A stretch of DNA of 64,000 bases, taken from positions 62,001 through 126,000 of the forward strand of contig NMRA01000177.1 in NCBI GenBank assembly GCA_002633005.1. Direction: 5' to 3'. The number at the start of each line of letters is the position of its first letter. Positions within the stretch are counted from its first letter, which is position 1. The notes under the pieces are model-generated. The model saw only the letters and a list, made by a program, of their open reading frames with translations. It did not search any database and was not told where the DNA came from. Both the position numbers and the translations under genes were made by a program. Below, one piece after another: positions 1 through 64,000 of the stretch. The DNA is from Phoronis australis. Taxonomy: Eukaryota; Animalia; Phoronida.

Positions 1-1625
1 GTGTTTGTGGTGGTTGTGTTGACAGTGCTGAGGCTCTTTTCACTTTCTCGCGGAACATCGGAGAAGCGCGGTACGGGATAATTTTGTAGTTGCGTGTCGA
101 CATTCACGACACACCGGGCTTGCAACGTTTGTATGTCGTACTCGTATCCTTTGAGCTAAAACACTTCAAACTGAAGTCAGTTTTCTTTTTATTTTTCTGT
201 TTTTTGGGATATTGATTTCACCCTTGTGATATATGCTGTGCTATATAAGAAAGTATGATTAAGAAACTATGACACTGGTGATGTAGTCACTTGTCAAAAA
301 TGGTGGTGCTAAGCACTTCAAAGTTCCTTTTCGATGAATTCAACCTAGGCCAAATAGACCTTTTCTTCCTCACACCGTGAGGGTTTGCTTAAAGCAAATT
401 TTTGGGTGCAAATGTGTATTTTGTTCAATGTAAAATGTTCCAGAGAATCCAAGACTCTGGGGTAGGAATTAATTTAGGAATTACTTTAGTTCGAAGTAAC
501 TTAGATGGTTAACGTTTTTTGTCTTGAATAATTGCACCTTTCTGTTCGTTAACCCCCCACTCTGAAGCATTAATCCTTGGGCATCTTTGTGAACTTTGAC
601 CTTTTCATCTGTTGTTAGATTTATGTTTTACAATTTAACTGTCAGACCCTTATCAGATTAGCCTAAAGCATTAGATGCCTGGCATTAATAATGTAACTTG
701 GCTAAGACCTGTGCCTCTTATGTGCCTAGTTAACTGAACTGCAATGTACTACAAGAGAATATTGATTAGTTAAGTTACCTTTTATCTGTTTTAAGTGATG
801 GTGTTCTTTGGACTTGCTCCCGCGTCTAATTGTTGTGTTTTTCACCTGCAGTTTTAGTGTCCGTTAGTTGATTTTCAACCACCATTGTGCGTTACTCTGT
901 CCATTTGGCATCCCGTGTCCACATACGTCGCTATTAATTTTCGTAAAAAACCTTGAGATTTTACCTTTACGGTGGTGCAGTGTTGAGTACAAGCATTCGC
1001 CGGTCGGTTTCTGCTCATTTTTAGTCCCTATTGCGTGATCTATATTATTGTAAGAATTGATAGTAGGAAGTTTGAAGTGTTAAATATTTACGGCAAGAGA
1101 ACTGTGTGTGTAGGTGTCTGGCGTCAGTCACTTATCAGTCACTTGCAGAGATTCGGAGTGAGACAGCAAAGTACAACTGCTCCCATCGGGACTTCTTAAT
1201 TTTCCGTTATACCTTGCTTTTACTATGTCTATTAGATATGGTTGTCAAGTTTTGAAAATTCTAAAAATTTTGGCTTCTTCAGTTAGAGATTTTTGGGTTT
1301 GCACTTGTTGCTTGTTGCCCTGAAGTTTGTATTGAATCTCAAATATTTTATGAGTGGAGAGGGTGACTCTCAAGCAAGAATGTTCATTGGGCTCTGACTT
1401 GGCCCTCTCCTTCAAGTGGCATTGTTTGATCAATATCATTTTGTTTATTGCCTATTTGTAAAGTAGAAGTGTTGAATTTCTACCTATTTCCCTTCGCCCT
1501 GCTAATTATAGAAGCATGTTCACTTTTTATATAATTTTTTTAATTTCAATTGAGAGAAAAATTCTTCTGTCAAAAGTTGGTCTCAAGCGTGCATCTGAAC
1601 AGACATGCAGCATCCAAGGCCAACA

Positions 1626-1674
1626 TCTATCTCACAAACGGGTGACAACTTTTGTCACCCGTTTGTGAGATAGA
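1626..1674. repeat. Perfect 23-bp inverted repeat with 3-nt loop
   Basis: tctatctcacaaacgggtgacaa-ctt-ttgtcacccgtttgtgagataga. Confidence 0.9.
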
Positions 1675-2282
1675 GCAAGTTGCGCCCGATCATTTTGATC
1701 CGTGTCAACTATACGTCCTAACGCGAAACTGGGGCAAGGCGAAAGGGATCATCTCTGTCGCGCTTGCACAAAAACGGACATACATACAGGTGATCATTTT
1801 CGTGCATTTCTACGATTTGCCAGTCACCCTGACCATCATTTATTTTGTCAGAAATTGTCAGAATATTACATGTCACGAATTACGTACACAGGGGCGGGGA
1901 ATTAGAAACACCATAACAATAACAAAAACAACAACAACAACAATGAATTGTGATTCCTGCAGTTTGCAACTTTGCACATGTGCACTTCACATTCCTACCT
2001 ACAACTTCCGCCTTGCCACCATTTCTGAGATGTGTGGGTGTAAACCGCCTCTTGACACCAATCATCTACGCTGTGTCAACTGCACTGTGTCAAAAGTTAA
2101 TATCTAAATGGGACTTTTGCTGCACTGTTGAATTGTGGGAGAAAATTCACTCTTTCCATTCTCTAAGCTAGAACTTCTCACCACAAATGTATCTCGAGTG
2201 TCCCGTAACGTGTTCCATTTTCCAGATCTTGAAAATTGTCTGCTTGTATAACCTTTTATCTTCATGTGCTGTTTTGTTTCAG

Positions 2283-2352
2283 GAACCGATGAAGTCACGG
2301 GCACCGCAGCTACACTTGGAGTATAGATTTTATAAACAACTTGGCCAAGCAG
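2283..2352 (+). CDS. CSNK1G: Casein kinase I gamma, internal coding exon (first exon inside window; upstream exons lie outside)
   Basis: Acceptor ttttgtttcAG (2281-2282); encodes [23 protein letters not shown], typical of CK1 gamma; donor GT at 2353; 70 nt, ends in phase 1. Confidence 0.95.
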
Positions 2353-2632
2353 GTGGGTTGCTTACGAAATCTCCTGGGTATTTCTGTGTTTGTGATGACA
2401 CCACCCCACTTCCTCAAATGGCGGCCAGGGCTGTTGTGTTTGGGTCATGTGTTCACTTTGATTACTGTGTGCCAGTTTGGAAAGCATTTCCATAGCTATT
2501 CCTTCTATTGATAGCCTGCCACTTGAACGGTTTTGCATTACGTTTAATAACGGGTATTGAATAATCGCTAATAGTTAGGAAATTATAGAATATATATGTC
2601 TGTCTAATGACTAGTTGTTTCCTGTATTTCAG

Positions 2633-2781
2633 AGGGTGTACCCCAGGTTTACTATTTTGGACCGTGCGGCAAATACAATGCTCTAGTACTAGAGCTGCTT
2701 GGGCCAAGTTTAGAGGATTTATTCGACCTCTGTGAGCGTAAATTTTCTCTCAAGACTGTCTTAATGGTGGCAATACAGTTG
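2633..2781 (+). CDS. CSNK1G: Casein kinase I gamma exon (kinase subdomains IV-VIa)
   Basis: Acceptor gtatttcAG; (E)[49 protein letters not shown] with the CK1 motif [10 protein letters not shown]; donor GTAAGT; 149 nt, phase-compatible with both neighbours. Absent from the ORF track. Confidence 0.95.
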
Positions 2782-2889
2782 GTAAGTACTCTGCGCCGTT
2801 TGGCGTTTTGCGTTCAAGAACCTTTGTTATTGGTGCAATGAAAGTATGTGTTTTGTACAAGGTACTAGCAATAGAAATGTTGAAAACTT

Positions 2890-3030
2890 GCGTGCGTTCA
2901 GTAACGCTAGGACCTAGCTTAAATCTATCCAAAGTCACATGTTCTCGTTTCAAATGTACGTCAATATCTCGCGTAATATCGCAGAATTCTTGCTTTTTAG
3001 CAAGGTCTTTGCGTTACTGAACGGAAGGCT
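2890..3030 (+). mobile_element. Short (about 150 bp) interspersed MITE-like repeat, copy 1
   Basis: gcgtgcgttcagtaacgctaggacct...gcgttactgaacggaaggct with inverted subterminal motifs. The same family occurs at 35805-35958 (reverse) and 37986-38230. Confidence 0.75.
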
Positions 3031-4200
3031 TGTGTGACCTGTCTGCTGAAGATTTCTGTGTATGTATGTATGTAAGCAAAAATCCGAAAATACATCCTGG
3101 GTGGTATTTATGTTCATGTGAACCCTGAAACTTTTTCAGGTTTTATAGCAAATAAACAAAAAAAATAGCCTTTTCATCCGTAAGCTCTTTTTGCAATATT
3201 GCTGACAGCTCTTTTCTAGTAAATTACTATAAAGAGAACATCTTGGGAACTTTCCAGTTAAGCACGAGATGCACTATTGATACATCCACGTACATATTGG
3301 AGTCTGCCAAAAACATGCCTCGATGTATTTTTGCATTTGTATTTTGTCCTGAAAATACAATCTGATGAATATACACGACAGACTTTGACTCTTAATTTCT
3401 GGTAATAAAGCTAGTGCCAGTTTCGCTACGTTGTAATGCACGGCTGACAATTCAGGCATTCGACTGTAAATTTCTATCCTCCTTTGCCTCGTGAACTATG
3501 TAGTTTGAACTAGTAGGCTCAATACGGACGTTGTTTGGTTTTGACTGTGTTGTGTTATGTTCTATCACTGGATCTTTTGAAAATCGTCAGTTCAGATGAA
3601 AAGTTACTCATTTAGGCACTGGGAGAGGTCTGGCATCATGCTCATTAATACAAGGGTCAATTTGGAAAGACACGCCCATGGATCAAGTGACCTCCAGGGC
3701 TTCAAATCCATGGGTCAGTTTAGAGGACCCATGGGTCGTGTTATGCCTTTTTCTTCTGAATTTTTTGAGAGGCGTCTTCTTTCATCTGTGTTTTTGTTTG
3801 CCATCCCAATGCGTTATGTGATTGACTGTTTTTTGTTTCGTCACAGACGCTACGAAAAAGTTTGATCTGCTGTTCTGTATAAAACCTTTGAAAGTCTGTA
3901 AATAGTTACTTGTCCGCATTGCCATCGTGTTAATGCATATTACATTCTTCTGCCCACACAAAATGAGGCGTGATTGCCAACGTAATTTTAATGCCACAGT
4001 TGGGCGGAGTTGAGCAATCATAGTGCATTAACGAAATTCTTATGCACCAACGAGGCAGGACTAAAATTGTCCCTGCTAATGTGATAAATGCACGGACCTC
4101 AGTGATTATTTTCAATAAAAAAAGTCATTTGTCTAGTTTCTATGATTGTGGGTGTGTTACTGATAGCATCTTCGGGACTGATGACCTCTTTGTCTTTCAG

Positions 4201-4435
4201 CTTACGCGCATGGAATATGTGCATTCAAAACATCTGATCTACAGGGACGTCAAGCCTGAAAACTTCTTGATTGGCAGGCAGTCGAATCGCCGTCAGCATA
4301 TCATTAGTATAATAGATTTCGGTTTGGCCAAAGAGTACATTGACCCGGAAACACACAAACACATCCCCTACAGAGAACACAAGAGTCTCACTGGCACAGC
4401 TCGCTACATGAGTATTAATACACACTTAGGGAAAG
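4201..4435 (+). CDS. CSNK1G: Casein kinase I gamma exon (catalytic loop, DFG, SIN motif)
   Basis: Acceptor tgtctttcAG at 4199-4200; [25 protein letters not shown]...[12 protein letters not shown]...[17 protein letters not shown]; donor GTTAGT; 235 nt. Confidence 0.97.
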
Positions 4436-5060
4436 GTTAGTAGATATTTCAACATCACTGTAACTTGTGATGGCAGTTGTACTTCTGTTGGAGGATCTGT
4501 GTCCATTTTTGTCCACAGCGTGTCTCATTTGTATTTTTGGTAGTAGTCTGTTTTGGTGATCAGCATCTGGTTTACTGTCTGTGTGTGATTTCTCTGTAGC
4601 GCAGTTTTCTAAAAAAATCATGAATTTTGTCTGGTAAGTCATAGTTGTGGGGAAAAAGTCCAAATCTTACTAAAAACATCCAAAAGTTAATGCATCAATT
4701 TTCACTGAAAAGTAAACCCAACTTTTTTGGCAGTTGCTGTGGTTGTATACCAGTTGTTCCGGGTTTGGTATTAATTTGCTCACGTGGTGTGGATGGGAGA
4801 AGGGTATTCTACATTTTAAAGCTGCCTTTCGCCCTGTTTAGCTGGCTATAAAACGAAAATGAAATTGAGCCTTTTACTCGCATGAAATCGGTCTCACAAT
4901 AACTTGCTGTGGGAGGATTCTATTTTTGTAAGTGACAAGAAAATCAAAATCATCGGCGACTCAAGAAAACGCTTCAGACCTTATTGAGGTTGGCCAACCC
5001 TAAAATCATGAATTTGACAGTGGCACGTGTGTGCATAGCCTGTGACTTGAGTTGGCAATA

Positions 5061-5267
5061 GGAATGGAATCCTATCGTGGGAGGGTATCTTATGAGATGG
5101 ATGGTGTAAGGGAAATGGAATCCTATCATGGAAGGGTATCTTATGAGATGGATGGTGTAAGGGAAATGGAATCCTATCATGGAAGGGTATCTTATGACAT
5201 GGATGGTGTAAGGGAAATGGAATCCTATCATGGAAGGGTATATTAAGAGATGGACGGTATTGGGGTA
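5061..5267. repeat. Minisatellite, 51-bp unit, about 4 copies
   Basis: Unit gaaatggaatcctatcatggaagggtatcttatgagatggatggtgtaagg repeated head-to-tail inside a CK1 gamma intron. Confidence 0.95.
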
Positions 5268-5855
5268 AATGGTCGAATTCAATTTTCGTTTTAGCCAGCT
5301 AAATAGGGCGGAATGCAGCTTTAACCTACGAGAAATTTCCAGTTATAGACGCACGAGCTTTCTCCTCTTTGGGATAGTACAACTGTTACAATCCTGTCAC
5401 CTCCTGTTTTCGTGGGTGGCTGTTTCTCAATAATGAACACGACTAATCTGTACCTAGAAGAAATATTTTCTTGTGCTAGTTTCTTCTGCCATGAAACCCG
5501 GAGCGCCATTCCAGTTCAGCAGTTCAGTAAATAGCACACATATGCATTTCATTTGTTTTGTTTTTATTGGTTGATTGTAGATCTGATGTAGTGTGATCTC
5601 CATATTGTGTTGTGTAATTGATTCCAGCTCGTTTGTCGCTGTTAGCAACCTCTCAGTAATAACCTGTGGGGCATAAAGCTGGCTAATATTTAATATTACC
5701 TTTGTCATGCCTCAGTTGTTTCATGTTGGAAGTCGCTTTGTTGTGTGTCGCTCAAGCGTTATAATCTGTGTTACATTTGAGTCAGTCAGGTGATATTTAC
5801 TGCCATGCAGATGACATGAACTCATCCTCACTGCCGTACACGCTACTTTTTGCAG

Positions 5856-6026
5856 AACAAAGCCGGCGCGACGACTTGGAAGCCCTTGGTCACATGTTCA
5901 TGTATTTCTTGAGGGGAAGCCTGCCGTGGCAAGGGCTGAAAGCGGATACGCTAAAAGAAAGATACCAAAAGATTGGCGACACAAAACGTGCCACACCCAT
6001 AGAGGTCCTCTGTGAAGAGTTTCCAG
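5856..6026 (+). CDS. CSNK1G: Casein kinase I gamma exon (subdomains IX-X)
   Basis: Acceptor ttttgcAG; (E)[56 protein letters not shown]; donor GTAGTG; 171 nt, phase 1-1. Confidence 0.96.
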
Positions 6027-6301
6027 GTAGTGAGCCAACGGATAATTTATTGACTAAATAGGCAATAACTACTCAACTATAACTTTCTTTCCTGTGTCCT
6101 TCAAAACTCCCATAATATGAAATACTTGGATGGTTTTTCCAATTTATGGATTAAAGCTTCATGCAGCACCATCTTTGAAAACCTTCCAAAGACTTAGGTT
6201 CATGTTTTGAAATGGAATTTTATTTTATGGCAAGTTAACGTGATAAAACCTTGTAATGCGTGGAGTTCACTGATTGCTTGAATTGACTTAGTTTGTTGAT
6301 C

Positions 6302-6794
6302 CAGGGCTTGGAATTTTCCGCGGAAACGCGGATTTCCCCTTTTTTAGAATGTGCTTTCCGCTTTTTTATATTTCCGCGTAAAAAAATCGGATTTGATATA
6401 AAATTTCCGCGGCAAATTCCTTTCTTACCGCGGCGTTGCAGACGACGTTCACCTCGAAAAGCGGAAGTTGCTCTTTATGTTTCGGAGGAACGTAAATTGT
6501 CAACATTGCCGGGGCATCTGGGACAGTGTGGTGGGATTTTCTCGTGTTATTGTTAAGCGCGGCGACAAATACTACCGCTCTGCAGCCAAAAATGTGTGGG
6601 TTGGGAGTGGACGGGCGAGCTAAAAGGACGCAAATGCATGCTACTGATGGTGGTAACGTTTTTTTTTTTTTTTTTTAGTCCCGATTTTTGTCGGGGAAAT
6701 CTTGACCATTTCAAGGCTGGTTATCGGGCATGATTCGGGCCGTAAAAGTTTCAAAGTTTCTGCGTTTTTTGTCATTTGGTCATTCCACGCCCTG
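6302..6794. mobile_element. Non-autonomous DNA transposon with CAGGG termini (hAT/P-like) and 6-bp TSD
   Basis: TIR cagggcttggaat ... attccacgccctg (12/13 match); direct repeat ttgatc at 6296-6301 and 6795-6800. Confidence 0.75.
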
Positions 6795-7459
6795 TTGATC
6801 CCAGTTTGAAGTTTACGGTTTTGGCTTGACCTAGCTTAGGACTCTGTGATACTTTAGTCACATGTAAACATTTGCAGTTTCACAAACTTTAGGTTGTGAC
6901 TGATATTTGTGGACCAGTTTGTGTGGGCCTGTTTCACCGCTAAGACTTTATCAAGTATTGAGTGTCTTGTCCTGAAGAGAGTTAGGTTCAGATGATGGGA
7001 ATGTTGTGTGTTACCTGGTGTACAGGTAATTTGTCTTCGTCTCTGGTGTTTGTCTTGGCAGGAACACACAGCAACTTTTTGTACTGTACAACTGTATACC
7101 TGAACTGGGGTACATTTCATCTTCTAAAATGTTGAACTTGCCTCCGTTTGGCCATCGTGGAGATTGTTATTTTTGCAACATTAAGTTAACACTGATTGCT
7201 CCATGATTCTTTTCTGTGCTCTGTACCCATCTTTTGAGCTGAATGTTAAAGTCCAGACACGAAGGTTCTAAAGATAGGACTCCAGGCTCATTTACCACAC
7301 TACATGTAGTGCTAGCCCCAAATGCAATCTCAACGGTTGCTAGTCTTCACCGATTGGCGTTGTTCTGCCAGCTGCTCTTAATCGGCTATTATTGCACAAT
7401 TGAGAGAAAAGAAAACATGTTTTTAACGTTTGTAAAAAGCCACTTCTTTTGTTCTGCAG

Positions 7460-7614
7460 AAGAGCTTGCTCAATACTTACGCTATGTTCGTCGCTTGGAC
7501 TTCTTCGAGACCCCCGACTACGACTACCTGCGAAAACTGTTCCAAGATCTCATGGAGAAAAAGGGCTGGGAATGCGACTGGGACTTTGACTGGTCGGGCA
7601 AGCATGCTTCGTCA
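7460..7614 (+). CDS. CSNK1G: Casein kinase I gamma exon (end of kinase domain)
   Basis: Acceptor gttctgcAG; (E)[51 protein letters not shown]; donor GTGAGT; ends in phase 0. Confidence 0.95.
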
Positions 7615-7839
7615 GTGAGTAATAATGTGTGTTCCTAGACTCTTCATCTTCTTAAACTTGATGCTGGATTTCGTTGAGTTAATGCTCTTGTTTGCATTTT
7701 TGGTCTCAGGCGACATTTGTAAGGATCCACCCAATCACTTGATTACTCTTTGTGAAATTTTGAATATGTGTTATTAAGGACTGCAACACCTGCCAGTTTT
7801 TGAACGCCTGGAACTGCGTGTGTACTCGTGGCATTTTCA

Positions 7840-9340
7840 TTTTTTATGCACCCACGTATACCTATGTGGGTGTGCACTGTCATCTTCTCTTTCTCATTCT
7901 CCAACGTCCAGGTGTCGGCGTGTACTGCTGCATCTCCCTTTTAGGGTCTTCAGTAAACTTGGCAAATGTGGACGTATCTGACTACTGCTGTCCCCTTTGT
8001 GGCAACCTGATTTTTTTACATTCTTTGCTGTATCAACCTAAATGAAATTTCATGAAGCTCGGCAAATAGTTGCCTATTGAGATGACGAAGACACTTTCCG
8101 AAATTTAGAAGGATTCGACGAATTCTGTTTCCTCAAGTGGCAGTTTTTATTATTTGGATTTTTTTAGCATCTGCCTCTTAGTCTGCCAAACCACTCAAAT
8201 GATTACTATGAAATTTTACAGATGTGTTTTATTGAAAAGAGCTCAGCTGACATTGATTATTGTAGGGTTCCTTCTTTTGCGGCACCCCCTTCCTTCATGG
8301 ATATTGTGAAATTTGGTATATGAGGATACCACAGCTGACAGTGATTTTCGGAGGCTCCTAACCACTGTAGGGCCTCTAAGTGGCATTTTTTTGCCTCTGC
8401 CTAAATAAATTTGTTGTATGTGTTCTTATTGTGGAGAGCACAGCTGATGTTCGAGTCTGACTAATTGGGTGTCGCCCTAGTGACAATTTAAGTTTTTTCA
8501 AATATGTCTCAATGTCTGACAAGTTCATTGATAGATCTTCATGGAATTTAGCAAATAAGTTTATGTAGGTGGCGACAACACTTGCCCAGATTCAGAAACA
8601 TTAAACCTGTGTGTGCCCCTTCGTTGCTATTTTTGTTTTTCTCTGTTTTCTGACGTGTCTCCCTGTCTACCAGTCACCTGAAGACAGTGAAGAATAAGCA
8701 TGAAAGTTTGACAGCACTGTTCCTTTTGAGGAGAGCTTGGCCGGCATGTTTAAGACAGAATTGTTGAGTTTCGTTTTGGCAATGTTAGTTTTGTTTGCAT
8801 CTGTCTCAGTGTCTACCAAGTTCTTTGATCGTTTATAGAATTTTGGATGTGTGATCCTACTGATCATGGTGTGGACTGCCATTGATTTTCAAACAGTTTC
8901 GACTACTTTTGCACCCGCAGTAGCATTTTTTCACGCTCCTGACTCGATGCCTAACAAATTCCTTGTTGGTTTTTGATGAAGTTTAGCACGTGTTCCCATT
9001 GAGGGTAACACTTTTGATGTTAATTTTTGGATGGATTCGACGACGGTGGTGCTCTTATTGGTATGGCGCTTCATTGTGTCTGCCTCAATATCAACCTAGT
9101 TGTGTGAAGGATCTTCATGAAATTTAGCATATTCGTCCCTGTTGAGGAAAGCTCAAATAGTGTTGATTTTTGGACACATCTGATTAACTCGGCGCCCCCT
9201 AGTGACAGGTTATTGCACCTGCCTTAATATGTTCCAAGGTGTTTGGTGGATGTCATTAGTTTTTGCTGACTTTGACTACCAGCAGCTTCCCCTGGTGTCT
9301 AAAGTGCTTCGGGGTTTGTTCACAATTGTCGCCATTTTCA
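7840..9340 (+). mobile_element. Degenerate Helentron/HINE-like element with internal tandem repeats
   Basis: Starts tttttatgcacccac...gtgggtg (short hairpin), followed by recurring diverged units containing catgaaattt(a/g)g and (g)cccctagtg motifs; related copy at 14497-15510. Family assignment rests on architecture only and the ends are approximate. Confidence 0.5.
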
Positions 9341-9837
9341 AAATATACTTTTTTCCAACCTACCTTTCCCATCCTGCAAACGTGTACCAGGATTTATTTA
9401 AAACTGTAATCTGTATCTATATGTCGACCATTGCCAAATGTCCATGACAACACACAATCAAAGTGATATAAAAGCTGTTGGTTGTTTGCCATGTTTATTA
9501 AATAAGTAAGCATTGAAGTTTGTCTCCTTGCCTTGTTATTTTTATGTCATCAATAGCGTATGCCAGCAGTAAGCCTCAACCTCTCCCTCCCTATAGCTTA
9601 CGTTTTGTGCCATGTCGGCATTGTAGGAAGTGTCATGTAGTGGTCCAAGTAGTTCAGTTTGAGCTCAAAAGTCAGGTGACAGCTCCTGTCTACACTCACT
9701 GATTAGTCAGTTACAACAATTATGTTTGGATATTTACAGCAATTGGGAGTGTATAGGTCAGGCTTAAAAGACAACTAATGTTGTAAGTAGGTCCGTGTGT
9801 TGGTTGTTTGTTTCATCTCATGTTTCATTTTAACCAG

Positions 9838-9915
9838 GCCAACAGTGCTGTTCCCGAACACACACCATCACCAGGCAGGGATCCAAGAGGTCGCCACCCC
9901 AGTCAAAACAACAAG
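9838..9915 (+). CDS. CSNK1G: Casein kinase I gamma C-terminal tail exon
   Basis: Acceptor tcattttaaccAG; ANSAVPEHTPSPGRDPRGRHPSQNNK (78 nt, phase 0-0); donor GTATGT. A C-rich island in a GT-rich intron. The sequence is poorly conserved, so support is mainly structural. Confidence 0.75.
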
Positions 9916-10288
9916 GTATGTGTCTGCTTTCCCTTAGATTGCTGTAGTTTGCTGTAGATTGCTGTACTCTTTAATGTCACTGGGCAATATATGCAGCAGT
10001 ACACAGAATGGAGTTCTGTCCACACTGTTCCAGTATTTAGTAACTGTGTTCGAACAAGTACATAAGTTTCGTGTACTTCTTTTAGTTCACTTACGTTTTC
10101 CTGAAATCTCCCTGACCGTAATAACTTGTAACTTTGCCACATTTTACAAACATCTTTTTGTGTCTAACGGTTATCCGGTAAACTTATCGCAATTGTTCTT
10201 AGTCGGAACAATTTATTTTCTGTGTTAAGGCCAGCACTCTAGATTATTAAAAAGGATTCCAATGATAAAAAACGAGTGACAACACTTA

Positions 10289-10612
10289 CCGTAATCGTTC
10301 GGGTTAACGCCCTGGGCGGTTAAATTGGCGAACCCAAAAAATCGGGGGTGGGCGGTTAACCAGACATGGGCGCTTAAACGTGAAATTTCAAGAAATCGGG
10401 GGGGGGGNCGTTTCCTATTAGCACAGGGCGGTAATCACCAATCGTCAAAAGTAGGGGATGGGCGGTTAACCGAGCAGTGGGCGGTTAATTGGAAATCTTC
10501 AAAAATAGCAGGGGGGGGCGGTTAACCGAGCAGTGGGCGGTTAAATCGAAATTCACCTAAAGTAGGGGGTGGGCGGTTAACTGAGCATGGGCGTTAACCC
10601 GAACGATTACGG
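10289..10612. mobile_element. Tc1/mariner-superfamily (Tc2-like CCGTA termini) MITE
   Basis: Perfect TIR ccgtaatcgttcgggttaacgccc ... gggcgttaacccgaacgattacgg; TA duplications at 10287-10288 and 10613-10614; internal repeated gggcggttaa motifs. Confidence 0.9.
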
Positions 10613-12629
10613 TAAGTGTCTGGATATGCAACAATATGTGAATGGGTTAAATGCTTCAAAGTGCCCAAAACCACCATTCTCCTGTGAACCACCATGTAAT
10701 TGGTTTTGACACTTCATCGATAGCCTTTTCGATAGAACTGCATTTCATGGTTGTGAATTCACTTTTGCAAAAACGAGGAAGTAGAAGACCACGGATTTTC
10801 ATTGTAAGATTACTGGTATCATCGATTTGAGCTTGCTGTGTGAAGGTTACTATAGGTACACTGTCAAAACTGGGTCACGAGGCTTATCAACTGGAACTTG
10901 GTGTGAGTTTTTTGTTTGAGTCTGTGGTGTTTGCATGCTTTTTGATGTCACGTGAGAAACTGAAGATTGTTACACCGTCATCAAACGCTGCAATCTTTAT
11001 TAGACCAATGCGTCAGCATTCCACTTAAGCCATGATAGTGGACGACAGTTTGTCGATCTTTTCCGCTAAACTCAACAGAGGTTCACTAATTTTTGGATTT
11101 GTTGTATCCTGTGGTGCACAGCGTAGTTAAGTAATAATTACTTATAAGTGAACAATGGTAATTAGTGTTCTGTTGGGCAGTTTGTACGGGTGTTCTGATG
11201 AAAAGGCAGATCATTGCAAGCTGGTGATTTGGGCTCTTAAACAGCTGGAATTCGATAAGTTGTTTTTCAAAACTGGAGTATGTGGTCTGACTTCCCCACT
11301 AATTGGCACAGGGCACTGTATAGCTTAAGCCCACCTCCCCCCGCCCTGCCCCAAAAGACGATAATTAACCTGTCCACTTTTCTTCTTTGTCTGTTTGTCA
11401 AGGAGATGATGATGTCTTTCATAAGAGCTTATCTGTTCCTATCCAATGGCTTTGAAAATCAGTCTAGTCGTAGGGTTGTGTAAAAGGGTCACAACACCTC
11501 TGGTGGTGCTAAATTGTTTCTTTCTCCAACAGACATCTTTCTTCCGTGTTCAGTGATTCAAGATGTGTCTGGCTGTAAAACAACTGATTCTATTAAAGGG
11601 CATTTCAAAACCATCAACTGCATGTTTACTTTTAAAGTCAGTTTATGTCAACAGGTTTCTATTAATTATAAAGCTGTTTTCGAGCATAGCATATAGAGTT
11701 TGTCAATCCAATATTGAAATTAAATTAAATTCTTGAAAGAATTCCAAATAGGTCATAGGGTCGTTGTTCAGCAGAATCAAATTTTGAATTCACTGTGGAC
11801 TTGGTGTTGTGAAGTGTTGATAGAATTTTGGTCGTCCTTGTCAAAGCATACTTTTGAGTGTACAAATGTTGCTTAGTTCATGATAGCTTGACCCTGACAA
11901 GTGCTGAGAAACCACGGATGTGTCACTTTGTCCAATCATAGCTTGTGTGTTGCGATTCATTAATACTAATTAGGTCCTGGAACAATCACAGTGCAAACTG
12001 TTAATTAGCAGCAAGTCATTTTGTGTGCATAGCTGGCTTATTGATGTCCCCTATTTCCTGTTAAGACACGTCTTGAGGAAATGTTTAATGAGGATTTCGC
12101 AAATTTCTGTATCATGTTCGAGTAAGTGTGTTAGCTGTGCAGCAGTCAGCATCCAATTCATGACCAAATAGAAGACCAATTCACGTTCATGAAGATTTAA
12201 GAGTGGAGGCCATAGGGTAGACTTCTGAAGTACGATCAAAGTTGCACTCTCTCGGTTGATTTTCCGTAGGAAATCTAATGCTAGTCAAACATAACCTGTG
12301 GTTGTCAACTGGAATTTAATGATTTATGACCTGCTTTCTATTAAACTGGTCAGTTGTGTAATGTAGAGGTCACTTTCTGCTTGATCAGCGTTGTTGTCCT
12401 GACTTAAAAGCATGCTAACTTCTTCCTTGGTTTTCGACAAGTCAGCGCTCTATCCACTACTAATCCAACTTCATTGCTTCTCCAGACTAACTGCTTGTCT
12501 AGCCCTCCTAGGTCTTGAACAGCTCGCCATCTTTTCCTTCACTGCTGATTCATAATTCGGAACACTGCGAAAACTCCATTCCCGCTGGGAAGTTACAAGG
12601 TTTTAATGGTGTGTGTGCGATATTTGCAG

Positions 12630-12719
12630 GCTCGTGGCGCCTGGCCTGAACCACAGCGACAATCTCAATTACTGGGACCCAACCCTCCTTCTGCTGATAA
12701 GCATGGTGGCTCAGTACAG
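12630..12719 (+). CDS. CSNK1G: Casein kinase I gamma C-terminal tail exon (possibly alternatively spliced)
   Basis: Acceptor atttgcAG; ARGAWPEPQRQSQLLGPNPPSADKHGGSVQ, whose end resembles the ADRHGGSVQ motif of CK1 gamma tails; donor GTATGT; 90 nt, phase 0-0. Confidence 0.8.
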
Positions 12720-14281
12720 GTATGTTGGTGAACGACTGTGCTGTGCAAACCCTCGCATGCCCTGGGTTCCCGCTTTGTTCTGGCTTTTCATCCGTGCTAG
12801 TTCGTGACCGCGTGGCCATCTGTTCAGTCGCCTGAACTGTGCATCGCCCTACGTTGACAAGTCGCAGTTCTTAGCATCCGCATGTGGCGTCTGCGTACGT
12901 CAGTGTCTGTGTAAACGTTGTGCAGTACTTTCCTAACGATGGTGGATCTAACATCTTAAGGCAGAGTTTGTTCATAACCAGTTAGTGCTTCTAGCTGCAT
13001 GCTACTGTATTGTCTGACTAACAGAGTTCATTATGTTATGGTAGATGACATTTGTGCCAATGTCTTCCTTTGGGCTACTTTTTAACAAAGTTTATTGTTG
13101 TGAATGCATCAAGTGCTAATACCGCATTGTCAAAGGTTGAAATCCGCATTTCCAAGCTTCACATTCATTTTGCCTTAACGATACCGTTACCCTGTCTCTG
13201 AAGCTCTCAGGTTTTTGGGACGTATAAACTTGTGATAATGAGCTTTGCAATTGAATTTATCCTTCAAAGTTCCTTTGAGCTTTTCACTGAACTCACGTTA
13301 GGGGGACAGTCATTCTTGTTTGGGTATGTATTATACCGTATGTTGTAACCAGGGAAGGCTCTTATTTCAGTTTGGAAAGTGGCTAGGGGTCCGTGGTGTG
13401 ATTTTTGTCCAGTTTGGTTGATGAAAAGTTAATATTGTGCAATCGTAGATTATAGACAACAGATTCGCAATTCCGACATTTTCTTGCGAAACATCCTAGA
13501 GGAGGCGCCACCCTTTCAACATAACAAGCTCAGCTTCCAGTTAGTGTATTGTGATGGGAAATTCTTCCATCCATTTTACTGTCTAGTGCAACGAAAAAAT
13601 AATAATTTCGGCACTGAAATATTGTCCGAGGTCTTGCAACAGTAGAGTCCAGAAATTTTGAGTGGCACTGACATGCTGTTGAAGTGCAAGATTGGTTTTT
13701 GAGTAGGCTTGGTGGTTATTTCCTGAGTATAAGCTTAATATAAGATGTTAATGTTTTATGAGCGTTTGACTAATTTAAACACGGATGTGAGTTGGGCAAA
13801 ATTGCTAATTCAAATCCTGACGAAATGATCATGATTAGGAGACGACGTACTTGCCGGAAATAATGCGTGCTATATCTGCCAGGTGTCGCTAGTGAATAAT
13901 GATGTCACGGCTTATGCGTAAGTTCACCGATATTAGCAGCCGGAAGAGTCGTGTTTATTTCAGCAGCCAGAGTGCAAATCATAGAAGGAAATTGTAGTTT
14001 AGAGAAAGGTTGGGCATTGTTCAACATGCTTTCTAACTGAGAGACACAACAATGCTGTTTACCAGCAAACTTGATATACAGGCAAGTTCAACAACAACTC
14101 ACACGACTCGCGCTGCCAACTTCCGAATTAAAAATGTTAAAAAGTTAAAACAAAAGCTACAAATAGTTGTGTACCTTGAGTCCCAGATGTGGTGACAACA
14201 CCTATGGTAAACGACAGTCATTTACGGAATTTAACGCCCTAAGAGGAAATGCTGATGTAGTTCACATACATTTGCTTGCAG

Positions 14282-14379
14282 GTGGTCAGTTCTAACAACG
14301 GTGAGGTGGACGTGGATGACCCAGGTAACTCCAATACCCCTATACAGCCAGCTGGAGTGGACATAGTGGACGAAACTAA
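14282..14379 (+). CDS. CSNK1G: Casein kinase I gamma C-terminal domain exon
   Basis: Acceptor tttgcttgcAG; VVSSNNGEVDVDDPGNSNTPIQPAGVDIVDET(K) matches the CK1 gamma tail pattern VVSSTNGEL..DDP...SN.PI...V..VDETK; donor GTATGT; ends in phase 2. Confidence 0.9.
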
Positions 14380-14496
14380 GTATGTAGAGACATTTCTAGC
14401 TTCGTAATTTTAAATCGCATCAACTTTGGGTTAGTTTGTGGAAATTCAGTTCGTGTTGTAAGATAATGTAAATAAGACTTAAAGTTGAAGATATAT

Positions 14497-15510
14497 TTTG
14501 TGCATCCACATATCCATGCGTGGGTGCATGTTGTTGCCGTCTCGGTCCGGTTGGTTTCTTGTTACTCTCTACCTCACAAATCCATGAAGAATCTTTGGCA
14601 AAGGTTTGCCGGCATGTTGGTAATAAACCTTTCTTGCTAAGTTTTACCAAACAGACATGTGACCCAATTAATGGCAGATTTGTATGAAGTTCCAGGCTTT
14701 CTACTTTCGGTCTTAATATTTCTAGTTTCGTCGTTACACCAACTTGTCAATTAGGTCCTACATAATCACTTATTGTTATAAAGCTCATCTCGTCTGGTTC
14801 TGGGCTCAGATTTGTAGATATTCCGTACTTGGAAATTTGGCATTTCGTTATTGCTCAAGACCAGCCTCAATAAGTTTGCTGTCCTCTTTTTTGGTTTCAA
14901 TTTCCTCTTATTTGATTTCCCAGTTACCCCTGTTTTCGTCTCTTGCCATTGTTTTGACTTTATTCATGCAAAAATGTTCATTTCAGTTAAATTTTACGAC
15001 TTAAGAAATATTTCTATCACACAAGCCTATTTATTTGTGGAATGATAAATCACTTGGAAAACTTTCCTCTTTTTTGTCATTGGTCTTTACAGGCCCTGGA
15101 GTACTGTAGTGGCCCCTAGTCGCAATTTTATGTTTTGCATCCACAGCTGTATCTTCTAAACTCTTTGGAGGATGTTTGTGAAATTTGACAAGTATACTCT
15201 TATGGAACTGACAACAGTGGGTGGGATCCAATTACTGCTGTGCGGCCTGTTGGCAATTTTATTTTTTCTTTGTGCCTCTGTATCTTGGGAGTTCCTTGAT
15301 GGATTTTCATGAAAAAGAGCAATTTATATTAGTAAGACAACAAGATCTTCCTATTTTCAGTCGGGTTTGACTGTGCCACCTAGTGGACAGTTTTATGATA
15401 CTGTTTGCGGTGCAGTTGTGGATGCATTTCAGCACATCTGACCTACGGGACTAAGTGTTGTGTCTGTTGGAGGCGCATTCAGTTTTGCTGGTGTGGGATG
15501 CTCCCTCTGT
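14497..15510 (+). mobile_element. Second degenerate HINE-like element
   Basis: Head ttttgtgcatccacatatccatgcgtgggtgc resembles that at 7840; internal gaaatttg / gccacctagtgg units. Boundaries approximate. Confidence 0.45.
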
Positions 15511-16296
15511 TGAGTATGCTTGAAACTATGAGCATGCCTTGATGCTTTGTTGTTTGTGATGCTTTCAGTGAGCTGGTATCAAACCCTTTGCATTGTACCT
15601 GTAAACATTTTGTAAGCAATTTACTTAGTCGCTGTTGTCACGCACATTTACTGTGCGTAGCCTTTCCACGTGATAACGCCCCAACATTCTAAACTTCTGT
15701 GTTTTAAAGTTCTGTGCTAGTACCTGGCCTTTCCCTGTGTGTTTTCTTGGCTTGTTATCCCTTCTGCTCTCATCATTGAGCAAAAGTGCATCATAACCAC
15801 GCGCGTTTTCGTCTTATGGTTGTAGCTCAAAACCTTCCTCTTTTTCATCCAATTTTTATTACAGTAAAAATTCACCAGTTTGGGACCGTTGAAATTACTC
15901 TGTTTACTCAAAGTCAGAGCTGGTACCAAATTTTAGACATTAATAGTGAATATTAGCCATCCATATTCAAGAATTGGAATCTCCGACATTTCTACGATAG
16001 GCAGTGTATTGATTTGTGAAAACGTTGCATCGGTAGCTAATTTTGACGATTTCATGAACTTCCAGTTTATTTTCCCAGTGTGTTGAACGTATGTGCAAAA
16101 CGCAGTGTCTGATATTTTAGAAATACGGTGAACGCCGTAACATCCCACGTCCCTATCATCGTAATCATGAAAATTCAGTTTGCATGAATGTCAGTGTTGA
16201 TTATCCCAAACTGGAGAATTTTTACCATAGTCTAAATGATCTCGTTTCCACCTAGCTATTCCACTACTCTTTCTCTCTCTCTCTCTCTCCTACTAG

Positions 16297-16353
16297 GGCC
16301 AATGATACTGTCATTGTTTCCGACACTGGCTGCTTTAACCAATGCATGCAAAG
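16297..16353 (+). CDS. CSNK1G: Candidate alternative cassette exon of CK1 gamma just before the palmitoylation exon
   Basis: (CT)n polypyrimidine tract 16268-16290 then tactAG; 57 nt, phase 2-2, open frame (K)ANDTVIVSDTGCFNQCMQ(R); donor AG|GTACCA is weak. Confidence 0.55.
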
Positions 16354-16589
16354 GTACCAGTTGGTTGCTTTGTTGTTTGCTTTTGCTCCTGTTGTTCTGC
16401 GTTACCTTACCACGGCTTCCGTTGCCTAATTTGGCTTCTCCTGACTATCGCGAAGCACCGAACAGTTTAACTTCCTGTCTGACCTGTTATCACTGTGGAC
16501 TCCACTCTGTTTTGCCACACAAGCTCCCATTTGGCAGAACTGTCCGCTTGTTACCGTAGACTTGCATCAGTATCTTCTCTCTCCACCAG

Positions 16590-16644
16590 GTGCTGCTTCT
16601 TTCGCCGGCGCAAGAAAAAGCGTGCCTCACACCAGCAGACCTAA
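16590..16644 (+). CDS. CSNK1G: Casein kinase I gamma terminal coding exon (palmitoylation / polybasic membrane anchor)
   Basis: Acceptor cttctctctccaccAG; (K)CCFFRRRKKKRASHQQT-TAA, homologous to the TKCCCFFKR motif characteristic of CK1 gamma. Confidence 0.93.
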
Positions 16645-18903
16645 GAGGATTTGACAAAAAACACAAAAAACTTTTATAATATCTCAGTGGATTGCGTCCA
16701 CACTGATACATGGTCCACATCACATCACCCCGGGGCGTCTTTTCTGATTGGTGCACCCTGTTTTCATCTACAGGTGTTGCGGATGCTTCGGGAAGTCGAA
16801 GAAACAGAAAAACAAGCACGCAAAATGACATGAGGTGCCTGACCAAGCCACGGATGACGTTCCAATGAAGTCTCGTTTCAGTGGTGCCAACAAGCACACC
16901 ATTCTTACTAATCAGAGTAGCAGTGAAAGTTTTAGCACCAGACAATAGCATGGCGTGTCGCTGTCGTCGTGTATTGTGTGCAGTTTGTACCGTTAACTGT
17001 AATGACTACAACGTCACTGATCCTCTGGAGGCTATAGCAGTGGAGTGCAGTATTGATACGATAATTGACAAAGGTTCTCTAAAATGTTTTTCCATCAGCT
17101 GCTTATGCGCTGTGTGGGCGAAGTTGCATTGCGCAGTTCATTATCGTAGTTTTCATTCCCAGGGTACGCTGAAGCTGAAGTGTAGTTGACTTTCAAATCT
17201 CAACACTTGTTAGGTGGATTCATGTTAATGTATAACTAAGTTCAGTTTTGTCCATACCATCTTGTAGGCATTAGAAAATCATTTTCATGCAACAGGCACT
17301 TCATTTGAACACTGGGTGAGTTGTTCCGTGTTGGTAAATTACTGCCAATCACTTACTAGACATAACCGGTGTAAAACTGCTGAAAACTCCACTGTTAAAA
17401 CGCTACTTGTGGTAAAATTAGTTTGGTTCACTCGGATTACATGTTACAACATGACCTCATCCTTGAAAGTTAATCTTGAGGATACTGCAAGCCATGTGGA
17501 TACATATATTATGCGTGTGTGGTTTTTCAGTCTGTAAATATTTTGCTTCTTACGACGTTAACCATGGCTTGGTCGGGAGTTTTACAAATGGGACTGTGTG
17601 CAGTAATTTGTGATGATTGATTACAAATTCTATACCAAATGTAAATGCATAGTTTTATAAATGTTAAATGAATGAAAGAGAATTGTCTTGGAAAGATTTC
17701 TTCTTGTTTTAACTCGTTATTCAGTTATGCTTGCATGTAAGTTATATGGCGTGCATGTATTCTAATGAGCTGGGCAACTCTGGTGTCATTGGATACACTG
17801 CCTATGCCTAGAATCTTTTTGCACATCTTGTGCATACCCGGTCGCATATCTGTCGCCTGGATCTTATTCAGACCTTCTGTAAGTGGTCAGATGATAGCCG
17901 CCGTACACTGTAGTTCATGGACGCATTGCATTAGCCGAGATATAGGTCTATATAAATGTTTCTTTTCTGGACAACTACACGTTTTTGACTGCCAGTGTGT
18001 TAAAACAAAGCAATTTTAGGTTTAATATTGTTCTCTTGCCCCCATGTCAAAGAAGGTGAATTTATTGATTTAGTCCTGTAATTTGTAAGAGAGGACATGA
18101 TGAAGCAGGACTAGTTCTGCATGGATTGAGATGTTGGCCTTTTTATCGGTGATGCTTTTGGTGAGAGTGCTCCTTGTGGCAGAAATCTTAGTTTTTCTGG
18201 AAATACCAACTGTCGCCAACTCATGTAAAACTGGTCAAGTCTGTTAAAACGTTTTGGCAAAAGTCTTATTGTTCTCATAAGTTTGTAGTTTTTGTACTTA
18301 ACTTGGAAAAAGCCTACTTGCTATCGCTGTGATTCGCTTGTCTGATTAAAAGATCGTCTAGTTGAGAGTAGGTTAGCTGACCACAAGTAGTTTTCCTCAA
18401 GTTTCTGTTTGCATCCATACCCTGTCTGATGTCGAGAGGACTGTCCATCCTTAAAATTGTTTTGAGCCGCAGGGGAGCTTGAGCATTCCACATTAATTCA
18501 ATGTGAAATTGAGAACACGGGAGGAATCTGAATTGAGACGTTGTGGTTGTTGTTTATGGAGAAATAAGTTTTGTTGTAAAAAATTCAAACCTAGTCAATT
18601 TATTTTGACTGTTTTAGTTTATATGGGGTCTGCTGGCCTTCTCTGTCCTGTACACACTGACATATTATCTGAGACAGGAATAAAATATATAAAGTTAACG
18701 TTTTGTTTGGTTGCATCTTTGGGAGGTCGTTTTATTGTGCTGTCGCATTTAACTGAGGTGATGAACGAGGAGTATTTTTATTGGTTCCTTGTGACAAGGT
18801 CAGGGCTTGTAATGACATGACATGAAAGAGGAAAATTTTGCAGGTGGCGTACCGTTCTACAAATAAATAAGTTTGTACTGTACGATTTAACTGCAAGAAT
18901 AAA
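16645..18903 (+). other. Putative about 2.2-kb 3' UTR of CK1 gamma ending at clustered AATAAA signals
   Basis: AATAAA at 18862-18867 and 18898-18903. The T/G-rich + strand bias of the gene body appears to stop near 18.9 kb (judged by eye). Confidence 0.5.
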
Positions 18904-20033
18904 GTCAAAATATTGAAAAAAAATGACAAAAAGAGAGGAAACTGGAAATCAAAACCAAAAAGGAAACCCTTAAAAGAGGAAAATCACGTGCTCTGCGAGG
19001 TCCAATAACGGAACAAGTGCAAGATCCAAATAAAGGTCGTTGGATTGCAGACGATGAATACGTAATAATCTCCTACCCGGTAAATTCCGTTGAAACTGAC
19101 TGATCTTCACTCAAAGGTGAGTTATGTACGAATTGGATCTTGAGTTCCCGAAGCGTAAACCAAAGACATGGGCACCTTTAGCAAGTCTCAGTCGTATAAT
19201 TTGGGGATGGGCAGATAGTCCAGATTAATGGTTCCATGACTAAAAAGGCAGTAAACAACAAAACAAAATGACCCTGCCGCGTTAGTTCCACTGGCGATCT
19301 ATGGTGTAGGGTGTCACATGGGGAGCACAACTTTGGAAGATCGCATAAACTCTACAGACAGTTGGTGGGCGGCGTTTTTTGCTGTTTTTTATCGAACCCG
19401 TAGATGAGGGGACCGGCCGGGGCTCGCTGGGCCACTCGAAATCCGCGTATGAGTTCAAACACGATCTTCGTCAACTGAATTGATGTCTTTTTCTTGGAAA
19501 ACTTATTTACAACTCTAGAGAAAACGCCACGGGATTTTACGGTTTCCCTTTGGAATCCTAATCTTTCTGCCGCTAAAAATTATGTCTTTACTTAAAATCA
19601 TGTTAATGACGTGTTGCTTCCGGTCTAAACTTAGTGGTGTCTTTCAAAATTTTGTTGTGATTTCACTCTCACGAATCAAGAGATGATCGCTATTGTTAAC
19701 GAGGGCCAAGCTTGTGCATAGTGGTCCAATCACTAGGTTCATTGTTAGACTAGTACACCACGCGCTGGGAGACTGATCTCGCAGGTCCCCTACGTGCCTA
19801 GCCAGCTGGCTACTGACCACCTAGCGGCTCACGGAGAAAAAGCTAGGGAGACTGATATGGCAGGGCACGAAATGAATACAGAAATCGGGTCGGTTATAAA
19901 GGCACGTCGTGAGCATTGGATCAAAACAGCGACTGTTAAATCACTGAATTAAGGAATTTGGACGAGGATTAATCTCTTTTCAAAACTTGCAGCAGGTGTT
20001 AGTGAACACAAATAAGTCTCCGAGGCGTAAGAG

Positions 20034-20286
20034 CACGCGCGCACCCTTGGGGCTCAGGGCGGACTCGAACGAGCCCCCCATTAGGCGAAGTGGGCAAAAA
20101 GGTCCGCCCCTGATAGACAAAAAATCATAGAAAATGAGGCATAAGTCTATTAAACATGCGCAAACGCGGAATTCACAGTGGTGCTCCCGTTTTTATTTTT
20201 TTTAGTCCGGCCGCTTTTTTGTTACCAAAAGGTCCACAAAGTCAGGAATTCGAGCCCCACCATTTTGAAGGCATGGTGCACGCATG
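20034..20286. mobile_element. Short MITE-like element
   Basis: Imperfect inverted termini cacgcgcgcacc ... ggtgcacgcatg, with internal cgagcccc and aaaaggtcc motifs each present twice. Confidence 0.45.
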
Positions 20287-20740
20287 AAGAGGCGACTCGA
20301 TCATTCGTTTTCAGCAGTCGCATGCATGCAGACACACAACTCTGAGGCTCTCACTCATGATCAAAGCCCTTCGTTTTCTTAGTCATCCTTCTGTCATATG
20401 TACAAGTCGTTGACGCAATATTATGTCGGAGTGCATACGGAGCTGCTCTGTGCTGGCCTAGCAGGAGATTCGATGGAGTGACAGCCTCGTAACCTTTGAC
20501 CTCGGATAAAAAGTAAAGAAACATCCACGCGCCGGTTCCACTTGAAGGTTCCGCCGGGGGTTCCGGCTGCCAAATCCTTTTTCTCGCTGCACGGTATATA
20601 TTTCGTATATTTGAAGTTCCCCGGAAATAAAGACATATGTGAACTATTGTAAAGAAATGGCCAATTTTTTGTGAACAAGGTTTGAGATATCCTGAACATT
20701 CCCTGACATTTGGCCCACCTGTAAGTTCCGGATAATCATT

Positions 20741-21827
20741 AAGAGTGACTCCGTATTAAAAACAACAGGTAGAGTCTATATCCAAAATCACAGATTTTTT
20801 TGAGACTTAGCACACGGATTCGGTTTGGAAAGATATACAAAAACCTCGTTTTTTAAGAAGTATTCAATGACCTGCACCTCCATTTTTTGCAACAAAGAAG
20901 GCGCCGAAGTGGACATGTCTGAATGCATTTTTGTAGCATTTATAGTGATAACAAATGAGTGATTCAGTTTGAAAGAACTATGATTGAATAATTTAATGGC
21001 ACAACTTTGAAAATTCATTTTTCAGTTTATATGCTTTGATTTTGTGTGGCAAAAACGGCTATTTTGAATGAAGTCATTTTTGGCCAAATTTGGAACTTTG
21101 TTGCAACCGTGCACCTTTCCAAGACCTGATCTTATAATAATTTGCTCAGTCATTTCTATCTGTTCATAATCCGTGATCTATAATAAAAAATCTTGCCTCT
21201 CCCGTAGTTTTTGCTTACAAAGCATAACACGAACCGCACTTCAGTTGGTCCTATTTGCCTGTTCTTAGTTGCCTCAACCACCAATAGGGGGTTCTTGGAA
21301 CATGTAATTAGTTTGCACTCTGAGGTTTGCAAAAAGACGACGTAAAAAGCATGTAGTTGTATCTTAGGGAAAAATAAGACAGCTTTACTAAAATTACCGT
21401 TCTCTGAAAACCACACTGATGGTTATTGCTTATTTAAAAAAATATGTACATAAATTATGACTGGCATGCGTTCTTCTATATCGGATGGGCGTCGCTGTGA
21501 CTAGAAGCCGAATCTGCCTTGCTCTCGTTTTTCATCTTCGTTTTGAGAGCCACTGGCATAGGGAAGGGGCACCCAAGGGGGCCATGGCCCTCTGCCCAGT
21601 GTTCAGTACAAAAATTTTGCGTTCATATTGTAATGCCCCTGCGGCAGGTTGCTAGGAATTTCATGAGTCTCCACACGTCACTAAAAATTTACGTTTGCAC
21701 CCCTTCGGTCAGAAAACAATTCATAGAAGACAATTTTATTAATGACTCAGTTCATGACAGAATTAGGTCAACTAAGTTCAACACAAGTAATGGTTTGGAC
21801 TTCAAATTCCATATCGAGCGACTGCCA
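20741..21827 (+). repeat. About 1.1-kb interspersed repeat / local duplication, copy 1
   Basis: Colinear with 25183-26242 (shared actccgtat..aacagg, aaatcacagattttt, accaccaataggggg..tcttggaacatgtaattag, gagagccactggcatag, ggacttcaaa) with many substitutions. Confidence 0.85.
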
Positions 21828-22939
21828 GTGCCTCAGTCCTGTGGCGTAGCACGTACTGGGGGGGGGGGGGCAAATGCTGGTGCCTGCCGNGTTACACAGC
21901 TGCCCATCAGACCGGTGAATGGGGTGGGGATGCCATTTGACCTGGTGCTTGCTACACCACTGGATTGACTACTGTCGATTTCAGGTGTGCAGCGATTAGA
22001 CACTTTCTCCTTTGGTGAAAACCGGCTCCAAATACTCTTCGGTGAATATCGCATATGATTTGACTCCACCACTGGTCCTGCTCAGTCACAAATTTAGCTA
22101 CTGTAGCGAGTAGGAGCTCATCCTCTGGCACTAGATGCCTTGATTTACGAGGTACTTTACAGTATCTCGCATGTTCTGAAGGGTTTTTAGCAGGATTGGC
22201 TAAAGCTTTCGTAATCGCACCTTTTTGTTGAAAACTGTTTAAACAAACAGATCGGACCTTCGTTCCCCATGATACCATCAAAAGCAGTCTTTACAATTCG
22301 TACAAGTTCAAACTTTAAAGGCATTTACCTCTAAAGAGTGTTTAAATTAACATGATAATGGAAAAAATAAGAGAGTTACATGTACTATTATTTTCTATGT
22401 ATCCTCAACCCATACGGTTTTTCAAGACGATTTTTTTAAATGTAAATTTGAGGCAAGATGTTTTTTGCTCAGTCATCAAGATTAGCTCTTTAGCTATATG
22501 TTCCAAAAGTTACACAAAGCTATTAAGGTGCAGTATGGCAGTGGCCAAAAGGGTTTACCATTAGTGCCGTTTTGACGTCCCTGGGGAACTTTCAACGGCG
22601 TCTCCCTCGGAGAATTAAACTCCTTAATCCGCCGTTATTCTGCCGTAATGGAAAATAATTATAAACTGATGATGAGAGAGCTGATAAACCTCCCTTAAAA
22701 ACATGGGCGGCTCACCATCAGGGGCTGGAGGGGGGGGGGGTTATAGCCCCCACATTTTTCAGTACTGAATCGCCCATGGAAAACTGAATGGGAATTTTCC
22801 AAGTCACTTGGTGCTCAGTCTCCCAGCTTCCTTGGAAGAGGTTTTAAAGCTTAGCCACCCAGAGAAAGAGAGACATATTATACGTTTATTAACTTATATA
22901 GCAAATTAGTGAAATACAATGAAGACTATACCCATTTGG

Positions 22940-23103
22940 ACACATCTGTCCAATCAAATTTATCCATACATCCATCCAATCAAACACATCTATTCATCCG
23001 TCCGATCAAATCTATCCATATATCCATCCAGTCAATTACATCAACCAATTCGTCCAATCAAGTCCATTGAAACATTCATCCATGCATCCTTCCAATGAAA
23101 TCC
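22940..23103. repeat. 26-bp satellite-like array, left part
   Basis: Degenerate units of gtccaatcaaatccatccatacatcc; continues at 24482-24705 beyond the inserted transposon. Confidence 0.8.
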
Positions 23104-23107
23104 TTAA

Positions 23108-24477
23108 AGGAAAATGCCACCCGATTTAATTAGTCTTTTTTGCCGTCTTAATCGGTCTATATCCACATCGCCTTTCATACGGTCGACCTTACCTTGCCTA
23201 GAGGTGTCGCGTTAACCTGTCAGGAAGGTGAGAAACGACGCAGCGACGTCAGTGGTTCATTTGCAGAGTGAATGCTGCTATGTTGCGGTGCTTCGTTCCC
23301 GCTTGTCCGAACTATGCAGCTGCGAGGAAAGTGAGTATATCGTTTTATCATCTTCCTCGAGAGTCGGGATGAGCTCTCGTCTAGGTCGGGATTGCGAGTT
23401 GCCACTTGGCTTGACGTTTATTACTGAGCGTTTTGTTTCAAAATGAATCATTCTCACCCTAACCAATAAGAAAATGAAACAAGGTCTGTCACATTAAATG
23501 CAATTTGTAATGCCTTTGGAGTGCTCGTGAGTGCAAATGATTTGAGAAGCCAGCAATAAATGAATCACTGCGTTACCGGCTTTAGGTGCAATAAACTAAT
23601 TGACGGGATACCGAGGCCGTGTGAGCTCATGCTAATTCAGTGTTTGCTGACAGAAACTGTTGTGAAACAACTCAGTTTCTATCCTACGGCCAGGTGTTAG
23701 GGGAATCTTTATTTACATTTACATTATTCAAGTAATGATTTTCAATGTACAACTGACGTTTCTATTGCCAAAGCGGAACCTGAATTCGCGAACCCCGACG
23801 ATCGGGGAGTAAGTAGATTTGCAGTTTCGTGGCTAATTCACCAACATAATCACGTGCACATTACTTCTTTGGCTCACTAGTATAGTATTTTCATGACTGG
23901 AAGCTTAGTTTCCAACTTTAGCTGGTTTATGTTCGTGATGTCTTCAGTCCCGCCGGCCGCGACGGGCCTGATCGGTTTCCGAGCCACTAGCCGGGATAAC
24001 GAGTGTGTGTTTAGAACTCAAAAATCACAAGTCTAAACAACACAAATCTAGGTTCTCCTGTCCGTATCTCACGGGAAAATACTTCGAATTTATCTTCGAA
24101 CAGACCCCTAACTCCTGCTACGGACCTTACCTGCCGAACTCTGTAGGCTACGGTGTGTCCAAAGTGACCAATAAATCCGTAACAGCGAAAACAACAACAC
24201 GTTTTTATACGAACTCGGTGTATTTTTAAGGGTTTTCAATCGAGGTTTGATGATTTATTGGTGTTAAACGATGAATTCAAGCGGTAAGTTGACACCAGTA
24301 ACCCGTGTTGTGAACTGCTGAACAGACAGCGTGTGAAACCAATTACGTCATTGGATAATTTCAACACCTCCGTCTGCCGTCAGGTTTCAGGTAACGCAAC
24401 CGTACGTGTCGTTATCGAGTAGAGCTACTCAATTTAAATTGATACAAATTAGGTTGTTTTTTGGGTGGCATGCTCCT
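23108..24477 (+). mobile_element. Non-autonomous Kolobok-like DNA transposon (TTAA TSD), copy 1
   Basis: ttaa|aggaaaatgccaccc ... gggtggcatgctcct|ttaa. TTAA TSD with AG termini is typical of Kolobok. Inverted homolog at 33571-35206. Confidence 0.85.
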
Positions 24478-24481
24478 TTAA

Positions 24482-24705
24482 TACTTCCATCCAATCAAAT
24501 CCATCCATTCATCGGTCCAATCAAATCCACCCATACGCCCGTCCAGTCACATCCATCCATATATCCGTCCAATCGAATCCATCCATACTTCTGTCCAATC
24601 GAATCCATCTATTCATCCGTCCAATCAAATCCATCCAAACATCCGTCCAATAAAATTTGTCCATACAACCGTCCAATCAAACCCATCGATACTTCCGTCT
24701 AATCA
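24482..24705. repeat. 26-bp satellite-like array, right part
   Basis: About 8 units such as gtccaatcgaatccatccatacttct. Confidence 0.85.
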
Positions 24706-25182
24706 ACATGCACCGGCAAAATTGAGATGCCAAAAAGGGAGATTTTAGCCATTCACCTAAAATCTCAAATTCACGACTGCCCAGCGTAAGAAAGGAGACC
24801 ATACTAACCGATAATCCGAATGCCCTTTCACTCTAGATTACAGAAATTCAGGTTAAAATATGACATGAACCAGATTTTTGTCTAAGTGGTAACTGGATTC
24901 ATGCCAAGAAGAATACATGCTCTGCCTGGCTGCACAAGAGCTGAGGCCAAATTTCACTCAAAACAACTTCAAGGAACTACTGAATACCATTTGTGACAAT
25001 CATTTCCCATTTAATCTCCAAAACTGCCGCGAAACCCGGCCCACCCCATTTTCTTCATTTTTGGGGGGCCTGAACCGTGGTCTTATGCCCCTACGTCTCG
25101 TGCCGTAAGATTACAAATTATGTTTATTCCTCATAGTTACAAATATGTCTAGAATTTTCTATAATCGGTGATAAATTAGCAT

Positions 25183-26242
25183 TAAGTCACTCCGTATCAA
25201 AACCAACAGGTACAGCCTATACCCTAAATCACAGATTTTTTTAGATTAAGCAAGAGTTTGTTTGGTAAGATGTAGAAAAGTCTCGCTTTTTAAGAATTTT
25301 CATCCAATTGTTCTCTTTTTATGACATGTACCTCCATTTTGCAACAAAATTGGGCGCCAAGTAGAAATGTTTGAAAGGACTATGATTGAACAACTTAATG
25401 GCGCACTTTTGAAAATTCATTTTCAAATTTGTATGCTTTGATTTTGTGTGGCAAAAACGGTTATTTTGAAGGTTTTCACCGAAGCCATTTTTGGCCAACG
25501 TTAGAACTTTGTAGCAGCCATATTGCACTTTTCCAAAACCTGACCTTATAACAGCTTGTTCAGTCATTCCTAACTTGTTCATAATCTGAAATAAAAAAAT
25601 CTTACCTCTCCCGTTGTTTTTGGTTAGGAAGTATTATACGAACCGCACTTGGTCCTATTTGCCGTTACTTAGTTGCCGTAACCACCAATAGGGGGCTCTT
25701 GGAACATGTAATTAGCTAGCAATGAACACGAGGTTAAAGTGTTGCATCTGTATCTTAGAGAAAAAGCACCAACATTATTAATTACCATTCTCTGAAAACC
25801 ACACTAATGATTATTGATTATTACAAAAATCATGTACTATAAATTGTGACTGGCATGCGTTCTTCGTCTATATAATAGATGGAGTCGCTTTTTGTTTACG
25901 GAGACTGGAAGCCAAATCTGCCTTGCTCTCGTTTTTTATCTTCTTTGTGAGAGCCACTGGCATAGCAAAGGGGAACCCAAGGGGTCTATGGCCCTCTGTT
26001 CAGTGCGAAAAATTCGTCAACTCGGTCAACAAAGGCTGTAATTTTGCGTTCATACTGTAGGTTGCTACGAATTTTAGTCTTCACCGGTCGCCAGAAATTT
26101 GGCGTTTGCACTCTCCCCGGTCAGAAAGCAATTCATGGAAGACAATTTTTTTAATGATTCAGTTCATGACAGACATTAGATCGCCAAAGTTTAACACAAG
26201 TAGGCCTAATGGTCTGGACTTCAAACATACCGGGTGACTGCG
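25183..26242 (+). repeat. About 1.1-kb interspersed repeat / local duplication, copy 2
   Basis: Colinear direct homolog of 20741-21827. Confidence 0.85.
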
Positions 26243-27371
26243 GCCTCTGAGGGGGCCGGGGGGCTCAGGTGCACCCAGGCGCCTTCCTAAGGCCGCCGGG
26301 GGGGCGTGCCAAACAGGTGCTGTCCAATCGGGGACACCACTGAGGCACCTGTTAACTGGGGTACATACCTACTGGCCGGTGGGTAGGGTGGGGGTGCCAC
26401 TTGGGGTGTCGACGGGAGGCAAGGAGGTGCTCGCTGGACTGACTGCTAGTGTCATTTGAGTTGAAAAACGGGACAACTTGATTGAAAAGCGGGACATCCG
26501 GATAAAGAGCATGAAAACAGGAGGGTGAAATCATGTATTCGCCACAACACACAAAAACGTACCAACAGCGTTTTTTGTGGAACGGGAGACATAACACTCA
26601 AAACTGAAGCGCCCAATAGCCAGCGTTTTTTGTTTTTAAGTCGAATGGGAAATTGCAGGTAACCCGAAAAGCCTTGAAGGGTTTTGTTTATTCATTTTAG
26701 TCGAACGGTAAAAAGGGCTATGTCACAAGGGAATATATATGATAATATGGCAATTTTGCATATATTTCACTCACATGTCTTTCTGGACATTTGCTGATTG
26801 GGAGGGGGGGGGGGGCATATGATGTACAGTAAGCCTAGATTTGCCCGAATTTTCTCAACTGACGTAAAATGCTCCGAAGGTGAGTCATCGCAAACATGGC
26901 ATTGTTTTTTTGTGTTGCCACGGTCGGGCTTGGCCAGTCGCAAACTACTACTACTCAAATGTGCTGACTTTGCTTGCAGTTTTTGCAAACGGCGGTTGTC
27001 AAAGAAATTTGACGAAATGTGGAATATGCGTCCTTCGCACAATGAGTTTTAAAAATGCCTGCATTATAAAAAGACCACCCCCTGTTCTTTTCACGTTTCC
27101 TGACAGGCATTAGCAGGCCAAAATTAAAGAAATTTGTCGATAGAAAAACCACCTCCAAAATGGCGACTTCGACGTCTGTTTTGGCTGCCGCCAGGTTAAG
27201 ATCTCAAGGGTCGGTCTCGTTTCAAAATCAACCAATGGCATTTATGTACAAACTAGATCATTAGGTTAGTTAATAAGATGGCGTAGAGAGCAAGGCATGT
27301 GTGTGGAAAATGTTAACGATTATGCACATGCTGCTGACTTCTTTTTTGTAAATGAATTTTAGTATAGTATT

Positions 27372-27641
27372 TCAATGCCCAAAAGACCAAATCCGTTTTT
27401 GTGTTGGCAATAATGACGGGATTGCTTTGGAAATCGTCTTAAGTTAAGGTTTGACAAAGAGAGAATTATGAGTTTCTGAGTGATTCACCAATTCACGATT
27501 AAAATTGACATCTTACCCGCAGTTTCTGTTTTTTCATCGTCACTCAGGTTCCATTTTCTTTAAAAAATGAAGTAAATTTTCATCATTGCACAGTGGAGCA
27601 GACGACGGAAACGGAGTCGTAGTGCGCAGCGCCACTGCCGG
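27372..27641 (+). repeat. Interspersed repeat fragment, inverted homolog of 46469-46732
   Basis: cattgcacagtggagcagacgacggaaacggagtcgtagtgcgcagcgccactgccgg is the reverse complement of the sequence starting at 46469; similarity extends about 270 bp. Confidence 0.85.
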
Positions 27642-27984
27642 TCGCCTGGGATATCGCGGGAGAGCTTGCGTGCTGGCTATACTGACCACCTAGCGGCACG
27701 CAGGGAACCAGCGAGGGTCATCGTTACCTTAATAAAACAAGGCACAATTTTTATTATTTGTTCATTTCAATATCAAATAACGATTGCGTAATATTTGGAA
27801 TTACTAGAGTTTTCCATACATACTTGTTTTTAACAGTATCAGCTGAGGTGTTTTCTTTAAAACCACATTTTATTTACAAATTGTATCTCTTCCTGATTAT
27901 ACTTGTACAAACAGTTCTCCAGGAAGTCAGTTTTAATGAGACATAGCATCTTTAAACGTCAAGTTCAACTCGCTGAAATTTGCA

Positions 27985-28265
27985 GACTGTTTCAGGTAGA
28001 TGCTCCCGGGTTTACTTGTGACTAATTTCGAATATAGGCGCAGTTTCGCAAACAGACGCCTGTGTCTAATTAAAGATATAGGTGTAGTTTCTCAGACAGG
28101 CGCATTGAACTACTTATGAATTTTGGATTCAGCTTCACAGATAGACGCACGTAAAGCGTAACTTCGCTGAAACGTATATGAGCCTCATTCTGGATATATG
28201 TGCAGCTTCACAGACAGGAGCGTGAGTCTAACTGCGCGCATGTAGGCCTAAAGTACAAAACAGAA
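27985..28265. repeat. Degenerate minisatellite, about 44-bp unit
   Basis: Recurring atataggcgcagtttcgcaaacagacgc / atataggtgtagtttctcagacaggcgc / atatgtgcagcttcacagacaggagc. Confidence 0.6.
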
Positions 28266-29307
28266 GCATGCACTGTTCCAATAATTGCACTCACGAATTG
28301 ATCTTTCCAAGGCTTGACTCGATACTAGCTAAACAACACGTGTAGAACAATAAAATTTAGAGACGGTTTTATTAAACAAATCGATCAGTTGGTAAGGTAA
28401 ACTACATTCGACTTGCCGTCTTATATAAGTTTTTTTTCTTGAAGGCATTGCACATGCATCGTTGTGAGATGGCAAGGTTTTTGAAAATGAGATGTATTTA
28501 TTTTTTTAAAAAATTCATGGTATTTATAATTGGCATAAAGAGTAAGGGGTATGGGGAGAGGAGTGGTGTTGAACGTGCGTGCTTTCGCGTGTACATGTAC
28601 GTGTGTGTGTGCGTGCGAATGTGTGTGTTTTTGAGTGAGCGAATCGTTCTTGTCCGTGTATTTTAATAACAAGGAGGAATCAAAAATAAGTCGCACTTCA
28701 AAAACACTTGCCTCGAAAGTTGCGGGGGCCGGCGATGTGACCTGGTGTTCGGAAAACTAACGGCAACACAATTCCGCCTCGCTTCTGACCCCCCCCCCTC
28801 CCTCTTCGTCCGCTGCCATTCCTAGTTGGTGAACTCCATATTTCCTCACGCTTCACGCTGTTGCTCTTTGATTTTGCTTGCACCAGCCAAGGGGGGGAGG
28901 GGGGCGGCCCCCTGGGCTCCCCTCCTAAATCCGCCTGTGCGAGTCTCTGAGAAAGTCCAACCGTCCTGTTCGATCACCGGCCGACTGTTTATAGCACCGG
29001 CCATCGTGTCTTGGGTGTAGTTTTTTTGGGTGAGGCCACTGCGCTCTGAAGTCTGGACAACACGATTGGTCGTCTGCCATTTGGTTTTGCAGTCCAGTCA
29101 ACTGGTTTTGAAATCCGGGCAAGTGGTTTTTGAAGTCTGAACAATTATCGATTCCACCTTGAATGACTGGGTCTTTCGAAAGGTGGCATGCTATTGGTTA
29201 AGTGCAGTGACAAATTCTCCAATAAGAAATGCTCTTGATCGTTAAGTCAACTCAGCAGAAGTGAAACCAACTCCACTGTCGAATTTTTACATTTTCTTCA
29301 GACTGTA

Positions 29308-29626
29308 ATGATGTTTGCGCTGTCAACTCTGGTAGCTGTCTGTAATATTGTTTCAATAGTATTTGTCAATGAGGTGTACACTGGCGGTACACGTTTCGGT
29401 AACATGGCTAAAGACACCCGCAGAGTCTGTTCGGACAACAGTGAAGTTGTGCGACCCATTGAGTCTATCATCAAATGTGCTGCCGAATGTTCTCGTGTTG
29501 GCTCGTGTAATGCCTTTGCGTACATGAACTTGGAGAAACTTTGCCTGACGTACAATACCGATGAAAACGATGCGAGCAATTTGGAACCTGCTAGCGGATG
29601 GGTTTACTTCGAAAAAGTTTTCATAG
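29308..29626 (+). CDS. PAN-FBG protein, coding exon 1: signal peptide + PAN/apple domain
   Basis: ATG at 29308, just after an acceptor-like ttttcttcAG at 29300-29301 (suggests an upstream UTR exon); hydrophobic N-terminus MMFALSTLVAVCNIVSIVFV; PAN pattern S..KCAAEC....SCNAFAY....KLC.TY...GWVYF; donor G|GTACGA, phase 1. Confidence 0.85.
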
Positions 29627-30904
29627 GTACGAGTACGTGTTTAAACTTTATAGTGAAATTAGGCCTACTTAGCTTAGTGTATGTTTCGCGGCTCCTTGAA
29701 TTGTGAGGGCCTGGTGGTTGTAGACTTAGGTCTAGAAGATACCGATCTATTTTGTCTCTTCATTGCTCATAAAAATGAGCTCGAGTAACTTAGGAGGCCC
29801 TGTCAACAAAGGATTAGATTTGCCCGTCGTTCCTATCGCACTTAACTTTTTGCATCAGGTTGATTTTTCTCTTAGTATTAGTGATACCTTTATAGCGACA
29901 CTCTCCTTGTACACTGCGCTGGCGTTCGTTAGTAGCAAATGCTCTGGCACAAGCCTTTCCTTACAGATTTTATACGTGTCGTCGTATTACACTGTATATA
30001 GGATATTTAGAATAGTACAGTGTACCAAAATAACAAAAACAAACAGTGCATCTACCGCATAAAAACAAAATAACACACAAACGGTGTTTATGAATTCTCT
30101 GCAATGCGAAAGTACATTATGTACAGAATAGTAACAAAGATAACAAACAGTGTTTGATGAATTCTCTACAGCCTTCTTTAAATGCCAAAGTAATGGCACT
30201 TATCAGGCTAGTCAACTCATGTGACTTACTTCCAATTACAGAAGTCAATACAGTAAGGAACTTGACTGTATTTTCGGCTTGCACTAAGCCGACTGCGGTC
30301 TGAACGACGTCGGCTTCTTATCAATGCTTTAAGTCCACACAGGATATGTGATGATATCTATTCCCGCGACATCGGTTGATCAGCGAAGCCGAGATTCGAG
30401 GAATAAAAACATACTAACATTTCATACTACTAGAAGTTTCTGTGTCCAGAAAGCCCGCACTGCAGCATGGACGTATTGATGGCACAGATTTACTAAAAAA
30501 ACACCGTATTATCCATTTACTTGTTACTTTAAAAGACATTCACATTTTATTGCCTGGTCTTCATAGAGTGTACCGTGATGTAAAACTTGGCTTGTTAACT
30601 CTACCTCCGCATTACCGTGCTTAGATCCGGTAAGATTGTCTCCACATGTAACCAGATGAGGCATTTTCAAAATAAAATAAAACATGAGATTTTCTTGTTA
30701 TATCAGGTATCAAAATCAATGCCAAATGACTTTTCTATTTTTGCTAACTTATGCTTGCCTTACTAGTAAATTGCCTCTTTGCCGAACTATTTTTCAGCGG
30801 ACTCAGGAAATGTCGATTTTCAAGACTTGTCGTTTGGCAATGTTAGCCGGGTCGCCGATTTTCACGGGTGAGCTGACACGTGGAAGAGACGGTCTCGCCA
30901 CCTG

Positions 30905-31285
30905 GGCCCGGTCTCCAATCTTTTTACTCGAAATGGAACTCGAAATTAGGTTTGGCATTTTCTACTCAACTTTTGGGAGGACTCAAGATAAGTGTCTATT
31001 ATTCTATGCTCGAGTACACAATAACTTACGTAGATAATTTATTGCCCTTAGTTCACAGTTTGTAAACCCAATATTAAAGCAATAAGTTCGAGTTTTTACT
31101 CAAATTTGTAGCACGAATATAAGGGTCTTCAAGGGCAAACTTGAACTAGAAACTCCTATGCATAAACTATGATGTATTCGAGCACAGTCTGATAACCAAT
31201 TATCTTAAGTTAGCACAAAAGGAGCAGAGAAATTGCCAAAAATAGTTTCAAGTTCGTTTCGAGTACAAAGATTAGAGACCGGGCC
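30905..31285. mobile_element. PIF/Harbinger-like MITE with CTG TSD
   Basis: ctg|ggcccggtctccaatctttttactcgaaa ... tttcgagtacaaagattagagaccgggcc|ctg. A 3-bp CWG duplication with GGCCC termini fits Harbinger. Confidence 0.85.
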
Positions 31286-31891
31286 CTGGTGACTGCCTGT
31301 ACTTAACTCACTCCTCGCTACAGTTCACGCGCTACGCAATGTGTAACTCGAGGCTATAGGAACTTGTATTGATGAAACGTTCAGAAATACTTTGTCGAAA
31401 GCATTATTTTAGTTCAAGAATTACCACGGATCGTTCATAACCGTCCAAATTTCCAAAATCGTACAAAAAGTGTCACCCGGCCGCTTGCCACCCGCTGCTT
31501 TTGCTTTGCTGCTATAGCTTCCATACCCTTGCTTTTCACACTTTTCTGTCTTATTGTAAAACCGGCTTCTACTAGAAGCTGTGCGGCGATACCATTTGCA
31601 TCACTTCAGGGAGTTTTGTAACCTCAAATTTCCATTCGGAGGTGAACTTTGGCCGCGCATGTGCAAACTTCAGTCATTCGACCAATCATTGTCTCGATTG
31701 AAAGTCACATGACTTGCTATATGACTGAAGTCCACACTTGTGTAGGTAATGTTCATCCCGGGGGTAAACTGAGACTACCCAGGGTGTTCCAAATGCGACG
31801 ATGCATGTAAGAAGGCCCATTTCTCATTGACGGGTGAAAATCATATGCATGTTGTAGTTTTCAGGTAATTTAATCAGATAACCCCTTTTAG

Positions 31892-32013
31892 ATTGTTCGG
31901 AACTGCATAGTGCCGGCACCAAGGAAAATGGTGTTTACACCATCAGTCCCGGCGATGGGAGCAGTGAACTAAAGGCTTACTGTGACATGGTGACAGACGG
32001 TGGCGGATGGACG
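31892..32013 (+). CDS. PAN-FBG protein, exon 2 (start of fibrinogen C-terminal domain)
   Basis: Acceptor cccttttAG; (D)[40 protein letters not shown] with the FBG motifs DC, GVYTI and YCDM.TDGGGWT; donor GTAAGT. Absent from the ORF track. Confidence 0.93.
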
Positions 32014-32062
32014 GTAAGTTATTGATTGCATGAAAACGTTGCATAACTTCTAACATTCGTTG

Positions 32063-32720
32063 TTTTGAGTCGCATCAATTCAAATATCCCATGACACTAT
32101 ATTTTTTCAAGTCTTTGGTTAACACCAAAGAATTTAAAAATATGGCTTTATATCCACAGAAATAATGCCTGACGTCAGTAAGTATTTTTCCGATTTTCAG
32201 AAATGTCACGCAAATAAATTTTGCACACGAAACTTTCAATATCAGTTTTTATAAGCTACAAGGTTGAGTCTGGAGTTTTATGCTCGGAATATGTCCCGAA
32301 AATAACAGGTGCGTCGCAAGCTCCGTTTCCAGAGATACAAAGGAGACCGTGTATAGGCGATATAAGGTCATTTATTATGACTGATAAGGTACAGAAATAT
32401 GAGTGTACAAATAACATAAAGATAAAATAATAATCTCTGGAAAGATGGGCAATAAAAAGCGCCAGCACTCAGGTAAGAGGAACTACCCAGGGTAGAGGGT
32501 GNTTTTGAGTCGCATCAATTCAAATATCCCATGACACTATATTTTTTCAAGTCTTTGGTTAACACCAAAGAATTTAAAAATATGGCTTTATATCCACAGA
32601 AATAATGCCCGACGTCAGTAAGTATTTTTTCCGATTTTCAGAAATGTCACGCAAATAAATTTTGCACACGAAACTTTCAATATCAGTTTTTATAAGCTAC
32701 AAGGTTGAGTCTGGAGTTTT
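32063..32720. repeat. Near-identical about 217-bp direct duplication flanking a single N (probable assembly artefact)
   Basis: 32063-32279 and 32503-32720 differ by only about 2 positions; the second copy starts right after the n at 32502. Confidence 0.8.
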
Positions 32721-33152
32721 CTGTGATGTTCTTTTAGCCCTAGGCGGGTTCTTTTGCAGCGGCAAGCTTGTCGGCTGGGCACACGGAATTCTCCTATATA
32801 CAGTAGATCTCGCTCGGTTGCAGTTTACAATAGGCTCATCTTGAATTGAACTCTCCTCTATCGCGGAGGATGAAAAATAGATTGCAGGACTAACCTACTT
32901 TCCAAAATGTCGGGCACTAATGAGTTGATTCACATTCGAAGAATAAGTCATTGCGCCTTCAGCACTGACGTTTGCACTGTTTCCTAATTCCTTGCTGTCA
33001 GCATCGCAAATCAAAGTGCAAGCTTGCATTTTAATGGAATACCTTATAATTAGGATGTCAGGTATTGAATAGTACACTTCCCTGTAAAGTAGCCGATCAA
33101 GTATTGTGCTATTTCAAGCCTTGAATTTAAGATTAATAGAGTTGACTTTCAG

Positions 33153-33249
33153 GTGTTTCAACGGCGACAAGATGGTTCGGAAGACTTTTATCTCGACTGG
33201 AACGATTATAAAAACGGGTTTGGCAACTTGGTAACGGAATTTTGGTTGG
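33153..33249 (+). CDS. PAN-FBG protein, exon 3
   Basis: Acceptor gactttcAG; VFQRRQDGSEDFYLDWNDYKNGFGNLVTEFWL(G); donor GTAAGT. Confidence 0.95.
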
Positions 33250-33570
33250 GTAAGTTGGCGTATAATTGTCTTACTTCATTCATGATCTCAATTCAAGGGA
33301 ATGAGGCGTGCTTTGAATTTACCCTAAAGTTAAATAAGATTTTCTCGCTAAGTTGTGCATTTAACTGAATATCCACACAACCGTTTTCTAGAGTTAAACT
33401 CAGTAAAACTATAAATTTTCTGTAAGTGCAGTTCCTGTAGAATTTGACTTTATATTGTAGGACGTGTCCCCTCAATAATTTACAGGCCTCGAGGGCCCCA
33501 AACTGTGGAGGGGATCAGTTGGCAACCAATGGCACTCTGTTTCTTTATTACTTATATCGTTTCTTCTTAA

Positions 33571-35206
33571 AGGAGAATGGCACCCAAAAAACAACCTATT
33601 TTGTATCAAGTAGATCGAGTAGCTCTACGGTACTCGATAACGACATGTTCGGTTGCGTTTCCTGACACCTGACGGCAGACGGAGGTGTTGAAATTATCCA
33701 ATTACGTAATTGGTTTCACACGCAGTCTGTTCAGCAGTTCAAAACAAGGGTTAGTGGTGTCAGCTTATCGCTTGAAATCATCGTTTAACACCAATAAATC
33801 ATCAACCTTCGATGTAAAACCCTTAAAAATACACCGAGTTCTTATCAAAACGTGTTGTTTTATTTCGCTGTTATACAAAGCTGCTGCAAAGTTTGGCAGA
33901 CCAATTTACCAAGGTCCGTAGTAGGAGTTTGAGGTCTGTTCGGAGATAAATTCGAAGTATTCTTCCGTGAAATACAGACAGGAGAACCTAGATCTGTCGT
34001 TTATACTTGTGATTTTTTGAGTTCTAAACACACAAAACGCTTGTTATCCCGGCCACATGGCTCGGAACCCGATCACATGGCCGGGCGTCGCGGCCGGACT
34101 GACTCGTTATCCCGGCCAGTGGCTCGGAACCCGATCAGGCCCATTGTGGCCTCCGGGACTGACACGAACATCGATAAACCAGCTTGAGTTGGAAACTAAA
34201 CCTCCAGTCACGAAAAGACTATAACAGTGAGCCAAAGAAATAATGTGCACGTAATTATTTATGTGAATTAGCCACGAAATTACTGAAAATCTACTTACTT
34301 GTCGGGGATCACGAATTTTCCACAGACCGTCAGGGCAAAGGTTGTACATTAATAATGATTTGAATAATGTATTTGTATTTCTAATTAAAGATTGCCCTAA
34401 CATGTGACCATAGCATATAAAATCGAGTAATTGTTTCACAACAGCTTTCTGTCAGCCAACACTGAATTAGCATGCGTTCACACGGCCTCGGTGCCCGGTC
34501 AGTTACCTTTGTTGCCGGCATCAAAAGCCGGTAACGCAGTGGTTTATTCATTGATGGCTTCTCAAAACATTCGCACTCACGAGCACTCCAAGGCATTACA
34601 AATTGTATCTAATGAGACAGACTTTGTTTCAGTTTCATATAAGCATTGATTAGGATGAGAATAATTCATTTTGAAAGAGAACGCAGAACAATAAACGTCT
34701 ACGTGGCAACTCGCCCGGCGGCGCCAATCCCGCCTTTGTCAAGAGCTCATCCGATGAAGACTTCACGGGTCGGATCTTTAGGTTTCACGGGCTATCAGCT
34801 CGAACCGGAATACACTGATCAAAAAATACTAGAGAGGCGCTGGAATTCGTCACAGACACGGAGATGTTTTACGGCCTCGTACTTGCTATTAACAACGCAC
34901 CTTTCATTCTTCACAACCGCGAGCCACTTCCTAAGCATTTCGGGGGCTCGAGGAAGTCAAAAAAACGATATACCCGCTTTCTTCGCAGCTTCTGAATCAT
35001 AGTTTGGACAAGCGGGAACGATGCACCGCAATATAGCGGCATTCACTCTGCAGACGAACCACTGACGTCGCTGCGTTGTTTCTCACCTTCCTCACAGGTT
35101 AATGCGACACCTCTCGGCAAGGCGAGGTCGACCGTATAAGAGGCGATATGGATATAGGCCGATTAACACGGTAAAAAAGACTAATTAAATCGGGTGGCAT
35201 TCTCCT
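33571..35206 (-). mobile_element. Non-autonomous Kolobok-like DNA transposon (TTAA TSD), copy 2, in intron 3 of the PAN-FBG gene
   Basis: ttaa|aggagaatggcaccc ... gggtggcattctcct|ttaa; reverse-complement homolog of 23108-24477, longer internally, with a short tandem duplication near 34044-34160. Confidence 0.85.
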
Positions 35207-35348
35207 TTAAAGACCCTCATAGATGGGAGTCCCAATATTGGAATCCGTTGCCTGCCCTTTTTTGTGAAAATGGAAAGCCTCTACGTTAAGGAAGGTCACC
35301 TCTTGTTAAAGGGACCCAACACATACGGGATTCTTTCAGGGATGGTGC

Positions 35349-35495
35349 AGTGGCGGATTTAGAGGGGGGTTATGGTCCCCCTAAAACTCTCCCAGATTCC
35401 ATTTGGTAGTTTGGAGGTGCGAATATCTGACTGGCAAAATCCTGGCTAATACACTGCCCTGGCCCCCCTAAATAAAAATCCTGGATTCGCCCTTG
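35349..35495. mobile_element. Short GC-rich MITE (GGCGGATTTAG termini)
   Basis: agtggcggatttagagggggg ... cccccctaaataaaaatcctggattcgccc; related termini near 28886-28937, 46303-46350 and 47154-47169. Confidence 0.55.
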
Positions 35496-35804
35496 GGGTG
35501 GCAGGCAAATTGTGAATTACACAAATACAATATTCCCGACTGTTTTATAAAAATCAAAATATCGATACATTCTCACACCGAATTACAAGAAAAGTTGTCA
35601 TTTGGAGATGGCTATTAGGAAAGTATTAATGACGAAGAGGGCGAAACTCGATCAATCAAACTGTCGAGGTACGATTTTTGTTACCTGTGTACAGTGTACA
35701 TGTCAATCGAATCAAGATTCTCAAAGTACGGTCTACTTTAACTGCTATTTTAGACAGGTAAATGTAACTTATATACCGCAACAAACTCGCATTAGATTGA
35801 ACCT

Positions 35805-35958
35805 GCCTCCCGTTCAGTAACGCAAGGACCTCGCTAAAAAGCAAGACTTCGCGAGATTACGTGAGATATTGCCGTGCATTTTAAATAAGAACACGTGACT
35901 TTGACTAGGTTTTAGCCAGGTCCTAGCGTAGGTCCTAGCGTCTACTGAACGCACGCCT
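35805..35958 (-). mobile_element. Short MITE-like repeat, copy 2 (family of 2890-3030)
   Basis: gcctcccgttcagtaacgcaaggacctcgctaaaaagcaagac...ctactgaacgcacgc is the reverse complement of copy 1. Confidence 0.8.
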
Positions 35959-36205
35959 GAATTCACGAATAAATGTTGGTCCCTAAACTTACCGTGGGCT
36001 GCCCCGCCTCCCATGCTCTCCAGTTGGCCGCCAATTATCTTACCGTGAATTACATGTTTGAAATAAGCGTAACAATAACCTGCAGTTAACCCAAAGTGTT
36101 CACAGTGTGCCTTTGATGTTTATATTGAGGTGTTACGTACTTTAACGGCCAAACATGTCATGATTATTTTTGGCAACCTTCATTGGTTTCTGATTTTCAT
36201 GTTGA

Positions 36206-36370
36206 TATATTTACAAAAATTGATTGATTTGTAGACGATTTTTTGACAATTATAAGCTAATCTTATAAGAAATTGGTGATGTTTCAGTGAACTTTGAGGC
36301 AGGTTGAAATTCTAGAAATCTTTATTATCTGACCCCAAAGTGCACTGGATGATTTCTGCCAATCTGAAAA
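36206..36370 (+). repeat. Interspersed repeat fragment, homolog of 45842-46010
   Basis: Shared aagctaatctt.taa.aa..tg.tgatgtttcagtga core with colinear flanks. Confidence 0.65.
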
Positions 36371-37985
36371 ACCTTCTAAGAAATTTTATGTGTTGTAGAA
36401 CTTGGACGTTCGTTAAGGAGCTTCAGGTAGTTCTATAGCTGATGCCTCTTCGGATATGTAGATTAGGTTCTCGTGTTTTGAAAAGGTGTTTTTAAACAGC
36501 CCTTAACCGTGAATCCATCACCTTGAAACCTAGCCCTTTTAAAGCGATTCTTTCAAAGCATAACCCTATTAAAGATAGATTTCCGAAACTGTACCCAAAA
36601 AACTTAATATTTACCTTAGGCTTTATTTTAGCTCTCGGAAATAGACGAAACTATAACCGAAGTTTCTTACTGAATTAGTGTTTCTCTTCTCATGGTTTCA
36701 AAGGAGTCCGCACCAGGAGTTTCTTTTTATACTTTATACCCCTAAAGTGATTTTGGCAGCACGTCTTTTATTGTCCTAATAACATAAAATACCTAAATGC
36801 GTAATGGGCATAATGCGTTCAGGTCCAGAATGTTTGAAGTCCTTCTTAAACGAGAACCTTTCTGCGCGTTGAAATTTGTTTAATAAACTCGTAGTTTTGC
36901 TTAATCAACGCGCTGAACTAGTTAAATTCAACGAGCTGAGTTAGTTCTTTTAAGAACTAATTGAAATCGGTTATCATTCTGTTCTTATTTAACGCGCACT
37001 TTTGCTTGATCGACGCTTGGTTTTCCTTATTCAAAGTGCTGTATTAGTTATTCGTTCAACACACAGAAAGGCACTCGTTTAACAACCCTTTAGCGCTTCA
37101 TAATATGAATTCATTAGAATGTGACCATTTTTCGTAAAATTTATTGAATCATGGGTACCCAAATTTATGGTGGCTGCCCCCTCCCCCCGGAGCAAATCCT
37201 CAAACAGCAAAGGCGTGACGCCTGTGGCGAGGGCAGTACAGATCTGATGACGACCAGGGGTAGACGTGGTGGCAATAGCCGGGAATCTGAAATCTGGAAC
37301 CGCGGGGTGAAGAAAGTTCGGCGAAGTCTTATTAGTTTGTGCTTATCCTCCCCATAAGGTTGTTGGGGTCTGCAAAAGCGACCAAAGGAGGTGGGCCGAT
37401 GTGAAACTGTCATGGGTATGGGGGATTCTTGATGTCGGCAGAGGTGCACGATGCGCCAAAACAACCTTTTCTTTAAATCTCACACGAAACTTTAAACTGT
37501 TTTCAGAAAATTAAAGCCGCTATCAACCACGTGTTTCATGAAAGTGACGTCAGACTTAGTAAAGAAATTTGGTCTTAGGCTCCAACTTCGCAATTGCTGA
37601 AAATAAGTTTAGCCAAGTAATTGACCTCCTATAACCAGGATTTTGAGTGACGGCTTAACTGACCAATCAGAACACAGCATTTTCGACACACCTTTGTTTC
37701 CAAGCCGCCATTTTACCCGACAAACAACATGTTGTCAGGTAAAACTTATTATTTGTTTGTCGGCTTTCCGCAAGGGGCGGAGCTTGCGATATGTCAATTA
37801 TGAGTACATCACACTTCAGACATTATTTATACAAATTATCTCAGTTAGTTGCAGTTACGTGTAGATTTCCTCAGACTTTGTTTTTTGCTTGGGTGAGATT
37901 TAATTATTAATCTGTAATGGTTGTTTGGCGCGTAATACTAAGACCTGACTTAAATCTTAAGTCACGTTTCTTGAAACAGATTCCT

Positions 37986-38230
37986 GCCTCCCGTTCAGTA
38001 ACGCTAGGACCTCGCTAAAAAGCAAGACTTCGCGAGATTACATGATAAATTGCCATGTATTTTAAATGAGAACACGTGGCGTGCGTTCAGTAGACGCTAG
38101 GACCTGCGCTAGGACCTAGCTAAAATCTAGTAAGGTCACGTGTTCTCATTTAAAATATACGGCAATACCCCACGAAATCTGTCAAAATCTTGCTTTTTAG
38201 CGAGGTCCAAGCGTTACTGAACGGGAGGCT
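37986..38230. mobile_element. Fold-back arrangement of the short MITE family (partial inverted copy + full copy)
   Basis: About 94-bp arms 37986-38079 and 38137-38230 are imperfect reverse complements (gcctcccgttcagtaacgct ... agcgttactgaacgggaggc). Confidence 0.8.
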
Positions 38231-40157
38231 GGTGTTCGTTCAAAGCAAAGTCGTCATGCTCGTATCCTTTGCTTGAATCGAAATCAGCTGCAAACTTCAC
38301 GAGCCTCATCTCGGAACCAATAACGAACTGCCAGTTTTCCTAGACATTAAATCTAACATGTGTAGAGTACATGCTGAGATCGATTTTTAACTCTAAGTAG
38401 CCTAAATCAAAAGTTGGTGTTTGTAGAAGGCGCCGTTCCTTTAACGTCATTCATTGATCTGCAGCAAATGAAGGTGAAAATAATAAGTGAAATATCGAAA
38501 CCATGCTAATGTTGTGTAGGACCTTGTCGACTTTTCGATGTATTTAGCCAACTATTTAAAAATTATAGATTTTAACTCCGTAAAAGTAAATATTTTCTGA
38601 AACTATAAGCCTGAAGGAATTTGACTTTGACTGCTGTTAACTAGATCACGTGACCATGTGTTAAAATTTAGCAAAAGAGAGGTTCGCCCATAGCAAACAA
38701 ACAGTATCAATAAAATGACCAAATTTTGTTTGATATGAATGTACAAGAAAACCCCCAAACATGTAGCTACAATTTTCCAATCGATCATTTCGTTTTCGTT
38801 TGATTCAACTTTTGAGTTTATCATAAAAGTCCTGCTTTTATAGCCTATCATTCAAACAGTGGACAAGAACAACCCCTTAAGTGTTTTCGAGAACAGTGCA
38901 TAAAGTGTTGTGTTACAATTTTTATATGAATATAATCGGCCGATTTTCAGATATCATGTTTCAAAGTCTATCAAATTTGGTCATTTTACTAGGGTCTTGC
39001 ATAGCCTTAAAACACTGGATTTGAAAATGGCGCATTGCGGAATCTGGCTTGAGTTTCCGGTTCCTTCAGCAACGATTCGAAGTCGGGTGAGCGTAATGTT
39101 TTTAAACCACGAAGCCCTTCGGTTCAGAATTCAACGCATTGACAGCTAAAGATCGTGGTTTTGAAGAGGCATAAAACGCGAAAACTCGTAAAAAATATCT
39201 TATAAACAGATGGTGGCATATCTACCTCTTGGGGATGCTAACGTTAGACATTCACTTTAAATAATTACAAGAATTTCTAGGAAAAAATAGTCAGCTTCAC
39301 TGTTGTTGAAACACTGACGAAAAAAAATTCTTGCATGGTATGCGCGCATGGATGAATAAGGACATCGTGTTCCATACATTTCCCACCGCGAAGAAATATT
39401 CGCGGCAACTGAAGCTACTGACTGCGGCTGATAAAGTAGGAGATTTTCGATCCCAATCGGTGTTAAAAAGCTAAAATAAATTAGTGAAGTTAAGCTAATC
39501 AAACAATGGGAGGGTCTGATAGTTGAATTTATTACTCTGCTGTTAAATTAATAAACCACTTTGTAGTAATTGAATTTTTGTCTACCAAATCTGAGTCGTG
39601 ATCAGTCGGAAGTCACTTTCATGGTCTCATTATTCTAGAGAGTGCCAAGATAAAACGCCCTCTATTATCCTCTTAAACCATAACGTAGTCGAGCACAAAC
39701 TCGTAATAGACATTTATTTGTTGCGCAGAATAGAAAATGACTAAAATAATTTCGAGTTGGTTTTTGAATATGAAGGTTTAACCCCGGTCCCTGGAGACGG
39801 TTTTGGTACTGTTTTTGGCAATGTACAGCATGTGCACATATTGAAGTAAGACTCTCAGTAATCTCTTTCTTTATTCAACTAAAACTTACTTTAAACAGCG
39901 CCAGTAAAATGAGAGTAAATGCGTGAACTCAAAATACTTGTGTTTATTTTTGCAAATGGCGAAACCGGAAGGACTAACAAAAATAGTCAAACGAATAACT
40001 CGCGTAAAGTAATAAACGGGAAACCAATAGTGGCGTAATGTCTCTTTAAGTCCTTTGAAGTAACACTTATCAGTCCTAAGAAAAAATTAGCACAATACAT
40101 GTAATACACTTGAACTAGGATCGGTACCATCAAAGACCAGGGAGGATACCATAACAC

Positions 40158-40357
40158 TCAATCAACCACAAAATCCTGAAGGTAGGTTGGAGGACGTTTG
40201 GTCCTGGAAGAGCGTCGCAAAGGAACGTCTCCCGTCACGTCAAGTGTACCGCTGCTAGTATGACCCGCATCATTGGTAGGAACAACATCATTCGAGGTGT
40301 GGGAAGGTTGACTCAGGTTTACTCCAGGAAGAACATCAGACACACTAGAAGGTGGTA
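40158..40357 (-). mobile_element. LTR retrotransposon (Ty3/gypsy-like) Pol C-terminal remnant, cut by the gap
   Basis: Low-complexity linker ending PLRRSSRTKRPPTYLQDFVVD-stop, a characteristic tail of gypsy-type polyproteins. No catalytic domain or LTR is visible. Confidence 0.6.
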
Positions 40358-40542
40358 NNNNNNNNNNNNNNNNNNNNNNNNNNNNNNNNNNNNNNNNNNN
40401 NNNNNNNNNNNNNNNNNNNNNNNNNNNNNNNNNNNNNNNNNNNNNNNNNNNNNNNNNNNNNNNNNNNNNNNNNNNNNNNNNNNNNNNNNNNNNNNNNNNN
40501 NNNNNNNNNNNNNNNNNNNNNNNNNNNNNNNNNNNNNNNNNN
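40358..40542. other. Assembly gap (N run)
   Basis: Continuous run of n bases. Confidence 1.
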
Positions 40543-40768
40543 ACACTAAAATTTCTTATTCCGACAATATGAAAAACGCTACTTGATTGCACGCTAACAC
40601 AGGACAGTGACTTTGCCCCCGCCAAATACGTCACGAGACTAAGCAGCGCTCCAAGCCGGTAATTTTTTTAGCTTCGTTAGAGAATATAAGTTTAATTTTT
40701 GGTGTTGAATTATTTGTGAAATTAATCAACAATTCATAGAAAACTATCCAGAATTTATTCAGAATAAA

Positions 40769-41994
40769 TTACAGTTCCCTTTCAATATCTGATAAGTTGA
40801 CAAATCTATCTCTGGAATCTCGGATTGTGAGAACTTGCCTTGCTTTTGACTCCATAAAGTCTTCAACCAGAGAACTTAGTGGAAGTGATACTGCAGCTGT
40901 CCTACTATATAATCCCACTGACGTGAAGCTCGCTGGTACTCCCAACCATTTCCTGATATTCTGGTTTGCCTCCCGCTCCATAGACTCGACTGCTGAGATC
41001 GGGATGCTGTAAACCGATAGCGGCCACGAGATCTTGGTCAGTAAACCGAATTGATAACACCAGAGCTTGAACTTCCCCGGCAAAGTGCACCCGTTGATCT
41101 TCTTCAAACTCTCCCTGAACAGGGCCACTGTGTCCCTTGCGTTTGTGATGTCGCTTAAACTGCTGCCGTTCACCTTGCCTAGATATTTCACCGACCTCTC
41201 ACCCAAGGATGGAATCTCCTCACCGTTCATACGGAAGGCTCGGTGCTGACTCATTCTCCCTTTCATCAAGACCAACCTTCTGGACTTCTGCACCTTAAAC
41301 CTCATCCTACCCCAAACAATTAGTTCTTCTAATTTCTTCAACACCCAACCTGCTCCTACTGCTGTTGATGTAGTAACTGTCGTCGACAAATGCACGACAC
41401 GGGGGAATGCGTCTGCCTTGTAGAAGAGGCTCCCTGCACTCTTTGCTGGATCGTCAAATAATGAGGTTCAATGCTAGCCCAAATAAGCTGACTGAAATGG
41501 TGCACCCGGTCAATATCCCTTTCTTCAAAGGCTTGAACTCTGTTGTGAACTCTTTCGTTGAAAGTCACATCTGTATACTGTTGAAGTAGTCGTTGATGAC
41601 CTTCCTGTACTCCTTCCGGAAAATGATAAGTCGCCAAGGCCTTCCTAATTAGTGAATGTGGCATGGAACCATAAGCATTCTCTAAATCTAACCACACAAC
41701 TGCCAAGTCCGACTTGTCTGCCTTTGCCTTACTGATCAGCTCCGTTAGAACAGCATTATGCTCCAGGCAACCCGACTGCTCTGGTACACCACTTTTCTGC
41801 ACTGTGGGGTGGATACAACCATTAATTCCCCAGGGCGTACTTGACAATTCTTGATGCAATCACTGCGAAGAAAATTTTGCACTCCAAATCAAGCAGGGAA
41901 ATCGCCCTTTAGTCTTTTATAGCCTCAGCATCTTTGATCTTTGGTATATAACAGCCTCCAGCCTTGCCCCAGTGATCAGGAAGTTTCTTCTGAA
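40769..41994 (-). mobile_element. Decayed non-LTR retrotransposon reverse transcriptase (HERO-like, RLE-type clade)
   Basis: Minus-strand pieces: WGKAGGCYIPK...*RAISLLDLECKIFF; QKSGVPEQSGCLEH; DLAVVWLDLENAYGSMPH; AFVDD near 41381-41395; KYLG; LPGKFKLWCYQFGLL..ISWPL...RKWLGVP...LPLSSLVEDF. Several frameshifts and stops. The clade call is from recalled motifs. Confidence 0.9.
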
Positions 41995-42452
41995 TCTTGC
42001 TAACATATCCATTACACAAAACGGAACGAGTTGCCATGGCATTTCGTCGGCCAGTGGCTTGTTGCATGAAACAGATATATTACGGAGTCAAGTATATTTC
42101 CATATATATGCGGACTTTGTTTACTCACTACATACGCGCACCCAAGGCTCGAGCGACCCCCCCCCCCCCCNTTTATTACAGTTATATCATTCAGGGCACT
42201 TATGGATTTAATATTAACGCAAACGGTTCCTTTTCTTAACACACCGGTAGCAAGCAGTTGAGTTACTATAATTCTTTGTACTAAAGCTTGAAATAATCAC
42301 TCTCGCTTCTGCGGCCATATTTGTTGGTCTTAGTTTTGAAACATTTCATTTGTGTAATGTAATACCTCAAAATGCAACATTATTTTTAAACTTGGATATG
42401 ACAAGAGGAATGCACTTTGTTTGACTTAATTATTTGATATATATTTACATAG

Positions 42453-42617
42453 GTAATGACAACATCTACCGACTGACCCACCAGGATAGGTACCAGTTAC
42501 GTGTGGATTTAGAAGACCACGAAGGCAACAAGGCGTACGCATCGTATCACAGTTTCTCTATCGCATCCGAGTCGTTCAATTACACACTGACAGTGGGCGG
42601 GTATTCTGGAGGTGCAG
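42453..42617 (+). CDS. PAN-FBG protein, exon 4
   Basis: Acceptor tttacatAG; (G)NDNIYRLTHQDRYQLRVDLEDHEGNKAYASYHSFSIASESFNYTLTVGGYSGGA(G); donor GTAGAC; 165 nt, phase 1-1. Confidence 0.95.
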
Positions 42618-45600
42618 GTAGACATAAACTGTCGCTTATGTGGTTACGAAACTTTACACCCCTAAGGCCAACAAGCTAAAGCAACATAATCGGTTCCGGT
42701 CAACGTTTTTTTTTTGCTAATTGATGTGGCGTTTTTATGCTGTTCAATTTTGTGAAAACTACTTTTGGTGTCACTATAGGCGGTGCGTTTTTTCTATTCT
42801 CTGACTAGCGTCAGTGATACAACAACGCGATTGCCCGTGGTGGTCTCGACCGAGGGCTGGGGGATGACCCTGATGCTTGTCTCACACAGTAATCGTAACC
42901 TGGCTATATATATATTTAATGAAGACCTATGAGGAAGATTTTTATGCCGTGGGACGCAGGTTACACAATGGGTTGGGTTACCGACCACAACCAAATAATG
43001 CATCTTTGGCTTAAAAGTCAGACACGGTCTTAATTTTGTCTCTAGCATTGACAACTTAAAAGATGCAAAATCACTGCGATAAAGGATTCTCTGTCGACCT
43101 TTCACTAAGTTCTATTTGATCTACGTTAAATCTGTTGGAAGAGGAGTTTAGAAATTGACGCTTCCTAACAAAATCACAAAGGAACAACATGTTTTTCTGT
43201 GTCATTGTCAAAGATAACTACGTCAACTAATTCTACCGCTCTCAAAAAATGCTCAAAATGCCTTTTTCGGCCCTAAAACTAAGCTGCGTTTTATAGACGC
43301 AGTAAACTCGCAAAAATGCTAGATCACGCTACTTTTTGCGAGATACGGCCATGCATTACCAGTGAAGCACTTGATCTCAGTGGATTACCTCGCCATTTCC
43401 TTGCTTCTACACAACGCATGTGGTCGTCAAATGAACTTACCTTGAGTTAAGCGGTTTCACATAACGCTCTGTCCACACCAATTGGATCCTGAACAAACAT
43501 ATCAGTATGTAAATCGTAGCAGATGTCAACAAAAAGGCAGTGCTATTTAAATACAGGTACATGCCAGCACAAATGAGAAATCGGTAAAGTAAACAGTAGC
43601 TAATCGAATGTAATGTAATAGAGTGTAAACTATTTATTTATTAAACCTTGTAAGAGCTCTTTTTCTTTTGATGAAAATATCAGATTTTCCAGAGGTTCAT
43701 TTACTCTTGCAGTACAACGTCATCTCGTTCTTAACCCTTTGTTTGAGTCGAAACGGTTACAATTATTTGCTTGGAATAGCAGGCAGAATACTTATTTGTC
43801 CTGCAGGTACATGACATTGGCTTTGCTTTAAAATTGTCGGATTTATTATCGAAATCCTGTCGGGAAACATTTCGTTCACGGATACCTCTCAAGCTTATTA
43901 TAATTTCTATCGTCAGATTGTCAGGTGCACTGCAGTAAACCTTCGCTGGCATTGAAAGGTCATTGCAGTTAAAACTGCCAAGAAAACTGTGAAAAAAGCA
44001 AAAGATCTACAAATAACGTGAGAGATCCCAGTAGCACGAAAACGAGGCCACAAAAGTGCATGGCGGATGTTGCAGTATTGTGGGTAAATAATGAGAGATT
44101 CAAGTGTCGCTGTCTAACCCTTCTGAAACTAAGCTGCCGTGACAAGCAACTTAATTCATCTGGTTTGAAACAATGACGACCTATGTGTACTTCTCGTGGT
44201 CAGAGATCATTTCTGAGTTGAGAAGGACAATTAACATATCGACTTCGATTTTGTAAAAATAAGTGGACTAAATCAAATTTAAATTTGTCAAATAGAAAAT
44301 TAGAGTGTAGTTTACAATTTGTGCAAACTTTTGTAGTTTACTTAGTTGCATGCGACATCTAAATCATCAACCTGATATTATTTTATTTCAAAAGAATCAA
44401 ATGTATTCTGATATTCGCCCATTGCCCAACATTTTCGCGTTTATTCGTCCTTTTACAACAGTGATTTTAATTCAGACGCAGGGCCGTAAGAAGCGGTGGG
44501 GGGATGGCGGGGGGGGGNGGGGGTGCTCGCTCCCCCCAAAAATTTTTTGTCAGGCCTCGGGGTTAAACCGTGGCAATCAACATAGGCGTGGGGCCGGGGA
44601 CAGTCGAGAAAAGAAAGAATGCGAAATACGAAGAAGAGAGAAAATTCAAGAGAACATTTAACAACTCTGTATCAGTGCATGGTTTACCTTTTGAGGACCC
44701 TGGCCAGGACGTTGTTGCAGGGGTTTCCACTTTTACTGGATTTTTAAATTCAGTAAGTCAATTTTGCGAAAGCAAAACTATATTTTTCTAAGAGATAACG
44801 GAGACAAGTTTCGCTTTATGTTTTTCCTCGAAGTTGTCTGTCATTTGAGAACAATTGGTGACCTGCGCATTTCCTGATTTTTGAAAATATAGATATTTTC
44901 ATATTTAGGGATCCCGCTCTTGAAGGAAGCCATTGATGACATTCAAGTGGCCACCCCTTTTGTGTTTTTATTGACAAATTCTTAAGGGGCTGCTCACGGA
45001 AAGAGGGTCCTCTGTTGGAATCGATCGCCTCTATTTTCCTGTTTTTGTGAAATCGTGCAACCGGCTTCCATGTTGAAGAAGGTCATTTCCTACACTGTCT
45101 TGTGACCACACGACTTTGGAATGAACTGTCATTCTTTTCCAAGCTTAATATAATGATGTTTAGCCTTTCATGACCAAGGTTTCCCATTTCAGACGGGATC
45201 TTCCCTCGGTGGAGTAGTTCGGGGGAAATGTCCCTTTGTCCCTCTGTACATGTAAATCTTACACTTCCAAGTGGTCACGAGGGAAGTTGAAATTCCAAAT
45301 TCATCAAAAAGCACAAAACATTCGTGCACAGCACAGCAGTATCAAGACATTCGACCCAAACAATCAAAAATGTGAAAAAATACAATACAACTGACCACCA
45401 TCGAAAGGGTGGAATTTTGAAGAAAAAAGAACTATTTAATATGGTTAGTTTTAAAATAATGTTATTGTTTCCCATAAAATAGTATCTCTTTTGAAGATGG
45501 TTACTATGAGTTGTTTGTAAGGAATTCCCACCTGTGGAAAACACTGATGTCTGAGGTACTATTTGTGATGACCGTGTACATGTCGAAACTCGCTGGGGGT

Positions 45601-46468
45601 ACTCAAAGAACTCTCTCAATCATAAAGAAATGAGTTTTTTTTGTAAGTGGAGATCAATTTTACCTCGTGAACCGTTATAGGTACCTCTGAAATGAGCAAA
45701 AATACTTTAATACAAATGTCACATGTCCCATATTTCCACGGTTACCCGTGCTAAAAATCTGCGAGCATGCCTGCGGAAATTGCTTAATATAACATTCCGT
45801 TTTGATATAAACAGATTCGCTAATTTCTGATTTACTTGTTTATGTATTTACGAAAATCGATAGATTCATAGATGATATTTGAAAATTACAAGCTAATCTT
45901 GTAAAAATTGATGATGTTTCAGTGACTTTAGTTGTAGCCTGAAGTTGGAAAAACTCTACAATCCGATCCCCAAATAGTAAAATACACTTAGACGATTTTG
46001 CCTATCTAAAATAACTCTCAAAGATATTAATGAAATTCGGAATCACAAACCGTAGATCGAAAAAAGTTTTAAAAGTCTTTAAAAAATAAAATTATTAACT
46101 CATTACTAGGAAAAGTTGTCTTTGCACTTCCTTTGTGTTTTTAGTTTCCATTAGTATTGCGCCATGGATTTTTGTTCTTCAAAACTCAATTATTGGAGAC
46201 AAATAAAACAACAACAATAATATATATTTTAGATTGCATTGGGAATTTCAGGGTCACAGCTCTACTAATGAATATTTCACAGAAGGAACCAGATCATGCA
46301 TAGGCGGATTTAGGGGGGGGCCCAGGGGGCCCGGCCCCCCCCCCCCCCTTGGCTGCTGCAAAAAATAAAACAGTAAGAGCGTAGGGAAATGGTGAGTTTA
46401 TTAATTAACCCCGGTAATTAAAATTATACGGATGAAAAAAAGATTTAAATGTGTGCAGTTTTAGTGTT

Positions 46469-46732
46469 NCCGGCAGTGGCGCTGCGCACTACGACTCCGT
46501 TTCCGTCGTCTGCTCCACTGTGCAATGAAGAAAATTTACTTCAATTTTTAAAGAAAATGGAATCTGAGTGACGATGAAAAAACAGAAGCTGCTGGTAAGA
46601 TGTGGATTTTAATCCAAGCCTTAGTGAATCACTAAGAAACTCTGTTTGTCAAACCTTATCTTAAGACGATTTCCAAAGCAATACCGTCATTATTGCCAAC
46701 ATGAAAAATGGATTTGGTCTATTGGGCATTTG
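46469..46732 (-). repeat. Interspersed repeat fragment, inverted homolog of 27372-27641
   Basis: Reverse-complement match to 27372-27641; begins immediately after a single n at 46468. Confidence 0.85.
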
Positions 46733-46884
46733 AAGACTATTTCAAATACGACAAATTTGTTAAGAACTGATGGCACAAAATATAAAACGTGTAAAAAGCA
46801 TTACAAAAAGAAGTAGGTTTAGCACGCAAACGCTGTGGACCACTGATAAAAAAGTAGGTCTTTTAATATGAAATCAGTGGTGAA

Positions 46885-46950
46885 GTCGTGGTGGTGCAGT
46901 GGTAACGCACGCGCGCTTTATCCGCCAGATCGTGAGTTCGAGTCTTTGGT
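46885..46950 (+). mobile_element. tRNA-derived (SINE-head-like) Pol III promoter remnant
   Basis: A-box-like tggtgcagtgg and B-box gagttcgagtc at tRNA-like spacing; no complete cloverleaf. Confidence 0.45.
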
Positions 46951-48334
46951 ACTTGCAGTTTTTCCTGTTTGACACGTTCTCCGTTTTTTGCCTTTTTTTC
47001 TTGGATAATATATCAGGAATCAACGAAAATGCTTGATTTTTAGAGGTAAAAACAGAAAAATTTCCCCCCATTCGGTGCTATGCGCATCTACAATCGTTCA
47101 GTTTGCGCAAATGCTTGCAGCCGGACAAAATGTTGGCTCCCCCCCTGTGATATCCTAGATCCGCCATTGCAGATGGGTACATAATACCAAATGGGTATTG
47201 GCCGATTGCCTACCAAGTGGGTCGAGCAAAACGGCAAATTCAATTACAAGTACCAAATGGGTACAACTGCCAAATGGGCAAATATTATATAATAAAGTAC
47301 CAAGTGGGTACATCAAACAGCCAACTGGGCTATAACAACCTGCAAAGCAGGTTCCGGACAAGCTGAGTGAGCAGACCAGCCGGAGTGATAAAAAGAGATA
47401 TTGTAAGGAACGTGGTGTTGTGGCTCAGTATGTGCCACATGGGCAGGGTTGTTCATGGATGAACAATCCTGTCCACCGCCACTGTTTGCTTGCCTTGATT
47501 CCCGTGCACGTCATGAGTGACGGACGTACCCACGTTAAAAATAAGGTGGAGCCATGCAGTAGGCCCGCGCAGAATCTCAGTGATTCAAGGGAGCTGAACT
47601 CTAAGCGTTGAAATGTGTACGTTTTTGGGACACACTCGATTTCAACACAAACCAGAAATTGTAGTGCCTGTCGTGTTTCAGTGATGGAATTTAAAACAGC
47701 CCCAAAGTCACTATGTACCAGGGACTTTGGGACCTCACCTTTTTCAAAAAAACTTTCAAAAAATGGCCATAATAAAATTAAGTTTTCTCGAAACTGGATC
47801 ACAATAAAAACGAACCTTGACCTTAGAGACAGCGCAGACGGATAGGTATACGAGCTAAGCTGTCTGTCTCAAGTGAATCACAGTTGAGCTGACCAGCAAC
47901 TAGCTTTAGTTCATCGGGAATTCCGTATTTTGACACTGTTAGGTCTCCACTGTACAGTTACTTGAGGCAGTTCTTCACTACCCGTCAGTGCACCGGCCCT
48001 AGGCCCATTCTTAGGCCTACTCTCCGTGCTAGTTCACGGTTACTCAACTCTTGATGGCCGCCATCCCCGGGATTGCCCCCCACCTAGGGCGGACGTGAGA
48101 AATTCGGTACAAATGTGGTGGCATCGGGAGCACAGGGTGCTGGGAGCTTGTGTCCCCCCCCCCTACCCCCATAATTTTTGGCTTCCTACGGGTCTGAGTC
48201 GTATTGTTTTTCAACTATTTCAGCTAACGGGCATCATATGAAAGGACACGCGAGCCTGTCTGCAACTCGATGGCTTTATGCTTAGGCAGAGAAATGGTGG
48301 CTTAGCAATGAATACATGAAGAATCCTATACGAG

Positions 48335-48448
48335 TCTCAGGTTTATGACATGGGCAAAACTTCTTGTAAATTTCGTCAAAATCCCTAGGCTTGTCCAGGG
48401 ATTTTGACAAAATTTCCAAGAGGTTTTACCCATGCCATAAACCTGAGA
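48335..48448. mobile_element. 114-bp hairpin MITE inserted in another repeat
   Basis: tctcaggtttatg...aaaatccctagg / ccagggattttg...cataaacctgaga forms a nearly full-length palindrome, flanked by cgag on both sides. The homologous repeat near 63540 has the empty site (tatacgagtc). Confidence 0.85.
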
Positions 48449-48770
48449 CGAGTGTAAGATTTGTTTTCTCACATGAAGTGTAAAAACGATCTTTTCGCCG
48501 AAAAACTCGACGTGTCTAAAACTTTCAACCACATGACGCCACTTTTGTAAAAACACGTTTGCGCAATGTAATTAAACTCAGTTACTTTTTGTTAGTAGTT
48601 TTATTTTAAACGTAACAATTGTAAATTGCATTCAGCATTCGTAACAGTATGTAAGTTAGAATCTAATAAATGGTCTTTGAAGTTGTAATACTAAAATTTA
48701 ACAAATTTTTATACAGTCAGCAGGTCTTCCTCGTGCGTGAGTACGGAATTGACACAGCATAGCTAGAAAG
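48449..48770 (+). repeat. Interspersed repeat, homolog of 63535-63850
   Basis: Colinear: ttctcacatgaa, gtgtctaaaac, cagttactttttgtta, gtaaattgcatt, aagttagaatctaataaat, acagtcag. Confidence 0.85.
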
Positions 48771-50177
48771 TCTCACCGAAGTTCTTGAGTTGGGGTTCGT
48801 CTCCGTTTGAATGAACGCGGATATGGAAGTTGTTCGCATGTCCGTCCGACTGGGAGTACGTGCACAACGGATTTGTGTGTCATAACCTCGTCACATTCAC
48901 GGAATTGTTTGTATGCCGCGCGTTTGGTTGTTTTAGTGTTTTGCAGACGATAATAAGCAATGCGTATGGATTTCTACTTTGCACTACTTTGTGATTCACC
49001 CATGTGATATCGAAAAAGTTACGTATTCGGAGTTATTAACCAGTCGTGTCGTAACACATTCCAGGTCATGCGAGAAAAATACGGTCACAGTAACAAATGT
49101 TACAGAAAATTATACATTAACCCACTTTATCTACATCAACTATCACAAATGGATATAGAAAATAGTCTGGTCAAACCGGCAAAGTTGAAGTGCCAAGGCA
49201 TTATTCCTGCAGATTAATGTAACCACGCAATCGTAATGTCGGTGTGTACAGGTTAATACTTCACGGGAAATTCGAGAGTAATATTTATGGCTAAATTCCA
49301 TTATGGTATTTTCAATGTAGAGACTTCCAACCCTGTGTACGGGTTTGTTTACTGACTCAAATGCATCTAGGTCTTTATAAACATAATGCATAGTTGCATA
49401 CACTCATTCACCCATACATGTACACGTAAACATGCACACGCACATAAATTTTATACAATCATAAACTTACACTCATACTCGTATACACATTAACTAGTAT
49501 TAATCAGTTTTTTTAACAACTTACATAAAAAATTCAACACGGGCCTGGTTGGAAATAGGGATAATTAAAGGTGAACAATACGAGAGATGTGTGCTATTTG
49601 GTGACGTGGATTAAACATTGAAAATATTGTACAGTAATGATAATTTAGGATTTATAAAAAATCTGCTCTTTCGTTAGCATTTGGGAGGGGGGGGGTGAAA
49701 TGTGTAGTGATAAAGTGGTAAAGTTTGTTTGTCCATATAGACTTTGCGGAGATATAGTTTGGAAATTGTGCGGGAATTTAAGAGTGCCAAGGTGCAGATA
49801 GGATTTTATGCGATTTAGAGTGATCTCAACACGAAGTGAAATGTTTGAGTACAATGGGTGACGGAGTTTTTGTGAGAAAGTTGTCGACATGACTTTTGAG
49901 ATCGTGTTAGGGTGCATATAGGTGGAGAAGTTTTCAAATTGTGTGGCAGCTTTTCAAAATGTAAGTTCAGTGGGAAAGAGACAGAGGAACTGTGAGGAAT
50001 GAGATTGTCTATAGAATCTTCGTGTTAGGATTTCCCGACATGTTATTGATATCATGGAAAAGCTTGGATATATGGGTGATAATGTGATGTTTATTACTTG
50101 AAAAAGGAGCAGGAGCAATTGGCAGGGTTATTTACATTCATTCTCATGAAAATATTTGGAATTGGCCTAAGAAATTA

Positions 50178-50223
50178 TATAATAATAATAACTACAATAA
50201 TAATAATTATTATTATAATAATG

Positions 50224-50272
<49 letters not shown>
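50178..50272. repeat. (ATA)n microsatellite
   Basis: Long, slightly interrupted ataataata tract; source of the spurious poly-Ile ORF. Confidence 0.95.
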
Positions 50273-50273
<1 letters not shown>

Positions 50274-52665
50274 TCTCATATATTTTGAGGACATGCAATG
50301 CTCACTTTTTGTATGAGAACAGTGATTTAATAATTGTATTTTTGTTGCACACGTAGTATAGACGCTGACACTGACACGGAAGTTATTTTGTCATTGGGCT
50401 TTTGATTTCAGTTTCTGTGAAAGAGGAAAAAATCTATTAGCAGTCTGGAGATGGCCTCAACATGCCACAGACAGATTCCAGAAGATGCTGCCCATGATTT
50501 GTTAATCTCCCAGCCCTGCACACTTATTTGACTACAGGTGTCCTAACGCATTTGCTCTAAGCCATTTTGTATGATCTGATACCAGTTTGCCCGAGCGGAT
50601 GAGGACCACTTGAATGTTCCCTTTGCTATAATTGAAAATATTAATTGATTTGCATATTTGCTTGCTGAACTATAATTAGAAAATTGATTTCAGTGTGGTA
50701 GAGGCAAGTTTTCGTTTTTTTCTCAGCGTCGAATATTTTCCACAATACCCATTCACTTGAGAATGTAGATTCAGTCAGTCATAAAAATGGTGTCGAGTAA
50801 CCTAGTAAAGACGGCTGACCCTCGTAATAAAGGCACAGATTGGTCTTCTGACGAAATAATAGTCTTACTTTTAATTCCATGTCGGGTAACACCTGTATCA
50901 GATTAGTAATGGTAACACATTTATAATCTCATTGTCCACATGTACTGCGGTGGTGTTACTCGTATTGAATGCACAGCACTGATGCGACTCCTATCAGGCT
51001 ACCCGATTCACGTGTCTTTCCATATAAGGAAGTGAATAAAATCGGGAAACCGACGAGGTCTTCGGCCTGCCCGCCTGAAGTTGGATTGGAAGAAGAGTAT
51101 ATGGAAATATTGAATGGTACTGGGCGAGCAAACTATTCGTGCTGTGGTTTATTGGTTTTCTTCTTGGTGTCATGAAGGATTGTTGAAATTTCTTTTACTC
51201 CACTCATTTGAGGGGAATCTCAGAATTTTATGGTCCCTGTGAGTAAAGAGATATTGCTCTCATCAATAGAAAAAGTGCAAAACAAGGATATTTGATATTC
51301 TGTAGCGTTCCTGAGGGAAACCTCTATCCTCTGCACTTGGAATTTGCGCATTACACAGATTGGGAAGGTGACATGAGAAAGTGGTTATAAGGAATGGCAA
51401 TGCACAAGACAAAAAATAAACCGGTTCTCTTTCCTGGTTACTATATTGTCACGAGGTTTTGATTGACAAATATATCCTATAGGAGCGAAACAAAAAACGT
51501 GACCTTTTAACAAAATGTCCCGGCCAGGAAGCGAGCTACGCGTGCGCTCTACTTGGTGCGACACCTAGCGACTTCCACAAAAACTAATCAACTAATAAAC
51601 GAATGTAACAGTGGTTTTGATTATGTTTCCTTTTTCCAACTGTCTCGTGTGAATTTTAGTTGTTTGTTGCAACTGGATGAATAGTATCATATTCAAAATA
51701 CAGATGAACTCATGACTTAACATTTATTGTTATCTTGAGATTTGTCACGTGCATAATTCCCTGGTGCAGATACCGCTTAATTAAGAAAAATAATTTTTAT
51801 AATATGCTTCTGGTATAAGGAGACTTATTACTAATATCCACACGTAAAGTGTTGTCTGCTAGAATGTCACTCGCTGGATAATGAGCAGTTTTAAATTGGT
51901 TTTTAGGGTTCTTGCGAAACCCATGATAAAAAGAAAACTTAGTCTTAAAATGTATCCGTTTGTTTAATATGAAGATGATTGTTTGTGTGATTCTAGACTA
52001 CGGGCGTAGTCTTCGGCAAACGCCGGGACTCGGGATTGAGTCTTCAAAAGTATTCATAATTGTTGTGCGAACGGTACGAGTTGTTCTCAGTGGGACGGAA
52101 ATTGATTACGTCACGTACCTCGCAACTTCTCCAAACTAGAGACAAACAATATGGCGGCGTCCTATTCACATGAAGTAACACATATTTAAAAAGTGAAGTT
52201 CCTGCCACTGAATCTGCGAGCCACACAGAATAGGACATTAACCACGTGTTTTTTTAAAAGAGAATTCAACGGGTAGTTCTTGGTTACAACTTTGATCAAA
52301 TGTAATTGGCTACTGACAAGTGGCAAGAGATAAAACCAAGATGGCGGAATCCTTTAGACTATTCAAGTACGGTGACATCACATTTACCGTTCCAATTGAA
52401 AAAAAATGAAGTTAAAAAGCGGCGGTAGTATTGTTTCACTTGAGTCTTGTTTTACCCTTTAATTTGTTGTGATTGCTGAACTACGGCCAAAGAGCCCATT
52501 AAAATTGCCAACGAAAAGGTACAAAAAAGGCCTAGAGGTCCTCTAAACTGGTTCATTGAAGTGATGCCGTGTGGGTCAGTTCACCCATACCCATGTTTCG
52601 CTAAAATGATTCCTGTCTATATATATATTTTTGGCTAAGTTAATGCGTCATTATTTGTGTTTCAG

Positions 52666-52922
52666 GGGATTCCTTGACATACCAAAATGGTCAATCATTC
52701 AGCACAAAGGACAGAGATAACGACCCTGATTCCAGGAATTGTGCCGTGCTTTATAAAGGTGCGTGGTGGTACTCCGACTGCCACGACTCGAATTTGAATG
52801 GTCAATACGGTAACACCAACTACGCCGAGGGTGTGAACTGGAATCGTTTCAAAGGCCTATTCTACTCATTGAAGAGAACCAGCATGAAAATAAGACCAGT
52901 GGGGTTCACGCCGGCAATATAA
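52666..52922 (+). CDS. PAN-FBG protein, terminal exon 5 (ficolin/FIBCD1/tachylectin-5-like ligand-binding region)
   Basis: Acceptor tgtgtttcAG; (G)[19 protein letters not shown]...[24 protein letters not shown]...YAEGVNW...[12 protein letters not shown]...-TAA. The five exons total 960 nt = 319 aa + stop; tandem ATTAAA at 53092-53102. Confidence 0.96.
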
Positions 52923-53857
52923 GCAGAAATACAGACCTTTGGCGATTTGAGAAATAAGTTGGAGTTTTGTTTACTTTTCTAGACATCATAGTGCTAACCT
53001 GGAAAATGGAAAGCTACATTTGGTGCATTGACGTTGCATGTTTCGTGAATTAATGGATTTGTCATGTGGATGACAATGTCTAATTATTATTATTAAATTA
53101 AAGTTTTACAAAATCCAAATAGTGCTGTGGAGTGTTGGGATTTAAGATACTTTTCCTAAACATCTAGCGATTTTGAATACAGGATGAGAAAAATGTAAGC
53201 ATTTCGTAACTTTCACCTCTGTTTATGTTGCCTTATTTAAAAAAAATTGTATAAATTCAGTTTTATTTGAAAATGTCTGAAGTTGTTCTGAGGTAGGGTT
53301 ATTTGGGCTTTCAGTCGCGTTAAAATAAATTTATGAAGCTTTAAACTGAATTGAAGCGGAAAGCGTATCTTTAAGAAAGACCTTCAAACTTATCACTTGG
53401 TTCAGTAAGTTTAATTTGGTTTCCATGGTTACAAACATTAAGACTGTACGGAGGAACAAGATATTTGCAACTTGATACTATCTCACTTTTTTTAAAATTG
53501 TGCATGTCAACGTGAGGTATCTGCAACATTTTGGCAGATAGGCACTCAGACACTGGCTTCGCTGTCGCTTGCTGGCTTGGGAATTTCGGATTGAGTATGT
53601 GTGTTGTGATATTTGTCTAATTTGAATTAGACAAAGTATTGATATTTCTGCAAACCCAATGTTGAAATCTGTTCAGCAAAAATGTCAACGATTTAGTCGA
53701 GCCCCGTAAAAATGTATTGTAACGAAATCTCTAGTATCCACTTGCTAACTGTTCATACGCTAGATTATACGCTTCCGGATAAGTTGTTAAAGTTTAACAA
53801 GATTAATTAATACCTACGAGAAAATTTTTCCAATAGCTGTTGTCATGTTTTGTCATA

Positions 53858-54090
53858 CCGCAGTTTTCCGTAGATAAGCCCACCCGATGAAACGCCCACT
53901 AAACGTCAACTTTATTCAGTTTTGTGGAGCATTTATTATTTATAAAAACGAACAAAGAGCTGGCGAACTATTCATTTTACATAAAATTTAAAAATTCATT
54001 TTTGAGTTTACATTTCTTCCTTTTCCTAATAAACGCCGGGGCGTTATTTTCCGAATACAAGCCCGTGGGCTTATCTACGCAACATCCCGG
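53858..54090. mobile_element. Tc1/mariner-type MITE (TA TSD)
   Basis: ta|ccgcagttttccgtagataagcccac ... gtgggcttatctacgcaacatcccgg|ta, imperfect TIR with a perfect 15-bp inner part. Confidence 0.7.
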
Positions 54091-54944
54091 TAAGAGAATA
54101 TTTCGTGCGTGTACGTAATATTCGCCAGTGTTGGTTTACGTCCTAATGAGCACGACGTTTAGACTTTGTATAACGCTATTACGTATAGTTTTAGTTTTAA
54201 AAGTTATCATCATAGGATCCTCGGACTGGAGTGGCAACTTCTATCACGCGCGATCGAAGTTCCGTCACGTAGGCGTTGGGATTTTATTTCTTTGTTGCAG
54301 TGTTATTTCTACCTATCAAAATTGGGTTTCGGTGGAATTTGTTTTTGTACAAACGAAGGAAGTTTACCGCTGCTTAGCTGATCGACATAACGTAAAGCCA
54401 TCTAGACGTATTATAATAGTTTCCAAAGTTTACAATATCCTTTAAATATATTCATGTGATCAAGCCCAACCACCAAAGCTGTAATAAGGTAGAAATGTAC
54501 AAATACTAAAAAAATATATTTCAACGCTTGGCCAATGGGGAAATGTTGCCTTCTTTACTGTAACTAAAACTTTTCTCAACTCGTCTGTTTTTCAATCAGA
54601 ATGCATGAGAGTAACATCATTGGAGAGGTGTTCGTGAGCTGCTGATAATTCAATTAATAAACAGTTATTATTTTGCATATCTGACAGGTTTAAAAAAATA
54701 TTCGAAAAACCAAGAATTTAAAAAAATACGAAAAATAACAAAGAGTGTAACACTGAAGCCTCTCGTGCACTAAATGGATGTTTATTAACTAATTAGTCAA
54801 TTAATTAACTTGTAATGTCATTTGATTTATGATATAACTCTGACAGAAATATGCTAGAAAGGTAGACAATATTTAAATGACTAATTTTGATTAGTCAAAA
54901 TCAAAATGTACCATAGTTAATTTTTCACCGATTACAAAGTGAAC

Positions 54945-55091
54945 ACGTCCTTCAGTTTCGCAAGTCACCATGTTGTACGTCCTTCAGTTTCCCAAAAGTC
55001 ACCATGTTGTGTTGTACGTCCTTCAGTTTCGCAAAAGTCACCATGTTGTACGTCCTTCAGTTTCGCAAAAGTCACCATGTTGTACGTCCTT
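54945..55091. repeat. Minisatellite, about 34-bp unit, about 4 copies
   Basis: acgtccttcagtttcgcaaaagtcaccatgttgt repeated in tandem. Confidence 0.92.
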
Positions 55092-57784
55092 TATCACTCA
55101 GTAAGTAACATCTGCGTGACTGAATTATGATGAAAATATTAAATCGTACAGAATAGTTGGAAAACATGTCTCACTAACATTTTCTGTAGAATATTGGTGA
55201 AAATAACTTATAAGCAGTTTTAAACTCGTAACTTATGCCGCTGTCGTCCAAGAGGGCCGAAGCGATCCAAACCTCAAGTGATCCAAATTTTGCCACAAAC
55301 GTAATAATTTTGTACTGCTTATAACCCAATTTTGATATTTTTTATTTTCTGTTGTGTGGGACGCATTATCTTTCCGATGATATTGAAGAAATTTTTGAAA
55401 ACGATGAATTTATTGGTTCGATTGCCCTATTTAGCTAACAACTCTTCTGTCTTTTACCCTAGATGGTCAATATTTTTGGAATACGATAGAACGACATAAC
55501 ATCTATCACCCCTGTTCGAGCAGACAACTATTTGGAGCTTTGGTACCGTTTAATACAATGACTGTCACATTCTTCAGTAATAATCTCGGATGCAATGACA
55601 TTGATAAATTGTGATTAACTAATTACTCCAACTACCTAACCGAAATCTGCAGATAAGGTTTTTCTGATAGATAAAAAGGGTAAAATCTATTGTCTACTTT
55701 TGAAATGTATTATGGATAGCTCATTACACAGATTGCAGTTCAGGACTTTACATAGAAGTAAACTCATTCCTTCACAAAGCATTTTTAATACCCTTGTTGA
55801 AAACACAAAACCAATTTAATATATGCAAATGACATTCTCGGGTGCGCGCGCACACACACGCACACTACCCACGCGTGCGCATTTCATTTCGAAACCTGAA
55901 AACAAAGTTAGAACTCGTAAGTAGTCAAGAAAACAAAAGAGTCAGAAAGCACCTTCTGCTGTTAAATCTTTCGTATTCACAATTTTTCAAATAGGGATAT
56001 TTTTCCATTTGCAACTTTTCTGAGTATCAGGCAGTAGATGTGGTATTTTCCAATATAAATGAGTAAATTAAATGCACCTGAGTTGTGTCATTTGCCAAAA
56101 AAGTATGTGGTAAATTCTAGTGATACTGATATATGTAGTATGTGTTACCGTAAACAAGAGACATTCGAACACACTATCGTTAAAACGATTGTTAAGTTAC
56201 TAAAGATAGTGGACTATGGAAAATAACAAAGAGACAATGTCATTTGAAACAGGGCAGACGTGAGTTCTCACAGCACAATCACTGGCTATCGAGGAGATTG
56301 TAATGACCGCAGGAAGGTGTTGGCAACGGGGAATTGTGAAAGGCGTATTGGATCACTTGTACTAGCTGCAACTCGTGCAAAGAGACTCGATTTTATCTCG
56401 AAAACTCATTTCAATCAATTTTAGACACATTTCTCATTGTCTGCATGATGTTGATTTGTCTCGTAAAACGCACACTTACACCTCCATGCAGACATAAATT
56501 GCACCACGAACGTAAATATCTAAACAAAGTACTTTATCTCAAATTCCAGAATGCATTGCAATTTCATCTGAAATTGCTACTACTTCCTTGTATAACAAGG
56601 AATACAGGTAAAATAAAAAAATTCAGACCAATTGCGCTGACATTTATTTATGCAACACTTGAGTACAGTGAGTCGATAGAATGTAGTTCATAAACTCAAG
56701 AAGACCTTAGTTTCTACCTCATATGTATTCATCGTTTCAACGATTTTATACTTAAAGGCACTTTCAAGGGCCATGGCAGACGCTTTCACATTGAAAATGA
56801 CAATGAAAGTGGTCTGATACATCTATACGTTGAATCAGGCATGAGGGATCCAATATCTAAAACGTTCGTTTGTACAGTGTAGAAATCTTTTCACTCTTTG
56901 AAGTTATTACCCTAATAGCTGAACTGGTTCTTTATATAACCTCTATGGTTCATTTCCCATAATACTCTCTTATTTTTCGCATTTTGGTAACACTTTTGGT
57001 TTTTAAAATTAAAAAAATATTTTTAAACCAATTAGGTGTGCGAAATGATAATTTCTTATGAATGAAATATTTATCTTAGTTGTATCTGGTACAATCATCA
57101 AGAACTGACACAGGACTTTCTGATGATAAGGCTCTTNATGCAATTCGGTTGAGAAACGGGCAGAGTTGCGAAAAGATTTGACAGTAAATTTCATAGCAAA
57201 TACACACACCGGAACAAGCAAATGAACAACTCTCACGCATGCCTCAGCGACGCAAGTTCGAAGTTGGCATTCCAGGGCTAGAGTTCTGTAATATATCATG
57301 TTCCTTACTATTGTGTCAAAATTTGTTTTATTTCACTTACAAAACAAAAGCCTTCATTGCTCACCTCCTTTTGCAAAACATGTTTGTCAAAAGTTGCTGA
57401 AATAAATATTTTATATCATTGCGCTTGCAACTTGCTTTACGAGCCTTTTCCAAGCAGGATCTACAGGCTATGACTTAGATGTTTCTGAAGATTTAAACTA
57501 TGAGAAAAGAGTACTAAGTGAACCAACAATCTTAATAGACTAAACAAGGAGAGAGTAAGATTTTTGAGCGAGTCGATATTCTAATTTGACTCGTTTATTT
57601 GCGGATTGTTTTTCGTTGTGTTTCTTATGAGAAAACTAAATGGCAGCCAGGTTGTAACCAGCAACCGATGAGAGTTGATACGTCGGCCGCCAGTCATCGT
57701 AAGCAGGAAATTTAGCATCCCATTTTCAATCGATATCAGTTGTTTTTTGATGGCTCCGGCGTTCCTGTGAAGAGGATCGCAGCT

Positions 57785-57791
57785 TATAAAA
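57785..57791 (+). promoter_or_regulatory. Putative TATA box of the PAN-TLDc gene
   Basis: TATAAAA about 80 nt upstream of ATG 57868, followed 20-30 nt later by initiator-like tcagcagtcatagt. Confidence 0.5.
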
Positions 57792-57867
57792 CGGTTCGCG
57801 GCAAATCAGCAGTCATAGTGCAGCTGCAATATTCAACATTTTGTCTTGTGAGACTGAATTAGCACCG

Positions 57868-58222
57868 ATGACTATGTATCTCGATCAAATGTCTCTGTTT
57901 AATGTAATGATTGTTTTTATGTTTGAAGGATTGCGTTTGGTCCACATTGAGGGTCTGGAAAACGTGGTGTATTTCGGTAACGGCGCCAAGAACACACGCA
58001 TGAACTGCTTAAACGTCACTGTTATCCCCCACCCGATCCATAGCTCGTTACTATGCGCTGCCGAATGTAATCCCGATGAACTGTGCGATGCCTTTGCCTT
58101 TAACGATTGGGAGAAACTCTGTCACAAATACTGTATTGACAGCTATTTGCCAGAGACATTGGTGACTGCAAATGGCTGGACGTACTACAAAAAGGAATCT
58201 AAGAACCCAGGTAGTTGCACGG
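57868..58222 (+). CDS. Signal peptide + PAN/apple domain exon, paralog of PAN-FBG exon 1; probable first coding exon of a PAN-TLDc gene
   Basis: MTMYLDQMSLFNVMIVFMFEGLRLVHIEG...FGNGAKNTRMNC...CAAECNPDELCDAFAFNDWEKLCHKYC...GWTYYKK; 32/75 ungapped identities (hand count) to the 29308 exon; consensus donor G|GTGAGT, phase 1. The start Met is ambiguous among several ATGs. Confidence 0.85.
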
Positions 58223-60341
58223 GTGAGTATTTTATCACAGTAATTGGCGTCGACGACAAAAGGCGTTAACAATAAACGCCTTTGTGGTACATATTTGTTC
58301 TCATATGTTGTGCAAATTTGGCTCCATGTGCTTGCATTTAAAAAATGCATTTTTCAAAGAAATACATTGCTCAGGCGTTTCACTAAAATCTTAAAAATTG
58401 CATTTTTTGCGAAATTCGTTCCTGCCTCCAGCGTGCAGTCGGTTTCGCGCAAGCCGAAAATCCAATCAAGTTCCTGACTGCATTGACTTTTGAGCAGCCG
58501 CATTTACTTCGAATTAATTCCAGGATAGTATTCACGGACAGTGATCTTATCAATGTACGTTTTGCTGTTGCTCATATGTTATCAAAATGCAGGAATGGTA
58601 AAAGGCAATTAGTAAACTAATGTGACCAAACTGTCCTCTAGACTAAGTTACTCGGTCCCATTTCTGTACCAGAGCCAACCATGAGACAGAACAGACAGTG
58701 GTCTTTTAGTCTCTAGCAGGTACTAATACCTGCTGCCTTTTTGTAACGACATTACAAATCGTCATTTCTGTCAGACAATTCATGAAGTCAATGCCGGTGA
58801 GTAGGAATACTCGCGAAATACTCGACTAATTTATGAAGTTGGATTAACTCCGCCAGCAGATCGTTTTGCGGCGACTGCGGGGGTTGCAGGTTCGCGCTAG
58901 GGCTGATCTCAGAAAATCACATTTCTTGAGCACAATATCCTTGAAGTATTTGCTTGGTCCTTTCAAAATTTTGTAAACACTTTAAAAAACTTTTTATTTT
59001 AGACATGTGCGGTCATAAAATCAAATCGGTTTCATCCGGTTCCCTACTGAGATTAGAAATGCTGATTTCGCTTGAGAAGACATGCCTCCTGTTGTTATAG
59101 TTTCAGGGTATTTCAGTTCAAACAAAGGAATAAAAACGCTATGAAGTAATTTTGGGGGAAGAAATTTCATTTTTGATACCAGAATAAGGTGATAGTAGAT
59201 TTAATACGCAAAGAAACTGGGTCATTATTGCGGTCAATGAAGGTTTAATTAAAGATCATTTCACAACGGAGTGACAAGTTCATGAACTTTTTCCATTCTT
59301 GACGTCATACGTACAATTGTGTCCATCTACTAATTCTTCATTTTTAACACGTGCAAATTATTCATCAAACATGAAAAAATGCTTTAGGAATAAAATTTGA
59401 TAATTGATGTTGTAACTCCAATATCATTATAAATATAATTGAGTGACATCTTTTCATAATTATCAAACCATGAATGAATACACCTTTGCTTTATTAGAAC
59501 AGCAAATTAAAATTTTATCCAATAACCATAAACGTATGAAACAGAACTTGGGAATTGGCATTTCCAAAAGAATAAAGTCTGTAAAATTTGATTTTTAAGT
59601 TAATTGCAATCAACCATCAATTAGCTCACGTGGTCGCGTCTTGAAAAAAATCAGCAAAAACATAGTTAACAATGACATCATTAACGTGACCAAATTTTAT
59701 TTGTAATAAATTTTCGAGATTGAACCTCAAACAGTATTATAGTTTTTCTTTACTCTCATCTTGTTTTCGTTTTACGCAGCATTTACTTTCTTGTTCTTTC
59801 CACTTTTGAAAACCTCTCTTGCAAAAGTGGATCGTTTTGAAGCCAACACTTGATAGTGTTTCGAAGAACAGTGTACAAAGCACAATATTTGAACGTTTCA
59901 TGTGAATCCGATAAGCCATTTCTAAGACATTTGAATTTTCTGCAGGCAGGCCCATTTTTATATACGCTTAGTGTGCCTACATCAGAAAAAAAATCCGCAG
60001 ATACGCTAATGGCGTTTAGCTGGACTAATAAGCGTGCTTAAATCCTGAAATTTTCCCCAGGTTACATAGGAAATGGACACCTAAACTGCAATTAAATTGA
60101 TGTTTAACATGAACTCCTACATGGAGAATAATGTCTATTGACTTTACACTAAACAGTGAATATATCATTGCCATTATTTGTATACACCAAGGATTGGTCT
60201 CTAAACTGGTATTTTCTAAAGAAACGCCTCAGGCTTGTCCGCAGGTATGATGTTTCACTCAACCTTGGGAAACAATAGTGTTTCTTGCCTCGACTTAAAG
60301 TCATACCTTGATATGAAGTGAGTAATCAGCATTTGCCACCA

Positions 60342-60666
60342 AAGTCCATTCCTCTGCAGATGGCTCTGGTCACGCGGTTACTGCTGCTTCAGTGGCCTTG
60401 TTTGTTGCTGATGCAGAAGTGATGTACACTGCGATGACCCTTTAAATACAAGACAATCATACAAATGCCAGTGTGAAAAGTAAATGTTTTGGAAGCATTC
60501 AGCCACTTAAGTCCATTCCTCTGCAGATGGCTTAGTTCTCTAGTCATGCGGCCAATGCTGCTTCTGTCGTCTGGTTTGGTGTGCACTGCGATTATCCTTT
60601 AAAAACAAGACAATCATACAAAATGCCAGTGTGCATGAGAAGTAAATGTTTTTGGAAGCATTCAGC
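60342..60666. repeat. Tandem duplication, about 165-bp unit, 2 copies
   Basis: aagtccattcctctgcagatggct...acaagacaatcatacaaa...ggaagcattcagc occurs twice head-to-tail. Confidence 0.85.
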
Positions 60667-61697
60667 GCTCAGAAAAATAAGGTTTTTGCCGATTTTGTAT
60701 ATATTTTGGCTCAAACTTTTCACACATAGAAATGTGCATTTTCAAGATCATCACTGATTACTCCATAGCATTTTACTGGACAGCATTTTCGGGAATGTGA
60801 CATAGGCTAAGCTGTAATGTAGATAATCGGAGACAAGACAGTCTCATATTAATAAATTCAAATTTCCATTTAAATTAAGTCGCTTCGAATGGCTATCCAA
60901 TTATTTATACTCCAGTAATTAGTGACCTATTCTTTATTTCGTATCTATAGCTAAGGCATTGTTTTAGTTGAACAATTTTACTCGTAAAGCTGCATTTTGC
61001 CCTGTTTAGCCGGCTAAAAAACGAAAATCGAATTAGGCCTTTTACTTTCATCAAATTGGCCTCACAATTTCTCGGAAATTCATGAATGTATTCTCTTCTG
61101 AAGATTGCATTTCGCACTACTTAATCACTCCAGAGCTGAGAAACTAGAATCTGAGGACTGACTAATAAAAATGTCGCGTGCTTCAGAAACGTAAATGCGG
61201 CACTGAGTGTAACATTAACTAGTCTTTTATTTACATCTTTGAATTGAAGGGACAGTGGCTAGCGGTGGTAAACTAGATCAACTTCATGGCAACAGAAATT
61301 TAATGATTTCTGTCCTTCCAAAACATGCCAAACTGATTAATTTCCGGTTAGTGACAATGAAAAACGCATTATGGAAGAAAAAAACTGGTTTATTTCCTGC
61401 AATCGACTCAAAAGTATTGTGGAAGACAATTCTAAGCCTTCTTCAGAGGTTTATGTTCGTTATTTCCCAATTGATATTTGATTTTTGTGCGAGACAGACT
61501 GGAGAAACGGTAAACCCTGATATACACTTATTGTTAAAGCTCGTATTAACCATTTTTACCAAAATAACCAAGTTTAAATAATTAGTCCAATAACAGTCAA
61601 ATGTCTGCATGATGTACAAAACCAACTCGCAAGCAGCGCCTTAATTGTTCTGATTTCCATGAACTGCTTTTCCATGATCACCTTGACTATATTTCAG

Positions 61698-62219
61698 ACA
61701 TAAAAGACTCAAAGCTGTTAACACCAGACGACATGACGTTGTTGTCGCAGTGGTTGCCAGATAAAGAATTCCGGCTCCTTTACAGGGCAATGGTAGACGG
61801 CATGTCGGCGTCGGCGTTCCATGATAAATGTGACGGTAAAGGTGCCACCATCACTATTGGGAAAGAGTTCAGTAGCGGCACCACATTCGGTGGTTATGCC
61901 TCTGTCTCTTGGACAAGCGCCGGTTTTTACAAGCCCGACAGCAACGCATTCGTGTTTCGGCTGTGTGGACAAGGATGTACATCAGCCAAGTACAACCAGT
62001 ACAGGAAACAACAACTGGCTCTGCTTCATCATTCCTTCTTTGGTCCAAGATTTAGCTGGGACCTTGAGTTCTTCTATGGTAGTAGCCACTCGTACAACAG
62101 CTCCAGCATGTACTTCCTGTCTAACGGCTGCTGCGGTATCCATAAAACCACCTACAATGGCATACTTGGCTGTGGATGGAATGTCAAATGGACCGACGTT
62201 GAGGTGTGGAGGGTTGTTG
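61698..62219 (+). CDS. TLDc-domain exon (symmetrical phase 1-1, 174 codons)
   Basis: Acceptor atatttcAG; (D)IKDSKLLTPDDMTLLSQWLPDKEFRLLYRAMVDGMSASAFHDKCDGKGATIT...FGGYASVSW...DSNAFVFRL...GPRF...DVEVWRVV, with TLDc motifs LLYR...DG....FH..CD, FGGY, AF.F, GP.F and EVW; donor G|GTAAGA. Confidence 0.9.
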
Positions 62220-63121
62220 GTAAGACTTCATTCTCTCTCCTCTTTGGAATTGTTATTTTTATGTACTTCTATCACGCAATGTGGATTTATAAATGTGATT
62301 TTTTACCAAACTGCATTTTGAAAAACAGGTTAATATGTAATATTTCACTTGTCAAAACTGCAGGTTCAGTAAGACAGAGGTAGGTTCTTTGGATAATCAT
62401 ATGACAAATGAAATTTTTTCATTTTGTTTACCTACTTTTGTGATTTATGATATTTTTATTATTGCACGTTTGATGTTTTTGTGACTATTATCCATAAAAT
62501 TGTGGAAAGTTATTAAAGCGGTATTAAACCCATCCATGTTTTCTGTCAAAAAAGTTTTGATTTAAAACGCTTGGTATTACAAAATTGGCATCAAATTATT
62601 CCTCATTCAGTTTAAAAGCGATGTTTGGGCTCGAGAAAATTTACGATCCTACAAACACGCACCTAACCCGAGGATTACAACTGGTATCCTGAAATCAATT
62701 CGTTTCAAAGACATGCTCTACATACCGACCCTTTGCAACTCACACTTTGTCTGAATAATCTCAACATGTCAGCGCAAAAATACACTCTGGACTTAAATTT
62801 CAACTGAGTGACGCTGCGTCCTCTTCGAGTGTTTTCACTATACGAAGTGCCATGGTGGTGATGACGTAAACGGTGGGGAATGAAACAGAGCGTGCGGACC
62901 TAAGCCAGTTCTAGAGGGTTGGACTCTTAATTCGCTGAGAGGTGCATTCAACTTGTTCGTTGACAGATTCCTTAACACCACGTTTGAACCAATATTCGCC
63001 ACGATCCAAGATGGTCCTTTCTCAAAAGTTATAGACGACTCACATTCCTATATCCCAGAACGAGGCTAGTACTGTTAAGTCAACAGGAAGGTGTCTGTTT
63101 ACAGTACTGACCTATTTACAG

Positions 63122-63144
63122 AGAGAAGCCAAAATGAAATTTAA
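63122..63144 (+). CDS. Possible tiny terminal coding exon of the PAN-TLDc gene
   Basis: Branch-like tactgac and ctatttacAG acceptor; a phase-1 join would give (E)RSQNEI-TAA. Splice-signal evidence only; the real next exon may lie beyond the window. Confidence 0.2.
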
Positions 63145-63534
63145 ATTCACACCTTTTCAAGTTTGATGGGACCTATTTGTTGGTCCAGTTTTTATAACCT
63201 TACCGACTTGTTAACATTTATGTTTATTGCCGCGTTTTTTCAAGACAGTCGGTCACGAGAGATTCAGATTACGACTGTTGGTTCCTGGTCGACTCTATTT
63301 CTCGGTTCTCAGGTTTTGCTGTTCTGAAGTGGCCACACTGGGTAAATTACCTGTAAAATGCGATTTTCCAAATGGCATTTCAGATGTCATTGAGCGTTTT
63401 AGTTTCTTGCCCCCATCTACAAATGCTTACGCCTATTAAAGACCAGTATTAGTTTTGCTGAGGCCAGGCAGGGATCTTCGACGTGGTATCGCTAATTCTT
63501 ACGTTTATACAACGTAAGATATAAGGTAGATAGA

Positions 63535-63850
63535 GAATCCTATACGAGTCTAGAAATTGTTTCTCACATGAACCGAAAAACTATCTTTTTGCCAAAAAAC
63601 TCAGCGTGTCTAAAACCTTCGACCACGTTACGCAACTTTAGTAAAATCATGCTTGCGCACTGTAAAGTAAACCCAGTTACTTTTTGTTAATAACTTTACT
63701 TTCAACTTAACATTAGTAAATTGCATTTAGGTTTCGTGACAAACGTTCAAGTTAGAATCTAATAAATATTCTTTGAATTTGTAACATTAAAACTTAACAA
63801 ATGTTTATAAACAGTCAGTAAGTCTTCCCCCGCGTGATCACTGAATTGAC
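63535..63850 (+). repeat. Interspersed repeat, homolog of 48321-48770 lacking the hairpin MITE
   Basis: Colinear with the 48.3-48.8 kb copy; carries the empty insertion site gaatcctatacgagtc. Confidence 0.85.
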
Positions 63851-64000
63851 CTCCGAACTAAACTGGCTATCGCTTATTTCTACCCTTATTAAGTTTTCAC
63901 AACTAAGGATATAAGGTAAACGGTCTCTAAAACGACTTATTACTCACTTAGTGGTTATTTGCCGATCAAATATCACTGTTTTTGTCTCCGACACTTCTGT

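Follow-up and report, generated by a model that had tools for sequence, protein, structure and literature searches.

The locus at positions 57868..62219 of the window (the whole 64,000-nucleotide stretch of Phoronis australis DNA that was analysed) raises the question of whether an animal gene places a TLDc domain behind a signal peptide and a PAN/apple domain and, if so, what the TLDc domain does there. TLDc is a fold that has been studied almost exclusively in the cell interior. Our best explanation, held with middling confidence, is a spliced, multi-copy animal gene whose product is likely secreted or surface-anchored, in which PAN carries a TLDc domain likely acting as a binding head. We infer by analogy that this head may have a role in recognition.

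The frame of the first exon (exon A, coding part 57868..58222, + strand) runs for 118 codons from the ATG at 57868 and closes at CGG|gtgagt after 58222, which is phase 1 and the sole GTRAG donor within that frame. A candidate promoter lies upstream, a TATA-like box (TATAAAA, 57785..57791, + strand) 30 nt before an initiator-like TCA around 57815, and sense depth in RNA run X3 begins shortly upstream of 57855, although weakly (0.15 in the bin 57700-57854, about one read). A GT-AG phase-1 intron of 3475 nt with dispersed repeats follows (58223..61697, + strand). The second exon (exon B, 61698..62219, + strand) opens behind ...tatatttcag with a 201-codon phase-1 frame, and it is the only one of the listed pyrimidine-rich acceptors of the intron whose phase-1 frame exceeds 60 codons. 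The exon has 522 nt, is symmetric (phase 1-1), holds the entire TLDc domain and closes at TTG|gtaaga, a phase-1 donor (62220..62225, + strand). The exons, splice sites, cysteines, sequon and C-terminal glutamate noted in a preliminary description of this DNA were all found at the positions given there.

Related transcripts depart from the genome exactly at 62219 (231 reads in X1, 183 in X2 and two contigs in X4). These loose ends, together with the phase-1 donor, indicate that the gene extends beyond 62219 with at least one additional 3' exon, and the product may be membrane-anchored; its soluble or anchored state would depend on that further sequence. The next-exon peptides of the related copies, of which 30 nt are visible, were absent from 62220-64000 translated in three frames. 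A membrane anchor formed by read-through past 62219 into a hydrophobic stretch was considered and rejected, the depth past the donor being explained by reads that end at 62219. The two-exon gene first proposed therefore keeps its join, which is seen in RNA, but loses its end, since the donor and the transcript ends at 62219 speak against a protein that finishes with exon B.

Exon A probably encodes a signal peptide, a PAN/apple domain and a short linker, and is covered by sense reads of X3 and X1, including the signal-peptide region. By hydropathy alone, the signal-like segment spans about aa 1-29, with a hydrophobic core at aa 10-19 and a peak nine-residue mean of 2.5; it is atypical, with charged residues past aa 19 and without a basic n-region. 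Pfam PAN_1 matches it weakly, at 19 bits (cut-off 21.4, E 1.3e-3). The PAN assignment is backed by six cysteines with PAN spacing (47, 63, 67, 73, 85 and 89), by ESM Atlas clusters that are PAN (score 0.95; 28 of 30 matches PAN_1) and by 43% identity to the PAN exon of the upstream neighbour (E 1e-19). The exon also carries a sequon, NVT at 49, and Cys117 in the linker. Its single-sequence structure model had a pLDDT of 33, and a search of longer proteins returned no exon A relative among 12 candidates.

Exon B is, on the model, a true TLDc fold. Pfam TLD (PF07534) matched residues 3-172 at 68.7 bits (cut-off 24.5, E 7e-19), and the AlphaFold2 model (pLDDT 85) matched the TLDc of NCOA7 (7obp) with Z 19.6 and rmsd 2.0 over 153 residues, while the best unrelated fold among 48,161 chains reached Z 4.1. 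OXR1, NCOA7, TBC1D24/Skywalker, mEAK7/TLDC1 and yeast Oxr1/Rtc5 (7obp, 4acj, 6r82, 7u8o) share this fold (Z 14-20, rmsd 2.0-2.5), but their identity to exon B, which is of the FH-x-x-CD subtype, is only 16-23%. These canonical domains are preceded by TBC, LysM or EF-hand regions, whereas here a probable signal peptide and PAN come first, and exon B differs further by extra cysteines, a sequon and a C-terminal loop region 11 residues longer. The segment aa 121-150 consists of loops that vary between copies and are modelled with low confidence; a claim of hypervariable loops was set aside, as the divergence of an abundant related transcript extends to the 5' part of the exon. The TLDc exon search gave five matches among 34 candidates, and the best single-domain matches among 1.84 billion representatives were about 35-45% identical. 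Homologue searches of proteins and metagenomes found no close relative; nine distant metagenome loci matched, none with PAN.

The six cysteines of exon B are at 44, 89, 93, 144, 145 and 158, and the sequon NSS at 133. Cys44 was found in all 41 aligned relatives and in 220 of 252 TLDc domains of proteins without a signal-like N-terminus, and is, by these alignments, ancestral. Cys145 aligned with a cysteine of amphioxus IFI44-like proteins, and only C89, C93, C144 and C158 look lineage-specific. The gain of disulfides stated in the preliminary description was put too firmly. C144 and C145 lie at or within segments of the model with pLDDT below 50. A cysteine enrichment of signal-bearing TLDc domains was looked for and not seen (mean 3.7 cysteines per domain, against 3.8 in the other matches).

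The RNA runs, tied to the window via the species label only, were sampled to about one fifth each. In two of the three, 16 sense reads of related copies skip the intron and span the PAN-TLDc join in frame, with three linker forms: three X1 reads with three starts are in exact register with 58222|61698, and four and nine X3 reads carry two other in-frame linkers (four and seven at 90%). Several divergent related copies are expressed, with depth varying greatly between runs. In X1 the depth was about 204 over exon B and about 4 over exon A, a disparity that weighs against taking the PAN join as given for the most abundant TLDc transcript. An abundant related transcript retains both C89 and C93, their codons having changed synonymously from TGT to TGC (168 of 190 and 168 of 185 X1 reads), while G90 is altered. 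In a chosen subset of the mapped read differences listed for exon B, 12 of 23 were synonymous. Related family members are thus shown to be spliced from PAN to TLDc and expressed, a result that does not cover transcription of this exact locus. The join that had been read from the sequence is borne out by these copies.

Upstream in the window lies a gene with a signal peptide, PAN and four fibrinogen-related-domain (FReD) exons (29308..52922, + strand). Its signal peptide and PAN exon (29308-29626, + strand) has a PAN_1 match of 31.3 bits (E 1.8e-7) and a probable phase-1 donor, and Fibrinogen_C was matched by Pfam on all four FReD exons (31892-32013, 33153-33249, ~42453-42617 and ~52666-52922, + strand); the joins between these exons are predicted from sequence. 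The PAN exon precedes a phase-1 FReD exon that also begins with Asp, and Pfam placed no fibrinogen C-terminal domain on exons A and B. Because the homologous PAN exon of the neighbour is predicted to join FReD in phase 1, TLDc would occupy the slot where the neighbour carries its fibrinogen-like lectin domain. The combination of PAN and FReD occurs in gastropods, according to an excerpt of PMC7588048. Biomphalaria FREP1/Bg179, the Lottia FReDs (same excerpt) and the neighbour share with the PAN-TLDc gene a homologous signal peptide and PAN exon, a phase-1 intron and a globular domain; in PAN-TLDc the fibrinogen domain is replaced by TLDc, and the two folds match only at background (Z ~3). A structural link between TLDc and FReD, raised by many FReD matches at Z 3.0-3.6, was rejected, since unrelated folds score equally in a wide search.

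These observations are consistent with an origin in which the signal peptide and PAN first exon was duplicated out of a PAN-FReD-type gene, a phase 1-1 exon encoding the whole TLDc domain was inserted downstream of it by exon shuffling, and the new gene then multiplied. The signal peptide would route the chain to the ER, where the PAN cysteines and some of the new TLDc cysteines would probably pair and the sequons may receive N-glycans. Once the protein is outside the cell, its PAN domain would attach to glycans or partner proteins, and the TLDc loops at aa 121-150 would bind a target, for example the surface of a microbe or a protein of the host, like the FReD head of the sister gene. A bolder version, which we advance only tentatively, is an expanded, expressed invertebrate family of secreted pattern-recognition proteins in which the FReD head of PAN-FReD was swapped for a TLDc exon, possibly derived from an IFI44-like antiviral gene; it would be a new immune class beside the FREPs, with TLDc as a general ligand-binding fold bearing diversifying loops.

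The PAN-TLDc architecture is genuine and new, and the family that has it is expressed; extracellular TLDc itself is already known. None of 164 other proteins carried PAN with TLDc (two-sequence profile), nor was such a protein, or a functional description of the architecture, found in the literature searched, which consisted partly of titles and abstract openings; the preliminary description had likewise known of none. It had also inferred that a cytosolic domain was moved into the secretory pathway. Entry of the PAN-TLDc product into that pathway is probable from its sequence, but such export is not unique, as an adhesion GPCR of Salpingoeca rosetta (EGD78309.1) has TLDc in its N-terminus (PMC3251606) and TLDc adjoins extracellular modules elsewhere, namely fn3 (in choanoflagellates), EGF, LamG, MACPF, PKD and collagen. 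In the choanoflagellate fn3 and TLDc proteins P0028 and P0060 and the bdelloid rotifer protein P0026, TLDc follows a hydrophobic N-terminus or lies amid extracellular modules. The extracellular TLDc proteins of other lineages differ in having no PAN, none clusters with our query in the quick IQ-TREE tree, and we found no description of their function.

Some long extracellular proteins hold tandem TLDc repeats amid fn3 and EGF, which would suit a structural or adhesive role in mucus, matrix, cuticle or gamete coat, where TLDc would serve the secreted protein as a spacer or for self-association rather than as a recognition head. PAN makes protein-protein and carbohydrate contacts, as stated in the excerpt of PMC7588048, and the very unequal depth of related copies between runs resembles that of tissue-restricted products. 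We nevertheless consider this role rather unlikely, given that the gene has one TLDc only, in the FReD slot, and that the expressed copies are several and divergent.

The TLDc domain could also have retained a cytosolic job, oxidative-stress protection or binding of the V-ATPase type, now performed extracellularly or in the lumen of the secretory pathway, as the preliminary description implied. The six residues examined in Ncoa7 (G815, S817, G845, G896, L926 and E938; PMC8608904) are all kept in exon B as G34, S36, G64, G115, L156 and E168, mapped by spacing (2, 30, 51, 12) and profile alignment rather than superposed coordinates. The CxxxC pair 89/93 is conserved in the abundant related transcript. 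Four of the six Ncoa7 residues, however, are buried and serve folding, and G34 and G64 do not vary among the 41 aligned relatives, regardless of where these reside. The C-terminal glutamate, to which attention had been drawn earlier, is indeed kept, but E168 matches E938, which is buried and required for folding (PMC8608904), so it says nothing about catalysis; no enzyme activity of TLDc is known, according to the excerpt of PMC5614904. A retained job thus seems to us quite improbable. The V1 part of the V-ATPase is cytosolic, and access to the V-ATPase would therefore be unlikely for a secreted PAN-TLDc protein. It is V1 that PDB entry titles give as the TLDc partner, which would put this partner beyond reach of a secreted chain.

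We give an equally low probability to a third alternative, a real family of which this copy is itself silent or in decay, or has a weak signal peptide that fails and so leaves the product intracellular. RNA across the 58222-61698 junction, the evidence first looked for, was obtained from related copies and not from this one: all 16 junction reads listed differ from it, at 58154 the X3 reads disagree with the window sequence in 25 of 26 cases, and only 6 to 8 X3 reads across the entire stretch are at least 99% identical. The atypical signal peptide, a possible odd cysteine at 144 and the PAN score below the Pfam cut-off point the same way. Against this stand the open frames, canonical splice sites, TATA box and intact TLDc core residues, and the limited fraction of each run that was sampled.

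The IFI44/IFI44L-like proteins (Branchiostoma P0141, P0162 and P0163; fish P0164) are about 35% identical to exon B over the whole domain and share its D-L-x-F-F and N-G-x-C motifs. In these proteins TLDc is N-terminal (from residue 7), without a signal peptide, and is followed by an MMR_HSR1-like GTPase, whereas here a PAN exon precedes TLDc in related transcripts; no GTPase exon was seen in the remaining 1.8 kb of the window. FastTree placed the query with the IFI44-like domains (0.908; 282 domains), but a quick IQ-TREE tree of 47 of 286 domains, its careful search unfinished, did not group it with them, and we do not claim an IFI44-like origin of exon B. Two separate genes, an IFI44-like cytosolic one starting at ATG 61733 (the case that the preliminary description had named against itself) and a PAN exon spliced elsewhere, are very improbable: amphioxus IFI44-like TLDc makes up three of the top six BLAST matches and FastTree agrees, but the RNA of related copies has three in-frame PAN-to-TLDc junction forms, ATG 61733 falls downstream of the Pfam match start, and IQ-TREE did not group the query with the IFI44-like domains.

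The reading of PAN-TLDc as a PAN domain carrying a binding head bears on a domain whose molecular role is unsettled and for which the V-ATPase is the one partner defined (PMC8608904). The surprise is lessened by the recurrence of exported TLDc in choanoflagellates and rotifers. A small, single-exon, likely exported TLDc in the slot of a lectin domain makes it possible to test directly whether TLDc is a general binding module, and would widen the range of heads borne by invertebrate modular recognition proteins.

Exon A lies on the forward strand in DNA of animal type (GC about 40% across the window) and runs from an ATG at 57868 to 58222, where it closes, as claimed for the signal peptide and PAN exon, in a phase-1 donor (CGG/gtgagt). 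It encodes a hydrophobic stretch at residues 10-19 and six cysteines in PAN spacing, with a seventh in the linker. Pfam PAN_1 scored 19 bits, slightly below its cut-off of 21.4, and the Atlas placed the exon with PAN clusters (score 0.95). Exon B (61698-62219, forward strand, 522 nt) ends in a second phase-1 donor (TTG/gtaaga), and together the two exons encode 292 residues. That exon B carries a complete TLDc domain was confirmed by Pfam (whole domain, 68.7 bits) and by a structure model (pLDDT 85) that matched the TLDc domains of NCOA7 and Oxr2 at Z 19-20 in a structure search, with no unrelated fold above Z 4.1. The six cysteines, the NSS sequon and E168 (numbered along the exon B domain) were all present at the places claimed for them.

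The RNA data consisted of three raw-read runs (X1, X2 and X3), about a fifth of each of which was read, and one contig set (X4), all tied to the source by species label. At 80% likeness the intron was skipped by 16 reads in two of the three runs, all in sense orientation, and the depth over exon B was nearly all sense (204 against 2 in X1). The X1 junction is carried by three reads from three starts that cover 66 nt on their shorter flank; they keep the register of 58222/61698 exactly and encode S-C-T-D. In X3, four reads carry an equally long linker and nine a shorter one, and hand translation of the read letters puts both linkers in frame; no X2 junction read was among those listed. The PAN-TLDc splice is thereby demonstrated in a family that has at least three further copies or divergent alleles. 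The open join from exon A to exon B in the preliminary description was borne out in frame by these related copies and not by the window's own transcript, because none of the 16 reads has the window's linker, the X1 joint is absent among the junctions listed at 90% likeness, and 25 of 26 X3 reads differ from the window at 58154. For the window's exact locus we infer the splice because the frames are intact and the sites canonical. The gene extends beyond exon B: the match to the genome breaks off precisely at 62219 in 231 X1 reads and 183 X2 reads, and their continuation was not found within 62220-64000. Depending on its C-terminus, the product may be soluble or anchored. The next exon of an abundant related transcript in X1 and X2 starts D-G-N-A-C-T-V-F-N-P (30 nt, hand translation), which resembles the start of an EGF module, yet the following codon is not Cys. 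A few X1 and X2 reads (depth 1-2) at 57855-58319 lie opposite to the strand of exon A, from an antisense transcript or noise.

Directly upstream on the same strand, a complete-looking gene of five coding exons (29308 to ~52922) encodes a signal peptide, PAN and a fibrinogen-related domain (FReD). Its signal peptide and PAN exon, with a probable phase-1 donor after 29626, matches exon A at 43% identity (E 1e-19) and also aligned at the DNA level; four FReD exons follow, the first entered in phase 1. The upstream gene and the TLDc gene thus have front module and intron phase in common, with a different domain behind. Exon shuffling in animal extracellular proteins usually moves whole-domain exons of phase 1-1. 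The combination of PAN and FReD has been reported from Biomphalaria and Lottia (PMC7588048). Within a FReD-gene intron, 40769-41859 on the reverse strand holds broken non-LTR retroelement-like frames (weak RVT_1 match, E 0.0098). A 221-nt direct repeat of 98.6% identity (32063-32282 and 32503-32723), whose second copy opens with an N, probably stems from an overlap error in the assembly. Repeats of 1.1-1.2 kb form two pairs, at 20737-26241 and 23101-35213 (72-76% identity, one direct, one inverted), and are likely old transposon copies. Protein kinase exons at ~4024-7638 on the forward strand (Pfam Pkinase E 5e-13) resemble casein kinase 1 gamma.

All 41 aligned relatives have Cys44. It is found in 28 of the 29 domains whose proteins have a signal-like start and in 220 of the remaining 252, so it was not gained on export. 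Cys145 lines up with N-G-F-C in the IFI44-like proteins of amphioxus, and C89, C93, C144 and C158 are rare (0 to 9 of 281 matches at the exact column). The abundant related transcript, known without its 5' partner, preserves C89 and C93 via synonymous changes and has no listed change at C158; Tyr replaces C144 (hand translation). This pattern fits one or two putative family-specific disulfides. The positions mutated in Ncoa7 correspond by spacing to G34, S36, G64, G115, L156 and E168; four of the six, the Glu included, are described as buried and required for folding (PMC8608904). A review finds no evidence of TLDc enzyme activity (PMC5614904).

Homologue searches found no close homologue of exon A or exon B. 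No PAN was found in 76 TLDc matches scanned by Pfam, and a two-sequence PAN profile gave no match better than E 0.7 in 164 other fetched proteins; this is weak evidence of absence, because these proteins were the highest-ranking among 7,488 TLDc matches and are biased toward multi-TLDc proteins. Amphioxus IFI44-like TLDc domains were among the best pairwise matches to exon B. They group with it in FastTree (support 0.908) but not in IQ-TREE (47 of 286 domains), and an IFI44-like gene is a possible TLDc donor. Several matches have TLDc in exported settings, among them choanoflagellate fn3 arrays (P0028, which also has TNFR repeats, and P0060) and a bdelloid rotifer protein (P0026) with a hydrophobic start. 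In other matched proteins TLDc has extracellular partners and stands alongside MACPF (P0034, four TLDc), EGF and LamG (P0010, six TLDc), PKD (P0054), EGF in the order TLDc-EGF-TLDc (P0064) or collagen (P0067). An adhesion GPCR of Salpingoeca has been reported to carry a TLD domain in its extracellular N-terminus (PMC3251606).

We have moderate confidence in a working in which the chain would enter the ER, disulfides and glycans would form, and outside the cell PAN and the surface loops of TLDc would bind, serving in recognition much as FReD heads do. The TLDc loops at residues 121-150 have low model confidence and differ between copies. A structural or adhesive role is conceivable and rather unlikely. 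An exported redox or V-ATPase-type role seems improbable. We equally doubt that the window's copy is silent or non-secreted, and that the PAN and TLDc exons are two separate genes is very hard to credit beside the in-frame junction reads.

Full-text searches, which covered main texts and few of the subscription papers, found no PAN+TLDc architecture; one may be listed in the domain tables that supplement genome papers. PAN with TLDc is a new architecture, and it belongs to a theme, extracellular TLDc, that recurs but has barely been described.
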